Notes under the pieces: model-generated
Told to the model about the DNA's origin: nothing
Database searches by the model: none
What the model saw: the letters and a program-made list of their open reading frames with translations, nothing else
Made by a program: the position numbers and the translations under genes
Assembly (NCBI GenBank): GCA_964408535.1
Contig: CAYOZZ010000381.1
Location: 1 to 51,297, forward strand
Length of the DNA stretch: 51,297 nt
DNA from: an uncultured Bacteroidales bacterium
Lineage (GTDB): Bacteria > Bacteroidota > Bacteroidia > Bacteroidales > JAADJA01
Reading direction: 5' to 3'
Part shown: one piece after another, positions 1-51,297 of the stretch
Position numbering within the stretch: position 1 is the stretch's first letter
How the letters are laid out: each line of letters begins with the position of its first letter

Positions 1-108
1 TCTCCCCTGCTGGGGAGACTATTGAAAGGATAATCAGTTTTAGGATACTTTCTCGTTATTTCTATCAACCTGATTAAGGATAAGACTGTCGTCCCTGCGG
101 CACTTCTT

Positions 109-313
109 CCGGGCTGTATCTCCTGATGACTCCTGTGCAATCAACCGGATACCAATTCGATTTTCCATTTTGTCAGCTTAAAGCAGTCATCCGGAGATTT
201 GCGGGCGGGTTGCTTTACCGGATTGCAAATCCGGTTTATATTTGGTTCCGGATTAGGCTTACCCACGTGCCGGCGCTTAAATCCGGAACAGCCCGGTATT
301 GTGCGCCGGCCAC
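109..313. ncRNA. Unclassified structured RNA-like element: three-helix junction closed by a 9-bp helix, plus an H-type pseudoknot
   Basis: Non-coding island, visibly more GC-rich than its flanks. Perfect Watson-Crick helices: 109-117/288-296 (CCGGGCTGT/ACAGCCCGG) closes a junction. Inside it are 119-131/185-197 (13 bp, one mismatch), hairpin 217-224/228-235 (ACCGGATT-GCA-AATCCGGT) and 245-254/280-289 (GTTCCGGATT/AATCCGGAAC). The loop segment 269-276 (GCCGGCGC) pairs with 303-310 (GCGCCGGC) outside that helix. The only ORF here (126..377) is not protein-like. No G-U pairs, so the strand cannot be decided. Confidence 0.3.
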
Positions 314-501
314 CTTAACCCTTACCATATTCCCATACCGACTTCCTTGCCATAGCCCCCCACCTTTATTAGTGTAAATTCGTGAAATTCGTGGGCACAA
401 GCTATTTCAGGTTAAGACCTTTGAAATGGATAAAAAAATAATAATAAAATAGTATTTTTCAACCAAGACAATGGTCTGATTTCTTTGAGGTATTATAAAA
501 A

Positions 502-1737
502 TCACACCTGAAGCCCTTCAATAATCATCAAAGTGGCTCCGGTCTTATCCTCAACATAATTCCGGCAAACTTCACTTGTTACATCATAATATTGGTTATC
601 CGACAATAACTTTTCGGTTATTTCGTGTAGTTTAATTGCATTGGAAACGGTAAAAGCTCCTTTAAGTTTAACCAAATCCCTTGCTTCACGGAATTTTTCA
701 TATCTTGGGCCGAATATAACAGGTTTTCCGTATGTAGCTGCCTCAAGAATATTATGGATTCCTTTTCCGAAACCTCCGCCGATATATGCAATATGGCAAT
801 ATTGATAAAGTCCTGACAGAAAGCCCATTCCGTCAACTATCAAAACTTTTGCTTCTGTAACATTCCTGTCTGTTGCCTCTGAATATTTTACGGTTTTAAA
901 ACCTGTAAAAAGTTCTTCAATTGATTTTATCCTCTCCTTGTGAATTTCGTGCGGAGCTATTATGAATTTAACATTATCGTCCGATTCGACTGCCAGCTTA
1001 TGAATAAGCTCCTCATCCTGCGGCCAGGTGCTTCCACCGAGAAAGACCTTTTTATTTGCGGTAAAATTTTCAACCGCAGGAAATGATTTTGTACTTTCCG
1101 CTATTGCCATTACCCTGTCGAACCTTGTGTCGCCGCTTACGGTAACATTATCAATATCAATTGAATTCAGCAGCATTTTCGATTCCTCGTTTTGTACATA
1201 AAACCTTGAAATATTTTTAAGCATTTTCCTGAACCATCCCCCATACCATTTAAAAAAATGCTGCTCTTTTCTGAATATGGCGGAAATGACAATTGTCGGA
1301 ATATTTTTTTTGTGAAGGACTTTCAGGTAGTTGAACCAGAATTCATATTTGATAAAAACCGCTATTTCGGGGTTTACCGTTTCAATAAACCGTACTGCAT
1401 TCCGTTTTGTATCCGGAGGCAGGTAGAAAACGTAGTCGGCACCGTCATAATTCTTTCTTATTTCGTAGCCCGAAGGAGAAAAAAAAGTCAGAATGATTTT
1501 ATGTCCCGGGAATTTTTTGCGGAAAGCTTCTATTACAGGTCTTCCCTGTTCAAACTCGCCAAGTGAAGCAGCGTGGAACCAGGCAATTTTCGAGTCGGAG
1601 TCAATGGCATTTTTGATATTGTTAAAAATATTTTTCCTTCCTTTGATCCAGAGTTTTGCTTTGTTGTTGAAAAGCGAGGCTATCCTGATAATTAATAAAT
1701 ACCCGTAAATTGTTATTTGATAAAGAAGGGACATCAT
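502..1737 (-). CDS. waaA: 3-deoxy-D-manno-octulosonic acid (Kdo) transferase WaaA/KdtA
   Basis: ORF 502..1755. It has an N-terminal membrane anchor followed by AWFHAASLGEFEQGRPVIEAF and a GT30-like C-terminal half. The start is most likely MMSLLYQ at 1737/1734, which abuts the stop of the upstream gene (1739) instead of overlapping it. Confidence 0.9.
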   Translation of the reverse strand: MMSLLYQITIYGYLLIIRIASLFNNKAKLWIKGRKNIFNNIKNAIDSDSKIAWFHAASLGEFEQGRPVIEAFRKKFPGHKIILTFFSPSGYEIRKNYDGADYVFYLPPDTKRNAVRFIETVNPEIAVFIKYEFWFNYLKVLHKKNIPTIVISAIFRKEQHFFKWYGGWFRKMLKNISRFYVQNEESKMLLNSIDIDNVTVSGDTRFDRVMAIAESTKSFPAVENFTANKKVFLGGSTWPQDEELIHKLAVESDDNVKFIIAPHEIHKERIKSIEELFTGFKTVKYSEATDRNVTEAKVLIVDGMGFLSGLYQYCHIAYIGGGFGKGIHNILEAATYGKPVIFGPRYEKFREARDLVKLKGAFTVSNAIKLHEITEKLLSDNQYYDVTSEVCRNYVEDKTGATLMIIEGLQV

Positions 1738-1738
1738 T

Positions 1739-2500
1739 TTAATAATAATACTCATCGTTTACAGTGCCGCGCTTTCCTATCGGGATAACCCATCCAAGTT
1801 TAATACCGCTTAGCATATCCATCCGGTTTTGTATCGGATCGGGCTGCCGGGTATCAAAATTGACTTTTCTTTTAGGGCTTGTGAACCCTTGAATAAACTC
1901 AAATCCGGCAAAGAAATTAAGTAACCGCGTGTCTCCGATGTAGCTGTATCCTATAAATTCACTTATTGAAAATCCGCCTGTCAGCCTGTCGTAACCGTAT
2001 TCATAATCTCCTTCTATTTGCGGAGCTATATTATCAATGTTTTCTATTCTGATTCTGTGCTGCAAATATCCGATACTTCCCATTATCACAATTCCCGAGT
2101 TCCTGTTTTTCCCGGATACCGGAATAAGTTTTCCGAATTTAAAAGATGTATAAAATCCTCTCTCGCTTGTCGTATAGTTTGCAAAAGTTCCCCCGTTATC
2201 AATTATTTGTCCGTTGTGAGTCTTGATATTTGCCATCAGCCGGTCTTCATTCTTAATATCTCCCCCGAAAATGTAGTTATATTCATAACCGAAAATCCAG
2301 TTTTTATGAGTTTTCCACTGAAATCCACCACCGACACCCGAACTGATGCCAAACCTGTCAACCATATCTCCTCCGGGAAATTGCAGAGTATAATTAAAGT
2401 AGAACATAGGGATGCTATATACAGTATCGGTTCCGGTTGTTTGTCCGAAACCGGCAAACGAAAAACCGATAAATGCAAAAAGCGCAATAATCTTTTTCAT
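1739..2500 (-). CDS. Hypothetical outer-membrane beta-barrel protein with signal peptide
   Basis: 253 aa. Signal peptide MKKIIALFAFIGFSFAGFGQ, an alternating aromatic/Gly-rich strand pattern, and an aromatic C-terminus (...DEYYY). Co-directional with and immediately upstream of waaA. Confidence 0.7.
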   Translation of the reverse strand: MKKIIALFAFIGFSFAGFGQTTGTDTVYSIPMFYFNYTLQFPGGDMVDRFGISSGVGGGFQWKTHKNWIFGYEYNYIFGGDIKNEDRLMANIKTHNGQIIDNGGTFANYTTSERGFYTSFKFGKLIPVSGKNRNSGIVIMGSIGYLQHRIRIENIDNIAPQIEGDYEYGYDRLTGGFSISEFIGYSYIGDTRLLNFFAGFEFIQGFTSPKRKVNFDTRQPDPIQNRMDMLSGIKLGWVIPIGKRGTVNDEYYY

Positions 2501-2606
2501 GCGTCTGTTTTTAAATGCAATTGCAAATGTACATCATTTTTAATTTAAAGCCATTGTTAATAAAATAACAAAAAAACGAAATATTTTTGTTATTACAATA
2601 TTTAAC

Positions 2607-2614
2607 TATATTTG
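2607..2614 (+). promoter_or_regulatory. Bacteroidota-type -7 promoter box TATATTTG upstream of the sugar-nucleotide block
   Basis: Matches the TAnnTTTG consensus. A TTTG lies at 2586-2589, about 17 nt upstream. The first gene starts at 2722. Confidence 0.45.
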
Positions 2615-2721
2615 CAACCTGTTATATGCAAGTTCATTGTTAGTTATTTTATTGAGTTATAGTTTATTATGAGTCGTTTAAAGTTGCGGGTAAATAAACA
2701 AAACCAAAACGAAAAGATATT

Positions 2722-3690
2722 ATGAGTAAAAATATGAAAAACATAGCATTAATCGGAGCAGGATATTGGGGTAAAAATCATTTAAGAAATCTGGAAAACA
2801 TAGGAGTTCTTAATTGTGTTTTGGAAACTTCGGATAAAATTGCTCAACAGAGAAAAAATGATTTTCCGGATGTGAAATTCATAACAAGCGATAAAGATAT
2901 CATTGATAATCCGGAAATAGAAGGTGTAGTGATTGCGGCTCCTGCCGAACTGCATTATAAACTCACTAAGAAATACCTGCTTGCCGGCAAAGATGTTTTG
3001 GTTGAAAAGCCTCTTGCATTACACGTTGAAGAAGGGGAGGAGCTTGTTAAAATTGCAAAAGAGAACAACCGGATACTGATGGTAGGTCATATTCTGCAGT
3101 TCCACTCTGCCGTTATCAAGCTTAAAGAAATGATTGACAGCGGTGAACTCGGGCAAATCAGATATATCTATTCAAACAGGTTGAATATCGGGAAACTCAG
3201 GACGGAGGAGAATGTTCTATGGAGCTTTGCACCCCACGATATTTCGCTGATACTTATGCTTATGGACGGCGAAGAACCCGTACGCGTTCAGGCTCACGGC
3301 GGTTCATATATCAATAAAAATATTTTTGATACGACCCTGACTACTCTTGCTTTTAAAAGCGGTGTTATGAGCCATGTTTTTGTTAGCTGGCTACATCCGT
3401 TTAAAGAACAAAAGCTGGTAGTGGTCGGTTCTGAAAAGATGGTTGTCTTTGACGATACAAGCAAGGAGAAACTATTTATATATCCACATAAAATCAAATG
3501 GGAAAAAGGGAAAATTCCCGTTGCCGAGAAAATGGATTTCATCACACTTGACCTGGAACTTAAACAACCTCTCGAAGAAGAATTGTTACACTTTGTTGAC
3601 TGTGTCAAGACAAGAAAAACTCCGAAAACAGACGGGAAAGAGGGTCTTATGGTACTTAAGGTTTTAGAGGAAGCACAAAGTAAATTATAA
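2722..3690 (+). CDS. Gfo/Idh/MocA-family NAD-dependent oxidoreductase (WbpB-like UDP-GlcNAcA 3-dehydrogenase)
   Basis: 322 aa. N-terminal Rossmann motif IALIGAGYWGKNH, EKPLA motif, and context with an LbH acetyltransferase and a DegT aminotransferase. Confidence 0.85.
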   Translation: MSKNMKNIALIGAGYWGKNHLRNLENIGVLNCVLETSDKIAQQRKNDFPDVKFITSDKDIIDNPEIEGVVIAAPAELHYKLTKKYLLAGKDVLVEKPLALHVEEGEELVKIAKENNRILMVGHILQFHSAVIKLKEMIDSGELGQIRYIYSNRLNIGKLRTEENVLWSFAPHDISLILMLMDGEEPVRVQAHGGSYINKNIFDTTLTTLAFKSGVMSHVFVSWLHPFKEQKLVVVGSEKMVVFDDTSKEKLFIYPHKIKWEKGKIPVAEKMDFITLDLELKQPLEEELLHFVDCVKTRKTPKTDGKEGLMVLKVLEEAQSKL

Positions 3691-3709
3691 CTGTTTAAAT
3701 TAATACGGA

Positions 3710-4303
3710 ATGGAAAAGAAATATTTTGTCCACGAAAGTTCTTATGTTGATGATAACGTGGAACTCGGTGAAGGGACTAAAGTCTGGCATTTTTCTCACG
3801 TACAAAGCGGTACTAAAATAGGGAAAAACTGCTCGCTGGGTCAAAGTGTAAATGTTGGAAACAATGTTACTATTGGCGATGGTGTTAAAATTCAGAATAA
3901 TGTTTCGGTTTACGAAGGCGTCGAGCTGGAAGATTATGTTTTTTGCGGCCCATCAATGGTTTTTACCAATGTGATGAATCCGCGCAGCGAATTTCCTCAA
4001 AGAGGAAGTGAGTTCTATCTGAAAACATTAATAAAGAAAAGCGCCTCGCTTGGTGCTAATTCAACAATCGTCTGCGGAAATACAGTCGGGAAATATGCTT
4101 TTGTAGGTGCCGGAACAGTCGTTATTAAGGATGTGCCCGATTATGCTCTTGTTGTTGGAAATCCTGCACGTCAAATCGGATGGGTATGTGCCTGCGGAAC
4201 CAAATTGTCATTAACTACGGACCCCGATTCCAAAGAGACGGCAAAATGTCCTAAATGTGGCAGAGAATATAAAAAAGAAGGTAACAAAGTAGAACAAATT
4301 TAA
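3710..4303 (+). CDS. Left-handed beta-helix (hexapeptide) N-acetyltransferase, WbpD-like, with a C-terminal 4-Cys extension
   Basis: 197 aa. Hexapeptide repeats ([29 protein letters not shown]...). C-terminal CAC-x19-CPKC. Confidence 0.85.
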
Positions 4304-4313
4304 TATAAAAGAT

Positions 4314-5426
4314 ATGCAATTTATTGATTTAATGGCTCAACAAGCCAGGATTAAAGATAAAATTGATGCCAGAATTCAGGATGTTTTGGCACATGGCAAA
4401 TATATTCTCGGCCCTGAGGTAAAAGAGCTGGAACAGAAGCTTGCCGAATTTACAGGTGTGGAATATGCCGTTGGAGTTGCCAGTGGAACGGATGCACTTT
4501 TAATGCCTCTTATGGCTTACGAAATTGGCCCGGGTGATGCGGTTTTTTGTCCGCCTTTCACTTTTATCGCAACTGCCGAGGTAGTGAAACTTCTCGGTGC
4601 AACTCCTGTTTTTGTTGACATTGACGCAAAGACATATAACCTGGATGCAACAAAACTCGAAGAGGCAATTGTAAAAACAAAAGAGGAAGGAAAACTGAAT
4701 CTTAAAGGAATTATTCCGGTTGACCTTTTCGGACAGCCTGCCGATTATGACGAAATAAATGCCGTTGCCGAAAAATACGGGATGTTTGTACTGGAAGATG
4801 CAGCACAGGGTTTCGGCGGAACATACAAAGGCAAAAAAGCCTGTTCTCTGTCGCACAGCGCCGGTACAAGTTTTTTCCCCGCAAAACCTCTCGGCACCTA
4901 CGGTGACGGAGGAATGTGTTTCACCAATGATAAAGATATGTATGAGAAACTTCTGTCAATCAGGGTGCACGGAAAGGGAACCAATAAATATGATAACGTC
5001 AGGGTTGGACTGAACGGAAGACTTGATACGCTGATGGCTGCAATTTTGCTTCCTAAGGTTGAAATCTTTGCCGAAGAGATAGATTTAAGGCAGCAAGTCG
5101 CAAAAAGATATAATGAGAAACTTGCAGATTACGTCACTGTTCCTTATGTGAAAGATGAAAACATCTCAGCCTGGGCACAGTATTCAATACTTCATAACGA
5201 CAGGGAGAAAATACAGGCAGGGCTTAAAGAGGAAGGAATCCCGACGGCAGTTTATTATCCGAAGCCGTTGCATTTACAGGATGCTTTTGCCGATCTCGGT
5301 TACAAATACGGTGATTTCCCCGTAAGTGAAGAGATTGCGGGAAAGATTTTCAGCCTGCCGATGTATCCGTATCTCGGTAAGGAAGATCAGGATAAAGTTA
5401 TTGAAGCAGTAAAAAAATATGCTTAA
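4314..5426 (+). CDS. DegT/DnrJ/EryC1/StrS-family PLP-dependent sugar aminotransferase (WbpE-like)
   Basis: 370 aa. Motifs GPEVKELEQKLAEF, SGTDAL and SFFPAKPLG (PLP lysine region). Confidence 0.9.
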   Translation: MQFIDLMAQQARIKDKIDARIQDVLAHGKYILGPEVKELEQKLAEFTGVEYAVGVASGTDALLMPLMAYEIGPGDAVFCPPFTFIATAEVVKLLGATPVFVDIDAKTYNLDATKLEEAIVKTKEEGKLNLKGIIPVDLFGQPADYDEINAVAEKYGMFVLEDAAQGFGGTYKGKKACSLSHSAGTSFFPAKPLGTYGDGGMCFTNDKDMYEKLLSIRVHGKGTNKYDNVRVGLNGRLDTLMAAILLPKVEIFAEEIDLRQQVAKRYNEKLADYVTVPYVKDENISAWAQYSILHNDREKIQAGLKEEGIPTAVYYPKPLHLQDAFADLGYKYGDFPVSEEIAGKIFSLPMYPYLGKEDQDKVIEAVKKYA

Positions 5427-5457
5427 TATTTTATGAATTTTAAACATTGGTTAACAG

Positions 5458-6753
5458 ATGGGAATTTATCAAAAATTAGTAAATAAAGAGGCAAAGTTGT
5501 CGCTCGTAGGATTAGGCTATGTAGGGCTTCCGATAGCTCTTGAATTTGCAAAACAAATATCCGTTGTGGGTTTCGACATAAGTCCGGAACGTGTTGAAAT
5601 GATGAAAAACAGACAAGATCCGAGTGACGAACTCTCTCCCGAGGCTTTCGATAATTGTGATATCACTTTCACTTCCGACCCTCAGGTGCTTAAAGAGGCT
5701 TCGTTTCATATTATTGCCGTCCCCACACCGATTGACGACCATAATATGCCCGACCTTTCACCTCTTATCTCGGCTTCGAAAACCGTAGGCAAAATTCTGA
5801 AAAAGGGCGACTACGTCGTTTACGAATCAACTGTATATCCAGGTGCTACCGAAGAGGACTGTATCCCTGTTCTTGAGGAGTATTCGGGACTGAAATTTCC
5901 CGTAGATTTTAAAGTCGGTTATTCTCCCGAAAGAATTAATCCGGGTGACAAGGTTCATACCCTTCAGACGGTTACAAAAATAGTCTCGGGATGTGATGAA
6001 GAGTCCCTTGATAATGTGGCTAAAACCTATGAACTCGTTGTTAAGGCGGGTGTCCATCGTGCTCCGACAATGAAAGTTGCCGAAGCTGCAAAGGTTATTG
6101 AGAATACTCAGCGTGATGTTAATATTGCACTGATGAATGAGCTTTCGATTATCTTCAGCAGGATGGGAATTAATACTTTCGACGTTCTCGAAGCTGCCGG
6201 AACAAAATGGAACTTCCTTAAATTTTATCCCGGCCTTGTCGGTGGTCACTGCATTGGTGTTGACCCTTACTATCTGGCATACAAAGCCAAAGAATACAGA
6301 TACCACCCGCAAATTATAAATTCGGGAAGATTTGTTAACGACTCCATGGGTTTTTACATTGCCAAGCAGTTGGTTAAAAAAATGATTGACAAGGGTAAAA
6401 AAATCCTCAACTCCAAAGTTCTCGTTATGGGTGTCACTTTTAAGGAAAATGTGAGCGACTTGCGTAATTCAAAAGTTGTTGATTTGATAAATGAGCTGAA
6501 GTCATACGGCGTTTTGGTTGATGTTACCGATCCGTTTGCGTCGTCGAAAGAGGTGAAAAAGGAGTACGGTTTCGAGCTGGTTGATGATATTTCGGATGAT
6601 TATAATGCCGTTGTTGTCGCAGTTTCGCACGATAATTATCTCGACCTTAATGAGGATTATTTTAAATCCATAACAACAAAGAATGCAGTACTTGTTGACG
6701 TAAAAGGCTTGTACAGAAATAAAATTAAAGATTTGACATACTGGAGTCTATAA
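5458..6753 (+). CDS. Nucleotide-sugar 6-dehydrogenase (TviB/WbpA/WbpO-like UDP-GlcNAc dehydrogenase)
   Basis: 431 aa. Motifs GLGYVGLPIALEFA, ESTVYPGATEE and GGHCIGVDPYYL (catalytic Cys). Confidence 0.9.
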   Translation: MGIYQKLVNKEAKLSLVGLGYVGLPIALEFAKQISVVGFDISPERVEMMKNRQDPSDELSPEAFDNCDITFTSDPQVLKEASFHIIAVPTPIDDHNMPDLSPLISASKTVGKILKKGDYVVYESTVYPGATEEDCIPVLEEYSGLKFPVDFKVGYSPERINPGDKVHTLQTVTKIVSGCDEESLDNVAKTYELVVKAGVHRAPTMKVAEAAKVIENTQRDVNIALMNELSIIFSRMGINTFDVLEAAGTKWNFLKFYPGLVGGHCIGVDPYYLAYKAKEYRYHPQIINSGRFVNDSMGFYIAKQLVKKMIDKGKKILNSKVLVMGVTFKENVSDLRNSKVVDLINELKSYGVLVDVTDPFASSKEVKKEYGFELVDDISDDYNAVVVAVSHDNYLDLNEDYFKSITTKNAVLVDVKGLYRNKIKDLTYWSL

Positions 6754-6754
6754 T

Positions 6755-7780
6755 ATGAAAATTCTTGTTACCGGCGGAACGGGTTATATAGGTTCTCACA
6801 CTGTTGTTGAGTTACAGCAAAGCGGATACGAGGTTGTTATCATTGACAATCTGTCGAATTCTTATGCAAGTGTGGTTGATAATATTGAAAAAATCACCGG
6901 TGTTAGACCCGGATTTGAAGAGTTTGACCTTACTGATTCAGGCAAAACGGCAGATTTTTTTAAAAAACATGATGATATTGCCGGAGTTATTCATTTTGCA
7001 GCTTTGAAGGCGGTCGGCGAATCGGTTGAAAAACCGCTTCTATATTACAGAAATAATCTTAATTCATTGATAAACATACTGGATGGAATGGCTTCTGCCG
7101 GAGTTGAAAATATTGTTTTTTCATCATCCTGTACGGTTTACGGCCAGCCCGACGAACTTCCGGTTACAGAAAAAGCTCCTATTAAAAAAGCCTGGTCGCC
7201 CTACGCAAATACTAAACAAATAGCCGAAGAAATTATTGAGTTTACATCGAAAGTTAAAAACATTAAAGGTATTCTCCTGAGGTATTTTAATCCTATCGGT
7301 GCACATAATTCCGCATTAATAGGAGAGTTGCCCATTGGGGTTCCGAATAATCTTGTGCCGTTCATAACTCAGACGGCAATTGGGAAAAGAGAAATGTTGC
7401 GTGTTTTCGGTGATGATTACGATACTCCTGACGGAACGGCTATACGTGATTATATTCACGTTGTTGACCTTGCAAAAGCGCACGTAATCGCTATTAACAG
7501 GATGCTCGAAGGTAAAAGCAAATCCATGGTCGAGATGTTTAACCTCGGAACGGGAAACGGTTTTTCGGTTCTTGAAGTGATAAATTCCTTTGAAAAAGTA
7601 ACCGGTGTTAAACTGAATTATAAAATTGTTGAAAGAAGACCGGGTGATATTGAAAAGGTATGGGCGGATACTACTTTTGCAAATGAGGAACTTGGCTGGA
7701 AAGCCGAAAAAGGTATTGACGAGATGATGCTTTCGGCCTGGAATTGGGAGAAAGCACTGAATGAGCGGGCAAAAGATTAA
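6755..7780 (+). CDS. galE: UDP-glucose (or UDP-GlcNAc) 4-epimerase
   Basis: 341 aa. Motifs MKILVTGGTGYIGSH, YANTK (YxxxK) and a C-terminal GalE-like region. It starts 2 nt after the preceding stop. Confidence 0.9.
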   Translation: MKILVTGGTGYIGSHTVVELQQSGYEVVIIDNLSNSYASVVDNIEKITGVRPGFEEFDLTDSGKTADFFKKHDDIAGVIHFAALKAVGESVEKPLLYYRNNLNSLINILDGMASAGVENIVFSSSCTVYGQPDELPVTEKAPIKKAWSPYANTKQIAEEIIEFTSKVKNIKGILLRYFNPIGAHNSALIGELPIGVPNNLVPFITQTAIGKREMLRVFGDDYDTPDGTAIRDYIHVVDLAKAHVIAINRMLEGKSKSMVEMFNLGTGNGFSVLEVINSFEKVTGVKLNYKIVERRPGDIEKVWADTTFANEELGWKAEKGIDEMMLSAWNWEKALNERAKD

Positions 7781-7864
7781 TATTCGGATACCGACAGGAT
7801 TTATATAAATAGTGAATTATAACTTTACTGTTGTTTTAACGTTGGCTGAATAAATAATTTACAA

Positions 7865-8932
7865 TTGAAAAGTATTTTAATCACCGGAGGTGCCGGATTT
7901 ATCGGCTCACATGTTGTCAGGTTATTTGTTAATAAATATCCCGATTATCAAATTGTTAATCTTGATAAACTTACTTATGCCGGAAATCTTGAGAACCTTA
8001 AAGATGTTGAAGACAAACCAAACTACGAATTTGTAAGAGGTGATATTGTTGACGGTGATTTCATCGGGGAGCTTTTTGGTAAATACAATTTTGACGGTGT
8101 AATTCATCTTGCTGCCGAATCGCATGTTGACAGGTCAATCTCCAATCCTATGGAGTTTATCTATACTAATATTGTCGGAACCGTCAATCTGCTGAATGCG
8201 GCAAAGTCAATCTGGAAAGATAATTTCGAAGGGAAAAAGTTCTACCATATTTCGACCGATGAGGTTTACGGCTCTCTCGGCGAAACGGGTATGTTTACCG
8301 AGGCTACTCCGTACGACCCCCACAGTCCGTATTCGGCTTCAAAGGCAAGCTCAGACCATTTGGTAAGGGCATACCACGATACTTATGGATTACCGGTTGT
8401 AATTTCCAACTGCTCAAATAATTACGGGTCATTTCAATTCCCTGAAAAGCTGATACCGCTTTTCATCAATAACATTAGAAATAATAAACCGCTACCTGTG
8501 TACGGCAAAGGAATTAATGTCAGAGACTGGCTCTTTGTCGAAGATCATGCTGCTGCCATTGATATCATTTTCCATAAAGGCAAAACAGGTGAAACCTATA
8601 ACATTGGCGGTAACAACGAATGGAAAAATATTGATCTCATTAAAAAGATGTGCGAGATTATGGACAGAAAGCTAAACCGTAAACCCGGAACATCTGAAAA
8701 ACTGATTACCTATGTTAAAGACAGGGCAGGTCATGATTTGAGATACGCAATTGATTCGTCAAAACTGCAAAAAGAGTTGGGCTGGAAGCCGTCTCTGAAA
8801 TTCGAAGAAGGTCTTGAAAAGACTATTGACTGGTACCTTGAGAATGAGGAATGGATGAAAAACGTAACCGGCGGCGGTTATCTGAAGTACTACGAAGAGC
8901 AGTATGAAAAAAGGGGAAAGCAGCAACAATAA
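7865..8932 (+). CDS. rfbB: dTDP-glucose 4,6-dehydratase
   Basis: 355 aa. Motifs ILITGGAGFIGSH, HISTDEVYG and YSASKASSDH. TTG start; there is no in-frame ATG upstream of the Rossmann motif. Confidence 0.9.
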   Translation: MKSILITGGAGFIGSHVVRLFVNKYPDYQIVNLDKLTYAGNLENLKDVEDKPNYEFVRGDIVDGDFIGELFGKYNFDGVIHLAAESHVDRSISNPMEFIYTNIVGTVNLLNAAKSIWKDNFEGKKFYHISTDEVYGSLGETGMFTEATPYDPHSPYSASKASSDHLVRAYHDTYGLPVVISNCSNNYGSFQFPEKLIPLFINNIRNNKPLPVYGKGINVRDWLFVEDHAAAIDIIFHKGKTGETYNIGGNNEWKNIDLIKKMCEIMDRKLNRKPGTSEKLITYVKDRAGHDLRYAIDSSKLQKELGWKPSLKFEEGLEKTIDWYLENEEWMKNVTGGGYLKYYEEQYEKRGKQQQ

Positions 8933-9028
8933 CAGAAAATTTGAATCCGGCAATTTAACCTTTTCTTTATTAATTCTATTTTTTTAAATACCTTTGTGCT
9001 TTCATTCTTCCTGCGGAGAGAAATCATT

Positions 9029-9364
9029 ATGATTAAACAAAACAGATATATTGACATAATTACTAACAAGCTAAGATTTAACAAGTTAGTCAAAAATGCA
9101 TATCTTTTCGGCAGTTATGCCTACGGAAAGCCTGATGCTGATAGTGATATTGATTTGTTGATTATTCTAAACAGGGATGGTTTTTTATCTAAATATGAAG
9201 AAAGAATTGATTACAGAATGAATATTGCCAAATCCCTTTATGACGTTAATAAAGATATTGCGATTGATATACTGGTTTATACAAAGGATGAATGGGAAAA
9301 AATATTACAAACAGGCAGCTCGTTTCACAATGAGATAGCCGATAATTTTGTAAAGATAATTTAA
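9029..9364 (+). CDS. Minimal nucleotidyltransferase (MNT) domain protein with no HEPN partner
   Basis: The ATG at 9029 gives 111 aa. Pol-beta-type motif LFGSYAYGKPDADSDIDLLI. The track start at 8996 is a GTG extension. Confidence 0.75.
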   Translation: MIKQNRYIDIITNKLRFNKLVKNAYLFGSYAYGKPDADSDIDLLIILNRDGFLSKYEERIDYRMNIAKSLYDVNKDIAIDILVYTKDEWEKILQTGSSFHNEIADNFVKII

Positions 9365-9409
9365 AAATTAAAGAGGTAATATTAATATCAATATTTTGAT
9401 TTTTTCCTG

Positions 9410-9417
9410 TATTTTTG
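9410..9417 (+). promoter_or_regulatory. -7 promoter box TATTTTTG upstream of the carboxylase alpha-subunit gene
   Basis: Matches TAnnTTTG and predicts a leader of roughly 100 nt. Confidence 0.35.
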
Positions 9418-9456
9418 TTCGGATAAAAATACTTTGGAAATGATATTATAGCTAAA

Positions 9457-9500
9457 CCCGAAACCCGTATTTGTCCCTATAGTGATAGTACGGATTCGGG
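9457..9500 (+). promoter_or_regulatory. Leader hairpin upstream of the carboxylase alpha-subunit gene
   Basis: CCCGAA/TTCGGG plus CCGTA/TACGG, separated by a small internal loop. The 19-nt apical loop contains CTAT-AGTG-ATAG. A T5 run starts 12 nt downstream, which is poor geometry for an intrinsic terminator. Confidence 0.3.
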
Positions 9501-9525
9501 TAAACGTGTTTTTAAAAACAAAAAT

Positions 9526-11529
9526 ATGAGACTTTTCAACAAAATATTAATTGCAAACCGTGGAGAGATAGCCGTAAGGGTTATCAGGTCGGCACAAAAA
9601 CTCGGGATAGATACTGTTGCCGTATATTCGGTTGCGGATGAGGATGCTTTACACGTTGAGATGGCTGACGAATCTGTCTGTCTTGGTGAAAGCATTGAGC
9701 TTAGCGACACCTATTTAAATATTGAGAAAATCATCAATATTGCAAAACGTTTGGAATGTGACGCCATTCATCCCGGGTACGGTTTTTTAGCGGAAAATCC
9801 CGACTTTGTTGCTGCCTGCGACAAAGAAAACATAACCTTTATCGGACCGCATACCCGCGCCATAAAACTTATGGGTAACAAAATAGAATCAAGGGAATTT
9901 GTTAAAAACCTTGACATACCTATGACTGCGGGTGTTACAGGAACGACCGAAGAGCTTATTAAGGCTGCAGAAAATATCCCGCTGCCTCTGCTTGTAAAAG
10001 CTGCTGCCGGTGGCGGAGGTAAAGGAATGCGGATAGTACACAATCTTGACGAACTTGCCGAAACAATCGAAAGTACGAGCCGTGAAGCTAAATCCTATTT
10101 CGGTGACGGGACGGTTTTTGTCGAGAAATATGTTGAAGAACCTCGTCATATTGAAATCCAGGTTATTGGCGATAATTTCGGAAATGTGGTTCATCTTTTT
10201 GAAAGGGAGTGTTCCATTCAACGGCGTTATCAAAAGATAATCGAAGAATCTCCCTCTCCGACGCTAACACCTGAAGTCAGAATGAAGATGGGTGAAGCTG
10301 CCGTGAAGATATCCAAAGCCATTGAATACAACAATGCCGGAACGGTTGAATTTCTTGTTGACAAGGATTTGAACTTCTATTTTCTCGAAATGAATACCCG
10401 CGTTCAGGTCGAACACCCTGTTACCGAAATGGTTACGGGTGTTGATATCGTTAAAGAGCAGATACTTGTTGCGGCAGGAAACAGACTTTCTTTAAATCAG
10501 GATGAACTTTCGCAAAACGGACATGCAATTGAGTGCCGGATTTATGCCGAAGACCCGGCAAATAATTTCCTGCCGTCACCCGGAAAGATGTCATTTTATC
10601 ACGAGCCTGAAGGGAAAAGAATCAGAATAGATACGGGTATCGGCGAAGCTACGACAATCGAAAGTTTTTATGACCCTATGATTGCCAAACTCATTGTATG
10701 GTGCAACGACAGGGAAAGCGCAAGGAAAAAAATGATAACGGCATTAAAAAATTATGCCGTTCACGGAATAAAAACGAACATCTCATATCTGCAACAACTG
10801 TTACGGCACAATGCTTATATCTCGAACAAAATCACTACAAAATACTGCGATGAGCATACCGGTGATATCTTGAAGCAGATTGAAAAGGAAAAAGAATCCG
10901 TACCCCGGCACTATCCGGTTATTGCGTATTCCATTTACAGTATTGCAAAAGATTATCTTGAAGCCGGCGACGATTTGAGTATCTGGAAACAGATAGGTTA
11001 CTGGCGTGATATCCCTGAATTTACCGTTTCGTTTGAAGATGAACAGATACCTGTAAAATTTAATAACGGTAAGGGCGGGTTGTTCGTTTTTGATGTGGCA
11101 GGGACAAAAACGGATGTGATTTTCGAATCAATGGAATATGGAATCATTAATCTGAAAATTGATGATGAGGTGCGAACCTTTTATATTTCGGATGATGACA
11201 AGGGTAACGGCTTTGTCAGCTATGACGGTTTTATGTTCGATATACGCAGGAATGATATATTAGTACAGGAAGATGTTTTCGGGAGCCTCGAAACCGGTGG
11301 CGGTAACGGACAGATTGTATCCCCGATGCCCGGAAAAGTAATCAAGATAAATGTAAGCGAGGGTGAGCAGGTTAAAAAGGGTGACGTATTGCTGATTGTT
11401 GAAGCGATGAAGATGGAGAACAATATTGTTTCACCGAGGGACGGTATGGTAGAGAGTGTAAATGTTGCGGCAGGCGATATGGTGGACGGAAGTACGGAGT
11501 TGGTTATTTTACAAAACACAGATAGTTAG
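9526..11529 (+). CDS. Biotin-dependent acyl-CoA carboxylase alpha subunit (biotin carboxylase + BCCP); probably methylcrotonyl-CoA carboxylase alpha
   Basis: 667 aa. ATP-grasp biotin carboxylase motifs (KILIANRGEIAVRVIR, GGGGKGMR, EMNTRVQVEHPVTE) and a C-terminal biotinyl motif EAMKMEN. The MCC assignment rests on the nearby MCC-beta and hydratase genes. Confidence 0.9.
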   Translation: MRLFNKILIANRGEIAVRVIRSAQKLGIDTVAVYSVADEDALHVEMADESVCLGESIELSDTYLNIEKIINIAKRLECDAIHPGYGFLAENPDFVAACDKENITFIGPHTRAIKLMGNKIESREFVKNLDIPMTAGVTGTTEELIKAAENIPLPLLVKAAAGGGGKGMRIVHNLDELAETIESTSREAKSYFGDGTVFVEKYVEEPRHIEIQVIGDNFGNVVHLFERECSIQRRYQKIIEESPSPTLTPEVRMKMGEAAVKISKAIEYNNAGTVEFLVDKDLNFYFLEMNTRVQVEHPVTEMVTGVDIVKEQILVAAGNRLSLNQDELSQNGHAIECRIYAEDPANNFLPSPGKMSFYHEPEGKRIRIDTGIGEATTIESFYDPMIAKLIVWCNDRESARKKMITALKNYAVHGIKTNISYLQQLLRHNAYISNKITTKYCDEHTGDILKQIEKEKESVPRHYPVIAYSIYSIAKDYLEAGDDLSIWKQIGYWRDIPEFTVSFEDEQIPVKFNNGKGGLFVFDVAGTKTDVIFESMEYGIINLKIDDEVRTFYISDDDKGNGFVSYDGFMFDIRRNDILVQEDVFGSLETGGGNGQIVSPMPGKVIKINVSEGEQVKKGDVLLIVEAMKMENNIVSPRDGMVESVNVAAGDMVDGSTELVILQNTDS

Positions 11530-11594
11530 AAACAGATATTTTTTCTGATTTTGAAACTTTAATTTTTGACTAATCCATTTAATAAAACAGAACA

Positions 11595-12785
11595 ATGAAA
11601 AATATTGATACATTCGATTTTAACGGCAAGAAGGTACTTGTAAGAGTTGATTTTAACGTACCTTTGAATGATAAGTTTGAGATAACTGACCCGACAAGGA
11701 TTGATGCGGCGATTCCGACAATAAAAAAGATACTTTCGGGTGGCGGAGCAGCTGTTCTTATGTCTCATCTCGGCAGACCGAAAAACGGACCGGAAGAAAA
11801 GTTTTCGTTAAAACATGTAGTTCCGTATCTTTCCGGCAAGCTGGGTGTTGATGTAAAGTTTGCCGATGATTGTATTGGTGAATCTGCAAAGGAACTTGCA
11901 GCAGGGTTAAAGCCCGGAGAGGTTTTATTGCTTGAAAATCTGCGATTTTACAAGGAAGAGACAAAAGGCGATGTGGAATTTGCCCGCAAACTTTCCGAAC
12001 TCGGTGATGTTTATATGAACGATGCTTTCGGTACGGCCCACCGTGCTCACGCTTCAACGGCTATTATCGCACGGTTTTTCCCTGAAGAAAAACTGTTCGG
12101 ATATATAATGCAGAATGAGGTGAAAAACATTGATAAGGTTCTGCACGACGCAAACAGACCGTTCACTGCTATTCTCGGTGGTGCAAAGGTTTCCGGTAAA
12201 ATAGAGATAATCAATAACCTGCTCGATAAGGTTGATAATCTGCTTATCGGCGGAGGTATGATGTTTACTTTTATTAAGGCTTTCGGCGGTAATGTCGGCA
12301 ATTCGCTGATTGAGGACGAATTGCTTGACCTTGCTAAAAGTACGGTTGAAAAAGCAAAGCAGATGGGTGTTAATCTTTATATCCCTGTCGATACGGTTAT
12401 TGCCGATAATTTCAGTAATGATGCAAACTTTAAGGAATCGGATGTGAATAATATTCCAGACGGCTGGATGGGACTGGATATCGGGACTGATACGGTTAAG
12501 AAGTTCACCGAAGTAATTGAAAACTCAAAAACTATTCTGTGGAACGGGCCGATGGGGGTTTTTGAAATGGAGAATTTTGCCGCCGGAACAAAAGCCATTG
12601 CAGAAGCAGTGGCACAAGCAACGGAAAAAGGTGCTTTCTCATTAATCGGAGGTGGCGACTCTGTTGCTGCTATCAATAAATACGGACTGAAGGACAAGGT
12701 CAGCTATGTTTCGACGGGTGGCGGGGCAATGCTTGAGTATATCGAGGGTAAAGAGCTTCCCGGAGTGAAAGCAATAAAAGAGTAA
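11595..12785 (+). CDS. pgk: Phosphoglycerate kinase
   Basis: 396 aa. Motifs RVDFNVP, SHLGRPK and GGGDS...STGGGA. Confidence 0.95.
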
Positions 12786-12879
12786 AGCCAACTGCTTTTT
12801 GAAACTGTATTTTTTTGATATCTGATAAAACAATCTCAAACCTTTGTTGTTGTTTTTCATAACTCAAATAAAAGAGGAA

Positions 12880-13725
12880 ATGGAGTTATATAAAATAGAA
12901 ACAGGGAATTTTAAACTTGACGGTGGTGCCATGTTCGGGGTGGTTCCAAAGGTGATTTGGAACGATGTTTACCCATCTGACGAAAACAATCTTTGTAATT
13001 GGGCTATGCGCTGTCTGCTTGTGGTTGACGGTGACAGAAAGATATTGATAGACAACGGGATAGGCACAAAACAGGATGAGAAATTTCTTCGTCATTATCA
13101 TCTTAACGGTGATGATTCCCTGGAGAAGTCACTCGCACGTGCCGGTTTTTCAGCCGATGATATAACCGATATGGTTATCACACATTTGCATTTCGACCAC
13201 TGCGGCGGAAGCATAAAAAAAACAGGAGAGAACAAATATGAACCGGCTTTTAAAAATGCTACCTATTGGATTGGTAAAGAGCAGTGGGAGTGGGCTACCC
13301 ATCCGAACCGGCGCGAGAAAGCCTCTTTCCTGAAAGAGAATATCTTTCCGATTGAAGAGAGCGGACAACTCAAACTTGTTGAGAATGAGGGAGAACTGTT
13401 TCCAAATTTCGACGTCAGGTTTTTCAATGGTCACACGGGAGGACAGCTAATCCCGTACATCAATTATAATGGAAGAACAATTGTTTTTATGGCCGACCTG
13501 CTTCCGTCAACAGCCCATATTCCGTTGCCATACATTATGGCTTACGACACGCGTCCGTTAATAACTTTGAAGGAAAAAGAGGAGTTTTTCGACGAGGCAA
13601 TAAAAAATAATTACATACTCTTTTTCGAGCATGATATTTATTACGAATGCTGTACACTGAAGATGACGGAAAAAGGCGCTCGAGCCGATAAAACTTTCAG
13701 GTTAAAAGATATTATTGAAAGCTAA
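12880..13725 (+). CDS. MBL-fold metallo-hydrolase
   Basis: HxHxDH motif (THLHFDHCGG). The ATG at 12880 (MELYKIETG...) is preferred over the TTG at 12844. Confidence 0.8.
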   Translation: MELYKIETGNFKLDGGAMFGVVPKVIWNDVYPSDENNLCNWAMRCLLVVDGDRKILIDNGIGTKQDEKFLRHYHLNGDDSLEKSLARAGFSADDITDMVITHLHFDHCGGSIKKTGENKYEPAFKNATYWIGKEQWEWATHPNRREKASFLKENIFPIEESGQLKLVENEGELFPNFDVRFFNGHTGGQLIPYINYNGRTIVFMADLLPSTAHIPLPYIMAYDTRPLITLKEKEEFFDEAIKNNYILFFEHDIYYECCTLKMTEKGARADKTFRLKDIIES

Positions 13726-14390
13726 GATTCTGATGAATTCGTGCTTTGGCTTGCGGCAAACTTTCCCACAAGCATTGCAACGATAATTGCAATATATAAC
13801 TGTCCGGAAATACTGATTAAAATACTGAGTGACTTTGCAATAGGTACTTGCGGTGTCACATCGCCATACCCCAGTGTTGACATTGTAACAAATGTAAAGT
13901 AGAGAGTATCCTGAAAATTCACTTTATCGGTATTGGCAAAATTTAATGCGTTGGGGTCATAAAGATTAAGTATCGTGACGAGCATTGTAAACATTAATCC
14001 CAGTAGAAGGTAAGCATTAACCGATTCCAGAATCACATTTGAATTGACCTCTTTACTTCTTGCAATTTGAAAAATCAGACGAATGACAATAAGCTGGAAA
14101 AAAATAACATTTATCATAGATGATACATATGACAATATGTCTAATGTAAATATATCGGCAATCCATTCGGTTATCAATGCTAATGTTGCAGCAAAAAACA
14201 TTCGCTTTCTCACTTTCGGTGTTAATGCAAAGATTGAGAGGAAAAATATTATCGAAAACAGAAGTATATTGATTGTTTTATGTATTGCAAGAGGCCATAA
14301 CGGCACAAGAAATGTCAACGCAAAAGAAAAAACCAACAACAGAATATTATTTACAGTTAAATCCGACTTTGAAAGATTCCTGTTTAACAT
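13722..14390 (-). CDS. Potassium channel (TxGYGD selectivity filter)
   Basis: MSTLGYGDVTP pore signature with flanking TM helices. The ATG at 14390 (MLNRNLSK...) is preferred, because the longer track ORF (to 14633) would overlap the start of the neighbouring carboxyltransferase gene. Its stop overlaps the stop of the convergent MBL gene. Confidence 0.8.
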   Translation of the reverse strand: MLNRNLSKSDLTVNNILLLVFSFALTFLVPLWPLAIHKTINILLFSIIFFLSIFALTPKVRKRMFFAATLALITEWIADIFTLDILSYVSSMINVIFFQLIVIRLIFQIARSKEVNSNVILESVNAYLLLGLMFTMLVTILNLYDPNALNFANTDKVNFQDTLYFTFVTMSTLGYGDVTPQVPIAKSLSILISISGQLYIAIIVAMLVGKFAASQSTNSSES

Positions 14391-14408
14391 TATTTTATTT
14401 TTTGCCGA

Positions 14409-14416
14409 CAAATATA
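14409..14416 (-). promoter_or_regulatory. -7 promoter box (TATATTTG on the minus strand) for the K+ channel gene
   Basis: The reverse complement of CAAATATA is TATATTTG. It lies about 20 nt upstream of the ATG at 14390. Confidence 0.4.
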
Positions 14417-14427
14417 AGATGTTTATG

Positions 14428-14435
14428 TAAATTTG
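14428..14435 (+). promoter_or_regulatory. -7 promoter box TAAATTTG for the carboxyltransferase gene
   Basis: Matches TAnnTTTG, 41 nt upstream of the GTG start at 14476. Divergent from the K+ channel promoter. Confidence 0.4.
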
Positions 14436-14475
14436 GCAATTATTTTTCAAGACATAATAATTAATAACATAGATC

Positions 14476-16083
14476 GTGTATAGAATAGAATCCAAAATTG
14501 ACACAAATTCGGCAGAATTCAGAAAAAATAAAGAGGAATTCTCAAAAGTATTGAAAGAGTTTAAATCTGTCCTTGAGAGCGTAAAACACGGAGCTTCCGA
14601 AAAGGCTGTCAGCAGGCATAAAAAGAGAAACAAATTGCTTGCCCGCGAAAGGATTGACCTTTTAATTGACCCTAATACGCCGTTTTTGGAATTGTCTCCG
14701 ATGGCGGCATACGGGTATTATAACAACCAGTTTCCGTCGGCTGGAATTATTACGGGGATTGGTGTTGTTCACGGTAAGGAGGTTATGATTGTTGCCAATG
14801 ATGCAACCGTGAAAGGAGGCACCTATGTGAAAGAGACAATAAAGAAACATGTCAGGGCGCAGCAGATTGCAATGGAGAACAGGCTCCCGTCAATTTATAT
14901 GGTTGACTCCGGTGGTATATTCCTTCCCGAACAGGCTGAGGTTTTTGCAGACCGGGATAATTTCGGGAGATTTTTTTACAATCAGGCACGGCTTTCGGCA
15001 ATGGGAATTCCGCAGATTGCTATCGTGATGGGTTCCTGTACTGCCGGTGGTGCTTATGTTCCGGCTATGAGCGACGAAACAATTATTGTAAAGAAACAGG
15101 GAACAATTTTCATTGGCGGGCCTCCTCTTGTAAAAGCTGCAACAGGTGAGGTTGTCACTCCCGAAGAGCTTGGAGGTGCCGACGTACATACTGCCATTTC
15201 GGGTGTGGCCGACCATTATGCCGAGAACGACAGGCATGCTATACAAATCTGCCGTAATATTCTTGAAACAATAGAGCCGAAAGAGAAGCAAATTCTGGAT
15301 ATAGCTCCTGTTGAAGAGCCGTTTTACGACCCTGAGGAACTTTACGGTATCGCTCCGGTTGATTTGCGCAAACCGGTTGATGTTAAAGAGATTATAGCAC
15401 GAATAGTTGACGGCAGCCGCTTTCAGGAGTTCAAGGCAAGATATGCTCCCACCTTGATTACAGGTTTCGCAAGAATTATGGGATATCCTGTCGGAATAAT
15501 AGGTAATAACGGTGTTTTGTTTTCCGAATCGGCTCTGAAAGGTGCTCATTTTGTCGAATTGTGCAGCTCAAGAAATATCCCGATACTGTTTCTGCAGAAT
15601 ATAACCGGATTTATTGTCGGAAAACAGTATGAACACGGAGGTATAGCACGCGACGGAGCCAAATTTGTTCATGCGGTTGCCAATGCGGATGTACCTAAAT
15701 TCACTGTTGTGTTCGGAGGTTCGTTTGGAGCCGGAAATTATGCAATGGCCGGCCGGGCTTATGATCCCAGATTGCTTTTTATGTGGCCGAATGCCAAAAT
15801 CTCGGTTATGGGGGGCGAACAGGCGGCAGGAGTTTTGATACAGGTTAAAGAAGAACAACTGGCTGCACGTGGTCAGGAAATGGACCCCGGTGACCGGGAA
15901 AAACTGAGAAATGAAATACTCGAAAAATATGAGAGAGAGGGTGCTGCATTTTACAGTACGGCACGCTTATGGGATGACGGAATAATTGACCCTGTTGATA
16001 CCCGTAAAATAATTGCTATGGGAATTGCAGCTTCGTTAAACAAGAAATTCCCCGAAACCAAATACGGTGTATTCAGGATGTAA
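14476..16083 (+). CDS. Methylcrotonyl-CoA carboxylase beta subunit (carboxyltransferase)
   Basis: 535 aa. Long colinear similarity to eukaryotic and bacterial MCC-beta ([69 protein letters not shown]). GTG start. Confidence 0.92.
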
Positions 16084-16086
16084 CAC

Positions 16087-16119
16087 AAACCTAACAGGTC
16101 TCCAAGACCTGTTAGGTTT
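16087..16119. repeat. REP-like palindrome copy 1 (AAA-CCTAACAGGTCT-CCA-AGACCTGTTAGG-TTT); also a likely terminator of the carboxyltransferase gene
   Basis: Perfect 12-bp stem extended by A3/T3 and followed by a T run. Starts 4 nt after the stop at 16083. The 27-nt core is identical to 16745-16771. Confidence 0.85.
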
Positions 16120-16126
16120 TAAATGA

Positions 16127-16732
16127 TTGAAAATGAAGAATCAGGAATCTTTTCAACCAGGAGTTATTTATCATCTGTTTAACAGAGGGAACAATCATGA
16201 AAGGATTTTTATTGAGAATAAGAATTATGAGTATTTTTTATTCTTAGCACAAAAATACTTATTGAAAATAAGTAATATCTATGCATATTGTCTGATTCCA
16301 AATCATTTTCATATTTTAGTCGGGATTAAAAGGTTCAAATATTTACCGGAAGAATACAAAACCGGTAGAAAAAAACTACATCAACCATTTTCAAACTTTT
16401 TTAATGCTTATGCAAAAGCTATAAATAAAAAATATGATCGTAGAGGAAGCCTTTTCCAAGAACATCTAAAAAGAAATATAATTGATACTGATGAGTATTT
16501 TAAAAATGTAGTTCTATATATTCATTTGAACTCTAATCATCATAGACTTAACTTAAGTTACGAAAATTATCCTTTTTCGTCATATCCTGATTATGTTAAT
16601 AGAACTGAAAGTTTTATTGACAAGGGTTATGTGATTGATCTATTTGACAATATGGATAATTTTGTTTATTTGCACAAACAAAAGAAAATAAATATGGATT
16701 TATTGGATGATTTAAATGATTTGGATGATTAG
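16127..16732 (+). CDS. REP-associated tyrosine transposase (RAYT; IS200-like Y1 HUH transposase)
   Basis: About 200 aa. Motifs YHLFNRGNN, HUH motif PNHFHILV and Tyr motif VLYIHLNSNHH. Acidic tail DLLDDLNDLDD. The track start is TTG at 16127; ATG at 16133 is an alternative. Confidence 0.8.
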   Translation: MKMKNQESFQPGVIYHLFNRGNNHERIFIENKNYEYFLFLAQKYLLKISNIYAYCLIPNHFHILVGIKRFKYLPEEYKTGRKKLHQPFSNFFNAYAKAINKKYDRRGSLFQEHLKRNIIDTDEYFKNVVLYIHLNSNHHRLNLSYENYPFSSYPDYVNRTESFIDKGYVIDLFDNMDNFVYLHKQKKINMDLLDDLNDLDD

Positions 16733-16741
16733 TTAATTGAG

Positions 16742-16774
16742 AGACCTAACAGGTCTCCAAGACCTGTTAGGTCT
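16742..16774. repeat. REP-like palindrome copy 2 (AGACCTAACAGGTCT-CCA-AGACCTGTTAGGTCT)
   Basis: Perfect 15-bp arms built from four AGACCT/AGGTCT hexamers, so it can fold as one long hairpin or two short ones. Starts 10 nt after the RAYT stop. Confidence 0.85.
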
Positions 16775-16789
16775 GAAAAAGAGGCAAAT

Positions 16790-17578
16790 ATGAAATACAA
16801 AACAATTGAAACAGACCTGAATGATTCTATTGCTACAGTACGGTTAAACAGACCTGAAAAACATAATGCTTTTGATGACCTTATGATTGAGGAACTGACA
16901 AATGTCTTTACCGAGTTAAGCAAAAAGGATGATTTAAGGGTAGTAGTTTTAAGGGGTAAGGGAAAATCGTTTTGTGCCGGTGCCGACCTCAATTATATGA
17001 AAGGCATTGCCAAATACGGCTACAAAGAAAATTTTGAAGATGGCAAAAAGCTGGCTACCCTTTTTAAAACCGTTTATCTGTGTCCTTATCCGACAATTGC
17101 AGTTGTTCATGGTGCAGCTTTCGGTGGTGCCAACGGATTACTTGCTGCCTGCGATATTGTCATTGCCGAAGAAAATACAACCTTTGCCTTCAGCGAGGTA
17201 AAAATCGGTATTTCGCCTGCTACCATTGGTCCCTACGTATTAAAGCGTATCGGTGAATACGGAGGAAAAGAACTGATGATGACAGGTAAACGCTTTAAAG
17301 GTAAAGAAGCGGAACAATTCGGTTTGGTGAACAAATCGGTTACGGAAGATAAAATAGAAGATGTGTTGCAAGAGTTTGTAAAACAATTCCTTACGTCGGC
17401 ACCAAAGGCTGTCGCAGCAACAAAGGCAATGATACAGACTCTCACAAACGATCAAATGACGTTAACCGATGCAATGGATTATACTGCCGATATTATCGCA
17501 AGATTACGGGCTGCCCGCGAAGGGCAGGAGGGAATGGCCGCATTCCTCGAAAAACGTAAACCCGACTGGGTAAAATAA
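16790..17578 (+). CDS. Enoyl-CoA hydratase/isomerase family protein (probable methylglutaconyl-CoA hydratase)
   Basis: 262 aa. Crotonase fold motifs (VVVLRGKGKSFCAGADL, AVVHGAAFGGANGL). The context with MCC subunits suggests the leucine pathway. Confidence 0.85.
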   Translation: MKYKTIETDLNDSIATVRLNRPEKHNAFDDLMIEELTNVFTELSKKDDLRVVVLRGKGKSFCAGADLNYMKGIAKYGYKENFEDGKKLATLFKTVYLCPYPTIAVVHGAAFGGANGLLAACDIVIAEENTTFAFSEVKIGISPATIGPYVLKRIGEYGGKELMMTGKRFKGKEAEQFGLVNKSVTEDKIEDVLQEFVKQFLTSAPKAVAATKAMIQTLTNDQMTLTDAMDYTADIIARLRAAREGQEGMAAFLEKRKPDWVK

Positions 17579-17624
17579 ACCGGCTTTGGTTACCTGACGC
17601 TCAATATTCAGGCACTTATTCACT

Positions 17625-18512
17625 CTATTGTTCCGGTTCGGCCTTCCGTGTCTCCATTTGTCTGTCAACTTTTTTTACCAATCCCTGAAGAACATTTCCG
17701 GGACCAACCTCTATAAATATATCGGCACCGTCGGCAATCATATTTTTAACGGTTTGTGTCCATCTTACCGGCGATGTCAACTGTGCAATAAGGTTTTCCT
17801 TAATTTTGTCCGGATCAGTTTCAGGTTTTGCATTAACATTTTGATAAACGGGGCAAACAGGAGATTTGAACGTTGTGTTTTCAATTGCTTTTGCAAGTTC
17901 AATCCTAGCAGGCTCCATCAAAGGAGAGTGGAAAGCTCCGCCCACTTTTAACGGTAGTGCTCTTCGTGCCCCTGCCTCCTTAAGCTTTTCGCAGGCAATA
18001 TCAATGCCTTTCATTGAACCGGAGATAACAAGTTGTCCGGGACTGTTATAATTTGCAGGGACGACAATTTCGTCAATATCTTCCAATACATTCTCAACAA
18101 CCTCGTCGTCAAGTCCGAGAATGGCAGCCATTGTCGAAGGTTCGGCTTCGCAGGCAGACTGCATTGCCATTGCACGGGCATAGACCAGCTTCAGACCATC
18201 TTCAAAAGATAAAGCACCGGCGGCAACAAGTGCCGAAAACTCACCAAGCGAATGGCCTGCCACCATATCAGGTTGAAAATCGTCACCAAGTTCGTGAGCA
18301 AGAATTACCGAATGAAGAAAAATTGCAGGCTGGGTTACCTTTGTTTGTCTTAATTCTTCGTCGGTACCGGCGAACATAATATCGGTTATTCTGTAACCGA
18401 GAATATCATTGGCTTTCTCGAATAATTCCTTACCTGAACTGGTGTTGTCGAACAGTTCTTTCCCCATTCCGATAAACTGTGCTCCCTGACCGGGAAATAC
18501 ATAAGCTTTCAT
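17625..18512 (-). CDS. fabD: Malonyl-CoA:ACP transacylase
   Basis: 295 aa. Motifs FPGQGAQ, GHSLGEFSAL (active-site Ser) and GAFHSPLM. Confidence 0.95.
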   Translation of the reverse strand: MKAYVFPGQGAQFIGMGKELFDNTSSGKELFEKANDILGYRITDIMFAGTDEELRQTKVTQPAIFLHSVILAHELGDDFQPDMVAGHSLGEFSALVAAGALSFEDGLKLVYARAMAMQSACEAEPSTMAAILGLDDEVVENVLEDIDEIVVPANYNSPGQLVISGSMKGIDIACEKLKEAGARRALPLKVGGAFHSPLMEPARIELAKAIENTTFKSPVCPVYQNVNAKPETDPDKIKENLIAQLTSPVRWTQTVKNMIADGADIFIEVGPGNVLQGLVKKVDRQMETRKAEPEQ

Positions 18513-18531
18513 AGTTCAAATTTTTAGGTCG

Positions 18532-18539
18532 CAAAAGTA
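18532..18539 (-). promoter_or_regulatory. -7 promoter box (TACTTTTG on the minus strand) for fabD
   Basis: The reverse complement of CAAAAGTA is TACTTTTG, about 20 nt upstream of the ATG at 18512. Confidence 0.45.
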
Positions 18540-18597
18540 ACTATTTTACCGTTTTAAATTAGTGTAAAATTTTTTTCTTCATTTTCATAAAATAGAT

Positions 18598-18605
18598 TAC
18601 TTTTG
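18598..18605 (+). promoter_or_regulatory. -7 promoter box TACTTTTG for the Wza/Wzc-like pair
   Basis: Matches TAnnTTTG, 49 nt upstream of the ATG at 18654. It mirrors the fabD box. Confidence 0.45.
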
Positions 18606-18653
18606 CGGCTTGTTTTGAGAATGAGTGATATATTGATTTAATTTACTGATCAG

Positions 18654-19442
18654 ATGCGAAATCAAATTTCTATTTTATTAAAGCCAATACTTGCAGTCAG
18701 TGTTTTGGTGTTTATATTTTCATCCTGTGTTCCGGTTAAAAAACAGGTACTTATGCAGGTTCCCGAAGATGATTCTGCAAAAGCGGAATATTTGAATAAC
18801 AGGTCTCTTGCCGACTATCGTCTGAAACCGGGCAACAATCTTTATGTAAAAATAATTAGTGCGAATGAGGATGCCGAAAAGTTTTTTAATCCCGGTGTTA
18901 CATCTTCGGGAAACATATATTATGACGCAGCAATTTATCTGACAAGTTATTCTGTTGATGATTCAGGTTTTGTTGAACTGCCTTTTATCGGAAAGATACT
19001 TGCCAAGGACAAAACACTTGATGAATTTAACAAAGAGGTGTCAAAAATAGTTGATGAGTATCTGAAAAAGACAATAATCGTTGTTAAGCTTGTAAATTAC
19101 AATATAACTGTTGTCGGAGAAGTTAACAGGGCCGGGCAATATAAAATCTACCAGGACAAAATAAATATTTTTGAGGTTCTCGGAATGGCCGGCGATTTTA
19201 CTACTTATGCCAAAAGGGATGATGTTGTGATTGTCAGGCATACCGAAAAGGGCTCAAAGGTTCACCACATTGATTTGTTAAGTGATGATATACTTGAGTC
19301 GGAATTTTATTATCTTATGCCTGACGATATTGTCTATGTAAGACCGTTGAAAGGAAAGAACTTTGCGTATCAGATGTTCCCGTATGCACTTGTTATCTCA
19401 TCAATTTCTTTAATACTTGCAATTTTTTCAATTACAAAATAA
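18654..19442 (+). CDS. Polysaccharide export outer-membrane protein (Wza-like; Poly_export + SLBB)
   Basis: 262 aa. Signal/lipoprotein-like N-terminus (...FIFSSC), YRLKPGNNLYVKI, a GEVNRAGQY SLBB-like motif and a C-terminal hydrophobic helix. Confidence 0.85.
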   Translation: MRNQISILLKPILAVSVLVFIFSSCVPVKKQVLMQVPEDDSAKAEYLNNRSLADYRLKPGNNLYVKIISANEDAEKFFNPGVTSSGNIYYDAAIYLTSYSVDDSGFVELPFIGKILAKDKTLDEFNKEVSKIVDEYLKKTIIVVKLVNYNITVVGEVNRAGQYKIYQDKINIFEVLGMAGDFTTYAKRDDVVIVRHTEKGSKVHHIDLLSDDILESEFYYLMPDDIVYVRPLKGKNFAYQMFPYALVISSISLILAIFSITK

Positions 19443-19451
19443 GATTTAAAA

Positions 19452-21941
19452 GTGGAAAATAATTTTACAGAATTACAACAGGAAGAATCTTTTGATTATA
19501 AAGCGCTGTTTTTTAAACTTTACAGATATTGGTATTTCTTTATTCTTACCATTTTCATTGCGCTGCTGATAGCATTCCTATTTAATAAATATACAAAGCC
19601 CATTTATGAGGTTAAAACCACGGTTTTGATAAATGATACAAAGGGAGGAGAAATGGATGCCCAGGCTTTGATGGGATTCGGGTTTGTGAACAGTCAGCAA
19701 AACGTGGAAAATGAGATTGGGAAATTGCAGTCTTATTCGCTTGTAAATGAGGTTGTAAGAGACCTTGACCTCTATATTTCATATTTCAGAGAAGAAAACT
19801 TTATTACAAAAGAACTCTATAAAGACAACCCTTTCACAATTGTATTTGACTCGGCCCACCTCCAACCCATTAACCTGAAGTTTAAGCTTACTATTCTTAA
19901 CAATAAAACATATACACTTGAGGCTGAAGGGAAAAATATTAAACTGTATAATTATAAAAAATATGAAGTTTTTAAAAGCCCGGGAAAAGAAGATGAAGTC
20001 AATATCTTAATTGACAGTACTTTTGCATTCGGACAAAGAATAATTTCAAAGAATTTCAACTTTAAGGTCGAATTAACTGAGAGCTATAACCCTGAAACAG
20101 ATGGTGATGTAAGTTTCTTCTTCATCTTCAATAACCCGGATAAGCTGACGAAGCAGTTTCAGTCATTTGAAATTGAGCCTATTAAAGAGGAGTCGTCTAT
20201 TCTGAAGATTACTTTGAAAGGAAATAACGTAAATAAATCTATTGATTTCCTGAATAAGCTTACTGAGGTTTATCTTTCCAGAAACCTTGAAAAAAAGAAC
20301 AGAGCTGCTGAGAATACGGTTTCATTTATTAACTCTCAACTTGGCGTTATTTCCGATTCCCTGAATAATGCAGAACAAACATTGCAGGATTTCAGAACTG
20401 ATAATAAGGTTATGGATCTTGATTTTCAGGCAACCCAGGTTTTTGAACAATTGAAAGACCTTGAAAGTGAGAAGGCGATGCTTACTCTTAAAAACAAGTA
20501 CTATCTTACCCTTAAAGAATATATTGAGAAAAACAAAGGGCTTGAGGATGTTCTTATTATTCCTTCATCTCTCGGTATTGATGATCCGTTGTTAAATGAA
20601 TTGACAACACAACTGACAGATGCATATTCCGAAAAGCAGGAAAAACTTCTCTACTCAACAAATAAAAATCCTGCCGTTATTATGCTGAATCAGAAAATAG
20701 AGATGATAGAAGCAACTTTACTTGAAAATTTAAAAAATATCTTAAAAAATTCTCAGATTGCCATTAATGACATTAACAACAGAATTAACGATCTTGAATC
20801 AAGAGTGAAAAATCTCCCTTCAACACAAAGACAACTTCTCGGTATCGAAAGGAAATTTAAGTTAAGCGATAACCTGTACAATTATTTGATGGAAAAACGC
20901 TCGGAAGCGCAGATTACAAAAGCTTCAAATGAGCCTGACAATGAGATAATTGATATTGCAAGGGATGCCGGCGATGATCCTGTTTTCCCGAAAAAGAGTC
21001 TGAACTTTGTGATTGCTATTATTTTGGGAATCGTTTTACCTGTTGTATATATACTTGGGAAAGATTATTTTAATGACAGTATCGTTGAACGGAAAGATGT
21101 CGAAAATATTACCAGCTATCCGATTGTCGGGCATATTATTCACAGTAACAGAGACACGCAGGCTGTTGTTGCCGAATCGCCAAAATCATCTATTGCGGAG
21201 TCATTCCGTTCAATCAGAACAAATTTGCAGTTTTTAGGACAAGGTAAAGACGACAAACAGACGATTCTCATAACTTCGGATATGGTTAGTGCCGGTAAGA
21301 CTTTTACTGCAATAAACCTTGCATCCATTTTTGCTCTTTACGGCAAGAAAACCGTTCTTCTCGGGTTTGACCTGAGAAAACCGAAGATATATAAGGATTT
21401 CGGACTGAAAAATGTTGAAGGTATAAGTTCATACCTTATTAATAAGAGTGAATTTGAAGATATTATCCAGCACTCTCCGATTGAAAATCTTGATGTCATA
21501 ATGGCCGGGCCTGTTCCTCCAAACCCGGCAGAGTTAATAGCTTCAAAGAAGACAGATGAGATGTTTGAAAAAATCAAAGAAAGATATGACTATATCATCC
21601 TTGATACTCCTCCTGTCGGTTTGGTAACGGATGCGTTTCTTCTGATGAAATATACCGACTCGAACATATTTGTCGTAAGACAAAATTATACTAATAAAAA
21701 AGTCTTTTCATCTATTATGGCTGACCTTGAAAAACGTAATCTGAAGAATATCAGTATTCTGATCAATGACGTTAAACTGACCAAGAGTTCTTATGGTTAC
21801 GGATACGGTTACGGATACGGTTACGGCTATGGTTATGGATACGGCTATGGCTATGGTTATGGCTATGGATACGGTTATTACTCCGATGATAAGGCTCAGG
21901 AGAAAGATTCGACAATGAAAAGAATCTTTAAGAATACATAA
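19452..21941 (+). CDS. Wzc/GumC-like chain-length determinant fused to a BY-type tyrosine kinase
   Basis: 829 aa. N-terminal TM + Wzz-like coiled-coil periplasmic region, a second TM, Walker A SAGKTF, Walker B YIILDTPPVG, and a C-terminal Tyr cluster. GTG start, with no upstream in-frame ATG. Confidence 0.9.
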   Translation: MENNFTELQQEESFDYKALFFKLYRYWYFFILTIFIALLIAFLFNKYTKPIYEVKTTVLINDTKGGEMDAQALMGFGFVNSQQNVENEIGKLQSYSLVNEVVRDLDLYISYFREENFITKELYKDNPFTIVFDSAHLQPINLKFKLTILNNKTYTLEAEGKNIKLYNYKKYEVFKSPGKEDEVNILIDSTFAFGQRIISKNFNFKVELTESYNPETDGDVSFFFIFNNPDKLTKQFQSFEIEPIKEESSILKITLKGNNVNKSIDFLNKLTEVYLSRNLEKKNRAAENTVSFINSQLGVISDSLNNAEQTLQDFRTDNKVMDLDFQATQVFEQLKDLESEKAMLTLKNKYYLTLKEYIEKNKGLEDVLIIPSSLGIDDPLLNELTTQLTDAYSEKQEKLLYSTNKNPAVIMLNQKIEMIEATLLENLKNILKNSQIAINDINNRINDLESRVKNLPSTQRQLLGIERKFKLSDNLYNYLMEKRSEAQITKASNEPDNEIIDIARDAGDDPVFPKKSLNFVIAIILGIVLPVVYILGKDYFNDSIVERKDVENITSYPIVGHIIHSNRDTQAVVAESPKSSIAESFRSIRTNLQFLGQGKDDKQTILITSDMVSAGKTFTAINLASIFALYGKKTVLLGFDLRKPKIYKDFGLKNVEGISSYLINKSEFEDIIQHSPIENLDVIMAGPVPPNPAELIASKKTDEMFEKIKERYDYIILDTPPVGLVTDAFLLMKYTDSNIFVVRQNYTNKKVFSSIMADLEKRNLKNISILINDVKLTKSSYGYGYGYGYGYGYGYGYGYGYGYGYGYGYYSDDKAQEKDSTMKRIFKNT
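21792..21881 (+). repeat. In-frame dipeptide repeat (YG)14-YY at the C-terminus of the Wzc-like kinase
   Basis: Thirty consecutive codons alternate TAT/TAC with GGT/GGA/GGC. The longest exact nucleotide period is the 12-nt unit GGTTACGGATAC, repeated about 2.7 times. Confidence 0.95.
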
Positions 21942-21942
21942 T

Positions 21943-22614
21943 TTAAAATAATTCTTTTAGTTTCATAACTACCTCCGGGCTGTCATTTGCCGGAGAGTTA
22001 ACTGATTTTGACACCTTGTATGCTGTAAGGAGTTCGGAGTCAATGGGTTTTAGCAGAGCTTTAAGGATTTCGGGATTTTGCTCATCAAGCCATTCCCTTT
22101 CTTTTCCGGGTTCTAAAATAACCGGCATTCTGGTATGAATATTTTTCATCAACTCATTTGGTTCTGTTGTTATAATTGCAAATGAATCTGTTATTTTACC
22201 TGATTCGTCTTTCCAGGAATCCCATATTCCTGCCATAGCAAAAGGAGTCCCGTCGTTCATAACAATACGGTAGGGTATTTTTTCCTTTGAGCCAATCTTT
22301 TTCCATTCATAAAATCCGTCGCTCAACACGAGGCAACGCTTTCGTTTAAATGAGTTTTTAAAAGATGCCTTTTGGTCAATTGTCTCGGCTTTGGCATTAA
22401 TCAGTTTGTTACCAATGGATTTATCTTTTGCCCAAAACGGAATAAGCCCCCATCTGTAAAAACTTAACTCATCGGGATTTTTATTTGAAATCACTGCCAG
22501 TTTTTGTGACGGGGCACAGTTATATCTGGGTTTATAGGTATTTGTATCCACCCTGACATGAAAATGATCTTCAATCATTTCGGCAATAACTGTAAATGAA
22601 AATCTTCCGCACAT
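21943..22614 (-). CDS. SOS-response-associated peptidase (SRAP/YedK family, abasic-site processing)
   Basis: 223 aa starting MCGRFS (catalytic Cys2). Motifs YNCAPSQ and RMPVIL. Confidence 0.9.
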   Translation of the reverse strand: MCGRFSFTVIAEMIEDHFHVRVDTNTYKPRYNCAPSQKLAVISNKNPDELSFYRWGLIPFWAKDKSIGNKLINAKAETIDQKASFKNSFKRKRCLVLSDGFYEWKKIGSKEKIPYRIVMNDGTPFAMAGIWDSWKDESGKITDSFAIITTEPNELMKNIHTRMPVILEPGKEREWLDEQNPEILKALLKPIDSELLTAYKVSKSVNSPANDSPEVVMKLKELF

Positions 22615-22710
22615 TTGTTACATTAAAAAGCAAAAGTATGAAAAGAATGAATGTTTTTATTTGGGAATTTTATTTTTTTTATAGCATTTGGTATTTTCTA
22701 AATATTTTTA

Positions 22711-22718
22711 TATTTTTG
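22711..22718 (+). promoter_or_regulatory. -7 promoter box TATTTTTG for the 494-aa T9SS cargo gene
   Basis: Matches TAnnTTTG, 38 nt upstream of the ATG at 22756. Confidence 0.4.
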
Positions 22719-22755
22719 GCCGGATTATTTATTCAAAAAATTAAAACCTAATGAA

Positions 22756-24240
22756 ATGAGGCAGTCAAAGTTACTTTTAACAGCCGTATTGCTTGTGTTT
22801 CTTGGCCTGACCGTATTCGGACAGGCAAGCATAACGGTTAATCCCGGAACTAATGTCACAATTGGCACCGGGACGACTCTCGATGTCGGAGGGCAGAAAT
22901 TGTTGCTAATGGATGATTATTCGTCGGCACCATCTTTCCTTCAGTACGGAAATCTGACATTTTCGGGTGGGGGAGAGGCTTTTGTGGAACAATATCTGAC
23001 AAGGGATGTTTTTCATATGGTCTCCGAACCGGTTAATAATGAAGTTATTGAGGTGTATCAGTGGAAATACCTTGAACAGTTCAATGAAAATGACGGAACC
23101 TGGACATTTCTGAATCTGCCGCTTACAACTCCGTTGAATGTTGGCGAGGGCTATTTTGTCTATTCCTATACAACCGACCCTAACGGTCAATGGCCCTCAT
23201 CAGGTGATTCAGTTGTGTTTAACGGAAATCTCAATTATCAGGATGTGAATATTACTCTTTCAAATACCGATGCCAGCCCGACTTCAGGCTGGAACCTGAT
23301 AGGTAATCCTTTTCCTGTTGCAATTGAATGGAATAACAGTCCCGACTGGAATCTCAATAATGTGGGAGCCTCAATGTATATTTATGATCCTGACGGAGGA
23401 GGTAATTATGTTGTATGGAACACAACAAGCGGCGGCACAAATCCGAATGGCGGGTTCATTGCCGCCACACAGGGATTTTGGGTTAGAACCGCCGATACTG
23501 TCGGAGGTGCTGCTTCTCTGACAATTCCGGCATCGCAGCGCTATCATAATGCTGCAACATTTTTCAAAAGCAGTGGCCCGGTTATTCCCAATCAGCTTTT
23601 GCTTACAGTTGAAGGAAATAATCAGACCGATAAAACGGTTATCGGTTTTTACGATAAAGCCACAGCAGAATTTGATCCGCAATATGACGGTGTTTATTAC
23701 AAAGCTCCCGGAGGTGCTCTGTCGCTCTATTCTGTGACTTACGGCGAAAAATATGCTCTTAATGAGTTGCCTTCAGCGGAAGATTATCCTGTTGTCTCTC
23801 TTAATTTTGAGCCGACGGCTACCGGAAAATACACATTAAAGTCGGAATGGCTTGAGAGTATTCCCGAAGAAATTCCCGTTTATCTCGAAGATAAGCAGAA
23901 CAAAGTTATCAGAGACTTAAGAACACAACCTGATTATACCTTTTCTGCAACAAAATCGGATAAAGCCGACAGATTTAATATCTGGTTTACCGAACCTGGA
24001 ATATCTGAAAATCTGTTATCATACATTCATATTTACAGCTATGCAAAAACGGTTTATCTTGAAATTCCTGTCAGCCTGAATGGCGAAATAACAATTTATG
24101 ATATAACGGGAAAGAAAATTGTCAGCCGTAAAGCAACTGCCGGCAGGAACGAAATTAAGCTTCGGCAACCCAACGGAAACTATATTGTTAGAGTAGTTGC
24201 CGACGAAGGAACAATTTCAAAAAAGGTTTACATTAATTAA
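22756..24240 (+). CDS. Secreted protein with a T9SS C-terminal sorting domain; paralogous to the C-terminal third of the 1846-aa protein
   Basis: 494 aa. Signal peptide, then a C-terminal ITIYDITGKKI...NGNYIVRVVADEGTISKKVYIN (type A CTD pattern). Colinear motifs are shared with residues encoded around 48200-49490 (NPFPVAIEW/NPYPSALEA, QGFWV/QGFFV, PVYLEDK/PIYLEDT, DRFNIWF/NRFILHF). Confidence 0.85.
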   Translation: MRQSKLLLTAVLLVFLGLTVFGQASITVNPGTNVTIGTGTTLDVGGQKLLLMDDYSSAPSFLQYGNLTFSGGGEAFVEQYLTRDVFHMVSEPVNNEVIEVYQWKYLEQFNENDGTWTFLNLPLTTPLNVGEGYFVYSYTTDPNGQWPSSGDSVVFNGNLNYQDVNITLSNTDASPTSGWNLIGNPFPVAIEWNNSPDWNLNNVGASMYIYDPDGGGNYVVWNTTSGGTNPNGGFIAATQGFWVRTADTVGGAASLTIPASQRYHNAATFFKSSGPVIPNQLLLTVEGNNQTDKTVIGFYDKATAEFDPQYDGVYYKAPGGALSLYSVTYGEKYALNELPSAEDYPVVSLNFEPTATGKYTLKSEWLESIPEEIPVYLEDKQNKVIRDLRTQPDYTFSATKSDKADRFNIWFTEPGISENLLSYIHIYSYAKTVYLEIPVSLNGEITIYDITGKKIVSRKATAGRNEIKLRQPNGNYIVRVVADEGTISKKVYIN

Positions 24241-24273
24241 TAGGAAATAATAACTCAAAAAAAACATATAAAA

Positions 24274-25434
24274 ATGAAAACAGTAAAATTTGCACTCATA
24301 GCTTTCATCGTTTCATTTGTAACGATAACCGTAAACGCCCAGAATCAGGGTGTGGCAATCAACAGCGACGGCGCACAGGCAGACCAGTCTGCAATGCTTG
24401 ACGTAAAATCTACAACAGGCGGAATCTTAATTCCCCGGATGACACAGACACAGCGTAACAATATCAGCTCTCCGGCAACCGGACTTCTGGTTTATCAGAC
24501 AGACAATACCGACGGTTTTTACTATTATGACGGTGCCGGCTGGAATTACATCGGGGCTCCAGATAATGACTGGACCGTTAACGGCAATGACCTTTACAAC
24601 AATAATTCGGGTAATGTGGGAATAGGCACAAATTCTCCCGGTGCAAAACTTGAGGTTGCCGGACATATCTGGCAGACAGGAACGGGAAACTCTGTTTTTC
24701 TCGGTGAGAGTGCCGGTGCTGCTGATGATCTTAGCGATAATGTTAATGTTTTTGTCGGAAAACAGGCAGGACAGTCGAATACTTCAGGAGAGAATAATGT
24801 TGCTATAGGGATGCAGGCATTATTGGCGAATACTTCAGGTGTAAGAAATATTGCAATAGGCTCGGCGTCATCGTGGTTTAGTAACGGAAGTGGAAATATC
24901 TCAATCGGACATTCTACATCTGCAAACAATCTTGATGGAAGTTATAATACGGTTTTGGGTACGTGGGCTTTTAAAGCGTTTCAACATTCAAGTTATAATA
25001 CTGCATTAGGTTTTAATGCAATCGGCGATTTTCAGGCTATTCCCTGGGCTTTAGGGTATTATTCAGGTGACAGGCTCACAGCAGTCGGCTATGAAGCCGT
25101 GTTCAAAAACCAGGGAGGAGAGAGAAATACAGGTGTCGGATATAAAGCCTTGCACGAAAATGAAGACGGGAATCACAATACTGCTATTGGTTACGGTGCT
25201 TCTGAAAATCTTGACGGATTGGATAATACGACAGCCCTCGGCTATGGAGCAGAACCGACTGCAAGCAACCAGGTTGTGCTGGGTAATGCTAGTGTTACTC
25301 AGGTTAAAACAGCCGGTGCTATTACAATAGGTGGAAGTAATGCTACTACGGAAGCAGGAACTATAAGATTTGACTCCGGGACAGGTCATTTCTATGGGTA
25401 CAACGGAACATCCTGGGTTCAGTTGGATAATTAA
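24274..25434 (+). CDS. Secreted fibre-like repeat protein (YadA-head/Hep_Hag-like NxAxGxxA repeats) lacking any recognisable anchor
   Basis: 386 aa. Signal peptide (...TVNAQ), N-terminal LIPRMTQTQRNNI...GLLVYQTDNTDGFYYYDGAGW, then NVGIGTNSPGAKLEVAG. Many repeats follow (NNVAIGMQA, RNIAIGSAS, YNTVLGTWA, YNTALGFNA, RNTGVGYKA, HNTAIGYGA, NTTALGYGA). The C-terminal GTIRFDSGTGHFYGYNGTSW echoes the N-terminal motif. Confidence 0.75.
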   Translation: MKTVKFALIAFIVSFVTITVNAQNQGVAINSDGAQADQSAMLDVKSTTGGILIPRMTQTQRNNISSPATGLLVYQTDNTDGFYYYDGAGWNYIGAPDNDWTVNGNDLYNNNSGNVGIGTNSPGAKLEVAGHIWQTGTGNSVFLGESAGAADDLSDNVNVFVGKQAGQSNTSGENNVAIGMQALLANTSGVRNIAIGSASSWFSNGSGNISIGHSTSANNLDGSYNTVLGTWAFKAFQHSSYNTALGFNAIGDFQAIPWALGYYSGDRLTAVGYEAVFKNQGGERNTGVGYKALHENEDGNHNTAIGYGASENLDGLDNTTALGYGAEPTASNQVVLGNASVTQVKTAGAITIGGSNATTEAGTIRFDSGTGHFYGYNGTSWVQLDN

Positions 25435-25456
25435 AATACAATAGAATGGACGTTGC

Positions 25457-25490
25457 AAAACCTGACAGGTCTTCAAGACCTGTCAGGTTT
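25457..25490. repeat. REP-like palindrome copy 3 (variant: AAAA-CCTGACAGGTCT-TCA-AGACCTGTCAGG-TTT); bidirectional terminator-like
   Basis: Same architecture as copies 1 and 2. The A>G change in the left arm is matched by T>C in the right arm. It sits between convergent stops at 25434 (+) and 25496 (-), flanked by A4 and T3. Confidence 0.85.
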
Positions 25491-25495
25491 GATTG

Positions 25496-26461
25496 CTACG
25501 ATTCCCTTCTGTTCAGCAACTGGGCAAATTTTATTAATTCCGACTTTCTGTTTTCGTTTACAGGGATGATTTCAATGAAATCCATTGCCCTGTCAAAATA
25601 TTTTTTCATCTCATTTTCGGTCTCTTCACGAATATTCAGTTCCTCGTAAATTTTTCTAACCTCAGAAATTTTATCGGAATCGTTATTGCCGAAAAGATGG
25701 GTGAGTCTTGTAAGTGTTTCTCCTTCAGCTTTTTCAAAAGCTTTCAGGTAAAGAAATGTTTTTTTATTTGTTGCAATATCACCACCGGTCTGTTTTCCGA
25801 ATTTTTCAATATCGCTGAATACATCCAACAGGTCGTCTTTCAACTGGAAAGCTATCCCGAGATTTTCTCCGAAACGGTACAGCGCTTCACAATATTCACT
25901 GTCAGCACCGGCCAGCATGGCACCGATTTTCAGGCTACCGGCAAGAAGAACGGCGGTTTTTAACCGTATCATCTCAATATAGTCTTTTATTGTGATATTA
26001 TTTTGGGTTTCAAAGTTCATATCATATTGCTGTCCTTCACAAACCTCAATTGCTGTTTTGTTAAAAACGGAAAATACCTCCGACCTGATACTTTCGGGAG
26101 CTTTCATAATGTACTCATAGGCAAGTGCCATCATTGTATCTCCTGAGAGAATGGCAACATTCGTGTTCCATTTTTTATAAACCGTTTCCTCACCTCTGCG
26201 GAGGGGAGCTTCATCCATAATATCATCATGAAGGAGAGTGAAGTTGTGAAAAATCTCAATACCAATTGCCGGATTTATCGCCTGTTCAACATCGCCGCCG
26301 AACATATCGCAGGCCATAAGGCATAAAGCGGGCCTCAGCCTTTTACCTCCAAGTGACAATGTATATGAAATCGGTTCATATAATTCGCCCGGCTTTTTGC
26401 GAAAGTCAATCTCTTTGAAAGTCTCTGCTATTCTTTTTTGGATTTCTTCAATAGTCTGCAT
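25496..26461 (-). CDS. Polyprenyl (short-chain, FPP/GGPP-type) diphosphate synthase
   Basis: 321 aa. First Asp-rich motif LLHDDIMD, second KDDLLD. Phe at position -5 from the first motif suggests a short product; this is an inference. Confidence 0.85.
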   Translation of the reverse strand: MQTIEEIQKRIAETFKEIDFRKKPGELYEPISYTLSLGGKRLRPALCLMACDMFGGDVEQAINPAIGIEIFHNFTLLHDDIMDEAPLRRGEETVYKKWNTNVAILSGDTMMALAYEYIMKAPESIRSEVFSVFNKTAIEVCEGQQYDMNFETQNNITIKDYIEMIRLKTAVLLAGSLKIGAMLAGADSEYCEALYRFGENLGIAFQLKDDLLDVFSDIEKFGKQTGGDIATNKKTFLYLKAFEKAEGETLTRLTHLFGNNDSDKISEVRKIYEELNIREETENEMKKYFDRAMDFIEIIPVNENRKSELIKFAQLLNRRES

Positions 26462-26467
26462 CTCATT

Positions 26468-27328
<861 letters not shown>

Positions 27329-27371
27329 AGAGTTAAATTTAAAATCTGATGTAAAGATAGGATAATTTTAT

Positions 27372-29774
27372 TTATGCCGAACCTCTTGTATCAATCTGTT
27401 CTATTTCGAGATCGTTTAATTCGATATCCTCCTCTTCGTCAAATATTTCAAGCAACGGTTCTCTGAATGCTTTTGTTGTAATACGGTTGTCAAGTGTAAG
27501 AATTAATGAAGGAAGCAGGAAAAGATTTGACAACAGTGCAACTATCAGAGTGAAAGCAATAAGATATCCGAGCGACTCTGTACCGCCGAACGACGAAAGA
27601 GTAAAAATGATAAAACCGAAAAACAGAACTACCGAAGAATATACCATACTGAACCCTGTCTCTTTCAATGCGGGAATTACTGAATCCTTTATCCTCCAGT
27701 CATTTATTTTAAGATGTAGTCTGTATCTTGATAAAAAGTGAATTGCATTGTCAACCGATATTCCAAGTGCGATGCTGAAAATCAATACTGTTGACGGTTT
27801 AATCGGAATCCCCACAAATCCCATCATAGCCGCAGTCAGAAGCAACGGAATTATATTAGGGACAAGAGATATCATAATCATCCGTATTGACGTAAACAGC
27901 AGAGCCATCAGGATTGTAATAATTACAAGTGCAAGTAAAAGACTTGTAAACAGATTATTGACCAAATATTTTGTTCCTTTCAGAAAAACGAGTGCCGTAC
28001 CGGTAAAGTAAACATCATATTTTGACGGAGGGAAAATCGAATCTACTCTCGGCCGCAACTCTTCATTAATACGTTGAATCTCAAATGTTCCGAGGTTTGC
28101 CATCTGTGTGCTTATGCGCGTGTAACGTCCGGTAGAATCAACGAAAGAGCTGAGAATAGACTTTTTACCCTTTTCCATCTTCGGAGCATACGAAAAAATA
28201 AAATTTTTCTCCTGATTATTGGGCATTGTGTACATTTTCGGATTCCCGCGATAAAATGCCTGCTTCGAAAACTTGACAACTTCGGCAATTGAAAGCGGTT
28301 TTGAGAGTTCGGGATATGTTTTCAGAACATTTTCCAGCTTGTTGATTCTCTTTATTGTTGACAATTTTTCGACACCCTTTCTCTTCTTCGTATCAATCAT
28401 AATTTCATAAGGCATTACTCCTTTGAAATTCTTTTCAATAAAAATCAGGTCGGTATAAAGCTTGTCGTCTTTGGGAATATCGTCAACAATTCTTCCTGTT
28501 GTTTTCAATCTGCAAATACCGAACACAGCAGCTATCAAAAGTGCGGCGGTTATAAAATAGACAACCTTTCTGTGATAAGAGACAGTGCTTACAACCTTTT
28601 CAATAATTTTACTCACAACACCCCTTTCGAGATGCCGGAAATGGCGTTTTGAAGGTGCAGGCAGGTAGCTGAAAAAGATTGGTATCAGGAAAAGTGTCAT
28701 TACGTATGCTACCAGAATATTTATGGATGCAATAACACCGAATTCGACAAGGAGGCTGTTTCCGGTAACTATAAAGGCTGCGAAACCTGCAGCAGTAGTT
28801 GCGTTTGTCAAAAGGTTTGCATTTCCAATTCGCTGAACCATCCTTGAAAGAGCCTTGACTTTATTCCCGTGACTACGGTACTCCTCGTAATATTTATTAA
28901 GCAGGAAAATACAATTTTCAACAACAATAACAATCAAAAGAGGCGGGAGCACGCCTGTAAGCATTGTTACCCTGTAATTCAGAAGCGACATAGTTCCCAT
29001 AACCCAGATGACTGTAATTACAACTATCAGCATAGGGAAAAAGACCGCCTGAAACGACCTGAAGAAAACCAACAGAATAATTGATGCGACAACCATTGCA
29101 AGAATGACAAAAAACTTCATCTCGTCTTCAAGCATTTTTGCGGTAACTATACGTATGTAGGGCAAGCCCGAATAGTGCGGTTCTATATTGTATTTTTCAC
29201 AAAAATCATCAATCATACTCTTTATTTCGCCGGCAAGCTGAACCCTCCCTTTTGAGTTCAGTTTTTTCTCATCAAGAGTTATGGCTATCAACTGCACATT
29301 AGTCTTTTTGTTAAGCAACAAACCTTCGTAAAACGGCAGGCTGTATGTCACTTTTTTAAGACTGTCAAGCTCTTTTTGGGATTCGGGTTTGCGGGTGACG
29401 ACAGGCCGGAAATCGAATTTTTTAATTGAGTCATTGCGTATCAGCTCAAAAAGTCTTGCGGTGGAAATGACCTCCTGGACACCGTTTATTTTTTTCAGAT
29501 TATATGTCAGATCGTAAAAGTCGTCGAATTCACCAAGCTTGAACAGGTCTTTGTCCTCAATGGCAATAACCATTACCGTACCGTCTTTCCCGAATCTTTG
29601 CTTGAAATCGTTGTAAATAATACTTGCCGTATCCGAAGCAGGCAAAAGGCTTCCGAACTCATACGACATTTTAACCTGTGTGGCCTTGTAACCCATAAAA
29701 CCGGTCAGCAGTACGATGGCAATAAGGTTGCCAAGTCTGTTGCGTAAAATATGTCGTACAAGATAAATCCACAT
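27372..29774 (-). CDS. MMPL/RND-superfamily exporter (two 6-TM sterol-sensing-like bundles; COG1033-type)
   Basis: 800 aa. The pattern N-terminal TM, large periplasmic domain, 5-TM cluster occurs twice. Typical of MMPL/HpnN-like lipid exporters. Confidence 0.85.
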   Translation of the reverse strand: MWIYLVRHILRNRLGNLIAIVLLTGFMGYKATQVKMSYEFGSLLPASDTASIIYNDFKQRFGKDGTVMVIAIEDKDLFKLGEFDDFYDLTYNLKKINGVQEVISTARLFELIRNDSIKKFDFRPVVTRKPESQKELDSLKKVTYSLPFYEGLLLNKKTNVQLIAITLDEKKLNSKGRVQLAGEIKSMIDDFCEKYNIEPHYSGLPYIRIVTAKMLEDEMKFFVILAMVVASIILLVFFRSFQAVFFPMLIVVITVIWVMGTMSLLNYRVTMLTGVLPPLLIVIVVENCIFLLNKYYEEYRSHGNKVKALSRMVQRIGNANLLTNATTAAGFAAFIVTGNSLLVEFGVIASINILVAYVMTLFLIPIFFSYLPAPSKRHFRHLERGVVSKIIEKVVSTVSYHRKVVYFITAALLIAAVFGICRLKTTGRIVDDIPKDDKLYTDLIFIEKNFKGVMPYEIMIDTKKRKGVEKLSTIKRINKLENVLKTYPELSKPLSIAEVVKFSKQAFYRGNPKMYTMPNNQEKNFIFSYAPKMEKGKKSILSSFVDSTGRYTRISTQMANLGTFEIQRINEELRPRVDSIFPPSKYDVYFTGTALVFLKGTKYLVNNLFTSLLLALVIITILMALLFTSIRMIMISLVPNIIPLLLTAAMMGFVGIPIKPSTVLIFSIALGISVDNAIHFLSRYRLHLKINDWRIKDSVIPALKETGFSMVYSSVVLFFGFIIFTLSSFGGTESLGYLIAFTLIVALLSNLFLLPSLILTLDNRITTKAFREPLLEIFDEEEDIELNDLEIEQIDTRGSA

Positions 29775-29829
29775 AGCCGGCTAATCGTATAATTTCCTCA
29801 ATATTAATATTTTTAATTAAAAAGGGATG

Positions 29830-29837
29830 CAAAAGTA
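29830..29837 (-). promoter_or_regulatory. -7 promoter box (TACTTTTG on the minus strand) for the MMPL-rfbA-prenyl synthase operon
   Basis: The reverse complement of CAAAAGTA, 56 nt upstream of the ATG at 29774. Confidence 0.4.
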
Positions 29838-29911
29838 ATATTTTTAGCAGAAAGTTATAAGGAAAAACCGGAAATGTGGAAAATGTTTTATTTTCGGACT
29901 AAGAAAAAGAT

Positions 29912-29919
29912 TATATTTG
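29912..29919 (+). promoter_or_regulatory. -7 promoter box TATATTTG for the AAA/PD-(D/E)xK gene
   Basis: Matches TAnnTTTG. It overlaps the TTG at 29917 offered by the ORF track, which favours the ATG at 29944 as the true start. Confidence 0.4.
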
Positions 29920-29943
29920 CAGTTAATAATAAATGTGATTGTA

Positions 29944-31521
29944 ATGAAAAAGTTGCCTATTGGGATACAAACATTTAGTCAAATAATAGAAAATGAGTAT
30001 TTATATGTTGATAAGACTGGGATTGCATATGATTTGATTGAATCCGGTAAATATTATTTTCTTTCGCGCCCGCGCAGATTTGGTAAATCATTGTTTGTAG
30101 ATACTTTACAGTCGTTGTTTCAGGGTGAAAAAGAATTATTTGAAGGTTTATTTATTTTTGACAAATGGGACTGGGAAAGGAAATATCCTGTCATTAAAAT
30201 ATCTTTTGGCGGTGTGGCAATGAATGTTGAGGTTTTACGAAAAAGCATTATGCTCATACTTGAAGATAACCGGGAACGTCTCGGAGTGAAATGCAATGCA
30301 GGTCTTGATACGGGAAACTGTTTCAGCGAACTGATTAAGCTTACTCGCAAAAAATATAATGAGAATGTTGTTATTCTTGTTGATGAGTATGACCGTCCTT
30401 TGCTTGATAAAATTGATAATCCTGAAATTGCGATTGAAATCCGGGAAGTTATGAGAGACCTGTATTCCAGGATAAAGGAGAACGACAGGTACATTAAGTT
30501 TGCCTTTCTTACAGGAGTTAGTAAATTTTCAAAGGTTTCTATTTTCAGCGGGCTCAATAACCTGAAAGACATAACTCTTGATAAAAAATATGCAACTATT
30601 TGCGGTTATACTCAAAATGATATTGATACTGTTTTTGAAGGGCATTTGAATGGGGCCGATATGGAAAGGGTGAAAGAGTGGTATAACGGATATAATTTTA
30701 ACGGAGAAAATGTTTATAATCCTTTTGATATTCTCCTATTTATTGATACCGGTTTTGTTTTTAAAAATTATTGGTTTGAAACCGGAACTCCGACATTTCT
30801 GATAAAACTGATAAAAGAAAAAAAATTTTTTTTACCGCAACTTGAAAATCTCAAAGTTAATCATACCATTCTTGAGAGTTTTGATATTGATAATATAAGA
30901 ATTGAAGCGGTTTTGTTTCAATCGGGATACCTGACTTTAAATAAAGTTATTGATCTACCTTTCGGCGGTCTGGAATATCAGTTACGTATTCCCAATAAGG
31001 AGATAATGTTATCGTTAAATGAAGTATTAATTGATTTTCTAACCAATGATAATACGGCGACCCAAAAACGTACAGACCTTTTTAATGCCTTGCAAAATGG
31101 CGATTTGGAATATCTTGGGCAATCAATAGAATCGCTGTTCGTATCAATTCCTTATAACAACTACGTTAAAAATAATCTTGTACATTATGAAGGATATTAT
31201 GCAAGTGTTATTTATGCATATCTTGCTTCACTCGGGCTGCAAATAATTGCCGAAGATATCACCAATAAGGGCAGGATTGACCTGACATTGTTTGTCAGGG
31301 ACAGGAACAGGGTGATAAAGAATGTGTATGTCATTGAATTTAAAGTAGTGCCTGATAAAACAGGTAAGCAGGAAAACTCTGCATTAAAACAGATTAAAGA
31401 GAAGCAGTATCATAAAAAATATACGACAGGCTACAAATATAAAGGTCTTTACCTTGTCGGAATAGAATTCGACAGCAACGAAAAAAATATCTCATCATTT
31501 CAATGGGAAAAGGTTAACTAA
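29944..31521 (+). CDS. AAA-ATPase-like domain fused to a PD-(D/E)xK nuclease-like domain (PF09820 + PF08011-type architecture)
   Basis: About 525 aa from MKKLPIGIQTFSQIIENEYLYVDKTG. Walker A RPRRFGKS, Walker B VVILVDEYD, C-terminal GRIDL...VYVIEFK (D...ExK). Confidence 0.8.
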   Translation: MKKLPIGIQTFSQIIENEYLYVDKTGIAYDLIESGKYYFLSRPRRFGKSLFVDTLQSLFQGEKELFEGLFIFDKWDWERKYPVIKISFGGVAMNVEVLRKSIMLILEDNRERLGVKCNAGLDTGNCFSELIKLTRKKYNENVVILVDEYDRPLLDKIDNPEIAIEIREVMRDLYSRIKENDRYIKFAFLTGVSKFSKVSIFSGLNNLKDITLDKKYATICGYTQNDIDTVFEGHLNGADMERVKEWYNGYNFNGENVYNPFDILLFIDTGFVFKNYWFETGTPTFLIKLIKEKKFFLPQLENLKVNHTILESFDIDNIRIEAVLFQSGYLTLNKVIDLPFGGLEYQLRIPNKEIMLSLNEVLIDFLTNDNTATQKRTDLFNALQNGDLEYLGQSIESLFVSIPYNNYVKNNLVHYEGYYASVIYAYLASLGLQIIAEDITNKGRIDLTLFVRDRNRVIKNVYVIEFKVVPDKTGKQENSALKQIKEKQYHKKYTTGYKYKGLYLVGIEFDSNEKNISSFQWEKVN

Positions 31522-32738
31522 TCCCAGTTCAAAATTTTCAAAAAGTCGAATTCCTCGGGTTTTTCTACATATTGCTTTGCAGCCTCATAGTCGGTTTCTC
31601 TGATAAAGTGCAGGTTATTTCGAATTACAAGTTGCGACTTTTGACTGTTTATATCAACAAGTCTCGGCTTTACTTTGCCGTTTTCATCTTCAACATCTTT
31701 CAGGTAAAGAGGTGAAATATCCCCTTTGGGGTCGGCAGTAACCATACAACCTGTTTTACCCTCATCGAACAGTTTTTTTACACCTATACCGAGAAGTGAG
31801 CAGTATAAAAGGTCAAAAGCGGTTGGAATAACACATCGCAGTTCATAACCAAGCTCAACAGGACGGCTTTTAACGTTAATATTTAATTCTTTCAGTCTGC
31901 GCTGAATCAATAAGTTGAAAATATGGGCTTTACTGACATTTCCCAGTTCGGGATGTCCGTGGTCGTCATAGGTAAAATTAATTCCCGTTGCTTCAATTTC
32001 GGTATCCGTCATAAAATGGAAAACACCCTCGCTGATTATCGCCGCACCATAGTTAATTCCGAGTATTTTGCGCTTGATTATTGATGAAATAACAAGATTT
32101 GTAATTTTCTCAAATGACGGTCTTGACCGGTCAAACATCTCAGGAATAACAATCATCGGGTAATGGCAGGAAGCACCGATGCCGAATGCAAGATGTCCTG
32201 CTTCGCGTCCCATTGCAGACACTACAAACCAGTTACCGCTTGTGCGTGCATCCTCATAAACGGTAGCGGCAATTCTTACTCCGGCTTCTTTAGCCGACTC
32301 ATATCCGAATGTCGGCGACCCTTCGGGAAGCGGTAAATCGTTATCTATGGTTTTCGGAACATGAATATTCTGAATGCTGACATTATTTTCGTGAAGATAT
32401 TTGGAAATACGGTTCGCCGTTGATGCTGTATCGTCGCCTCCTATCGTAACAAGAAGTTTTACATTGTTTTCGGTAAAAAAACCGGGATTAAACTCTTCGT
32501 CTTTCGGTTTATGGCGACTCATTCTCAAAAACGAGCCTCCCTGGTTCATTATTTTATCACATCTTTCAAAATCCATTTCAACCAGCTCTTGTTTCTTGGC
32601 AAACAGACCTTTATAGCCATCGTGAATGCCAATTACCCTGTATCCCTCTTTTAAAAAAACTTTGGCAACCGATGCCGTCACAGTGTTTATTCCGGGAGCA
32701 GGACCGCCGCCTGCAAGTATTGCTATTGCTTTTTTCAT
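31518..32738 (-). CDS. pfp: 6-phosphofructokinase with pyrophosphate-dependent-type signature residues
   Basis: 406 aa. AILAGGGPAPGIN; GGDDT (Asp where ATP-PFKs have GGDGS) and PKTIDND (Lys where ATP-PFKs have Gly). Its stop overlaps the stop of the convergent gene. Confidence 0.85.
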   Translation of the reverse strand: MKKAIAILAGGGPAPGINTVTASVAKVFLKEGYRVIGIHDGYKGLFAKKQELVEMDFERCDKIMNQGGSFLRMSRHKPKDEEFNPGFFTENNVKLLVTIGGDDTASTANRISKYLHENNVSIQNIHVPKTIDNDLPLPEGSPTFGYESAKEAGVRIAATVYEDARTSGNWFVVSAMGREAGHLAFGIGASCHYPMIVIPEMFDRSRPSFEKITNLVISSIIKRKILGINYGAAIISEGVFHFMTDTEIEATGINFTYDDHGHPELGNVSKAHIFNLLIQRRLKELNINVKSRPVELGYELRCVIPTAFDLLYCSLLGIGVKKLFDEGKTGCMVTADPKGDISPLYLKDVEDENGKVKPRLVDINSQKSQLVIRNNLHFIRETDYEAAKQYVEKPEEFDFLKILNWD

Positions 32739-32763
32739 CTCTGTACAATTAATAATATCGGCA

Positions 32764-32771
32764 CAAAGATA
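32764..32771 (-). promoter_or_regulatory. -7 promoter box (TATCTTTG on the minus strand) for the phosphofructokinase gene
   Basis: The reverse complement of CAAAGATA, about 26 nt upstream of the ATG at 32738. Confidence 0.4.
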
Positions 32772-32798
32772 AAAGATAATTGTAAATAATTCCGGTAC

Positions 32799-33620
32799 TT
32801 ATTCCACAAAAATAGTATCGGTTACAACTGAGCAGGCTGTGAAATATCCAAGTCCTCCGTTGGTGATATTGGAAGGCAAATTTCCCCTTTCTTCATCAAA
32901 TAGTGAGCCCTGCCATACGGTTTCGGCATTAAGTGCCCTGAGATATTCCGCATAATCATCGGTTAATGAATACTTTCGCTCAATTATAATACTGCCCTTT
33001 GGGAAAAATACCTCTTCTTTGTCAGGTGCGAAAAGTGCAATAATATCTAATGTTTTAAAAGTATAGTAAAACAATTTTTCAGATGTCGGTTCCCCGGGTG
33101 AATTATTCGGAAGATGCGACCAGTCAATTAATATTTCATACATATTTTGTGTCTCGGCATCATAATCCGAAGCTACCCAGCCTATTTTAAATAAGCTGTC
33201 TTTATTATCGGCAGGTGCATAAATCAATGGCGTAAGCGGTATGACAGGAACAATTTGGGTCTCTGCATTGTAGGTCTTTCCGTTATAAATTATTGAAAGA
33301 TAATATGTTTGTCCCAATGTTGCTGCAAACGAAATATCACTGAGGTAAACTCCGGGATTATCAATGCTTTCGGTACAGTCTGTAGATTGATTTCCATTGC
33401 TTAGCGATACTTCTGCACCTGTCACAGGTAAAGGTTGCTGATTTTGGGATGACATCGGCCTGGTGAGCTTAATCTCCTGGTGCCGAACCTCATTTGTTAG
33501 TATTGCCTCAACCACAATTGTGTCGGGTATGTCAATTGGAAATTCCTTGCCGGCTTTTTCTTCACAACTGCCGGACATTATCGTAATCAAAAGAATTAGT
33601 ATTGTCTTGTTTTTTATCAT
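32799..33620 (-). CDS. DUF4249-like lipoprotein
   Basis: 273 aa. Lipoprotein signal (...IMSGSC). Positioned immediately downstream of a TonB-dependent receptor, as is typical for this family. Confidence 0.7.
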   Translation of the reverse strand: MIKNKTILILLITIMSGSCEEKAGKEFPIDIPDTIVVEAILTNEVRHQEIKLTRPMSSQNQQPLPVTGAEVSLSNGNQSTDCTESIDNPGVYLSDISFAATLGQTYYLSIIYNGKTYNAETQIVPVIPLTPLIYAPADNKDSLFKIGWVASDYDAETQNMYEILIDWSHLPNNSPGEPTSEKLFYYTFKTLDIIALFAPDKEEVFFPKGSIIIERKYSLTDDYAEYLRALNAETVWQGSLFDEERGNLPSNITNGGLGYFTACSVVTDTIFVE

Positions 33621-33663
33621 TATTTTTCACATTTTCAAAACATTCAATTATTAATCCAGCAAC

Positions 33664-36279
33664 CTACAATCTCAGCTTATAAGTTAACGACGGAACAGCT
33701 CCCATCAGGTAAAACTGTGTCGTTACATATTCTCTACCTCCGTATAAATCGGCAGGGACGACAAATTTTCCGTTTTTTGTTTCCACCTTGTTTGTGTTGT
33801 ACCAAACAGGATTGTGCCTGTTGTAAACATTAAAAAGAGCAAATGACAAACTGTGCATAAAATGTCGTCTTCTCTTGTTCAGCCTGTATTCCATTGAAAA
33901 ATCCAGACGATGATAATCGGGCAGACGGTCATTATGCTTATCACCGTAAACGGGGACGGAATAACCGTTATAATCATAAAATGCAACAGGCGTTGTAATA
34001 GCCGAGCCGGTATAATAAATCCAGTTTGCCGACATTTTAAAACGTTCGGTGAACTGATACGAAAGGTTTACCGAAAAATCATTCGGTCTGTCGTAGAACG
34101 CCGGAAACTCTTTCCCGTTATTTACATCTTTCATCTGTTTAAACGTTCTTGAATATGTATAACTTAGCCATCCCGACAGTCTCCCTTTTGTTTTTTTCAG
34201 AAAAAATTCAATCCCATACGACCAGGCATCGCCAAAGCGCAATTCCCCTTCGATCAACGGATTTAAAAGCAGGTTTGCATGCGACTCATATTCAATCTGA
34301 TGCCGCATATATTTATAGTATGCTTCCGTAGTAAATTTCAGATTGAGTTTACCGAACAATTTTTCAAATCCGATGGCAACCTGATCGGCTCGTTGGGGTT
34401 TGATATTTGTTCCTGCCGGCATCCAGACTTCAAATGATGAAAACGGCCCGATGGAATTTGAAAGCATTTGAATATATTGATGGTAAATACCGTAGCTCAG
34501 CGTAACAGAAGCCCCCGGGGTGACTCTGTACTTCAGACTGAGGCGCGGGTCAAGGTTCACAAATGTAATATAGGTCTTACTTCCGTCAAATGTAAGTGTG
34601 TCTTTTACGCTGTAATTGGTATCGAATGTATAGACCGTGGTCGGCCCCCTGTTCGACCAGACCGGCATTCTTAAACCGAAACGGTATGAAATTTTTTTTG
34701 TAACCTGATGCTCGATATTTGTATAAAAGGCACTCTTGGCAGAGCGGTTCCCGGGAACCCTGGGAATGTAAAACGCCGATGTGTCGTAAGTAAGATTACC
34801 GGGATTGAATTTATGAAAAGTTTGATTGAAACCAAACCGGAAGGTTATTTCAGGATTCATAAAGTATGTAAAATCGGCTTTTATACTGTAATTTGAAATT
34901 GCTGATATCCAGTGAGTTCCCTTTTCTGCAAGATCGTATTTATAAGAGCTGCCGTAAATTGTAAGATTTGAAAACAATCTGTTACTGAATATGTGATTCC
35001 ATCTGAATGTGGAAATCAGATTTGTCCAGATAACACCATTGTGACCCGATACATTTTTATTGTCAAGATAATCTTTACCGGTATAAAATGAAAAGTATAT
35101 CCTGTTATTATTATTGATTTGCCAGTTAAGTTTTGCATTTACATCATAGAAATAGAGATCAAGGGCGGGATTTTGTTTTCTGTACATCCACTGGAAGTTC
35201 GAATGGCGGAAAGATGTATAAAAAGAGCATTTTTCCTTAACCACCGGCCCTTCAACGGAGGCTCTGTATAGGAACGGACTAAGGACACCGTTTGCCTCGA
35301 ACCTGTTCAGGTTACCCTCTTTCGTGTTAATTTTGATAAGTGACGACAAAGGGTCGCCTTCGTTCACAGGCATATCGCTTTTGTATATCCGTATGTCTTT
35401 TGTCACTTCCGGAATAATTACCGAATAAAATCCGAAAAGATGAGCAGGATTGTAAACAGGGGCTTCATCAATAAGGATAAGGTTCTGGTCTTTGTTACCG
35501 CCTCTGACAAAAAAAAAGGCTGAGCCGTCACTGTGGGTTTCAATTCCGGGAAGCGTCTGCAAACTCTTAACCAGCCCCGTTTCGCCGGCAAATTCAGGAA
35601 GCTTGCTGATATTTACAGGAGTTAACCTGATACGGCTCATCTGACTTTTTCCGGGCATCTCTTCCTCAGGTTTCGATTCAACGACAACACCCTTTAAAAG
35701 ATTATAATCCGGTTTCAAACTCCGGTTAAGGACCATGTCTTTATCAAGATTGATTTCAAAACTCTGCAAATTATAACCGACATAGGAAATATTCAGTTTG
35801 TATTTCCCTTCAGGCAGTGTAAGTGAAAAGAAACCGTAAGAATTTGTTATTGTCCCGGTAAGTAAACTGTCAACCGAAACCGTTGCTCCGATTAAACTTT
35901 CTCCTGTTTCTAGGTCTTTTATTGTTCCGCTGACAGTATGTTTTTTCCCGGACTGTTTCTTCTTCCTTTTTTTTAGAATAATTTGCTTTTCAACCAGCAA
36001 ATAATCAATGTCCGTTTCCTCTGACAGTTTTTTAAGTAGTTGTTTTACAGTGTATTCTTTTTCTTTGACGGAAAGTTTCTTTTTCACATCAATATTTTGT
36101 TTGCTGTACGAGAAATTAATTCCGGTTTGATTGTTAATCTCTTTAATAAGTTCTTCAACGGTTATTTCCTGCTTGGAAACAGTTACCTTTTGTAATAATA
36201 GATCGGTTTGACACAGCGACTGAAAGCCCGAAACTAAAAAAATAAACACAAGTATATATTTGGTCTGTTGTTTTTGCAT
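33664..36279 (-). CDS. TonB-dependent receptor/transducer with N-terminal STN signalling domain and carboxypeptidase-regulatory-like domain
   Basis: 871 aa. Signal peptide, STN-like EELIKEINNQTGINFSYS, VSGTIKDLETGESLIGATVSV, plug and beta-barrel, and a C-terminal aromatic-rich strand. Confidence 0.9.
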   Translation of the reverse strand: MQKQQTKYILVFIFLVSGFQSLCQTDLLLQKVTVSKQEITVEELIKEINNQTGINFSYSKQNIDVKKKLSVKEKEYTVKQLLKKLSEETDIDYLLVEKQIILKKRKKKQSGKKHTVSGTIKDLETGESLIGATVSVDSLLTGTITNSYGFFSLTLPEGKYKLNISYVGYNLQSFEINLDKDMVLNRSLKPDYNLLKGVVVESKPEEEMPGKSQMSRIRLTPVNISKLPEFAGETGLVKSLQTLPGIETHSDGSAFFFVRGGNKDQNLILIDEAPVYNPAHLFGFYSVIIPEVTKDIRIYKSDMPVNEGDPLSSLIKINTKEGNLNRFEANGVLSPFLYRASVEGPVVKEKCSFYTSFRHSNFQWMYRKQNPALDLYFYDVNAKLNWQINNNNRIYFSFYTGKDYLDNKNVSGHNGVIWTNLISTFRWNHIFSNRLFSNLTIYGSSYKYDLAEKGTHWISAISNYSIKADFTYFMNPEITFRFGFNQTFHKFNPGNLTYDTSAFYIPRVPGNRSAKSAFYTNIEHQVTKKISYRFGLRMPVWSNRGPTTVYTFDTNYSVKDTLTFDGSKTYITFVNLDPRLSLKYRVTPGASVTLSYGIYHQYIQMLSNSIGPFSSFEVWMPAGTNIKPQRADQVAIGFEKLFGKLNLKFTTEAYYKYMRHQIEYESHANLLLNPLIEGELRFGDAWSYGIEFFLKKTKGRLSGWLSYTYSRTFKQMKDVNNGKEFPAFYDRPNDFSVNLSYQFTERFKMSANWIYYTGSAITTPVAFYDYNGYSVPVYGDKHNDRLPDYHRLDFSMEYRLNKRRRHFMHSLSFALFNVYNRHNPVWYNTNKVETKNGKFVVPADLYGGREYVTTQFYLMGAVPSLTYKLRL

Positions 36280-36307
36280 TAAAATATTATTGTTGATAGT
36301 GACTCAC

Positions 36308-37345
36308 CTAATCACACCCTTCCCCCGTAATCAATATCTTATTATCTTTTTTAACAACCGACAAATCAAAAGTTTCCGTTAAAATATTAAGTACGGCATC
36401 AAGCGATAAATTGTCGTAAACAGCTGTAAGTCTGCAATCATTCAAAGCCCCGCCGGACAATTCAATACTTACATCATAGGCTTCCGATATATCTCTGACG
36501 ACATCAGCAAGAGGGTCATCCTCAAAAATAAATTTCTTCGTTTTCCAGGCGAGATAGTTACGGCTTTTGTTCGTCTCTTTAATAAGTTCTCCCGTCGTTT
36601 TTGAGAAGACACCCCGGTCGCCCTTGGAAAGAATTATCTCTTTACCGGTTTCCGCCCTTAAGGCCACCTTGCCCGTATTAACGATAACTTCAACAAACGG
36701 ATTGTCAGGTCTTGCATCAACATTGAAAGATGTTCCGAGAACCTCAATCAGGGTATTTTCCGCTTCGATAATAAACGGCTTTTCCTCGTTTCGTTTTACT
36801 TCAAAAAAGGCTTCTCCTTTTAGCAATACTTTTCTGTTTTTTCTTCCGAATTTTTCAGGATAAGTAATCACCGAGTTTTTATTTAAAGCAACAATTGTCC
36901 CGTCGGGAAGCGTTGCCGACTTAACCGATTCCATTGCTATTACATTTTCAACACCCGGTTTTGCAATTATTCTGTAAAGAAAAAATGAAGCGGTCAGTGC
37001 AATCAGAACGATGGCTGCAATTTTCAAAATATGTGTAAATGATTTTTCCGGTGGTAGTGTCCGAACTTTTCCGGTATCTTTTTCTTCTCCGGCAAACAGA
37101 ATGTTCTCCAGTTTATGCCATTCCTTATCAATATCCGTGTCAACAACCGGTTTTGTTGTCTGTGTCAGTATCCAGGCCTGCCTGTAGCGGTTGAACAGTT
37201 TTTTATTCTCATCACCGGAAAGCACCCATTTTTCAAGTAAAGCAACCTCCTCTTTTGTTGCCTCATTTGCGAGGTATTTTCCTGTCAGTATTGAATAGTC
37301 CGTATGTTCGCCGTTATTTTTCATTGTTGTTCGTTCATTGTACAC
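36308..37345 (-). CDS. FecR-family anti-sigma factor
   Basis: 345 aa. N-terminal cytoplasmic region (LLEKWV...), a single TM (ILKIAAIVLIALTASFFLY), and a periplasmic FecR domain. An alternative start exists at 37324. Confidence 0.85.
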   Translation of the reverse strand: MYNERTTMKNNGEHTDYSILTGKYLANEATKEEVALLEKWVLSGDENKKLFNRYRQAWILTQTTKPVVDTDIDKEWHKLENILFAGEEKDTGKVRTLPPEKSFTHILKIAAIVLIALTASFFLYRIIAKPGVENVIAMESVKSATLPDGTIVALNKNSVITYPEKFGRKNRKVLLKGEAFFEVKRNEEKPFIIEAENTLIEVLGTSFNVDARPDNPFVEVIVNTGKVALRAETGKEIILSKGDRGVFSKTTGELIKETNKSRNYLAWKTKKFIFEDDPLADVVRDISEAYDVSIELSGGALNDCRLTAVYDNLSLDAVLNILTETFDLSVVKKDNKILITGEGCD

Positions 37346-37363
37346 CTGAAATCAGTTCTACCC

Positions 37364-37915
37364 TTATATTAAATATAACAAAATTAAAACATAAATATAA
37401 TCTTTCAACTCCTCCCGTAATATTTTTAATGCCTTCGACATCTGAACCTCCACAGTTTTAACTGAAATGCCCAGTTTTTCGGCAACCTCTCTATATTTCA
37501 ATTCTTCAAACCTGTTTAGCATAAAGACCTGTTTACATCTTTCGGGCAACTTGTCAAGTGCTGCCGAAATCTTTGTTTCCAGTTCTGCAACGGATATTGC
37601 ATCACTTTCATAAGCCGTTTCATAACCGGCAATATCAACATCAAGCACACTGCTTCTGAATTTCTTGTTGTCACGTATATGGTTCAGACAGCGGTTTCTA
37701 ACGGAAGTAAAAAGATATGACTTGACAGATTTTCCCGAATCAATGGTTTTTTTATTCTGCCAGAGGTTTACAAACACTTTCTGTGTTATCTCTTTTGCAG
37801 TGTCGTCGTCAAAGACATAACTCTTAGCAAAATTGCACAATTCACCGAAATACTGCCTGAACAATTGTTCGAACAGTTTTTTGTCAAGATTTGAGTATGC
37901 AATATTTTCAGCCAA
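37364..37915 (-). CDS. ECF-type RNA polymerase sigma-70 factor
   Basis: 183 aa. Region 2 (FRQYFGELCNFAKSYV) and region 4 HTH (LKYREVAEKLGISVKTVEVQMSKAL). It lies 18 nt upstream of the FecR gene. Confidence 0.9.
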   Translation of the reverse strand: MAENIAYSNLDKKLFEQLFRQYFGELCNFAKSYVFDDDTAKEITQKVFVNLWQNKKTIDSGKSVKSYLFTSVRNRCLNHIRDNKKFRSSVLDVDIAGYETAYESDAISVAELETKISAALDKLPERCKQVFMLNRFEELKYREVAEKLGISVKTVEVQMSKALKILREELKDYIYVLILLYLI

Positions 37916-38140
37916 AAGATTAAGATTTTATTCCGGTGTAAAGATAGATGTAATTTTTTAAATGTGAACCGGTATGAAAAACGAAAGAAACAAAACAATA
38001 TTTTAAAAAAGATGTATAGCCGGATTTTATTAAAAAATACTTGACTTTTGTTGTAAGTTCATATATTTTAGCACCATTAAAAATCCAAAAATCAAATTAG
38101 ACAGTTCATTATTTCTTAAACATTTAAAATCCAATGTATT

Positions 38141-41100
38141 ATGAAGCGATTGATTACTTATTTCGTTTTAAGCCTTGCCTGGATTTTAACAACCCGGACA
38201 GACTTGTCTGCCGGACAACTGTCAAACAGTTCCGACAGAATGAATTATGAAAACTTTCGGTTTGACAAAACCGGATCGAAAGAAGGAAAATTTCATCAAA
38301 ACAAACCTAAAACCAGAAACCATACACGAAACCGGAAAGATTTGTGGTTACATTCGAAAGCTGTGAAGAGACCCTACTCCGGTAATAAATCGGGATCAAA
38401 TGATACCATCCTTGCTAATTATGATTTTTATACTATCCCTGAAGCATCTTTTCTGATAGGAGGTGCGGAGCTTCCGGAGTTGCCTGCTGATTTTTTCGGA
38501 GCCGGTTCCGATCCATTCAGCGGAACCATTTATTTTGCCGGAGAAAATTCATACGGAAATATTGTTCCCTATCCCGATTTTGAAGTGGACAGAATGGAAA
38601 ATGCCTATTTTTCGACTCCGTATCCGTCAACTGACAATGTCGAAATATCTGTTTATGATATGTCTGTGATATCCACTGCCCCTATTACAGTTACATATAA
38701 TAACGGGCAATACAGCGAACAATGGAATGTGGAGATGTATTATTATACAAAGGAAACAAAAGCGGGAGACTCAGTCAGTATTACTAAAACGGACGAAACG
38801 GGTGGATACTTTAGTTACGGACCTATAAGGATTCAACCGTATTTCTCTTTTTGGAATGAAAATGGATTAATAGACTGGGATACCGGTGACAGTATTCCTC
38901 CGATAGTCTATTATTCTGTTAACGATTTAGATTGGTCTCATTCACCTATCGGTCAGGATTTTAATCCTTCGGATGATGATACACTGCATATGAATTCAAC
39001 AGCCGGGGAGTCATTTTTTGACCTGTTTCCTTTAATGTTAAGGTATGAAGATTTTACCGTTTATGCCGATGATGCAGGTAATGTTTCAGGTAGCGGCTCA
39101 GGATTTAATAATGGTGAATGGTACTATTATCCCGGGTTGAATTTGTGGATAACCTGGTTTTATGATCACCAGCTGGATATGGACAGGGTTAAGGAATACT
39201 ATATTGATTTGTCTGTAAGTTCCACAGGAACTCCCTCTAATGCAGAGTTTTATCTTGGTTGGGCAACACCGGAATGGACCAATTTCGGCGGAGTACCGGA
39301 TGAGCCTCCGTTACCGCAGTATCTGCCCAATCCGCAGGAGGAAGAAACTAATATAGCCCTTTTCGATTCGTTTTTATCCGGGGAAATAGACGGTACGGTT
39401 TATCCTTACATTGACTACCAGATAGCAGAATATAATCCTCAATGGGTATGTATAGCGGTAAGAGGAGAAAATTTCGGGGCAGAATACGGCTATTCCGAAC
39501 ATATATGTTTTGATCCCGGTTGGGATAATGATGCGTTTGACTGGGGAGATGCACCTGACCCGGCATATCCGACACTTGCAGTAAACAATGGTGCCCGTAA
39601 TAGAATTTTTATTCAGGAATGGGATGATCCTCTTGCCTTAGGTGACGATGTTGACGGGGAGCCGGACGGACAACCGGATGCCGTTGCCTTAGGTGATGAT
39701 TACAACGGTTTGGACGATGAGAACGGATTAATTGAAATTTCCGAATTAGTACAGGGAAGTGAGGCTTCGATGACTGTTAGTTCTAATCGAACAGGAGGAT
39801 ATTTTAATGCCTGGCTTGATTTTAATGCCGACGGCGACTGGGATGATGAAAACGAACATATTTTTATCAATGAACAGATATGGGACAGTCCGGTTGTTCT
39901 GAGCTTTGATGTGCCTTTTGAAGCAGTGCCCGGACAAACAATGCCCCGCCTGCGGTACAGCTCTTTTGCAGGCTCAGGATATTCAGGCCCTGCCCTTGAC
40001 GGTGAAGTGGAAGACTATGCTGTTAATTTGGAGGCGTTCGGAAATAAATTGGAACAATTACCGGATTCTACATTAGCCGGTTATGAGGCTCATGATTACA
40101 ATAGTGGAGGTGTTTACTCTGTTTTATACGTAGCTGACGACTGGGAATGTGAAGGCGGCTGGGTTAACAAAATAGAATGGTGGGGCTATTACCCAATGTA
40201 TCAAGGAGTTGAGTTGAGAGGCTCAGGAATAGACCATTTTAATGTCAGGATACTATATCATTACCCTGAAGACTGTACACCTGCTAACTGGGAATTATAT
40301 ACAATGGATATTCCTTTCGATTCGGTATATGAAACAGCAACCGGATGGACAAATAATTTAAACAATAATGTTTATCATTACGAATGTAACCTGGCCGAGC
40401 CTTTTATACAGCATCAGGGAGAAAAATACTGGCTTGCAATATCTGCAATTTCAAACAACCCTGATGATCCGGTGCTTTGGAGTTGGCAGGAATCGGCAAA
40501 CCTGCAGGAACCGTCATTTTGCGGCGGTCGGTACAAAGAGTGGCCTAACGGACAATGGGATGAAATCGTCAGGGGGGAATGGCCTGTTTTATATCCCGAT
40601 TATGCTTTTGTGATACATTCCATGGCACCTCAACCTGCCGATTTTGGTGATGCGCCGGATAATGAAGACGATGATTATCAGGTAATCTTGTCGGATTACG
40701 GAGCCGTTCATATAATTGATAATGCCGTATATCTCGGTTCAACGGTGGATGCAGAGCCTGACGGTCAGCCTGATAATAATGCTCTTGGTGACGACAACTC
40801 CGGAACAGACGATGAAGACGGTGTCGTATTTCTCACACCTCTCATAGCCGGTAATATTGCAACAATACAGGTCACAGCTTCTGTTAATGGTTACCTGAAT
40901 GCCTGGGCCGATTTTGCACATTATCAATCGTGGGAAGATCAACAGTTGCTTGACGACTATCTGCTCAATCAAGGCGTTAATGTAATCTCTTTCCCGGTTC
41001 CTTTCAATGCTGTAGCTGGAAATACATATTTCAGGTTCAGATTCTCGACAGTACCGGGACTTGAAGAGTACGGTCAGGCACCTGACGGCGAAGTGGAGGA

Positions 41101-43570
41101 CTATATGGCTGAGGTAACCATTGAGGATAATAAATGGTTACAACCGCCATCCGAAAATCTCTCAGGTAAACCTGCACACGATTATTATGTATATGACAAC
41201 GGACCTGTTTATACCTATAATCAATTGGCTGACGATTGGATTTGTATGGGAGGAAATGTTATCACTGTTAAATGGTGGGGTTCTTATGATATTGACGAAA
41301 ATACGGGGCAGGAAATACGCGGTTCGGGAATTAATTATTGGCATTTAGGTATTAACCTCAATAACGACCAGTATAATGAACCTTCTTCAAGTGAGGAATG
41401 GAGCGCCGATGTGCCGTTTTCACAAATTCAGGAGATTAATACGGGATTTGTCAATTCAAGCGGTGCGGCAATATATGAATATAGTTACGATTTGCCTGTA
41501 CCGTTTGCCCAGATAGCAGGTAATCATTACTGGTTCACTATCGTGGCATTTTGCAATGATGCTGCAGATCCGGCACACTGGAATTGGCAATTGTCATCTT
41601 GCGGCGATATTCGCTTGAATCCTGCAATGTTTTTCTACTATGATGATCCGTCTTGGTATTTACTGTTTTACAATAATGCATATGTGGATCTGGCATTTGA
41701 GATTTTTTCCGATTCTTACACCGGACTTGACTATGGTGATGCCCCGGATATCTATGCTACACTATTTGAGGATGACGGTGCGGCTCATGTCATTGATACT
41801 ACACTTTACCTCGGTGATAAGATTGACGCCGAAGCTGACGGCCAACCCGGAACTTTTGCACTCGGAGACGACCAGAACGGGATTGATGATGAAGACGGTA
41901 TAACTTTTCCTTCATTGTACCGTGGTGCTAATGTAACTTTTACGGTTAAGGCTTCGGCACAGGGTTATTTAAATGCCTGGATTGATTTTGACGGCAACGG
42001 TTCCTGGGAAGAGGGTGATGAACACATATTCGTTGACGAACCGTTAGATGCAGGTTTTAATTATATTTCGGGATATATTCCTGAGGGTGCGGATGCCGGA
42101 TATACATTCGCGAGATTCAGGTTCAGTACCGCCACAGGACTGGAACCCACAGGTATTGCACCTGACGGTGAAGTGGAAGATTATCGTGTTTATATTGAAT
42201 CCGAACCTCCGTTTAAATGGGAACAACCTCCTGAAACGGAGTTCTATGCCCTCCAGGTGAATGCGGCACCGGGTTATTTGCTCGCCGACGACTTTGTTTG
42301 TGACAAGACCGGACCTTTGACCGGAATAAGTATTTACGGCAGTTGGCTGAATAATGACCCTCCGGCAGGTGGTGTTGGAGATGCTGTGTTCACTCTTGCC
42401 ATTCATGATGCAATACCTAACGGTGAAGGAACAATGCCAGGAAACGTGCTCTGGACTCATACTTATCAACCAGGTGAATTCGAATATCAATTTATTATTT
42501 ACGAACAAAACTTCGATTGGCAGAATCCTGACGGAAGCGGTTATTTGGTTTCACCAAATATGGCTTGCATAAGATATGATTTCGAAATTCCAGAAGGCGA
42601 TTTCAAACAGGAAGGGACTCCATATCTACCGAAAAAATATTGGCTTACTCTTCAGGTTTCATCCGGCACTAATTATCTGTTCGGCTGGAACAGCACTTAT
42701 CATGATGAAAAGATAGGCGTTACGAGTTCTGGTAACGGTATGTGGACGACAGGTACCGAACCTTACAACGGAATTTGGGATTCTGTATTTTATGCCAACG
42801 GCCATCCGTATGAGGGTGACCCGGTAGGTTTTGCCTTTGATATAAAAGGGCTGGAAGACCCGTATTTGTTAATAGATTTGCAAGTGGTACCGGAATTTGC
42901 AAGTAATGAGTATAAAGGGAAAGGTAATCCCGACTTTTCGGAAACTGTAATCCCGTTACATCAGCCTTTTGACGGTAATCCGGGAGCAAGGTGGTACTAT
43001 GATGGAGATGAGCAGGTTGAGTATATCCCGTATGCGGGATTTACTTTGGACTGGATATTAGTTGAGTTACGAGATGCTGAATCTGCAGCCGACGCGACCG
43101 ATGCAACTGTTATAGGAAGAGTGCCTGCATTTGTGGATATGGACGGTGATGTTTTCAGCATTAATAATGAGAGTTATTTGAAAATTTACTGTAATCCGGT
43201 TAATATACCGTATATAGCGGTTTGGCAAAGAAATCACCTCGGTATATTATCTTCCGGACCGGTTTATTGGAACGGAGTGGAATATGAATACGACTTCACA
43301 ACAGGACCGGAATCTGCCTATGGGGGTACGGAGGCTTTGAAAAACTTCGGTCAGTCAACTTTCGGTTGGGATATATGGGGTATGTATGGCGGTGATGCCA
43401 ATGGAGACGGTGTTGTTGATATCCAAAATGATCTTCAGACCTGGAATTTGCAATCGGGAGAACACGGTTATCTTGAAGCTGATGTAAATCTTGATTCGGA
43501 AGTTAATAACAAGGATAAAGACGATGTGATTATTGAAAATCAGGGTAAGAGTTGCCTTATTCCTCAATAA
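38141..43570 (+). CDS. Giant secreted protein: 3 x (GEVED-type domain + unassigned WxQPP/ADDW-C module) with a dockerin-like C-terminus and no T9SS sorting domain
   Basis: 1809 aa with a signal peptide. Three D[WFY]GDAPD...GEVEDY modules (nt 39536-40024, 40640-41110, 41729-42190). Each is followed by a module of about 195-213 aa starting K[LW][EL]Q[LP]P (nt 40046-40630, 41129-41710, 42212-42850). The C-terminal GDANGDGVVDIQND...ADVNLDSEVNNKDKD (nt 43388-43531) resembles paired dockerin Ca-binding loops. Confidence 0.85.
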   Translation: MKRLITYFVLSLAWILTTRTDLSAGQLSNSSDRMNYENFRFDKTGSKEGKFHQNKPKTRNHTRNRKDLWLHSKAVKRPYSGNKSGSNDTILANYDFYTIPEASFLIGGAELPELPADFFGAGSDPFSGTIYFAGENSYGNIVPYPDFEVDRMENAYFSTPYPSTDNVEISVYDMSVISTAPITVTYNNGQYSEQWNVEMYYYTKETKAGDSVSITKTDETGGYFSYGPIRIQPYFSFWNENGLIDWDTGDSIPPIVYYSVNDLDWSHSPIGQDFNPSDDDTLHMNSTAGESFFDLFPLMLRYEDFTVYADDAGNVSGSGSGFNNGEWYYYPGLNLWITWFYDHQLDMDRVKEYYIDLSVSSTGTPSNAEFYLGWATPEWTNFGGVPDEPPLPQYLPNPQEEETNIALFDSFLSGEIDGTVYPYIDYQIAEYNPQWVCIAVRGENFGAEYGYSEHICFDPGWDNDAFDWGDAPDPAYPTLAVNNGARNRIFIQEWDDPLALGDDVDGEPDGQPDAVALGDDYNGLDDENGLIEISELVQGSEASMTVSSNRTGGYFNAWLDFNADGDWDDENEHIFINEQIWDSPVVLSFDVPFEAVPGQTMPRLRYSSFAGSGYSGPALDGEVEDYAVNLEAFGNKLEQLPDSTLAGYEAHDYNSGGVYSVLYVADDWECEGGWVNKIEWWGYYPMYQGVELRGSGIDHFNVRILYHYPEDCTPANWELYTMDIPFDSVYETATGWTNNLNNNVYHYECNLAEPFIQHQGEKYWLAISAISNNPDDPVLWSWQESANLQEPSFCGGRYKEWPNGQWDEIVRGEWPVLYPDYAFVIHSMAPQPADFGDAPDNEDDDYQVILSDYGAVHIIDNAVYLGSTVDAEPDGQPDNNALGDDNSGTDDEDGVVFLTPLIAGNIATIQVTASVNGYLNAWADFAHYQSWEDQQLLDDYLLNQGVNVISFPVPFNAVAGNTYFRFRFSTVPGLEEYGQAPDGEVEDYMAEVTIEDNKWLQPPSENLSGKPAHDYYVYDNGPVYTYNQLADDWICMGGNVITVKWWGSYDIDENTGQEIRGSGINYWHLGINLNNDQYNEPSSSEEWSADVPFSQIQEINTGFVNSSGAAIYEYSYDLPVPFAQIAGNHYWFTIVAFCNDAADPAHWNWQLSSCGDIRLNPAMFFYYDDPSWYLLFYNNAYVDLAFEIFSDSYTGLDYGDAPDIYATLFEDDGAAHVIDTTLYLGDKIDAEADGQPGTFALGDDQNGIDDEDGITFPSLYRGANVTFTVKASAQGYLNAWIDFDGNGSWEEGDEHIFVDEPLDAGFNYISGYIPEGADAGYTFARFRFSTATGLEPTGIAPDGEVEDYRVYIESEPPFKWEQPPETEFYALQVNAAPGYLLADDFVCDKTGPLTGISIYGSWLNNDPPAGGVGDAVFTLAIHDAIPNGEGTMPGNVLWTHTYQPGEFEYQFIIYEQNFDWQNPDGSGYLVSPNMACIRYDFEIPEGDFKQEGTPYLPKKYWLTLQVSSGTNYLFGWNSTYHDEKIGVTSSGNGMWTTGTEPYNGIWDSVFYANGHPYEGDPVGFAFDIKGLEDPYLLIDLQVVPEFASNEYKGKGNPDFSETVIPLHQPFDGNPGARWYYDGDEQVEYIPYAGFTLDWILVELRDAESAADATDATVIGRVPAFVDMDGDVFSINNESYLKIYCNPVNIPYIAVWQRNHLGILSSGPVYWNGVEYEYDFTTGPESAYGGTEALKNFGQSTFGWDIWGMYGGDANGDGVVDIQNDLQTWNLQSGEHGYLEADVNLDSEVNNKDKDDVIIENQGKSCLIPQ

Positions 43571-43596
43571 TTTGGAATATTTGATTTATTTATTAA

Positions 43597-43634
43597 CCCC
43601 GGTAACCGGAAAGATTACGGTGCCGGGGTTTTTG
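43597..43634 (+). terminator. Rho-independent terminator after the 1809-aa gene
   Basis: GC-rich stem CCCCGGTAACCG / CGGTGCCGGGG (one bulge, one G-U pair) followed by TTTTT. Confidence 0.75.
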
Positions 43635-43873
43635 TTTGCTTTGCACACGGTATAAATATTGTGTAAATTCAACCTGCCTTATGCAATAATAGTTTAATTA
43701 ACTAATGGATTAATCGGAATAACCCAGGTTTAATGCAATTAACTTTTAACCTTTCCGGAATTTTAAACCCTTCTGAATCCTTTGTAGAAAGCGTAGTTGC
43801 ACTTTTCCGATTATGCTATTGCATAATTCGGGTTTAAAAAAACTTATTAACATTTAACTTTTACATAAATAAA

Positions 43874-43952
43874 TAATATTATATTTGGCCGCTAAAGTCC
43901 TATTTTAATATTATTGAGAATTCTCAGATTTGTTTAATTAAATATTTCCATT
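43874..43952 (+). promoter_or_regulatory. Promoter plus conserved leader (copy A) of the 1846-aa T9SS gene
   Basis: -7 box TATATTTG at 43880-43887. The block TTCTCAGATTTGTTTAATTAAATAT at 43921-43945 recurs, nearly identical, at 49831-49857. Confidence 0.55.
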
Positions 43953-46900
43953 ATGAAACGACTATTACTTTTAATTACATTTGTCAGTGTTTTTGTGCTG
44001 ACAGATAATGTGCAAGCTCAAAAGAGCAAAGTTGTACATCCGACAAAGGTGACAACGGCAATTTATTTTGATGAAATACCCTCTTTAAAGGATTTACCTC
44101 CGGTTGACGATCAATATTACATTGATAACTGGGGAAAATCTGTTGCTGAAGGAGCAGAACATGAGAGTGAAGAGGCACCTAATTATTCCAACTGGAAAGA
44201 TGAAGGTCCTGATCCTGTTTGGCAAAAAGAAAACGGATGGCTGCAAAGTCCAAAAGCATTAATTCAGAATTTTGCAGGACAAAGCAGCCCGTATTTACCA
44301 TCCGATTGTAATGGTACTGTAGGCCCGAATCATTTTATGCAAACTGTAAATACAACTTATGCTATTTGGGATAAGGCAGGGAATCAGGTAGTTGCACCAA
44401 CGGCTATGAATACTCTGTTTTCCGGCGTAGCAGGTTCGGGAAATAATGACGGAGACCCTTTGATATTATTTGATGAACAGGCCGATAAATGGGTAGCAAT
44501 AGAGTTTTCACTGGATGCATATCTGCATGGAGGGACCTATGATTATATGTTATTTGCAGTATCACAGACAAATGACCCGACAGGTGCCTGGTGGCGCTGG
44601 TCCTTTATTATGAACGGATTACCTGACTATGAAAAGGTTGGTATATGGCATGATGGTTATTATATGGGTACAAATTTAGGTTCAACATCTTCATCCGGAG
44701 ATGATGTCTATGTTTTTGAAAGAAGCGTAATGATTACCGGTGGTGCAAATCCACAGCAGGTTCAGTTTCATAACCCAAACAGGCCAAATAATGGTTTTCA
44801 TTGTATTATGCCCCTTGATGCAGACGGAGCAGCTCCTCCAAGCAGTTCACCCGGCCAATTCATAACAATAAATGATGATGCCTGGGGCGGTAGTGATGAA
44901 TTATGGATTTATGAATGTAATGTTGACTGGACAACACCTTCAAATTCGACTTTTTCAAGAACACAACAGATTTCCGTACCTGCATTTGATTCGCAATTCA
45001 ATTCCTGGGGAACGGGGGATATTGCACAATCCGGAACAAGCCAGCTTGTAGATGCTCAACCTTATGTTCTGATGGTTCGCGGGCAATATAAGAATTTTGG
45101 AACAGCGCAATCAATCGTATGCCTTCATACTGTTGATGTGGACGGAACAAATCATGCAGGTGAGCGGTGGTATGAATTGGAAAAAACTTCCCAAACAGAT
45201 CCTACCTGGTCCATAAGACAATCAGGAACTTATGCTCCTGATGCCAATAGCCGGTGGATGGGGAGTATAGCAATAAATGATAATCATGAAATAGCAATGG
45301 GTTATAGTGTTTCCGGTTCTTCAATGAGTCCGAATATCAGATATTGCGGTCAATCGGCATCAGGTAATGCTTCTGCAACAGGTGTAATGGATATTGCAGA
45401 ATCAGCAGATTTGGTTTCTTCACCACAGTCTCAGGGTTCATCCAACAGATGGGGAGATTATTCCTTGATGACGGTTGACCCCACCGATGGGATTACGTTT
45501 TGGTACACTGATGAATATTATAATAGCGGTAAAAAAACCCGGATATTAAGTTTTACAATAGGTTCCTCCGTGCTGACAGCTCAGTTTAGCGGTACTCCGA
45601 CATCAGTGGATGTGGGAAATTCCGTTACTTTTACTGATGCTTCCTACGGCCCGAACCCGATAACATCCTGGAACTGGAGTTTCCCCGGAGGGACACCTTC
45701 AAGTTACAGCGGTCAAAATCCTCCACCGATTACTTACAATACAGTAGGAACTTATAATGTTACTTTGACTGTTGGTGACGGTTCGTCAACGGATGTGGAG
45801 ACTAAAACGAATTACATAAATGTTATTAACTGTACTGTTAGCTCGTATCCTTGGTCCGAAGGCTTTGAAAATGGAGGAAATATACCGGATTGCTGGTCGA
45901 ATGAATATGTGACCGATACTCAGGATTGGGCTTATCAGGCCGGCGGCCACAGTGGAAATCCTTCAGGAGCTCACACAGGTAGTTATAATGCTTATTTATA
46001 CAATGGTTCAACAACAGCCAATGTAACAAAACTTGTAACACCACAACTGGATATGTCAGGTTTATCATCTGCAACTTTAACATTCTGGCATACCCAGGCA
46101 TTATGGTCACCTGATCAGGATGAGTTAAGAATTTATTATAAATCTTCTTCAGGAGGTTCCTGGACCTTATTAGCAGAATATACAAATAACATAACATCCT
46201 GGACACAGGAAACAATAAACCTACCCGGATTGAGTGGAGATTATTATATCGCATTTGAGGGAACTGCAAAATATGGGCATGGAGTTTGCGTTGATGATGT
46301 TTATGTGGACGGCGTGGCCGGTGGTTCGCCTCCGGTTGCAGATTTCTCTGCCGATGACGTTACGCCGGCTGTCGGCCAAACTGTAACTTTTACTGACCTC
46401 TCATCAGATTCTCCCACATCTTGGTCATGGAGTTTTTCTCCGGCTACTATTACTTATGTAGGCGGTACATCTTCTTCATCACAAAACCCGCAGGTTACTT
46501 TTGATGCCACCGGTACTTATTCGGTTACTTTAACGGCAACTAATGCTTATGGAAGTGATGATGAGGTGAAAACAAATTACATCACAGCCGGTTCTTCCTG
46601 TCCTCCTGTTACCTCTTTTCCATATACCCAGGATTTTGATTCATGGACGACAAGCTCACCCGCATATCAGTGTACTGCCGACGGAAGTGTTGCTTTGCAA
46701 GATTGCTGGACAAATGTAACCGGCGATGATTTAGATTGGGATATTTTATCAGGGGCGACCGCCTCAGGTAGTACGGGTCCCTCATCAGATCATACGTCAG
46801 GCTCGGGAAATTATTTATATACCGAATCATCTTCCTGTAATTCAAAAACAGGATATATAACGAGTCCTGTTTTTGATTTGAGTTCTTTTTCAAGTGCATC

Positions 46901-49493
46901 ATTAACTTTCTGGTATAATATGTATGGTTCAACAATGGGTACGATGTCTGTTCAGATATCTGTTGACGGAGGTTCTACATGGTCATCCGATGAATGGAGT
47001 TTAAGTGGAGATCAAGGTAGCTCCTGGCAACTTGCAAACGTTTCATTGAATTCTTATTTATCTGCAAATACTGTAGTTCGTTTTACAGGTTTTACCGGTA
47101 CATCATATACATCTGATATGGCAATTGACGATATAACTGTTAATGCATCTTCAAGTGGCCCGGTTAATGATAATTGTTCCGGTGCCATTGCTATTAATGA
47201 AGTTACCGATTACCCGTTTAATACAAGCAGTGCTACGGCAAGCGGAGCTAATCTTACTTGTGTTTACGGCTCACAGGTGGATTTATGGTATGCTTACACT
47301 GCAACATTTACGGGTGATGCCAGATTTGATTTATGTGGTAGTGGTTATGATACAGGTCTTGGTATTTGGGATGCCTGCGGAGGAACACAACTGGCTTGTA
47401 ACGATGATGACTGTGGTTTGCAGTCGGGGATTACTATGGCTGTAACAAGTGGTACAACTTACTATGTTCAGGTAACCGGATATAGTGGTGCAACAGGTTC
47501 CGGTGATTTGACAATCCGCCCGGTTAATGATAATTGTTCCGGTGCTATTGCAATAAATGAAGTTGTTGATCTTCCGTTTAATACAAGTGCTGCCACAGCC
47601 AGCGGTGTACAACCGAGTTGCGGCGGTAGTTCTACTCCTCCCGTTGATCTTTGGTATGCTTATACGGCAACAATTACCGGAAATGCGACTTTCGATTTAT
47701 GCGGAAGTTCTTTTGATACAAGATTAACAATTTGGGATGCCTGCGGAGGAACACAACTGGCTTGTAACGATGATGACTGTGGATTGCAATCAAGTATCTC
47801 AATGGCAGTTACAAGTGGAACAACTTATTATGTACAGGTTGGTGGATATAATTCGAATAAGGGTAACGGTGATTTGACTATTCAAGTTGTTGTTCCCGGT
47901 CTTTGGACCGGTGCAACATCGAATGACTGGGGCGTAGGTGGTAACTGGGACGATAGTAATGTTCCGCTTGCTTCGACAGATGTTTTAATCCCGTCATCAC
48001 CTTCCGGAGGTAATTATCCCGAGACGAACTCAGGTGCAGGTGCCGAGTGTGCAAATCTTACAATTGAAGCCGGAGCACATCTTTTCATTCCGTCGAATAA
48101 TTCACTAACAGTTAACGGTACTTTAACTAACAGTGCCGGTACTTCAGGGTTGATTATCGAATCGGATGCAACTGGAACCGGTTCTTTGATTCATAATACT
48201 GCCGGAGTTGATGCTACGGTTGAAAGATATCTAACCGATGCAAGATGGCATTTTATCGGAATGCCTGTAAGCAGTGCTGTTGCAGGGGTATTTCACTTAC
48301 CTTCCGGCCATTCGGATATCTATCTGCGAACTCACATTGAAGCATCCAATACTTGGGACAATTGGATAGTACCTGTAACAACTCCTTTACTTCTTGGTCG
48401 TGGATATGAAACCTGGGTAGGAACACCGGGTGGTTTTAGCCAGCCCGAAACAATTGAGTTTGAAGGTGCTTTGAATACAGGTGATTATACTACCGGTACC
48501 GGAGGCTTTTACGGATTGCAATATACAACAGGGCATGGATTAAATATGATTTCCAATCCTTATCCTTCAGCTCTTGAAGCTGATATTGATACCTGGTCAA
48601 AGTCGAATATTGACAACTCTGTTTGGATTTGGTCTGATTCGGACGGTAATTATGTGTATTGGAACGGTACTGACGGCACAAACAGTAACGGCTGGGGAAC
48701 TATGACAGGAGGTGTTATTCCTGAAATGCAGGGATTCTTTGTTTTGGCTAACGGTGCTAATCCCTCGCTAACTATTCCTCAAAGCGGCAGAATTCATAGC
48801 AACCAGGCTTATTACAAAGATTCTTATGTTCCTGAAAATACATTAAGACTTGAAGTTACAGGTAATGATTATAAGGATGTTGCTTTTGTTTCATTTAATG
48901 AGTCGGCTACCGGAGAGTATGACAACAATCTTGATGTTCAAAAGCTTTTCGGTTTGGATGAAGCACCGCAACTCTATTCTGTAATTCCAAACAAACTCCT
49001 TTCTATTAACTCGCTTCCCGAACTGACCGAATCGAAAGTCGTTCAGCTCGGGTTTGAGTGCGGAGTTAACGGGCAATTTACATTTACTGCCGGTGATATT
49101 GAAAGTTTTACCGCTTATACTCCTATTTATCTTGAAGATACAAAAGAGGGTATCATTCGTAAATTAAATGATAATCCGGTTTATACCTTCAATCATAGCC
49201 CGTTGGATGATAATAATCGTTTTATCCTTCATTTCGGTGAGGTTAACGGTGTTGGAGATATCTCAACGGGAGGCATTAAGGTGTATTCAAACAAAAATAC
49301 GGTTTATGTACAGAAGCCGGCCGATTTTAACGGTATTGTATTTATCTACGATATGCTCGGCCAGGAGATAATCAGCCGTAAAGCCAATGGCGAAGGACTG
49401 ATGACAATTCCCGTAACAAACGGAACAGGTTATTACGTTGTAAAAGTTCAGTCGGATAATAATTTGATTACACAAAAAGTGTTTATTTACTAA
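43953..49493 (+). CDS. Giant multidomain T9SS cargo protein (unassigned N-terminal domain, 2 PKD-like, 2 MAM/jelly-roll-like and 2 Cys-rich PPC-like modules, shared C-terminal module, T9SS sorting domain)
   Basis: 1846 aa with a signal peptide. PKD-like repeats at about nt 45590-45830 and 46340-46590. MAM-like modules (CWSNEY...VCVDDVYV; CWTNVTGDDLDWD...MAIDDITV). Tandem PVNDNC...GDLTI modules. C-terminal IVFIYDMLGQEI...GYYVVKVQSDNNLITQKVFIY. Confidence 0.9.
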   Translation: MKRLLLLITFVSVFVLTDNVQAQKSKVVHPTKVTTAIYFDEIPSLKDLPPVDDQYYIDNWGKSVAEGAEHESEEAPNYSNWKDEGPDPVWQKENGWLQSPKALIQNFAGQSSPYLPSDCNGTVGPNHFMQTVNTTYAIWDKAGNQVVAPTAMNTLFSGVAGSGNNDGDPLILFDEQADKWVAIEFSLDAYLHGGTYDYMLFAVSQTNDPTGAWWRWSFIMNGLPDYEKVGIWHDGYYMGTNLGSTSSSGDDVYVFERSVMITGGANPQQVQFHNPNRPNNGFHCIMPLDADGAAPPSSSPGQFITINDDAWGGSDELWIYECNVDWTTPSNSTFSRTQQISVPAFDSQFNSWGTGDIAQSGTSQLVDAQPYVLMVRGQYKNFGTAQSIVCLHTVDVDGTNHAGERWYELEKTSQTDPTWSIRQSGTYAPDANSRWMGSIAINDNHEIAMGYSVSGSSMSPNIRYCGQSASGNASATGVMDIAESADLVSSPQSQGSSNRWGDYSLMTVDPTDGITFWYTDEYYNSGKKTRILSFTIGSSVLTAQFSGTPTSVDVGNSVTFTDASYGPNPITSWNWSFPGGTPSSYSGQNPPPITYNTVGTYNVTLTVGDGSSTDVETKTNYINVINCTVSSYPWSEGFENGGNIPDCWSNEYVTDTQDWAYQAGGHSGNPSGAHTGSYNAYLYNGSTTANVTKLVTPQLDMSGLSSATLTFWHTQALWSPDQDELRIYYKSSSGGSWTLLAEYTNNITSWTQETINLPGLSGDYYIAFEGTAKYGHGVCVDDVYVDGVAGGSPPVADFSADDVTPAVGQTVTFTDLSSDSPTSWSWSFSPATITYVGGTSSSSQNPQVTFDATGTYSVTLTATNAYGSDDEVKTNYITAGSSCPPVTSFPYTQDFDSWTTSSPAYQCTADGSVALQDCWTNVTGDDLDWDILSGATASGSTGPSSDHTSGSGNYLYTESSSCNSKTGYITSPVFDLSSFSSASLTFWYNMYGSTMGTMSVQISVDGGSTWSSDEWSLSGDQGSSWQLANVSLNSYLSANTVVRFTGFTGTSYTSDMAIDDITVNASSSGPVNDNCSGAIAINEVTDYPFNTSSATASGANLTCVYGSQVDLWYAYTATFTGDARFDLCGSGYDTGLGIWDACGGTQLACNDDDCGLQSGITMAVTSGTTYYVQVTGYSGATGSGDLTIRPVNDNCSGAIAINEVVDLPFNTSAATASGVQPSCGGSSTPPVDLWYAYTATITGNATFDLCGSSFDTRLTIWDACGGTQLACNDDDCGLQSSISMAVTSGTTYYVQVGGYNSNKGNGDLTIQVVVPGLWTGATSNDWGVGGNWDDSNVPLASTDVLIPSSPSGGNYPETNSGAGAECANLTIEAGAHLFIPSNNSLTVNGTLTNSAGTSGLIIESDATGTGSLIHNTAGVDATVERYLTDARWHFIGMPVSSAVAGVFHLPSGHSDIYLRTHIEASNTWDNWIVPVTTPLLLGRGYETWVGTPGGFSQPETIEFEGALNTGDYTTGTGGFYGLQYTTGHGLNMISNPYPSALEADIDTWSKSNIDNSVWIWSDSDGNYVYWNGTDGTNSNGWGTMTGGVIPEMQGFFVLANGANPSLTIPQSGRIHSNQAYYKDSYVPENTLRLEVTGNDYKDVAFVSFNESATGEYDNNLDVQKLFGLDEAPQLYSVIPNKLLSINSLPELTESKVVQLGFECGVNGQFTFTAGDIESFTAYTPIYLEDTKEGIIRKLNDNPVYTFNHSPLDDNNRFILHFGEVNGVGDISTGGIKVYSNKNTVYVQKPADFNGIVFIYDMLGQEIISRKANGEGLMTIPVTNGTGYYVVKVQSDNNLITQKVFIY
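47160..47885 (+). repeat. In-frame tandem duplication (360 + 366 nt) encoding two Cys-rich PPC-like modules
   Basis: Copy A is 47160-47519 and copy B is 47520-47885. A 53-nt stretch is identical at 47364-47416 and 47730-47782, and the first 28 nt or so are also identical. The rest is diverged. Confidence 0.9.
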
Positions 49494-49560
49494 TTCCTAA
49501 CAGATTACTCAGTAAAGCTGTTTGGAAGCAATTAATAAATTGTTTTAGTTTCATGATGAT

Positions 49561-49592
49561 AAAAGCCCTCCATAGTCAGGAGGGCTTTTTTT
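49561..49592 (+). terminator. Rho-independent terminator after the 1846-aa gene
   Basis: AAAAGCCCTCC-ATAGTCA-GGAGGGCTTTTTTT: a perfect 8-bp GC-rich stem plus a T run. Confidence 0.85.
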
Positions 49593-49608
49593 ATAAAGAT
49601 TATTCAAT

Positions 49609-49672
49609 CGTCATTCTGAGCGAAGTCGGGTCATTTTGAGCGAAGTCGAAGAATGATACTATGCGAAGTCGA
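49609..49672. repeat. Short degenerate tandem/palindromic repeats built on GCGAAGTCG
   Basis: GTCATTCTGAGCGAAGTCGG, GTCATTTTGAGCGAAGTCGAAGAATGA and TGCGAAGTCGAAAATAC. The middle unit folds as TCATTTT...AAGAATGA. Confidence 0.6.
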
Positions 49673-49773
49673 AAATACATTTTACTATCAATCAGGTCAC
49701 AAATTCGTTTGGTAAGTTACTATTTAGAGTTTGTTTTTAAAAAAATAATACTCTTGTTGGATTAATAAAGAAT

Positions 49774-49864
49774 TTTTATTAAATTTGGCGCTTCAAAACC
49801 CCGGTATAATATTTATTGTTTATATTCAGATTCTCATATTTGTTTAATTAAAAATATTGATACT
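49774..49864 (+). promoter_or_regulatory. Promoter plus conserved leader (copy B) of the BNR-repeat gene
   Basis: -7 box TAAATTTG at 49780-49787. The block TTCTCATATTTGTTTAATTAAAAATAT at 49831-49857 is homologous to 43921-43945. The TTGGC(C)GCT that follows the -7 box is also shared. Confidence 0.55.
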
Positions 49865-51297
49865 ATGAAACGTTTTTTACTTTTTGTTTTATTGTTTGCT
49901 GCCTCGGGTATTTTATCATCTCAGGCTTGGATACAGAACCTGCCACAGGATAAGGTTCAAAATAATAAACTTACTTTTTATGATATTCAGAAAGCATTCG
50001 ATGAATATTGGGCACCGTACAATGTTGAATACGGGTATTATGATGTAAATGGTGAGAAGATTAAGGCTCCCGGATGGAAGCAATTTAAACGTTGGGAATG
50101 GTATTGGGAAGACCGTGTTGATCCAGGGACAGGAAAGTTTCCCGAGACAACAGCTGCCGATGAATTCCAGAAATATATAAAACAATACGGTGGTAGTATT
50201 AAAAGTCCGGCAGGAAACTGGACAAGTCTTGGACCTTCGAGTTCAACAGGAGGATATCATGGGGTTGGAAGAATCAACTGTATTGCATTCAGACCCGGTT
50301 CAACAAATATTTTTTATATAGGTTCTCCAAGCGGGGGGTTATGGAAAACAACCGACGGAGGAGCTAACTGGACAGTTTTGACTGATAATAATATGGTTCT
50401 TGGGGTTAGTGATATTATTGTAATTCCGGGACCATTTCAGGATAAGATTTACATTGCAACAGGCGATAAGGACGGGGGTAGCGGATGGGCACTCGGTGGA
50501 GGACAAAGTCATGATAATAATAGTATTGGAGTACTTGTCTCAACTGACGGAGGAGCTACATGGAACACAACCGGTCTTTCCTGGACAGCAAGCCAGAAAA
50601 GAACAATCAGCAGGCTTATACTTGATCCTAACAGCGGTAACCAAACACTTTATGCTGCGACATCAATTGGTATTTACAAGACTACTGATGGTGGTGCAAA
50701 CTGGAATTTACAGCAGGCGGGCACTTTCATTGATATGGAAATGAACCCGAATAACAGCAATATTTTATATGCATCGACAAAAGACTATTGGGGTACGCCT
50801 CAAATTTTTGTTACAACAAATGGAGGCGGAACTTGGACAGCAAATAAAACATTTGCTGCGACGGATTACAGGGTTGACCTTGCGGTTACAGCTGCAAACA
50901 ATAACTATGTTTATGCAATTGTGGCAAACAGGAACGGTGGATTGACCAGTATTGAACGTTCAACAAATTCGGGGAGTTCTTTTAGCTCTGTATATACCGA
51001 TACCGGATCCGGCTCCTGGTTGTTGGGATATTTTTGTGACGGAACCGGTGCTTCCAATTCCGGGCAGGGTGGTTACGATCTTTGTATTGCTGCTGATCCT
51101 ACAAATGCAAATACCGTTTTTATAGGTGGTGTTAATACCTGGAAATCAACTAACGGAGGTGTCTCTTGGAGTATAAGTAATATGTGGACAAGCAGTGGTA
51201 CATATAATTCTTGCGGTGCTCCAGTTGTACATGCTGATAAACATTTTCTTGCATTCCAAAATGCTACTTCAACATTGTTTGAATGTAATGACGGAGG
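49865..51297 (+). CDS. Secreted BNR/Asp-box repeat (sortilin/Vps10-like beta-propeller) protein; 3' end truncated by the window
   Basis: Absent from the ORF track because it has no stop. I translated it by hand from the ATG at 49865 to the window end without meeting a stop codon. Signal peptide MKRFLLFVLLFAASGILSSQA. Repeated Asp-boxes: WKTTDGGANW, VSTDGGATW, YKTTDGGANW, TTNGGGTW, KSTNGGVSW. Confidence 0.85.
   Translation, partial: MKRFLLFVLLFAASGILSSQAWIQNLPQDKVQNNKLTFYDIQKAFDEYWAPYNVEYGYYDVNGEKIKAPGWKQFKRWEWYWEDRVDPGTGKFPETTAADEFQKYIKQYGGSIKSPAGNWTSLGPSSSTGGYHGVGRINCIAFRPGSTNIFYIGSPSGGLWKTTDGGANWTVLTDNNMVLGVSDIIVIPGPFQDKIYIATGDKDGGSGWALGGGQSHDNNSIGVLVSTDGGATWNTTGLSWTASQKRTISRLILDPNSGNQTLYAATSIGIYKTTDGGANWNLQQAGTFIDMEMNPNNSNILYASTKDYWGTPQIFVTTNGGGTWTANKTFAATDYRVDLAVTAANNNYVYAIVANRNGGLTSIERSTNSGSSFSSVYTDTGSGSWLLGYFCDGTGASNSGQGGYDLCIAADPTNANTVFIGGVNTWKSTNGGVSWSISNMWTSSGTYNSCGAPVVHADKHFLAFQNATSTLFECNDG

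Follow-up and report, generated by a model that had tools for sequence, protein, structure and literature searches.

The question raised by this locus, which lies in a 51-kb stretch of DNA (51,297 nucleotides, hereafter the window) from an uncultured Bacteroidales bacterium, is why a gene for a putative HUH/Y1 nuclease stands between two copies of one palindrome inside a metabolic gene cluster, and whether gene and palindromes form a REPtron, a mobile insertion sequence or an accidental neighbourhood of a gene and host regulatory structures. The features concerned are the following:

14476..16083, + strand: carboxyltransferase gene (PF01039), upstream neighbour, on the left side of the insertion site.
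16087..16119, no strand: hairpin copy 1, AAACCTAACAGGTCT-CCA-AGACCTGTTAGGTTT, with a 15-bp stem and a 3-nt loop.
16133..16732, + strand: RAYT-like HUH/Y1 gene, 199 aa from ATG, with an alternative TTG start at 16127.
16742..16774, no strand: hairpin copy 2, AGACCTAACAGGTCT-CCA-AGACCTGTTAGGTCT, containing four alternating AGACCT/AGGTCT hexamers.
16790..17578, + strand: enoyl-CoA hydratase gene (PF00378), downstream neighbour, on the right side; its relatives are named methylglutaconyl-CoA hydratase in the sources.
25458..25490, no strand: hairpin copy 3, solo and dispersed, AAACCTGACAGGTCT-TCA-AGACCTGTCAGGTTT.

The sequence-only reading of this region had described identical palindromes at 16090-16116 and 16745-16771; both are exact copies of CCTAACAGGTCTCCAAGACCTGTTAGG, and they are the cores of longer, 33-nt hairpins with 15-bp stems. 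The perfect inverted repeat of copy 1 has arms at 16087-16101 and 16105-16119 (AAACCT..AGGTTT), and that of copy 2 has arms at 16742-16756 and 16760-16774 (AGACCT..AGGTCT), the four hexamers noted in that reading starting at 16742, 16751, 16760 and 16769. Copy 1 is located 3 nt past the carboxyltransferase stop codon and 13 nt ahead of the RAYT ATG, and copy 2 is 9 nt past the RAYT stop codon and 15 nt ahead of the hydratase ATG. A palindrome scan of the window with three mismatches allowed identified these two copies and a third at 25461-25487, with 0 expected from 100 shuffles. The third copy has 16-bp arms (25458-25473/25475-25490), differs from the two flanking copies by one compensatory change from A-T to G-C, and occupies a 61-nt gap between convergent ORFs (24274-25434 on the + strand and 25496-26461 on the - strand). 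When folded as single-stranded DNA, each copy forms one long hairpin with a dG of -15 to -18 kcal/mol and a z-score of -6.6 to -8.8, which no shuffle equals. Beyond the window, the hairpin was searched for in two collection scans, each of which returned at least 120 hairpin-bearing stretches (at least 240 in all). The notion that the two palindromes arose by chance duplication or from an error of assembly, which has only their small copy number in the window in its favour, is refuted by the shuffles, by the at least 240 unrelated stretches with the same hairpin, and by an independent contig with the same arrangement at 99.76% identity (JGI sample 3300028908, the same sample as the window-matching contig L068).

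For the gene itself, the HUH motif NHFHIL (HUH codons at 16304-16312) and the YIHLN motif (Tyr codon at 16517-16519) are both present in the ORF as proposed, and H58, H60 and Y129 are invariant in family alignments of 28 and 31 sequences. An exact look-up of the 201-aa product of the TTG start gave no match, the called product being the 199-aa ATG form. The protein matches the NCBIfam model NF047646 (REP_Tyr_transpos) with an E-value of 1e-10 and 41.7 bits (cutoff 80) over positions 5-146 of its 146, and Pfam PF01797 (Y1_Tnp) with an E-value of 0.089 and 13.4 bits, under the cutoff of 23; PF01797 is reached at E <= 0.01 by 22 of the 31 family members. Despite the missed curated thresholds, these comparisons indicate a divergent branch of the RAYTs rather than a non-member. 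The best match in a PDB profile search was 4ER8, the E. coli TnpA_REP with its REP. The AF2 model of the protein is confident (pLDDT 93.8), and its top Foldseek match was again 4ER8 (E-value 2.8e-7, TM 0.60/0.71, 16% identity), with IS608, ISDra2 and IS200 TnpA ranking below. Both checks named in the sequence-only reading thus came out in its favour: the palindrome recurs, and the protein is nearer to E. coli TnpA_REP than to IS200/IS605 TnpA by NCBIfam, PDB profile and Foldseek alike, at a locus that has no tnpB and two identical ends. Since the model fits 4ER8 better than IS608, ISDra2 or IS200, the REPtron reading holds, and it is further supported by the anatomy of the locus, the two-way association of hairpin and gene, stem covariation and the presence or absence of the cassette at orthologous sites. 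The region is therefore very probably a REPtron, that is, a gene for a RAYT/TnpA_REP-like HUH-Y1 ssDNA nuclease bracketed by hairpin repeats that are presumably its substrate and that also occur as solo copies dispersed in the genome.

The association of hairpin and gene was observed in both directions. Starting from the hairpin, the protein family was encoded in 16 of 240 hairpin-seeded stretches among the matches listed, and in 14 of these 16 the gene lay within ~150 nt of a hairpin, as compared with ~0.5 expected for a single-copy gene by a rough estimate. Starting from the gene, all five homologues that were looked up independently had a family hairpin at the gene ends or no more than ~100 nt away, and in three of the five both ends had one. 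Two-sided flanking was found in the window and in L047, L094, L107, L112, L135, L238, L247, L251, L245 and L265, and homologues with only 35% identity, including those of Anaerolineae, are flanked by the same hairpin. The window has one gene copy; one Anaerolineae MAG has two paralogues with 61% identity, and the hairpin is present on both sides of an Anaerolineae paralogue as well. In the relatives L047 and L112 a hairpin is located inside the ORF, and repeats such as EDLSGSENLTGR occur just after the HUH motif in P0257, P0272 and others, and hairpin-encoded peptides are found within the relatives' own genes; the gene of the window carries none. As a separate observation, close relatives agree in their hairpin variant, which is defined by A, G or C as the base at position 7. 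The mean protein identity by variant was 46% against 43% (n=15), a small difference, and the link between hairpin variant and protein clade is suggestive only.

The cassette occupies a hairpin site that has a leucine-catabolism gene on either side, and the orthologous carboxyltransferase/hydratase junctions display several states of this site: it is empty in L256 and L257 (TAAaaaATG), carries a solo hairpin in L254 and L255, contains a hairpin, an internally deleted gene lacking the HUH region and another hairpin in L253, and holds the full cassette in the window. The 3' hairpin of L253 differs from that of the window at two compensatory pairs. Because the HUH region has been lost there, the gene is dispensable at least in L253. 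No target-site duplication was seen; at this junction, the empty and filled sites are too diverged for one to be read. Such presence and absence at an orthologous site is what an autonomous IS200/IS605-type insertion sequence might produce, with the hairpins as subterminal ends and the whole 0.69-kb unit transposing; its HUH/Y1 fold would be that common to IS608, ISDra2 and IS200 TnpA, and the base composition is also in its favour, the ORF being more AT-rich than its flanks at 15 of 16 loci. At the window locus, the AT-rich insert remarked on from the sequence was evident as an ORF GC content of 25-27% as compared with 42-49% in the flanking genes, or of 26% as compared with 40% for the flanks. 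However, this explanation is very unlikely, as the ends are identical perfect palindromes rather than distinct left and right ends, tnpB is missing, solo hairpins far exceed genes among the listed hairpin-seeded stretches, and the best structural and profile matches are TnpA_REP and not IS transposases. Moreover, the same gene occurs in the same genomic context across several assemblies, with one conserved location for each gene cluster examined, and the protein family is almost absent from plasmids, with only 12 distant matches among 72,556 of them, and a search of phages gave no match. A phage or plasmid vehicle was rejected on the same searches, the hairpin being found in only seven viral contigs. 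The gene behaves as a resident gene and not as a jumping insertion sequence. There was no sign of the cassette altering its two leucine-catabolism neighbours, and the window locus taken alone is an ordinary REPtron.

For the hairpin family as a whole, the consensus is A-R-ACCT-N-ACAGGT-Y-T, a loop and its complement. Near-identical sequences extend to five or more further bacterial phyla or candidate phyla; named genomes with the hairpin are from Bacteroidota, Chloroflexota, the giant sulfur (Beggiatoaceae-type) Gammaproteobacteria, Moduliflexus, KSB1, Acidobacteriota and Rhodothermales, and the host contigs among the matches listed range from 28 to 69% GC. Closed genomes in which it occurs include those of Pedobacter sp. 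R-06 (NZ_CP183977.1) and Flavobacterium mekongense (CP174374.1) as well as OY763044.2 and OY782858.1. Several single genomes contributed two to four separate hairpin stretches among these matches, and extra copies occur in hairpin-bearing stretches at ~1 per 36 kb. An Rfam search with the hairpin gave no match at E <= 1. Covariation was measured at the three stem pairs left free by the genome scan, which were Watson-Crick in 128, 131 and 131 of 133 copies as compared with 56, 51 and 84 under independence, each position showing two to four pair types. The comparison of copies, together with the compensatory pairs in L253, indicates that the hairpin structure is under selection. The sequence-only reading had suggested that copy 2 can adopt one long or two short hairpins; covariation bears out the long form only, and two short hairpins were rejected because the corresponding short-arm positions 2 and 14 do not covary, forming a Watson-Crick pair in 49 of 133 copies where chance predicts 55. 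Neither a bulge nor a conserved loop was found in the family, and in 253 hairpins no position was kept within 10 nt on either side as a conserved flank or guide tetranucleotide and no GT[AG]G tag, as known from the canonical subclasses 2.2, 2.4, 2.5, 2.7 and 2.8, was present at the foot, the element being a bare symmetric palindrome.

The maintained structure and the location of the hairpins, 41% of which are at most 20 nt from the 3' end of an ORF (counting ORFs of 120 aa or more) as compared with 3.7% of random positions, could also be explained if they were primarily host regulatory structures (terminators, mRNA 3' stabilisers or protein-binding sites) whose adjacency to the gene is uninformative on mobility. 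E. coli REPs are known for such secondary roles (background cited in PMC6006769). As a primary explanation this is unlikely, since no T-tract follows the stem and no terminator was called, the sequence and not the fold alone is kept across phyla and across hosts of 28 to 69% GC, and copies also occur in frame within ORFs and as 50-nt tandem arrays; in addition, a plain terminator would not be expected to be so closely tied, in both directions, to a single nuclease family. For copy 1, an earlier assignment as the terminator of the carboxyltransferase gene was not upheld, as a consensus scan found 0 terminator-like sites in 15500-17500 and in the family as a whole the T-run that follows the hairpin averages about 0.5 nt. 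A CRISPR-like reading of the arrays in Thiomargarita (L176) and in a viral contig (L262) was rejected: their linkers are identical, and they are therefore plain 50-nt tandem repeats. A secondary regulatory role of the hairpins is compatible with the REPtron reading.

Under the REPtron reading, and by analogy with characterised TnpA_REP enzymes, the protein would bind the 33-nt palindrome in the hairpin form that it takes on when extruded in single-stranded DNA, cut the DNA by means of Tyr129 together with the metal held by HUH, and then rejoin the strands. The outcome would be hairpin copies that are seeded, duplicated or deleted, in most cases directly beyond the end of a gene and now and then within a gene and in its reading frame. 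The enzymes of E. coli, S. maltophilia and Marinomonas (PMC3479197, PMC8266576) are the basis from which binding and cleavage are inferred; strand transfer and the strand used are inferred as well. Several findings weigh against this model, namely that the hairpin is without the tag, bulge and conserved loop that the studied enzymes use for recognition and strand choice, that the curated profile thresholds were missed, that only three hairpin copies were seen in the 51-kb window, and that the HUH region was lost in L253.

The REPtron arrangement is already known, and the unexpected part is the cross-phylum hairpin family, as the sharing of one hairpin sequence across phyla is unusual for a REP-type repeat. 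The sequence-only reading had regarded RAYT/REP systems as best documented in Proteobacteria, but those of subclasses 2.4 and 2.6 are already on record from Bacteroidetes (Quentin et al. 2018, PMC6006769), so that the phylum in itself is nothing new. The window hairpin was not found in the tables and texts that were searched, and a literature search with 12-13-mers of the hairpin returned only eukaryotic primers. Nunvar 2010 makes no mention of Bacteroidetes, Flavobacteria, Cytophaga, Chloroflexi or Beggiatoa, and the repeats described in the Thiomargarita and Desulfonema genome papers differ from the window hairpin. It is a serious though tentative possibility that hairpin and nuclease are one ancient or horizontally travelling pair, in which essentially the same recognition sequence was kept across the named groups, with protein identity down to 35% and host GC contents of 28 to 69%. 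REP/RAYT systems serve as the textbook case of a domesticated transposase that coexists with a small repeat of its own, and current models of them rest on Proteobacteria, with REP sequences that are each lineage's own and a GTAG that is read strand-specifically. As the element is a perfect palindrome without a GTAG tag, both DNA strands offer nearly the same substrate. If the pair is real, its mode of recognition would differ from the strand-specific, tag-guided mode of the studied TnpA_REP enzymes, and it would be a counter-example to lineage-specific, strictly vertical REP/REPIN populations. A symmetric REP without a tag, nearly fixed across several phyla, would test these models as to substrate recognition, the choice of cleavage site and horizontal spread, and the conserved 33-mer can serve as an easily searched marker in genomes and, in biochemical work, as a substrate oligonucleotide of defined sequence.

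Among known systems, the E. coli REPtron (TnpA_REP of RAYT group 2, Quentin subclass 2.2, with REP/BIME; 4ER8) resembles the locus in its single-copy HUH/Y1 gene, in flanking hairpin repeats that are also dispersed intergenically and located just past gene ends, and in being the best structural and PDB profile match. The palindromes of E. coli REPs are imperfect and bulged and have a 5' GTAG that is essential; they undergo strand-specific processing and are confined to their lineage (PMC8266576), whereas the window hairpin is perfect, symmetric, untagged and common to several phyla. IS200/IS605 elements share the HUH/Y1 fold and the recognition of DNA hairpins; however, their left and right subterminal hairpins differ from each other, tnpB is often present, and identical copies occur in numbers, commonly on plasmids. 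None of this fits the window cassette with its lack of tnpB, two identical ends, one conserved location per case examined, excess of solo hairpins and near-absence from plasmids and phages. REPINs are roughly 70-110 nt in length. Their geometry (Bertels and Rainey 2011) is present in miniature here, in that two half-sites of 15 nt, inverted and 3 nt apart, can be made out in each 33-mer and form one long hairpin; unlike REPINs, the window hairpin is 33 nt in total, with half-sites that give no evidence of folding alone. According to 10.1101/2022.05.22.493013, REPIN populations are specific to their lineage and are inherited vertically.

Two further subclasses of Quentin et al. 2018 (PMC6006769) also show similarities. 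Subclass 2.4, which is Bertels RAYT Group 4, occurs in Cyanobacteria, Bacteroidetes, Chlorobia, Caldilineae and other phyla, and has a patchy distribution across phyla like that of the window family. Its proteins have ~194 aa and the HUH motif NH[IFV]H, into which NHFH of the window fits; an in-frame REP inside tnpA between HUH and Tyr, called unique to 2.4, is shared by proteins related to that of the window; 2.4 also includes 'double-foot' REPs, which are palindromic throughout; and some of its REPs share the apical stem, such as GTAGGGACAGGTCGTGACCTGTCC of Paludibacter. On the other hand, all listed REPs of subclass 2.4 carry GT[AG]G, which the window hairpin lacks, and neither CCTGTCAGG nor CCTGTGAGG occurs in any of them. 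Compared by published motifs only, its WQ is replaced by LFQ/LFE in the window family, and its Tyr motif is YIxNNP, where the window protein has YIHLNS and its relatives have YIHLNP or YIHNNP. Subclass 2.6, which is Bertels Group 5, is found mostly in Bacteroidetes and has atypical untagged secondary structures (PMC6006769). It resembles the window in its Bacteroidetes host, in the lack of GTAG, in flanking structures that recur elsewhere in the genome and in a Tyr motif, YIH[QN]NP, similar to YIHLN(P/S), but its listed structures are species-specific and unrelated in sequence to the window hairpin, the family of which spans phyla.

The gene under study lies between a carboxyltransferase gene and an enoyl-CoA hydratase gene, and together with the associated hairpin repeat it gives the following features of the window:

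14476-16083 (+), carboxyltransferase gene
16087-16119, hairpin copy 1, 15-bp arms, AAACCT...AGGTTT
16133 (ATG; TTG at 16127) to 16732, RAYT-like ORF, between hairpin copies 1 and 2
16742-16774, hairpin copy 2, 15-bp arms, AGACCT...AGGTCT, four alternating hexamers
16790-17578 (+), enoyl-CoA hydratase gene
25458-25490, hairpin copy 3, 16-bp arms, perfect inverted repeat

The sequence-only reading took the locus for a REPtron, a RAYT gene bracketed by hairpin repeats, and this reading stands: the locus is a genuine REPtron and a known kind of element. The identical 27-nt palindromes described on both sides of the ORF, CCTAACAGGTCTCCAAGACCTGTTAGG, were recovered at 16090-16116 and 16745-16771, and a scan of the window with up to 3 mismatches added a third copy at 25461-25487, for only three copies in total and 0 expected by chance (100 shuffles, same scan). 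The perfect inverted repeats exceed the 27 nt first reported, and a single long hairpin is predicted for each copy as single-stranded DNA (z -6.6 to -8.8, dG -15 to -18 kcal/mol); copy 3 departs from the flanking copies at just one stem pair, by a compensatory change. Assembly error is excluded, because an independent contig of JGI sample 3300028908 (L001) has the same arrangement at 99.76% identity, and L068, also from that sample, matches the window region around 25461.

For the protein, the HUH and catalytic tyrosine motifs noticed earlier (NHFHIL and YIHLN) are both present in the ORF. The Pfam Y1_Tnp profile barely detects it (E 0.089), and the NCBIfam model of REP-associated tyrosine transposases matches over its full length at E 1e-10, with a score of 41.7 bits that is below the curated cutoff of 80. 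Its family is large: a word-seeded search returned 610 clusters (90% identity) at E <= 0.001, the named ones being mostly from Bacteroidales or Flavobacteriaceae and several carrying the label RayT, and an exhaustive profile search returned 1,092 clusters (50% identity) at E <= 1e-30 and 29,173 at E <= 1e-3. Neither family alignment shows any variation at H58, H60 or Y129. The best solved relative of the family profile is E. coli TnpA_REP (4ER8), which is also the best match of a confident AlphaFold model (pLDDT 93.8; E 2.8e-7, TM 0.60/0.71), followed by the IS608, ISDra2 and IS200 transposases. As 4ER8 leads in both the profile and the model searches, the window protein is predicted to be a Y1 HUH nuclease nearest to the REP-associated branch.

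The hairpin is widely distributed. In a metagenome collection, scanned with position 7/27 and the loop bases left free, at least 120 contigs of 28-69% GC carried it, the listed ones coming from soils, sediments, lakes, digesters and seawater. A looser pattern was used for species-representative genomes.

Hairpin-bearing stretches of species-representative genomes (at least 120; counts are of those listed, with groups assigned by record title)
Bacteroidota: 72; Flavobacterium, Chryseobacterium, Elizabethkingia, Pedobacter, Rufibacter, Paludibacter, Prevotellaceae, others
Chloroflexota: 21; Anaerolineae, Caldilinea, Chloroploca, Ardenticatenaceae
Gammaproteobacteria: 18; mostly giant sulfur bacteria (Thiomargarita, Parabeggiatoa, Halobeggiatoa, Thioploca, Marithrix), and a Methylococcaceae
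Moduliflexus / 'Bacterium UASB14': 6
Rhodothermales: 1
KSB1: 1
Acidobacteriota: 1

Many of the non-Bacteroidota hosts among the matches listed (loci L122-L241) belong to filamentous taxa; Beggiatoaceae, Anaerolineae, Caldilinea, Chloroploca and Moduliflexus are filamentous.

A homologue of the window protein (30-61% identity) was present in 16 of the 240 hairpin-seeded stretches listed by the two scans together, where we estimate that a single-copy gene would be met in about 0.5. The gene was within ~150 nt of a hairpin in 14 of these 16, usually with a hairpin on both sides where the contig extends far enough. In the reverse test, five homologues were picked by protein search; each had a family hairpin either at a gene end or no more than ~100 nt from it, and three, including that of the named Flavobacterium mekongense, had hairpins on both sides. 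One flanked homologue (L112, 64% GC) has a 100% identical counterpart in an Anaerolineae MAG, and its relatives bear the names Thermoflexales and Anaerolineales. The same MAG has two RAYT paralogues that are 61% identical (P0397 and P0452, in L112 and L265); in both cases hairpins of this type, with extended stems and loops of 4 nt, flank the gene. Because these Anaerolineae homologues are hairpin-flanked too, hairpin and gene are paired in two phyla or more, between proteins of 35% identity. A further hairpin copy of this MAG is within a PMT_2 ORF (L265, 1655-1704). In a 2.1-Mb genome (OZ238266.1; L246, 5806-11839), a RAYT homologue (P0073) lies between a cas9-like gene (HNH_4/RuvC_III, 1381 aa) and cas1-cas2, its stop codon overlapped by a family hairpin.

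Three stem pairs had been left free in the genome scan and therefore allow an unbiased test of covariation.

Covariation at the free stem pairs (133 copies)
Pair 2-32: Watson-Crick in 128/133 (G-C 66, A-T 50, C-G 9, T-A 3), 56 expected if independent
Pair 7-27: Watson-Crick in 131/133 (G-C 68, C-G 36, A-T 25, T-A 2), 51 expected if independent
Pair 14-20: Watson-Crick in 131/133 (T-A 100, C-G 31), 84 expected if independent

It had been suggested that the downstream copy may adopt one long or two short hairpins; the covarying stem supports the long form, whereas the two short arm hairpins find no such support, positions 2 and 14 pairing in 49/133 copies against 55 expected. The loop is variable across the family. 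In the related genome L253, the orthologous 3' hairpin differs from the window copy by two compensatory pairs.

When the downstream hydratase was searched and the contigs of the closest relatives were compared, the carboxyltransferase/hydratase junction was found in five states.

States of the junction, by hydratase identity to the window
L256/L257, 81%: empty (TAAaaaATG)
L254/L255, 82%: one solo hairpin, without the gene
L253 (GCA_029940435.1), 85%: hairpin, the same gene minus its HUH region (in-frame deletion of 207 nt), hairpin
L252, 91%: two remnants, each half a hairpin, on either side of an unrelated 2.5-kb gene
Window, 100%: intact gene with a hairpin on each side

Immediately beyond the solo hairpin, the sequence is similar to that beyond the outer hairpin halves of the window, so that hairpins mark the exact limits of the cassette. 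These states are compatible with two histories, namely arrival of the gene at an existing hairpin site or its removal by recombination between the two flanking hairpins. In L252 (1383-4000) the intervening gene encodes an FG-GAP/Por_Secre_tail protein on the opposite strand, between the remnants AAACC and CAGGTTTTCAAAACCTGTTAGGTC. Both breakpoints are inside the left arm of a hairpin (AAACC^TAA^CAGG) and the arrangement may be a rearrangement at the hairpin; as a pointer to the cut site, this single locus is an anecdote and not evidence.

Signs of hairpin mobility include in-frame copies inside RAYT genes of relatives just after HUH (seen in the DNA of L047 and L112, and as peptide repeats such as EDLSGSENLTGR in P0257), the ~14% of copies spanned by long open frames, and tandem arrays in which the hairpin recurs every 48-51 nt, the linkers being near-identical (L176 2527-2956, a Thiomargarita MAG; L262 12948-13082, an IMG/VR contig; L055 2056-2130). 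A CRISPR reading of these arrays was rejected in favour of tandem amplification, given the near-identical linkers. The RAYT gene itself behaves unlike an insertion sequence: it is found in the same context across several assemblies and once in the window, a search of 72,556 plasmids gave only 12 distant matches, and none of the family was found in the phage search.

The insert is AT-richer than its neighbours, as the sequence-only reading held, with an ORF GC of 25-27% against 42-49% in the adjoining genes. In 15 of 16 REPtron loci the RAYT ORF is 3-17 GC points under its flanks. Across the 16 loci gene GC nonetheless follows host GC from 26 to 60%, which points to long residence more than to recent arrival. 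A second low-GC stretch of the window (13900-14650, 28-33%) takes in the end of an ion-channel-like ORF on the minus strand (13722-14633) and the space between it and the carboxyltransferase gene. Elsewhere in the window, an 829-aa ORF (19452-21941, +) ends in a long run of GY dipeptides (SSYGYGYGYGYGYGYGYGYGYGYGYGYGYYSDD); as it is downstream of a Poly_export-type gene, it may encode a tyrosine kinase or a capsule/EPS chain-length regulator whose Tyr-rich tail is unusual.

Copy 1 had been proposed to double as a terminator, which was not borne out, as a scan of 15500-17500 finds no terminator and the hairpin family lacks a T-tract. Hairpins are preferentially located just past ORF 3' ends, within 20 nt in 41% of cases versus 3.7% of random positions, a figure to be read with the fact that some variants contain TGA or TAA and can end open frames themselves. 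REPs are typically placed in this way, which is compatible with a secondary role at transcript ends.

The studied TnpA_REP enzymes bind folded single-stranded REPs, cut and rejoin DNA by means of an HUH-bound metal and the tyrosine, and owe their strand specificity to a GTAG tag, a bulge or specific loop bases (PMC3479197; PMC8266576). Since both the fold and the catalytic residues are present in the window protein, it would be expected to act on the 33-nt hairpin by the same chemistry. Within the family flanks, no conserved base was found in the ten positions on either side of the hairpin and no GTAG tag beside it. Unlike the studied substrates, the hairpin is a perfect palindrome with no tag found and a variable loop, and its two strands are therefore almost identical substrates.

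Among the known RAYT subclasses, 2.4 (Bertels Group 4) is distributed in Cyanobacteria, Bacteroidetes and many other phyla, with GTAG-tagged REPs that are long or 'double-foot' and inserted inside the tnpA gene, and 2.6 (Group 5) is mostly from Bacteroidetes, with atypical untagged structures (Quentin et al. 2018, PMC6006769). The window family shares its length, NHFH and in-gene insertions with 2.4 and the lack of a tag with 2.6, but has LFQ or LFE where WQ is expected. The data set of that study required Pfam E < 0.01 (PMC6006769), a threshold that the window protein fails and 22 of 31 relatives pass. The window hairpin is absent from its REP table, where neither CCTGTCAGG nor CCTGTGAGG occurs, the 2.6 structures listed are specific to their species, and the 2.4 entries seen all begin with a GT[AG]G-type tag; the table gives one and the same double-foot REP, GTAGAGACGTTGCATGCAACGTCTCTAC, for CyspE01 (a Cyanothece) and for EmolA01 (Supplementary Table S1, PMC6006769). 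A full-text literature search with hairpin 12-13-mers gave only eukaryotic primers, and a description outside the searchable literature is possible. If EmolA01 is an Emticicia (Bacteroidetes), as we take the strain code to mean, cross-phylum sharing of REPs may be a wider, unemphasised property of this branch and not unique to the window hairpin. The position of the window REPtron is unremarkable; what goes beyond the known picture is a tag-less, symmetric repeat that is nearly invariant over several phyla and a 40-point GC range, and that is paired with a divergent RAYT clade.

Follow-up and report, generated by a model that had tools for sequence, protein, structure and literature searches.

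The question raised by this locus is how a giant secreted protein that ends in a dockerin-like module, and that carries no T9SS sorting domain, might be held at the surface of a Bacteroidales cell, and whether its giant neighbors serve as the receptor. The locus lies in a stretch of 51,297 nucleotides (hereafter the window) from an uncultured Bacteroidales bacterium. Three consecutive plus-strand genes are present with open reading frames of 1809, 1846 and at least 477 aa, and Sec-type signal peptides (MKRL.../MKRF...), read off the sequence by eye, open all three, in agreement with the initial annotation of this DNA. Among the repeated modules which that annotation listed, GEVED, PKD, MAM and BNR were found with Pfam, while those it had called PPC-like are PF23759 GBD_T9SS_assoc. 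Gene 1 is built as follows:

38141 to 43570, plus strand: gene 1, 1809 aa, with a signal peptide, an unassigned region of ~440 aa, three GEVED + DUF7901 units and a C-terminal module; no T9SS sorting domain
39536 to 42850, plus strand: tandem repeats of gene 1, three units of ~362 aa (GEVED + DUF7901) at aa 466-832, 833-1195 and 1196-1570
42851 to 43567, plus strand: C-terminal module of gene 1, beta domain plus dockerin-like tail; match to the family HMM at E=1.5e-104
43382 to 43567, plus strand: dockerin-like tail, with loop 1 at 43394-43429 and loop 2 at 43481-43516; protein terminus ...CLIPQ
43595 to 43640, plus strand: terminator-like hairpin and U-run 3' of gene 1 (-22.7 kcal/mol, z=-3.7)

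Pfam assigns three PF20009 (GEVED) and three PF25470 (DUF7901) domains to gene 1, with GEVED motifs at aa 621, 983 and 1343, and the repeat units are also visible as DNA repeats D3-D5. The claimed lack of a sorting domain holds, since the T9SS sorting models of type A, B or C in Pfam and NCBIfam gave zero matches to gene 1. The dockerin-like ending was likewise recovered as two EF-hand-type loops, DANGDGVVDIQN and DVNLDSEVNNKD, with weak similarity to solved dockerins (E=0.036).

The two downstream genes and their control regions comprise the following features:

43880 to 43887, plus strand: TATATTTG box 5' of gene 2, a putative promoter element that fits the Bacteroidetes -7 consensus TAnnTTTG and is conserved in the ortholog contig L083
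43920 to 43945, plus strand: 26-nt leader motif, copy 1, before gene 2; also before the gene 2 ortholog in L083
43953 to 49493, plus strand: gene 2, 1846 aa, with a beta-propeller (aa 1-540), PKD, MAM, PKD, MAM, two GBD_T9SS_assoc, a pre-CTD domain and a type A CTD
49281 to 49487, plus strand: type A T9SS CTD of gene 2 (aa 1777-1845), TIGR04183
49560 to 49592, plus strand: terminator-like hairpin and U-run 3' of gene 2 (-20.6 kcal/mol, z=-5.9)
49780 to 49787, plus strand: TAAATTTG box 5' of gene 3, a TAnnTTTG box and putative promoter element
49830 to 49855, plus strand: 26-nt leader motif, copy 2, before gene 3
49865 to 51297, plus strand: gene 3, at least 477 aa, running past the end of the window; signal peptide and BNR/Sortilin-Vps10-type propeller (Pfam)

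The pre-CTD domain of gene 2 comprises 140 aa (aa 1622-1761) and follows an unassigned region. The type A CTD ascribed to gene 2 passes the NCBIfam model TIGR04183 (24.3 bits, cutoff 23), although it stays under the gathering score of 27 in Pfam PF18962 (20.7-22.2 bits). With this CTD of ~70 aa and an N-terminal signal peptide, gene 2 belongs to T9SS type A cargo (TIGR04183/PF18962); of the "T9SS-anchored giants" in the plural, only gene 2 stands, since gene 3 is cut at the window end. The leader common to genes 2 and 3, also noticed earlier, is the motif ATTCTCAKATTTGTTTAATTAAAWAT, which has two copies in the whole window and no others (0 expected by chance); both copies lie 8 nt ahead of the ATG, and a TAnnTTTG box stands before each. 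It may represent a lineage-specific shared expression signal, or a duplication. Because strong terminator hairpins stand between them and they have their own promoter-like boxes, genes 1-3 do not form one operon. Genes 2 and 3 are best explained as independently transcribed genes for ordinary surface proteins of the T9SS type; they would adjoin gene 1 as members of one surface-protein gene cluster. On the opposite strand, the divergent ECF/anti-sigma/TonB-transducer unit was confirmed with Pfam, and a DUF4249 gene was added to it:

37364 to 37915, minus strand: ECF sigma factor, divergent from gene 1; Sigma70_r2, r4_2 and Sigma70_ECF
36308 to 37345, minus strand: FecR-type anti-sigma factor; FecR + FecR_C
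33664 to 36279, minus strand: TonB-dependent receptor of the transducer type, with an STN-like N-terminal extension (STN weak, 21 bits vs 28.4), CarboxypepD_reg PF13715 and Plug PF07715
32799 to 33620, minus strand: DUF4249 protein, last gene of the unit; PF14054, E=6e-23

Homologs of the last 229 aa of gene 1 share a common conserved C-terminal block. This module, the last ~230 aa, consists of a beta domain and a duplicated EF-hand, dockerin-like tail, with QVP as the family terminus, and has no model in Pfam or NCBIfam. The family is very large: at E<=1e-3 the module profile matches 15,864 representative clusters, and 6,875 remain at E<=1e-30. GTDB genomes contain at least 570 copies, and among the top 80 a single genome has as many as 7. 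Among 87 complete module ORFs, 62 have an obvious signal peptide and one is lipoprotein-like. The cargo includes propeller adhesins, PKD/CUB/GEVED proteins, peptidases, PAD and amylase-type CBMs, and such proteins are currently named for their N-terminal cargo alone or called hypothetical.

The tail carries the dockerin-like character of the module. In a profile of 117 members, two loops with D1, N/D3, D/N5 and D12 (98-99%) lie 29 residues apart, each followed by K13 and W17, which is the two-segment, 12-residue calcium-loop-plus-helix organization of Dockerin type I; the tail closes with a conserved NxGxxSQVP motif. In gene 1, loop 2 is canonical and loop 1 carries Asn in place of Asp at the key position 12 and a D at position 13; gene 1 thus shows the two-loop feature in part only. 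When the family profiles were compared with the PDB, dockerins made up 13 of 14 and 20 of 21 matches, at marginal E values of 0.0026-0.7. Pfam Dockerin_1 (PF00404) gave zero matches at E<=1 to the last 229 aa of gene 1, and its gathering score of 22.9 bits is reached by no family member (the best, P0005, has 13.3 bits). AF2 modeled the beta core of the module at pLDDT 70-90 and the tail at low confidence (pLDDT ~32). The module is predicted to bind calcium. The marginal dockerin similarity (best E about 0.003), the poor AF2 tail and the Asn in loop 1 of gene 1 weigh against docking.

Cohesins, the partners expected of dockerins, do occur in the company of the module. Three to four Pfam cohesins are found in 3 of 68 module proteins, and about 5 of 123 module proteins contain a cohesin. 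In the related genomes of loci L028 and L029, the gene just before encodes a Beta_helix + Cohesin (47-56 bits) + T9SS type A CTD (38.8 bits) protein, and is followed by a three-cohesin protein ending in the module; L085 and L086 have the same arrangement of a cohesin and T9SS CTD protein beside a module protein. T9SS-CTD cohesin scaffolds and module proteins thus share a genome in these four cases, and no such scaffold was found in the 51-kb window here. The general idea of the earlier proposal, tethering on a T9SS-anchored scaffold, has indirect support from related genomes, where cohesin/T9SS-CTD proteins adjoin module genes, but the scaffold is not gene 2. Cohesin proteins are scarce relative to module proteins, and this, like the failure to detect a cohesin in the window, speaks against docking.

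The best explanation, to which we give about an even chance, is that the module is a dockerin-like anchor which docks gene 1-type proteins onto cohesin scaffolds, with genes 2 and 3 not acting as the receptor. The gene 1 product would be a Sec-exported, adhesin-like giant protein, whose module would be analogous to the X-module-dockerin dyads of cellulosomes. It would dock non-covalently and in a calcium-dependent manner on cohesin domains of scaffolds encoded elsewhere in the genome, and at least one such scaffold would itself have a type A T9SS tail that fixes it to the cell surface. Sequence comparison makes a T9SS-anchored cohesin-dockerin display system plausible for the module family; module proteins are accordingly predicted, not observed, to bind cohesins and to reside at the surface, and this organism would carry a cohesin gene.

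The initial annotation knew of no described system with this composition, which was too strong, as a comparable one has been inferred for Ca. Stygibacter (Cloacimonadota), with a T9SS-CTD scaffoldin bearing tandem cohesins, and peptidases and glycoside hydrolases that carry dockerins (Williams et al. 2021, PMC8542988). Both systems, each deduced from sequence only, have signal-peptide proteins with C-terminal dockerin or dockerin-like tails, a T9SS-CTD cohesin scaffold and peptidase cargo. Ca. Stygibacter belongs to another phylum, its dockerins are caught by standard domain models, and its multi-cohesin scaffoldin itself bears the CTD, whereas in the module family the CTD belongs to a beta-helix protein with one cohesin, and the protein with three cohesins has the module at its end. 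Like the module, the X-module-dockerins and type I dockerins of Clostridia (CipA X-Doc, PDB 2B59; Cel5A, PDB 2VN5) are C-terminal and have a duplicated 12-residue calcium-loop-plus-helix segment; in both, a beta module is fixed directly upstream and one genome encodes many different secreted proteins with the tail, and the cohesin + tail proteins of the module family resemble the adaptor scaffoldins of cellulosomes. The module differs from Clostridial dockerins in staying below the Pfam Dockerin_1 threshold, in having DK...W in both repeats and in its NxGxxSQVP end. In addition, its hosts are diderm Bacteroidales, and its cargo is mostly adhesin-like proteins and peptidases, in contrast to the cellulases of cellulosomes. 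Dockerin-type modules outside classical cellulosomes are also found in rumen Bacteroidetes, where they are canonical, type I-like and regarded as lateral acquisitions from Firmicutes (Bensoussan et al. 2017, PMC6487960); the module forms a separate family of very large size, of which its own beta domain is a fixed part.

A rather unlikely alternative is that the module, as a lectin-like or envelope-binding domain, attaches in a calcium-dependent manner to LPS, capsule or a polysaccharide substrate and has no protein receptor. The beta domain, ~150 aa long, has a conserved fold without known relative, tandem module copies recall carbohydrate-binding modules, and non-cellulosomal dockerin-like modules without cohesins are known from numerous phyla (Peer et al. 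2009, as cited in PMC6487960 and PMC8542988). The fold search with the beta domain, however, gave no significant lectin or CBM match (best E=0.45) and no detectable relation to X modules, and the repeated fusion and adjacency with true cohesins would be left unaccounted for.

The module also occupies the position of the T9SS CTD on homologous cargo in environmental Bacteroidales. The propeller family of gene 2 has >1000 proteins. They normally end in PF18962, but members in L045, L025 and L084 have the module there; moreover, the pre-CTD domain of gene 2 shares 43% identity with the domain ahead of the module in P0008. This replacement, also seen in gene 1, to which no CTD model of type A, B or C matches and which has an EF-hand-like tail instead, would suit a C-terminal secretion or sorting signal, either a new T9SS CTD class or another outer-membrane export route, without a cohesin partner. 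So would the nearly constant position at the extreme C-terminus (<=3 aa from the stop in 105 of 123 module ORFs; <=15 aa from the C-terminus in 132 of 149 representatives), the closing NxGxxSQVP, the occurrence of many module copies within single Bacteroidales MAGs, and the lack of a cohesin gene near most module genes. We nevertheless regard a sorting signal as unlikely: the terminal 60 aa are EF-hand/dockerin-like, unlike the beta-sandwich of known CTDs, and in L044 and L078 an internal module is followed by a normal T9SS CTD. Some proteins have 2-5 tandem copies, as one would expect of a binding module more than of an export signal, and cohesins are fused to or adjoin the module in several genomes.

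The hypothetical cohesin-like receptor had been sought in the N-terminal 540 aa of gene 2 or elsewhere, gene 3 included. Cohesins are nine-stranded jelly-rolls of ~140 aa. The AF2 model of gene 2 aa 1-540 (pLDDT 86) is a beta-propeller, with sialidases, GH43 and Sema domains as best PDB matches, and a cohesin identity was rejected. No match to the Pfam cohesin model (PF00963) was found in these 540 aa, and neither a cohesin HMM built from Bacteroidales domains nor hhalign detected one in genes 1-3 or elsewhere in the 51-kb window. Since the propeller family is itself found fused to the module, the gene 2 propeller is cargo-like rather than a receptor. A dedicated three-gene tethering island with such a receptor is highly improbable: the gene 1 to gene 2 part of the order is kept in a single related contig from a metagenome, L083 (gene 1 66-80%, gene 2 89% identity), but the candidate receptor lacks any cohesin signal and belongs to a family that carries the module in other proteins, terminators stand between the genes, and a gene 2-like propeller occurs in just 8 of 79 module loci.

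Docking on cohesins would pose the question of how module proteins get across the outer membrane, since they have a Sec signal peptide and no T9SS tail, and thus no known route. They may dock in the periplasm on cohesin-bearing T9SS substrates and be exported as passengers; we consider this quite improbable, and if true, type IX secretion would have a hitchhiking branch used by thousands of environmental Bacteroidales proteins. If the module docks on cohesins as we propose, environmental Bacteroidales would have a second, non-covalent form of surface display atop type IX secretion, and >15,000 protein clusters would gain a display route. The module would be a new domain family for annotation, and cohesin-dockerin assembly would extend past Firmicute cellulosomes to the peptidases and adhesins of diderm bacteria.

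Three consecutive plus-strand genes for giant proteins, here called genes 1 to 3, are present in the window as the initial annotation described them:

38141-43570, plus strand, gene 1: ORF of 1809 aa
43953-49493, plus strand, gene 2: ORF of 1846 aa
49865 to the window end, plus strand, gene 3: ORF of at least 477 aa, its C-terminus lying beyond the window

The GEVED, PKD, MAM and BNR modules proposed for these proteins are all assigned by Pfam. Gene 1 carries three GEVED and three DUF7901 domains, and its repeats fall into three units, each about 362 aa long, in which the GEVED motifs lie at aa 621, 983 and 1343; its N-terminal ~440 aa gave no Pfam or PDB match, and a PDB sequence search of the N-terminal 840 aa found nothing. 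Just past the signal peptide, at aa 31-87 (window 38231-38400), lies a strongly basic low-complexity stretch, KFHQNKPKTRNHTRNRKDLWLHSKAVKRPYSGNK. In gene 2, Pfam places two PKD, two MAM and two GBD_T9SS_assoc domains, the last replacing an earlier "PPC-like" label, and a C-terminal sorting domain (CTD), which falls short of the Pfam threshold and meets the type A T9SS model TIGR04183 of NCBIfam (24.3 bits versus a cutoff of 23), as expected of the type A CTD assigned to it. BNR/Sortilin-Vps10 repeats make up the domains found in gene 3. No sorting-domain model of Pfam or NCBIfam matches gene 1, consistent with the original reading, and neither gene 1 nor gene 2 has an exact match in the public assembly index. 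The divergent regulatory unit was likewise identified by Pfam: besides an ECF sigma factor and a FecR anti-sigma factor, it encodes a DUF4249 protein and a TonB-dependent receptor that combines STN, CarboxypepD_reg and Plug domains. The remaining genes are of a housekeeping type (Kdo transferase, nucleotide-sugar enzymes, acyl-CoA carboxylase, PGK, Wza/Wzc). A gene at 29917-31521, between a PFK gene and an 800-aa ORF, has a predicted AAA-ATPase_like domain and a PD-(D/E)XK nuclease domain (PDDEXK_9), and is unrelated to the findings below.

The leader common to genes 2 and 3, ATTCTCAKATTTGTTTAATTAAAWAT, is exact at only two sites in the window (43920 and 49830), where none would be expected by chance, and both copies lie 8 nt ahead of the ATG. 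About 40 nt upstream, at 43880-43887 and 49780-49787, are TAnnTTTG boxes, which match the Bacteroidetes -7 promoter consensus; from established knowledge we infer that they serve as promoters of genes 2 and 3. Leader and box are both kept ahead of the gene 2 ortholog in the related metagenome contig L083 and were not found in 83 other loci, and no Rfam family matched the intergenic regions. Strong hairpins followed by U-runs, overlooked by a simple terminator scanner and confirmed by folding, come after gene 1 (-22.7 kcal/mol, z=-3.7) and gene 2 (-20.6 kcal/mol, z=-5.9), and therefore the three genes look like separate transcription units rather than an operon. Between the gene 2 terminator and the promoter-like box of gene 3, at 49609-49672, a short tandem repeat, GTCATTYTGAGCGAAGTCG, is present in two copies and a partial third. 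A metagenome scan with gene 1 yielded no organism beyond its own (contig L082 of JGI metagenome Ga0256913, 99% identity, 6.8 kb), so that gene order could be checked in one relative only; in L083, the sole relative found, gene 1 is followed by gene 2 (66-80% and 89% identity, respectively).

At the dockerin-like C-terminus of gene 1, the final residues contain two EF-hand-type loops; Pfam Dockerin_1 gives no match there, and PDB sequences of genuine dockerins match only weakly (2VN5_B, E=0.036). As homologs of the final 229 aa reveal, this tail closes a larger conserved module, in which a beta domain (motifs PLxQPY, W.Y.G.E, VDWVLVELRDA and HRNHLG) precedes the duplicated loops and then the conserved terminal motif NxGxxSQVP. 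In the AlphaFold2 (AF2) model, the beta core reaches a pLDDT of 70-90 and the tail only about 32, and a fold search of the PDB gave no significant structural neighbor for the core. In a profile of 117 tails, there are two loops spaced 29 residues apart, each with D1, N/D3, D/N5 and D12 (98-99%) and, after these, K13 and W17; this is the internal two-fold duplication characteristic of dockerins. Searched against the PDB, the family profiles matched mainly dockerins of types I-III (13 of 14 and 20 of 21 matches), at E-values of 0.003 or weaker. In gene 1 and its ortholog, loop 1 departs from this pattern: position 12 is N or T, and position 13 is D.

The module has no model in Pfam or NCBIfam, and the public names of its carriers are cargo-based or simply "hypothetical". 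The family is large: with the module HMM, 15,864 clusters were found among 1.84 billion representative proteins at E<=1e-3, of which 6,875 remain at E<=1e-30. In GTDB species genomes, scanned with a narrowed alignment because the initial version was too diverse, at least 570 copies were confirmed, nearly all in Bacteroidales MAGs and a few in MAGs labelled Chlorobiota, with up to seven per genome among the best 80 copies and as many as five inside a 20-kb stretch. At most 3 aa follow the module before the stop codon in 105 of 123 ORFs, and at most 15 aa follow it in 132 of 149 top representatives. Its carriers are 214 to 3523 aa long, most with Sec signal peptides and only one lipoprotein-like, and their cargo (PKD, CUB, GEVED, BACON, MAM, PAD_porph, CBM20/48, BNR, and peptidases of families M14, C10, S8, C1 and M1) is the same repertoire that typifies T9SS substrates. 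Minimal carriers of about 296 aa, consisting of a signal peptide, some 60 aa and the module, number 25 in 16 genomes (for example L040:9695-10582, L021:9743-10633 and L049:9698-10588), and could act as competitors or caps for a receptor.

A cohesin-like receptor for this tail had been proposed in the 540-aa N-terminal domain of gene 2, or elsewhere. The assignment to that domain is wrong: its AF2 model (pLDDT 86) is a beta-propeller, not a cohesin, and in the PDB it comes closest to sialidases, GH43 enzymes and Sema domains, with TM-scores as low as 0.3-0.4. With a cohesin HMM built from Bacteroidales domains, no ORF of the window reached an E-value under 1, and hhalign comparison of all unassigned segments of genes 1 to 3 with the cohesin alignment gave probabilities below 1%.

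The family of the propeller comprises more than 1000 proteins, usually with the sorting domain PF18962 at the C-terminus, and at three loci (L045, L025, L084) it is followed by the module in place of PF18962. In addition, the 140-aa domain preceding the gene 2 CTD (aa 1622-1761) shares 43% identity with the domain directly preceding the module in the protein P0008. Such exchange would also suit an export signal. In a few proteins (at L044 and L078), however, the module is internal, with further domains and an ordinary T9SS CTD after it, and whole-module copies occur in tandem, two, three or five at a time, in P0135, P0136, P0137, P0138 and P0199; both arrangements favor a role of the module in binding over one as a signal for export. 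The five copies of P0137 are followed by a T9SS CTD-like tail. At L050:6503-11251 and L078:5894-13228, an internal module precedes Fib_succ_major, with a T9SS CTD also in L078, and the L050 protein has six partial cohesin-like repeats in its N-terminal part.

Clustering of the neighbors of 79 module loci revealed no universal partner gene and no PorP/SprF-like partner. Gene 2-like propellers occur at eight loci, and the only recurrent neighbor is a TPR protein, in seven genomes; it has about 647 aa and lies directly downstream of the module genes (L002:2006-3946, L001:11319-13262 and five more genomes). The ECF/FecR/TonB unit is near a module gene at only one locus of the 79; we claim no regulatory link. 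At that locus (L046:15139-20583, from a MAG labelled Chlorobiota), close homologs of the ECF sigma factor, FecR, TonB receptor and DUF4249 protein keep the order of the window, 4.5 kb from the module-bearing gene. Genes 1 to 3 are best seen as a cluster of adjacent, paralog-rich surface-protein genes.

Cohesins do accompany the module in other genomes. Pfam cohesins are found in three of 68 scanned module proteins, two of 795 aa (three cohesins and Big_2) and one of 1149 aa (four cohesins). In two different MAGs (L028, L029), the product of the gene directly upstream of the three-cohesin gene has 1789 aa. Besides a signal peptide and a beta-helix, this protein shows a weak Dockerin_1 match, a cohesin (47-56 bits versus a cutoff of 24.1) and a type A T9SS CTD (TIGR04183, 38.8 bits). 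The product of the downstream gene is a BNR protein that, like the three-cohesin protein, ends in the module. The same arrangement, interrupted by frameshifts, recurs at L085 and L086. The conserved three-gene scaffold-like locus, in Bacteroidales MAGs other than that of the window, lies at:

L028:2789-12778, on contig_4261 of MFD04716.bin.1.418, with the three proteins encoded at 2789-8155, 8207-10591 and 10832-12778
L029:2792-13126
L085:1-7236
L086:4204-12108

Its layout is that of a scaffold for anchoring, a second scaffold acting as adaptor and putatively docked subunits, the anchor being supplied by the T9SS. A word-indexed homolog search with the cohesin alignment returned 14 mostly fragmentary matches, which are no gauge of how frequent T9SS-anchored cohesins are.

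The suggestion that no such system had been described goes too far, since Ca. Stygibacter (Cloacimonadota) was already inferred to have a cellulosome-like complex, in which a cohesin scaffoldin bears a T9SS CTD and in which peptidases and glycoside hydrolases bear dockerins (PMC8542988); dockerins are also reported in rumen Bacteroidetes (PMC6487960). Neither the combined beta-domain and dockerin-like module nor the Bacteroidales scaffold locus was found described in the open-access literature, subscription journals being mostly outside the search. The initial observation is borne out, its interpretation in part: cohesin docking of the module is plausible, but the receptor assigned in gene 2 is mistaken, and a T9SS-anchored cohesin-dockerin system has a precedent. 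The more interesting result is a large, unannotated family of C-terminal modules linked to T9SS-anchored cohesin proteins.

Follow-up and report, generated by a model that had tools for sequence, protein, structure and literature searches.

The last 240 residues of the protein encoded at positions 38,141 to 43,570 form a conserved module which is a widespread, uncatalogued and cargo-independent C-terminal tag on diverse secreted proteins. The window, by which we mean the whole 51,297-nt stretch of DNA analysed from an uncultured Bacteroidales bacterium, carries the gene as a single unbroken reading frame (1809 aa) that opens with the first ATG downstream of a stop codon, in agreement with an earlier note on this DNA. 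The product is a real secreted protein, predicted from its sequence to bind calcium and to be adhesin-like. Outside of residues 30-90 its composition is acidic, with 16.6% D+E against 3.1% K+R. An identical protein (P0001) is found in the NCBI MAG GCA_054028835.1, and an ortholog with 66% identity (P0002) displays the same architecture. The features of the gene, all on the forward strand, are as follows.

38141..43570 (+): whole gene, stop codon within; secreted acidic multi-domain protein of 1809 aa (ORF translation)
38141..38212 (+): probable Sec signal peptide, aa 1-24, MKRLITYFVLSLAWILTTRTDLSA (read by eye from the sequence)
38228..38410 (+): basic low-complexity stretch, aa 30-90 (15 K/R in 61 aa)
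38399..39520 (+): conserved N-terminal domain, aa 87-460 (phmmer matches to relatives)
39536..40633 (+): super-repeat 1, aa 466-831, with an acidic Ca-loop region, GEVED (554-629) and DUF7901 (636-824) (Pfam, self-alignment)
40634..41716 (+): super-repeat 2, aa 832-1192, with an acidic region, GEVED (918-989) and DUF7901 (998-1188) (Pfam, self-alignment)
41726..42847 (+): super-repeat 3, aa 1196-1569, with an acidic region, GEVED (1276-1350) and DUF7901 (1359-1568) (Pfam, self-alignment)
42848..43567 (+): conserved C-terminal module, aa 1570-1809 (~240 aa), reaching the C-terminus of the protein (profile search)
43028..43399 (+): beta-sandwich core of the module, aa ~1630-1753, with the motifs DWILVELR and RNHLGILSS (AlphaFold2 prediction)
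43382..43567 (+): dockerin-like tail, aa 1748-1809; its EF-hand-type loops occupy 43394-43429 and 43481-43516, and GKSCLIPQ is its terminal motif (motifs, family conservation)

Profile searches place the module in a very large family, which comprises 11,981 clusters (at 50% identity) at E ≤ 1e-3, 7,218 at E ≤ 1e-10 and 1,483 at E ≤ 1e-30. No Pfam or NCBIfam model covers it, either in the 1809-aa protein or in the family members scanned, and where members bear a name, it is "hypothetical protein" or that of the passenger domain. The literature on dockerins, T9SS, Bacteroidales and Lentimicrobium yielded nothing on the module except for a precedent in Cloacimonadota (PMC8542988). The module ends at most 2 aa from the protein C-terminus in 229 of 273 members (84%), with a tail consensus W.PN.G..SQVP[EDNQ]. 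Its passengers are diverse and include enzymes (C25, C1 and S8 peptidases, GH18, esterases, M36) as well as GEVED, PKD, beta-helix, LamG, MAM and FISUMP domains and cohesins. Many of the carriers are small enzymes (300-700 aa) equipped with a signal peptide, and by a crude heuristic a signal-peptide-like start is found in 156 of the 230 members (68%) that begin with M. The carriers stem mainly from MAGs of uncultured Bacteroidales, and some from MAGs of Ignavibacteria/Chlorobiota; those with a named source are assigned to Bacteroidales, Lentimicrobiaceae, Saprospiraceae, Ignavibacteriaceae or a Chlorobiota MAG, with a single exception labelled Thermoplasmatota. The module is also found internally (16 of 149 members, e.g., with a FISUMP domain after it), in tandem (two, three or five copies) or at the N-terminus of some proteins, and P0089 combines an N-terminal module with a genuine C-terminal T9SS domain of type A (45 bits). 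The module thus behaves like a binding domain in its own right. We also considered a dedicated sortase of the PorU2 type bearing the module, and rejected it: the NCBIfam PorU/PorU2 models matched with only 39-50 bits (cut-offs 420-450), and the module proteins in question are thus ordinary C25 peptidase cargo.

The module consists of a predicted beta-sandwich that stands directly before two calcium-binding-like loops. An AlphaFold2 model built from 49 sequences reached block-mean pLDDT values of 85-95 over model residues 71-180, but was of low confidence over most of the tail (block means ~39-65). When this model was compared to the PDB with Foldseek, the top eight matches were all type II X-module-dockerin chains (4u3s_B, 2b59_B, 5m0y_B, 3kcp_A, three chains of 4fl4, and 4wi0_B), at non-significant values (E 0.04-0.3, TM 0.23-0.40), and no T9SS C-terminal domain (CTD) structure appeared among the top 50. 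The two DxNxD loops announced in the earlier note are indeed present (aa 1752-1763 and 1781-1792, their starts 29 residues apart), yet they do not make up a free-standing dockerin, being part of the last 60 aa of the ~240-aa module. Loop 2 is of the canonical EF-hand type, while loop 1 has D1, N3 and D5 but carries N instead of the Ca-chelating D that 97% of the family shows at position 12. Across 274 modules, EF-hand positions 1, 3, 5 and 12 of both loops are conserved; position 12 is D in 97% of first loops and 99% of second loops, and position 8 is hydrophobic (I/V in 99% for loop 1, V in 76% for loop 2).

Judged by the profile check named in the earlier note, the assignment of these loops to a type I dockerin fails on the protein itself; support for it comes from the relatives. 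Dockerin_1 (PF00404) gave no match when the whole 1809-aa protein was scanned, and stayed below the cut-off on its last 100 aa (9.3 bits versus 22.9, E 1.8). The equivalent tails of three relatives, however, pass this cut-off (P0057, 33.2 bits; P0196, 27.1; P0051, 25.1), the match in P0057 (438-486) lying within its module copy (265-492). Dockerin_1 reached E < 0.1 in just one of 49 short family members. Against PDB sequences, the best match of the tail was the dockerin chain 2vn5_B (E 0.38), and the sole matches of the module family profile were the dockerin chains 2vn5_B (E 0.055) and 2vn6_B (E 0.16). Cohesin domains (PF00963) are present in 5 of 59 module-bearing proteins (~8%), among them the scaffoldin-like P0061, which combines three cohesin stretches with the module, and P0189, with a signal peptide, a cohesin and the module. 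The passing relatives, the conservation of the loops in 274 modules and the cohesins uphold a dockerin reading at the level of the family, and suggest that the tail is a divergent dockerin, by homology through its relatives. No cohesin gene was found anywhere in the 51-kb window. Clustering the ORFs of the 3-kb flanks of 80 module loci likewise revealed no conserved partner gene of the kind that PorP/SprF represents beside genes with type B CTDs, only antisense artefacts and passenger domains.

With the X-module-dockerin dyads of cellulosomal scaffoldins, such as those of Clostridium thermocellum (CipA/ScaA type II; 2b59_B, 4u3s_B, 5m0y_B, 3kcp_A, 4fl4), the module shares a C-terminal beta-sandwich directly followed by duplicated EF-hand-type Ca loops, and a location at the end of large non-catalytic multi-domain proteins, some of which also carry cohesins. 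Yet the structural matches to these dyads are non-significant (E 0.04-0.3, TM at most 0.40), their host is a Firmicute whereas ours is a diderm Bacteroidota, the beta-sandwich of the module has its own motifs (PLxQPY, DWVLVELR, RNHLG), and the module tags hundreds of cargo types, not scaffoldins alone. The conserved PN.G..SQVP[ED] motif at the end of the tail is not known from clostridial dockerins. The likeness to type I dockerins (PF00404) lies in the two 12-residue DxNxDxxxxxxD loops ~29 residues apart, in the three relatives above the Pfam threshold, and in loop 2 (DVNLDSEVNNKD), to which DVNLDNEVNSTD of the endoglucanase A dockerin of Clostridium cellulolyticum (2vn5_B) is nearly identical. 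The module differs in the score of our protein (9.3 bits versus 22.9), in a loop 1 that has no acidic residue at position 12, in the short helix behind loop 2, and in the beta-sandwich that always precedes this segment in the module family. A precedent is the cellulosome-like system inferred for the Cloacimonadota "Ca. Stygibacter": in MAGs of this phylum, C-terminal dockerins on GH18, S8 and C25 enzymes have been inferred, together with a scaffoldin that bears cohesins and a T9SS CTD (PMC8542988). Both cases concern FCB-group diderms, GH18/S8/C25 enzymes with signal peptides, cohesin-bearing scaffoldin-like proteins, and a T9SS CTD as anchor (PMC8542988). However, the dockerins of "Ca. Stygibacter" are caught by standard InterPro models, which miss the larger module, and its scaffoldin with a T9SS CTD has no counterpart identified so far for the Bacteroidales genome studied here.

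Upstream of the module, the protein is built from three super-repeats of ~365 aa each, with pairwise protein identities of 36-40%. Their DNA has a period of ~1083 nt and is only ~64-65% identical over aligned positions (global alignment), and no long exact repeats were found among the copies, so that the duplication must be old, as had been proposed before. The first half of each unit was rightly recognised as GEVED-type: PF20009 matches three times, with 123.3 bits in total versus a cut-off of 24.4. The second half, which the earlier note could not assign, is already in Pfam as DUF7901 (PF25470; three domains, 206.3 bits in total versus a cut-off of 24), each copy spanning model positions 2-203 or 2-204 of 205, although no defined function is attached to this family; the repeat half does not, therefore, map to a well-known family with a described role. 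GEVED and DUF7901 alternate strictly along the protein, and a motif search located both of the motifs quoted previously in three copies each, DGEVEDY at aa 620, 982 and 1342, and ADD[WF]xC at aa 665, 1030 and 1382. The DUF7901 of super-repeat 3 represents a variant subtype ("LADDFxC..tGP"). We found no papers on DUF7901 and no characterised member in the literature, and its profile had zero matches among PDB sequences.

The AlphaFold2 model of super-repeat 3 (mean pLDDT 84.7) comprises two all-beta domains. Foldseek returned for this two-domain repeat generic two-beta-domain matches with a TM of at most 0.28 by query length, namely the adhesin subunit CfaE, the Ig plus galactose-binding pair of a sialidase, and the MG domains of C3b. 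It is from the fold class and the domain company that we infer an adhesin or glycan-binding function. The definition of GEVED comes from the fibrillar adhesin CshA, where it is regarded as a stalk domain (PMC10952558). Adhesins of the CshA family (PMC10952558) resemble our protein in that GEVED occurs in a large, secreted and repetitive chain whose N-terminal region is distinct, but CshA belongs to Gram-positives, is anchored via LPXTG and contains an NR2 ligand-binding domain, whereas the 1809-aa protein has neither NR2 nor a sortase signal. Moreover, GEVED is found here within a ~160-aa unit with an acidic DxGDAPD...DGQPD...DDEDG region, alternating with DUF7901. The site ADDxxC / FxQ / YW / W is invariant in DUF7901. 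A thioester or another reactive site might arise in each domain from the unpaired Cys and the Gln, both invariant, and the protein would then be a covalent adhesin.

The N-terminus, read by eye, has the layout of a Sec signal peptide (MKR, a 15-residue hydrophobic core, LSA|GQ), consistent with the earlier claim of a signal peptide, and inspection of this region revealed no lipobox cysteine. The basic stretch that had been noticed after it stands out clearly (15 K/R among 61 residues versus 3.1% elsewhere) and is likewise basic in the ortholog P0002. The following domain (aa 87-460) had no match in a Pfam scan, but phmmer aligned it with P0006, P0022, P0024 and P0035 over ~370 aa (E 3e-53 to 8e-78) and with P0011 over ~250 aa (E 4e-36), and a sub-part of ~130 aa occurs repeated in P0036 and P0041.

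No type IX secretion system (T9SS) signal was detected in the protein. Bacteroidales, Lentimicrobiaceae, Saprospiraceae, Ignavibacteriaceae and Chlorobiota use this system. A NCBIfam scan of the whole protein returned zero families at E ≤ 1, the Pfam family Por_Secre_tail was absent from C-terminal pieces even at E ≤ 10, and none of the models for type A (TIGR04183/PF18962), type B (TIGR04131) or type C (NF033708) matched. Two proteins of the same window served as positive controls for the scan: the downstream protein at 43953-49493 (TIGR04183, 24.3 bits versus a cut-off of 23) and the ORF at 22756-24240 (36.6 bits). The absence of a T9SS sorting domain, which sets the protein apart from its neighbours, was thus correctly noted before. 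Among relatives with GEVED/DUF7901, P0001-P0004 and P0016 end in the module, and P0008 (from its source name) and P0026 (by eye) in a type A tail. Besides, synteny with a divergent ECF sigma/FecR/TonB-receptor/DUF4249 cluster was considered and discarded, as this cluster is missing at P0003 and P0016; P0002, whose gene begins 122 nt from a contig end, was left out of this comparison.

The best explanation, to which we would give an about even chance, is that of a Sec-exported, strongly acidic, Ca-binding, adhesin-like or glycan-binding surface protein whose module docks onto cohesins. The chain comprises, in order, a head domain (aa 87-460), three acidic Ca-loop/GEVED/DUF7901 units, with GEVED as a beta-sandwich and DUF7901 as a beta-sandwich or jelly-roll, and the C-terminal module. 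This tag would dock its carrier, Ca-dependently, onto cohesin-bearing partner proteins, and the carrier would thereby be retained at the cell surface or within a multi-protein assembly. Several observations weigh against docking: the sub-threshold dockerin score of our protein and the single match among 49 short members, the N in loop 1, the low model confidence over the tail, the non-significant X-module-dockerin matches, and the lack of a cohesin gene in the window and of a conserved partner gene at 80 loci. Docking also leaves unaccounted for how a protein with neither a T9SS signal nor a lipobox crosses the outer membrane. The module may itself define a secretion or attachment route missed by the T9SS models, either as a fourth class of T9SS CTD or by hitch-hiking across the outer membrane via cohesins, but we consider this unlikely; in the latter form, folded cargo in the periplasm would possibly dock onto proteins which combine cohesins with a true T9SS signal. 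If true, the export and display of exoproteins in uncultured Bacteroidales would in thousands of cases, gingipain-like peptidases among them, follow an undescribed mechanism. The related proposal that the module, or its terminal ...SQVP[ED]-COOH, is a new class of T9SS sorting signal, replacing the type A/B/C domains and read by the translocon or the attachment complex, also seems rather improbable to us. It draws on the exact C-terminal placement in 84% of members with a conserved terminal motif, on the signal-peptide-like starts (156/230 by the crude heuristic), on the fact that no other part of the protein accounts for outer-membrane crossing, and on a marked likeness to T9SS cargo (TIGR04183, TIGR04131, NF033708; gingipains and the window neighbours): a Sec signal combined with a cargo-independent C-terminal domain, the classic cargo classes (C25 gingipain-like, M36, GH18, S8, PKD, MAM), carriers from the same phylum and named from T9SS-using lineages, type A domains in the window, and the alternation of module and type A CTD on homologous proteins. 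Yet the type A/B/C models match neither our protein nor 59 full-length members (for the 49 short members, the scan covered Pfam alone), the module is about three times as large as known CTDs (240 aa versus roughly 70-100 aa), and the absence of a T9SS CTD structure from the top 50 Foldseek matches speaks against it as well. The same holds for the internal (16/149) and tandem (2-5) copies and for P0089, where the module is found alongside a true type A CTD.

In place of cohesins, the module could also bind, Ca-dependently, a non-protein constituent of the envelope or matrix (LPS, capsule or exopolysaccharide), its EF-hand loops stabilising a lectin-like beta-sandwich. The beta-sandwich core is indeed its best conserved and best predicted part, the dockerin profile fails on most members, no conserved protein partner is encoded near the module genes, and the window holds a polysaccharide synthesis/export cluster (Wzc-like kinase, Poly_export, sugar-nucleotide enzymes), although this last point is circumstantial. 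We nevertheless judge such a glycan binder to be quite unlikely in view of the cohesins in ~8% of module proteins, with their scaffoldin-like layouts, of the three members that pass the dockerin threshold, and of the lack of any match between the module and CBM or lectin families. A type I secretion adhesin (RTX/Bap-like), in which the acidic repeats and the C-terminus would act as T1SS signal, might be evoked by the large size, the very acidic, Ca-binding-looking repeats and the conserved C-terminal region. We rejected this identity, which we hold for very improbable, given the Sec-type signal peptide at the N-terminus, the lack of matches to the RTX nonapeptide (PF00353) or other T1SS-related families, and the absence of adjacent ABC/MFP/TolC genes; in addition, the module family is also found on many small enzymes (300-700 aa) with signal peptides.

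Surface display in the phylum is thought to rely on T9SS sorting domains and lipoproteins. As curated models are blank over the tag in at least 7,000 clusters at 50% identity, the corresponding proteins are listed as "hypothetical", without a predicted destination. DUF7901, with its invariant ADDxxC/FxQ site, represents a further candidate ligand-binding unit. Recognising the tag would open up the exoproteome of these Bacteroidales, which are abundant, uncultured and anaerobic, including their peptidases, chitinases, esterases and adhesins, and it hints that a diderm phylum has cohesin-dockerin assemblies.

The gene under study is one unbroken ORF encoding a protein of 1809 aa. An identical protein with the same neighbours is found in the NCBI MAG GCA_054028835.1 (P0001; P-numbers designate related proteins from the databases), and the ortholog P0002, 66% identical, has the same architecture. 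The elements of the protein, and the genes of the window relevant to it, are as follows.

38141..43570, + strand: gene under study, 1809 aa
38228-38410, + strand: basic low-complexity stretch directly after the signal peptide (aa 30-90; 15 K/R in 61 aa)
38399-39520, + strand: conserved N-terminal domain, a region covered by no Pfam model
aa 466-831: super-repeat 1, GEVED and DUF7901
aa 832-1192: super-repeat 2, GEVED and DUF7901
aa 1196-1569: super-repeat 3, GEVED and DUF7901
40133-40150, 41228-41245 and 42284-42301, + strand: ADDxxC motifs of the DUF7901 copies
40403-40435, 41504-41536 and 42602-42646, + strand: FxQ...YW motifs of the DUF7901 copies
32799-37915, - strand: upstream, divergent cluster of ECF sigma factor, FecR-type anti-sigma factor, TonB-dependent receptor (STN, CarboxypepD_reg) and DUF4249 protein
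43953-49493: downstream gene, 1846-aa MAM/PKD/GBD_T9SS_assoc protein with a type A (TIGR04183-type) T9SS C-terminal sorting domain (CTD; 24.3 bits, barely exceeding the cut-off of 23)
22756-24240: 494-aa protein with a type A CTD (TIGR04183, 36.6 bits)

Read by eye, the N-terminus looks like a Sec signal peptide without lipobox. The basic stretch behind it, whose equivalent in P0002 is likewise basic, might serve as a propeptide or bind the envelope or nucleic acids; the remainder of the protein is very acidic (16.6% D+E). The N-terminal region, called unique in the earlier note, lacks a Pfam model but is a conserved domain common to P0006, P0022, P0024 and P0035 over ~370 aa and to P0011 over ~250 aa, and a ~130-aa sub-part of it occurs three to four times in P0036 and P0041. 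The observation in that note is confirmed, and its description of the protein is accurate. The divergent sigma/FecR/receptor/DUF4249 arrangement is absent beside the homologs P0003 and P0016; P0002 was left out of this comparison, its contig ending 122 nt upstream of the gene. The rest of the window encodes housekeeping functions and polysaccharide biosynthesis, and under the thresholds applied Pfam gave no hit for two ORFs (24274-25434, 386 aa; 16127-16732, 201 aa).

Three GEVED (PF20009) and three DUF7901 (PF25470) domains were found in strict alternation by a Pfam scan, both far above gathering scores, and membership of the two families is established. The GEVED identity proposed earlier for the first half of each unit stands, whereas the second half, which had been left unassigned, does belong to a Pfam family, albeit one without assigned function and for which a literature search found no paper. 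The super-repeats are 36-40% identical as proteins and ~64-65% identical as DNA (aligned positions, global alignment; period ~1083 nt), and no long exact DNA repeats occur among them; the duplication is thus old, in line with the previous view. According to a profile of the whole unit, its first part exceeds the Pfam GEVED model and spans ~160 aa, in which the GEVED beta-sandwich comes after an acidic stretch of the pattern D[WFY]GDAPD...DGQPD...DDEDG. Many relatives have tandem copies of this ~160-aa unit, with a maximum of nine in P0004, and DUF7901 joins it less often. Relatives carrying the repeat units come from MAGs of Bacteroidales, Krumholzibacteriota and Planctomycetota, and combine them with S8 peptidase, BNR/sialidase, GH53, beta-helix and other extracellular domains.

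Modelled with AlphaFold2 from 21 sequences (mean pLDDT 84.7), super-repeat 3 shows a poorly ordered acidic leader, the GEVED beta-sandwich and a ~200-aa all-beta DUF7901 with long hairpins. The Foldseek matches in the PDB are all generic proteins with two beta domains, and their TM scores are low (CfaE adhesin, the Ig and galactose-binding pair of a bacterial sialidase, C3b MG domains); a profile search of PDB sequences found nothing. Essentially invariant in DUF7901 (46 copies from 24 proteins) are ADD..C (Cys 100%), P, F.Q (Gln 98%), YW and W, and this near-invariance points to a functional pocket, which could bind a sugar or a metal or could be reactive, for example as a Cys-Gln thioester; the invariant Cys is apparently unpaired. 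Since GEVED was defined in the fibrillar adhesin CshA, where it is considered a stalk domain (PMC10952558), an adhesin-like or glycan-binding role can reasonably be inferred.

The last 240 aa (aa 1570-1809, hereafter the module) share 42% identity with the C-terminal end of a giant, frameshifted ORF from another Bacteroidales MAG. Searching 1.84 billion cluster representatives with a three-sequence profile retrieved 11,981 clusters at E<=1e-3, 7,218 at <=1e-10 and 1,483 at <=1e-30. Neither Pfam nor NCBIfam has a model of the module, and its proteins are named "hypothetical" in their sources. Among 273 collected members, with the terminal consensus W.PN.G..SQVP[EDNQ]-COOH, the module ends at most two residues from the protein C-terminus in 229. 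The passengers are extremely varied and include GEVED, PKD, beta-helix, LamG, MAM and FISUMP domains, peptidases (C25, C1, S8), GH18, esterases and cohesins. Genome matches are almost all to uncultured Bacteroidales MAGs (including Lentimicrobiaceae), with few in Ignavibacteriaceae and Chlorobiota; there are several copies per genome. No other ORF of our window has one. Module genes are often clustered: at least two lie within 3 kb at 14 of 80 loci, and locus L084 (1-16676) has three in a row whose products all terminate with the module. Two of these are gingipain-like C25 peptidases, of which one has MAM and the other GEVED; the third is the 2891-aa homolog P0003.

Small module proteins also exist. 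A large sub-family of ~297 aa (P0211-P0309, alignment A5) consists of a signal peptide, a short conserved "SxSWTLGE..TET.......LTQGFQQP" segment and the module; the same leader segment precedes the N-terminal module of P0089. The 236-aa "stand-alone" P0050 (locus L001, 8001-8711) overlaps a 1765-aa ORF (2759-8056) at the end of the latter and probably represents the C-terminal part of a giant protein, split off by a frameshift; in this locus (2759-8711) the preceding LTD/PKD protein likewise has the module at its end, with a PID_CTERM protein nearby. The best-scoring relative, P0051 (508 aa), is made of two tandem modules and little else. It is labelled "Candidatus Thermoplasmatota archaeon", which may reflect mis-binning, as every other named match is from Bacteroidota or relatives.

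The earlier interpretation is partly supported: it is sound for GEVED and for the lack of a T9SS CTD, and it included a dockerin-like C-terminus. On the protein itself this claim fails the profile test (Dockerin_1 on the last 100 aa: 9.3 bits, E 1.8, cut-off 22.9; best PDB sequence match the dockerin chain 2vn5_B, E 0.38), but it finds support at the family level, since Dockerin_1 exceeds its gathering score precisely in the module tail of three relatives (P0057, 33.2 bits, in module copy 265-492; P0196, 27.1 bits; P0051, 25.1 bits). The two loops behind the dockerin claim form the end of the larger module, and both keep the EF-hand/dockerin pattern in 274 aligned modules (loop 1: D 95%, N/D 91%, D/N 91%, G 79%, I/V 99%, D 97%; loop 2: D 99%, N 81%, D/N 95%, V 76%, D 99%). 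In our protein and its closest orthologs, N or T replaces the chelating D at position 12 of loop 1, and the first site may be weakened. An AlphaFold2 model of the module (49 sequences) shows a confident beta-sandwich (residues 71-180, block-mean pLDDT 85-95), followed by a tail that is poorly predicted and includes two short helices. The best eight Foldseek matches are clostridial type II X-module-dockerin (XDoc) chains, none significant (E 0.04-0.3, TM 0.23-0.40), and the family profile matches only dockerin chains among PDB sequences (E 0.055 and 0.16). Of 59 module proteins, 5 contain cohesin domains, arranged much as in scaffoldins (three cohesin stretches plus module in P0061; signal peptide, cohesin and module in P0189). 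From the conserved loops, the Dockerin_1 hits, the XDoc and dockerin matches and the cohesins, we interpret the module as an X-module-like beta-sandwich with a divergent dockerin attached.

Such a module could serve docking, the reading we prefer and to which we give about an even chance, or could be a T9SS sorting signal, the main rival and an unlikely role, though one compatible with docking. Sorting would account for the strictly C-terminal position and the conservation of the terminus, for the signal peptides and T9SS-typical cargo classes, and for homologous proteins that bear either the module or a type A CTD (the latter in P0008, and in P0026 by eye). It would also fit the confinement of the module to lineages that, by our assumption, use T9SS (sorting domains were tested in the window only). 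Yet the module resembles none of the type A, B and C models; these leave our protein unmatched, as noted earlier, while the 43953-49493 and 22756-24240 proteins serve as positive controls (both under cut-off for type C, ChiA; an NCBIfam scan of the latter matched nothing beyond sorting-domain models). It is also three times the usual size, internal in 16 of 149 members, and present in tandem copies (x2, x3, x5), and P0089 carries it near the N-terminus while its C-terminus is a genuine type A CTD of 45 bits. These exceptions better fit an autonomous binding domain, as which the module would act, so that docking is preferred.

The docking concept is not new: in a system deduced from Cloacimonadota MAGs, GH18, S8 and C25 enzymes carry C-terminal dockerins and a T9SS CTD anchors the cohesin scaffoldin (PMC8542988), the same logic of dockerin-tagged enzymes and cohesin scaffoldin as in the module proteins. 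New here are the module itself, which is large and uncatalogued, and the scale it reaches in Bacteroidales; it is an XDoc-like tag that curated models miss, and it occurs in a diderm phylum. How this very large family is exported is a question open to direct test.
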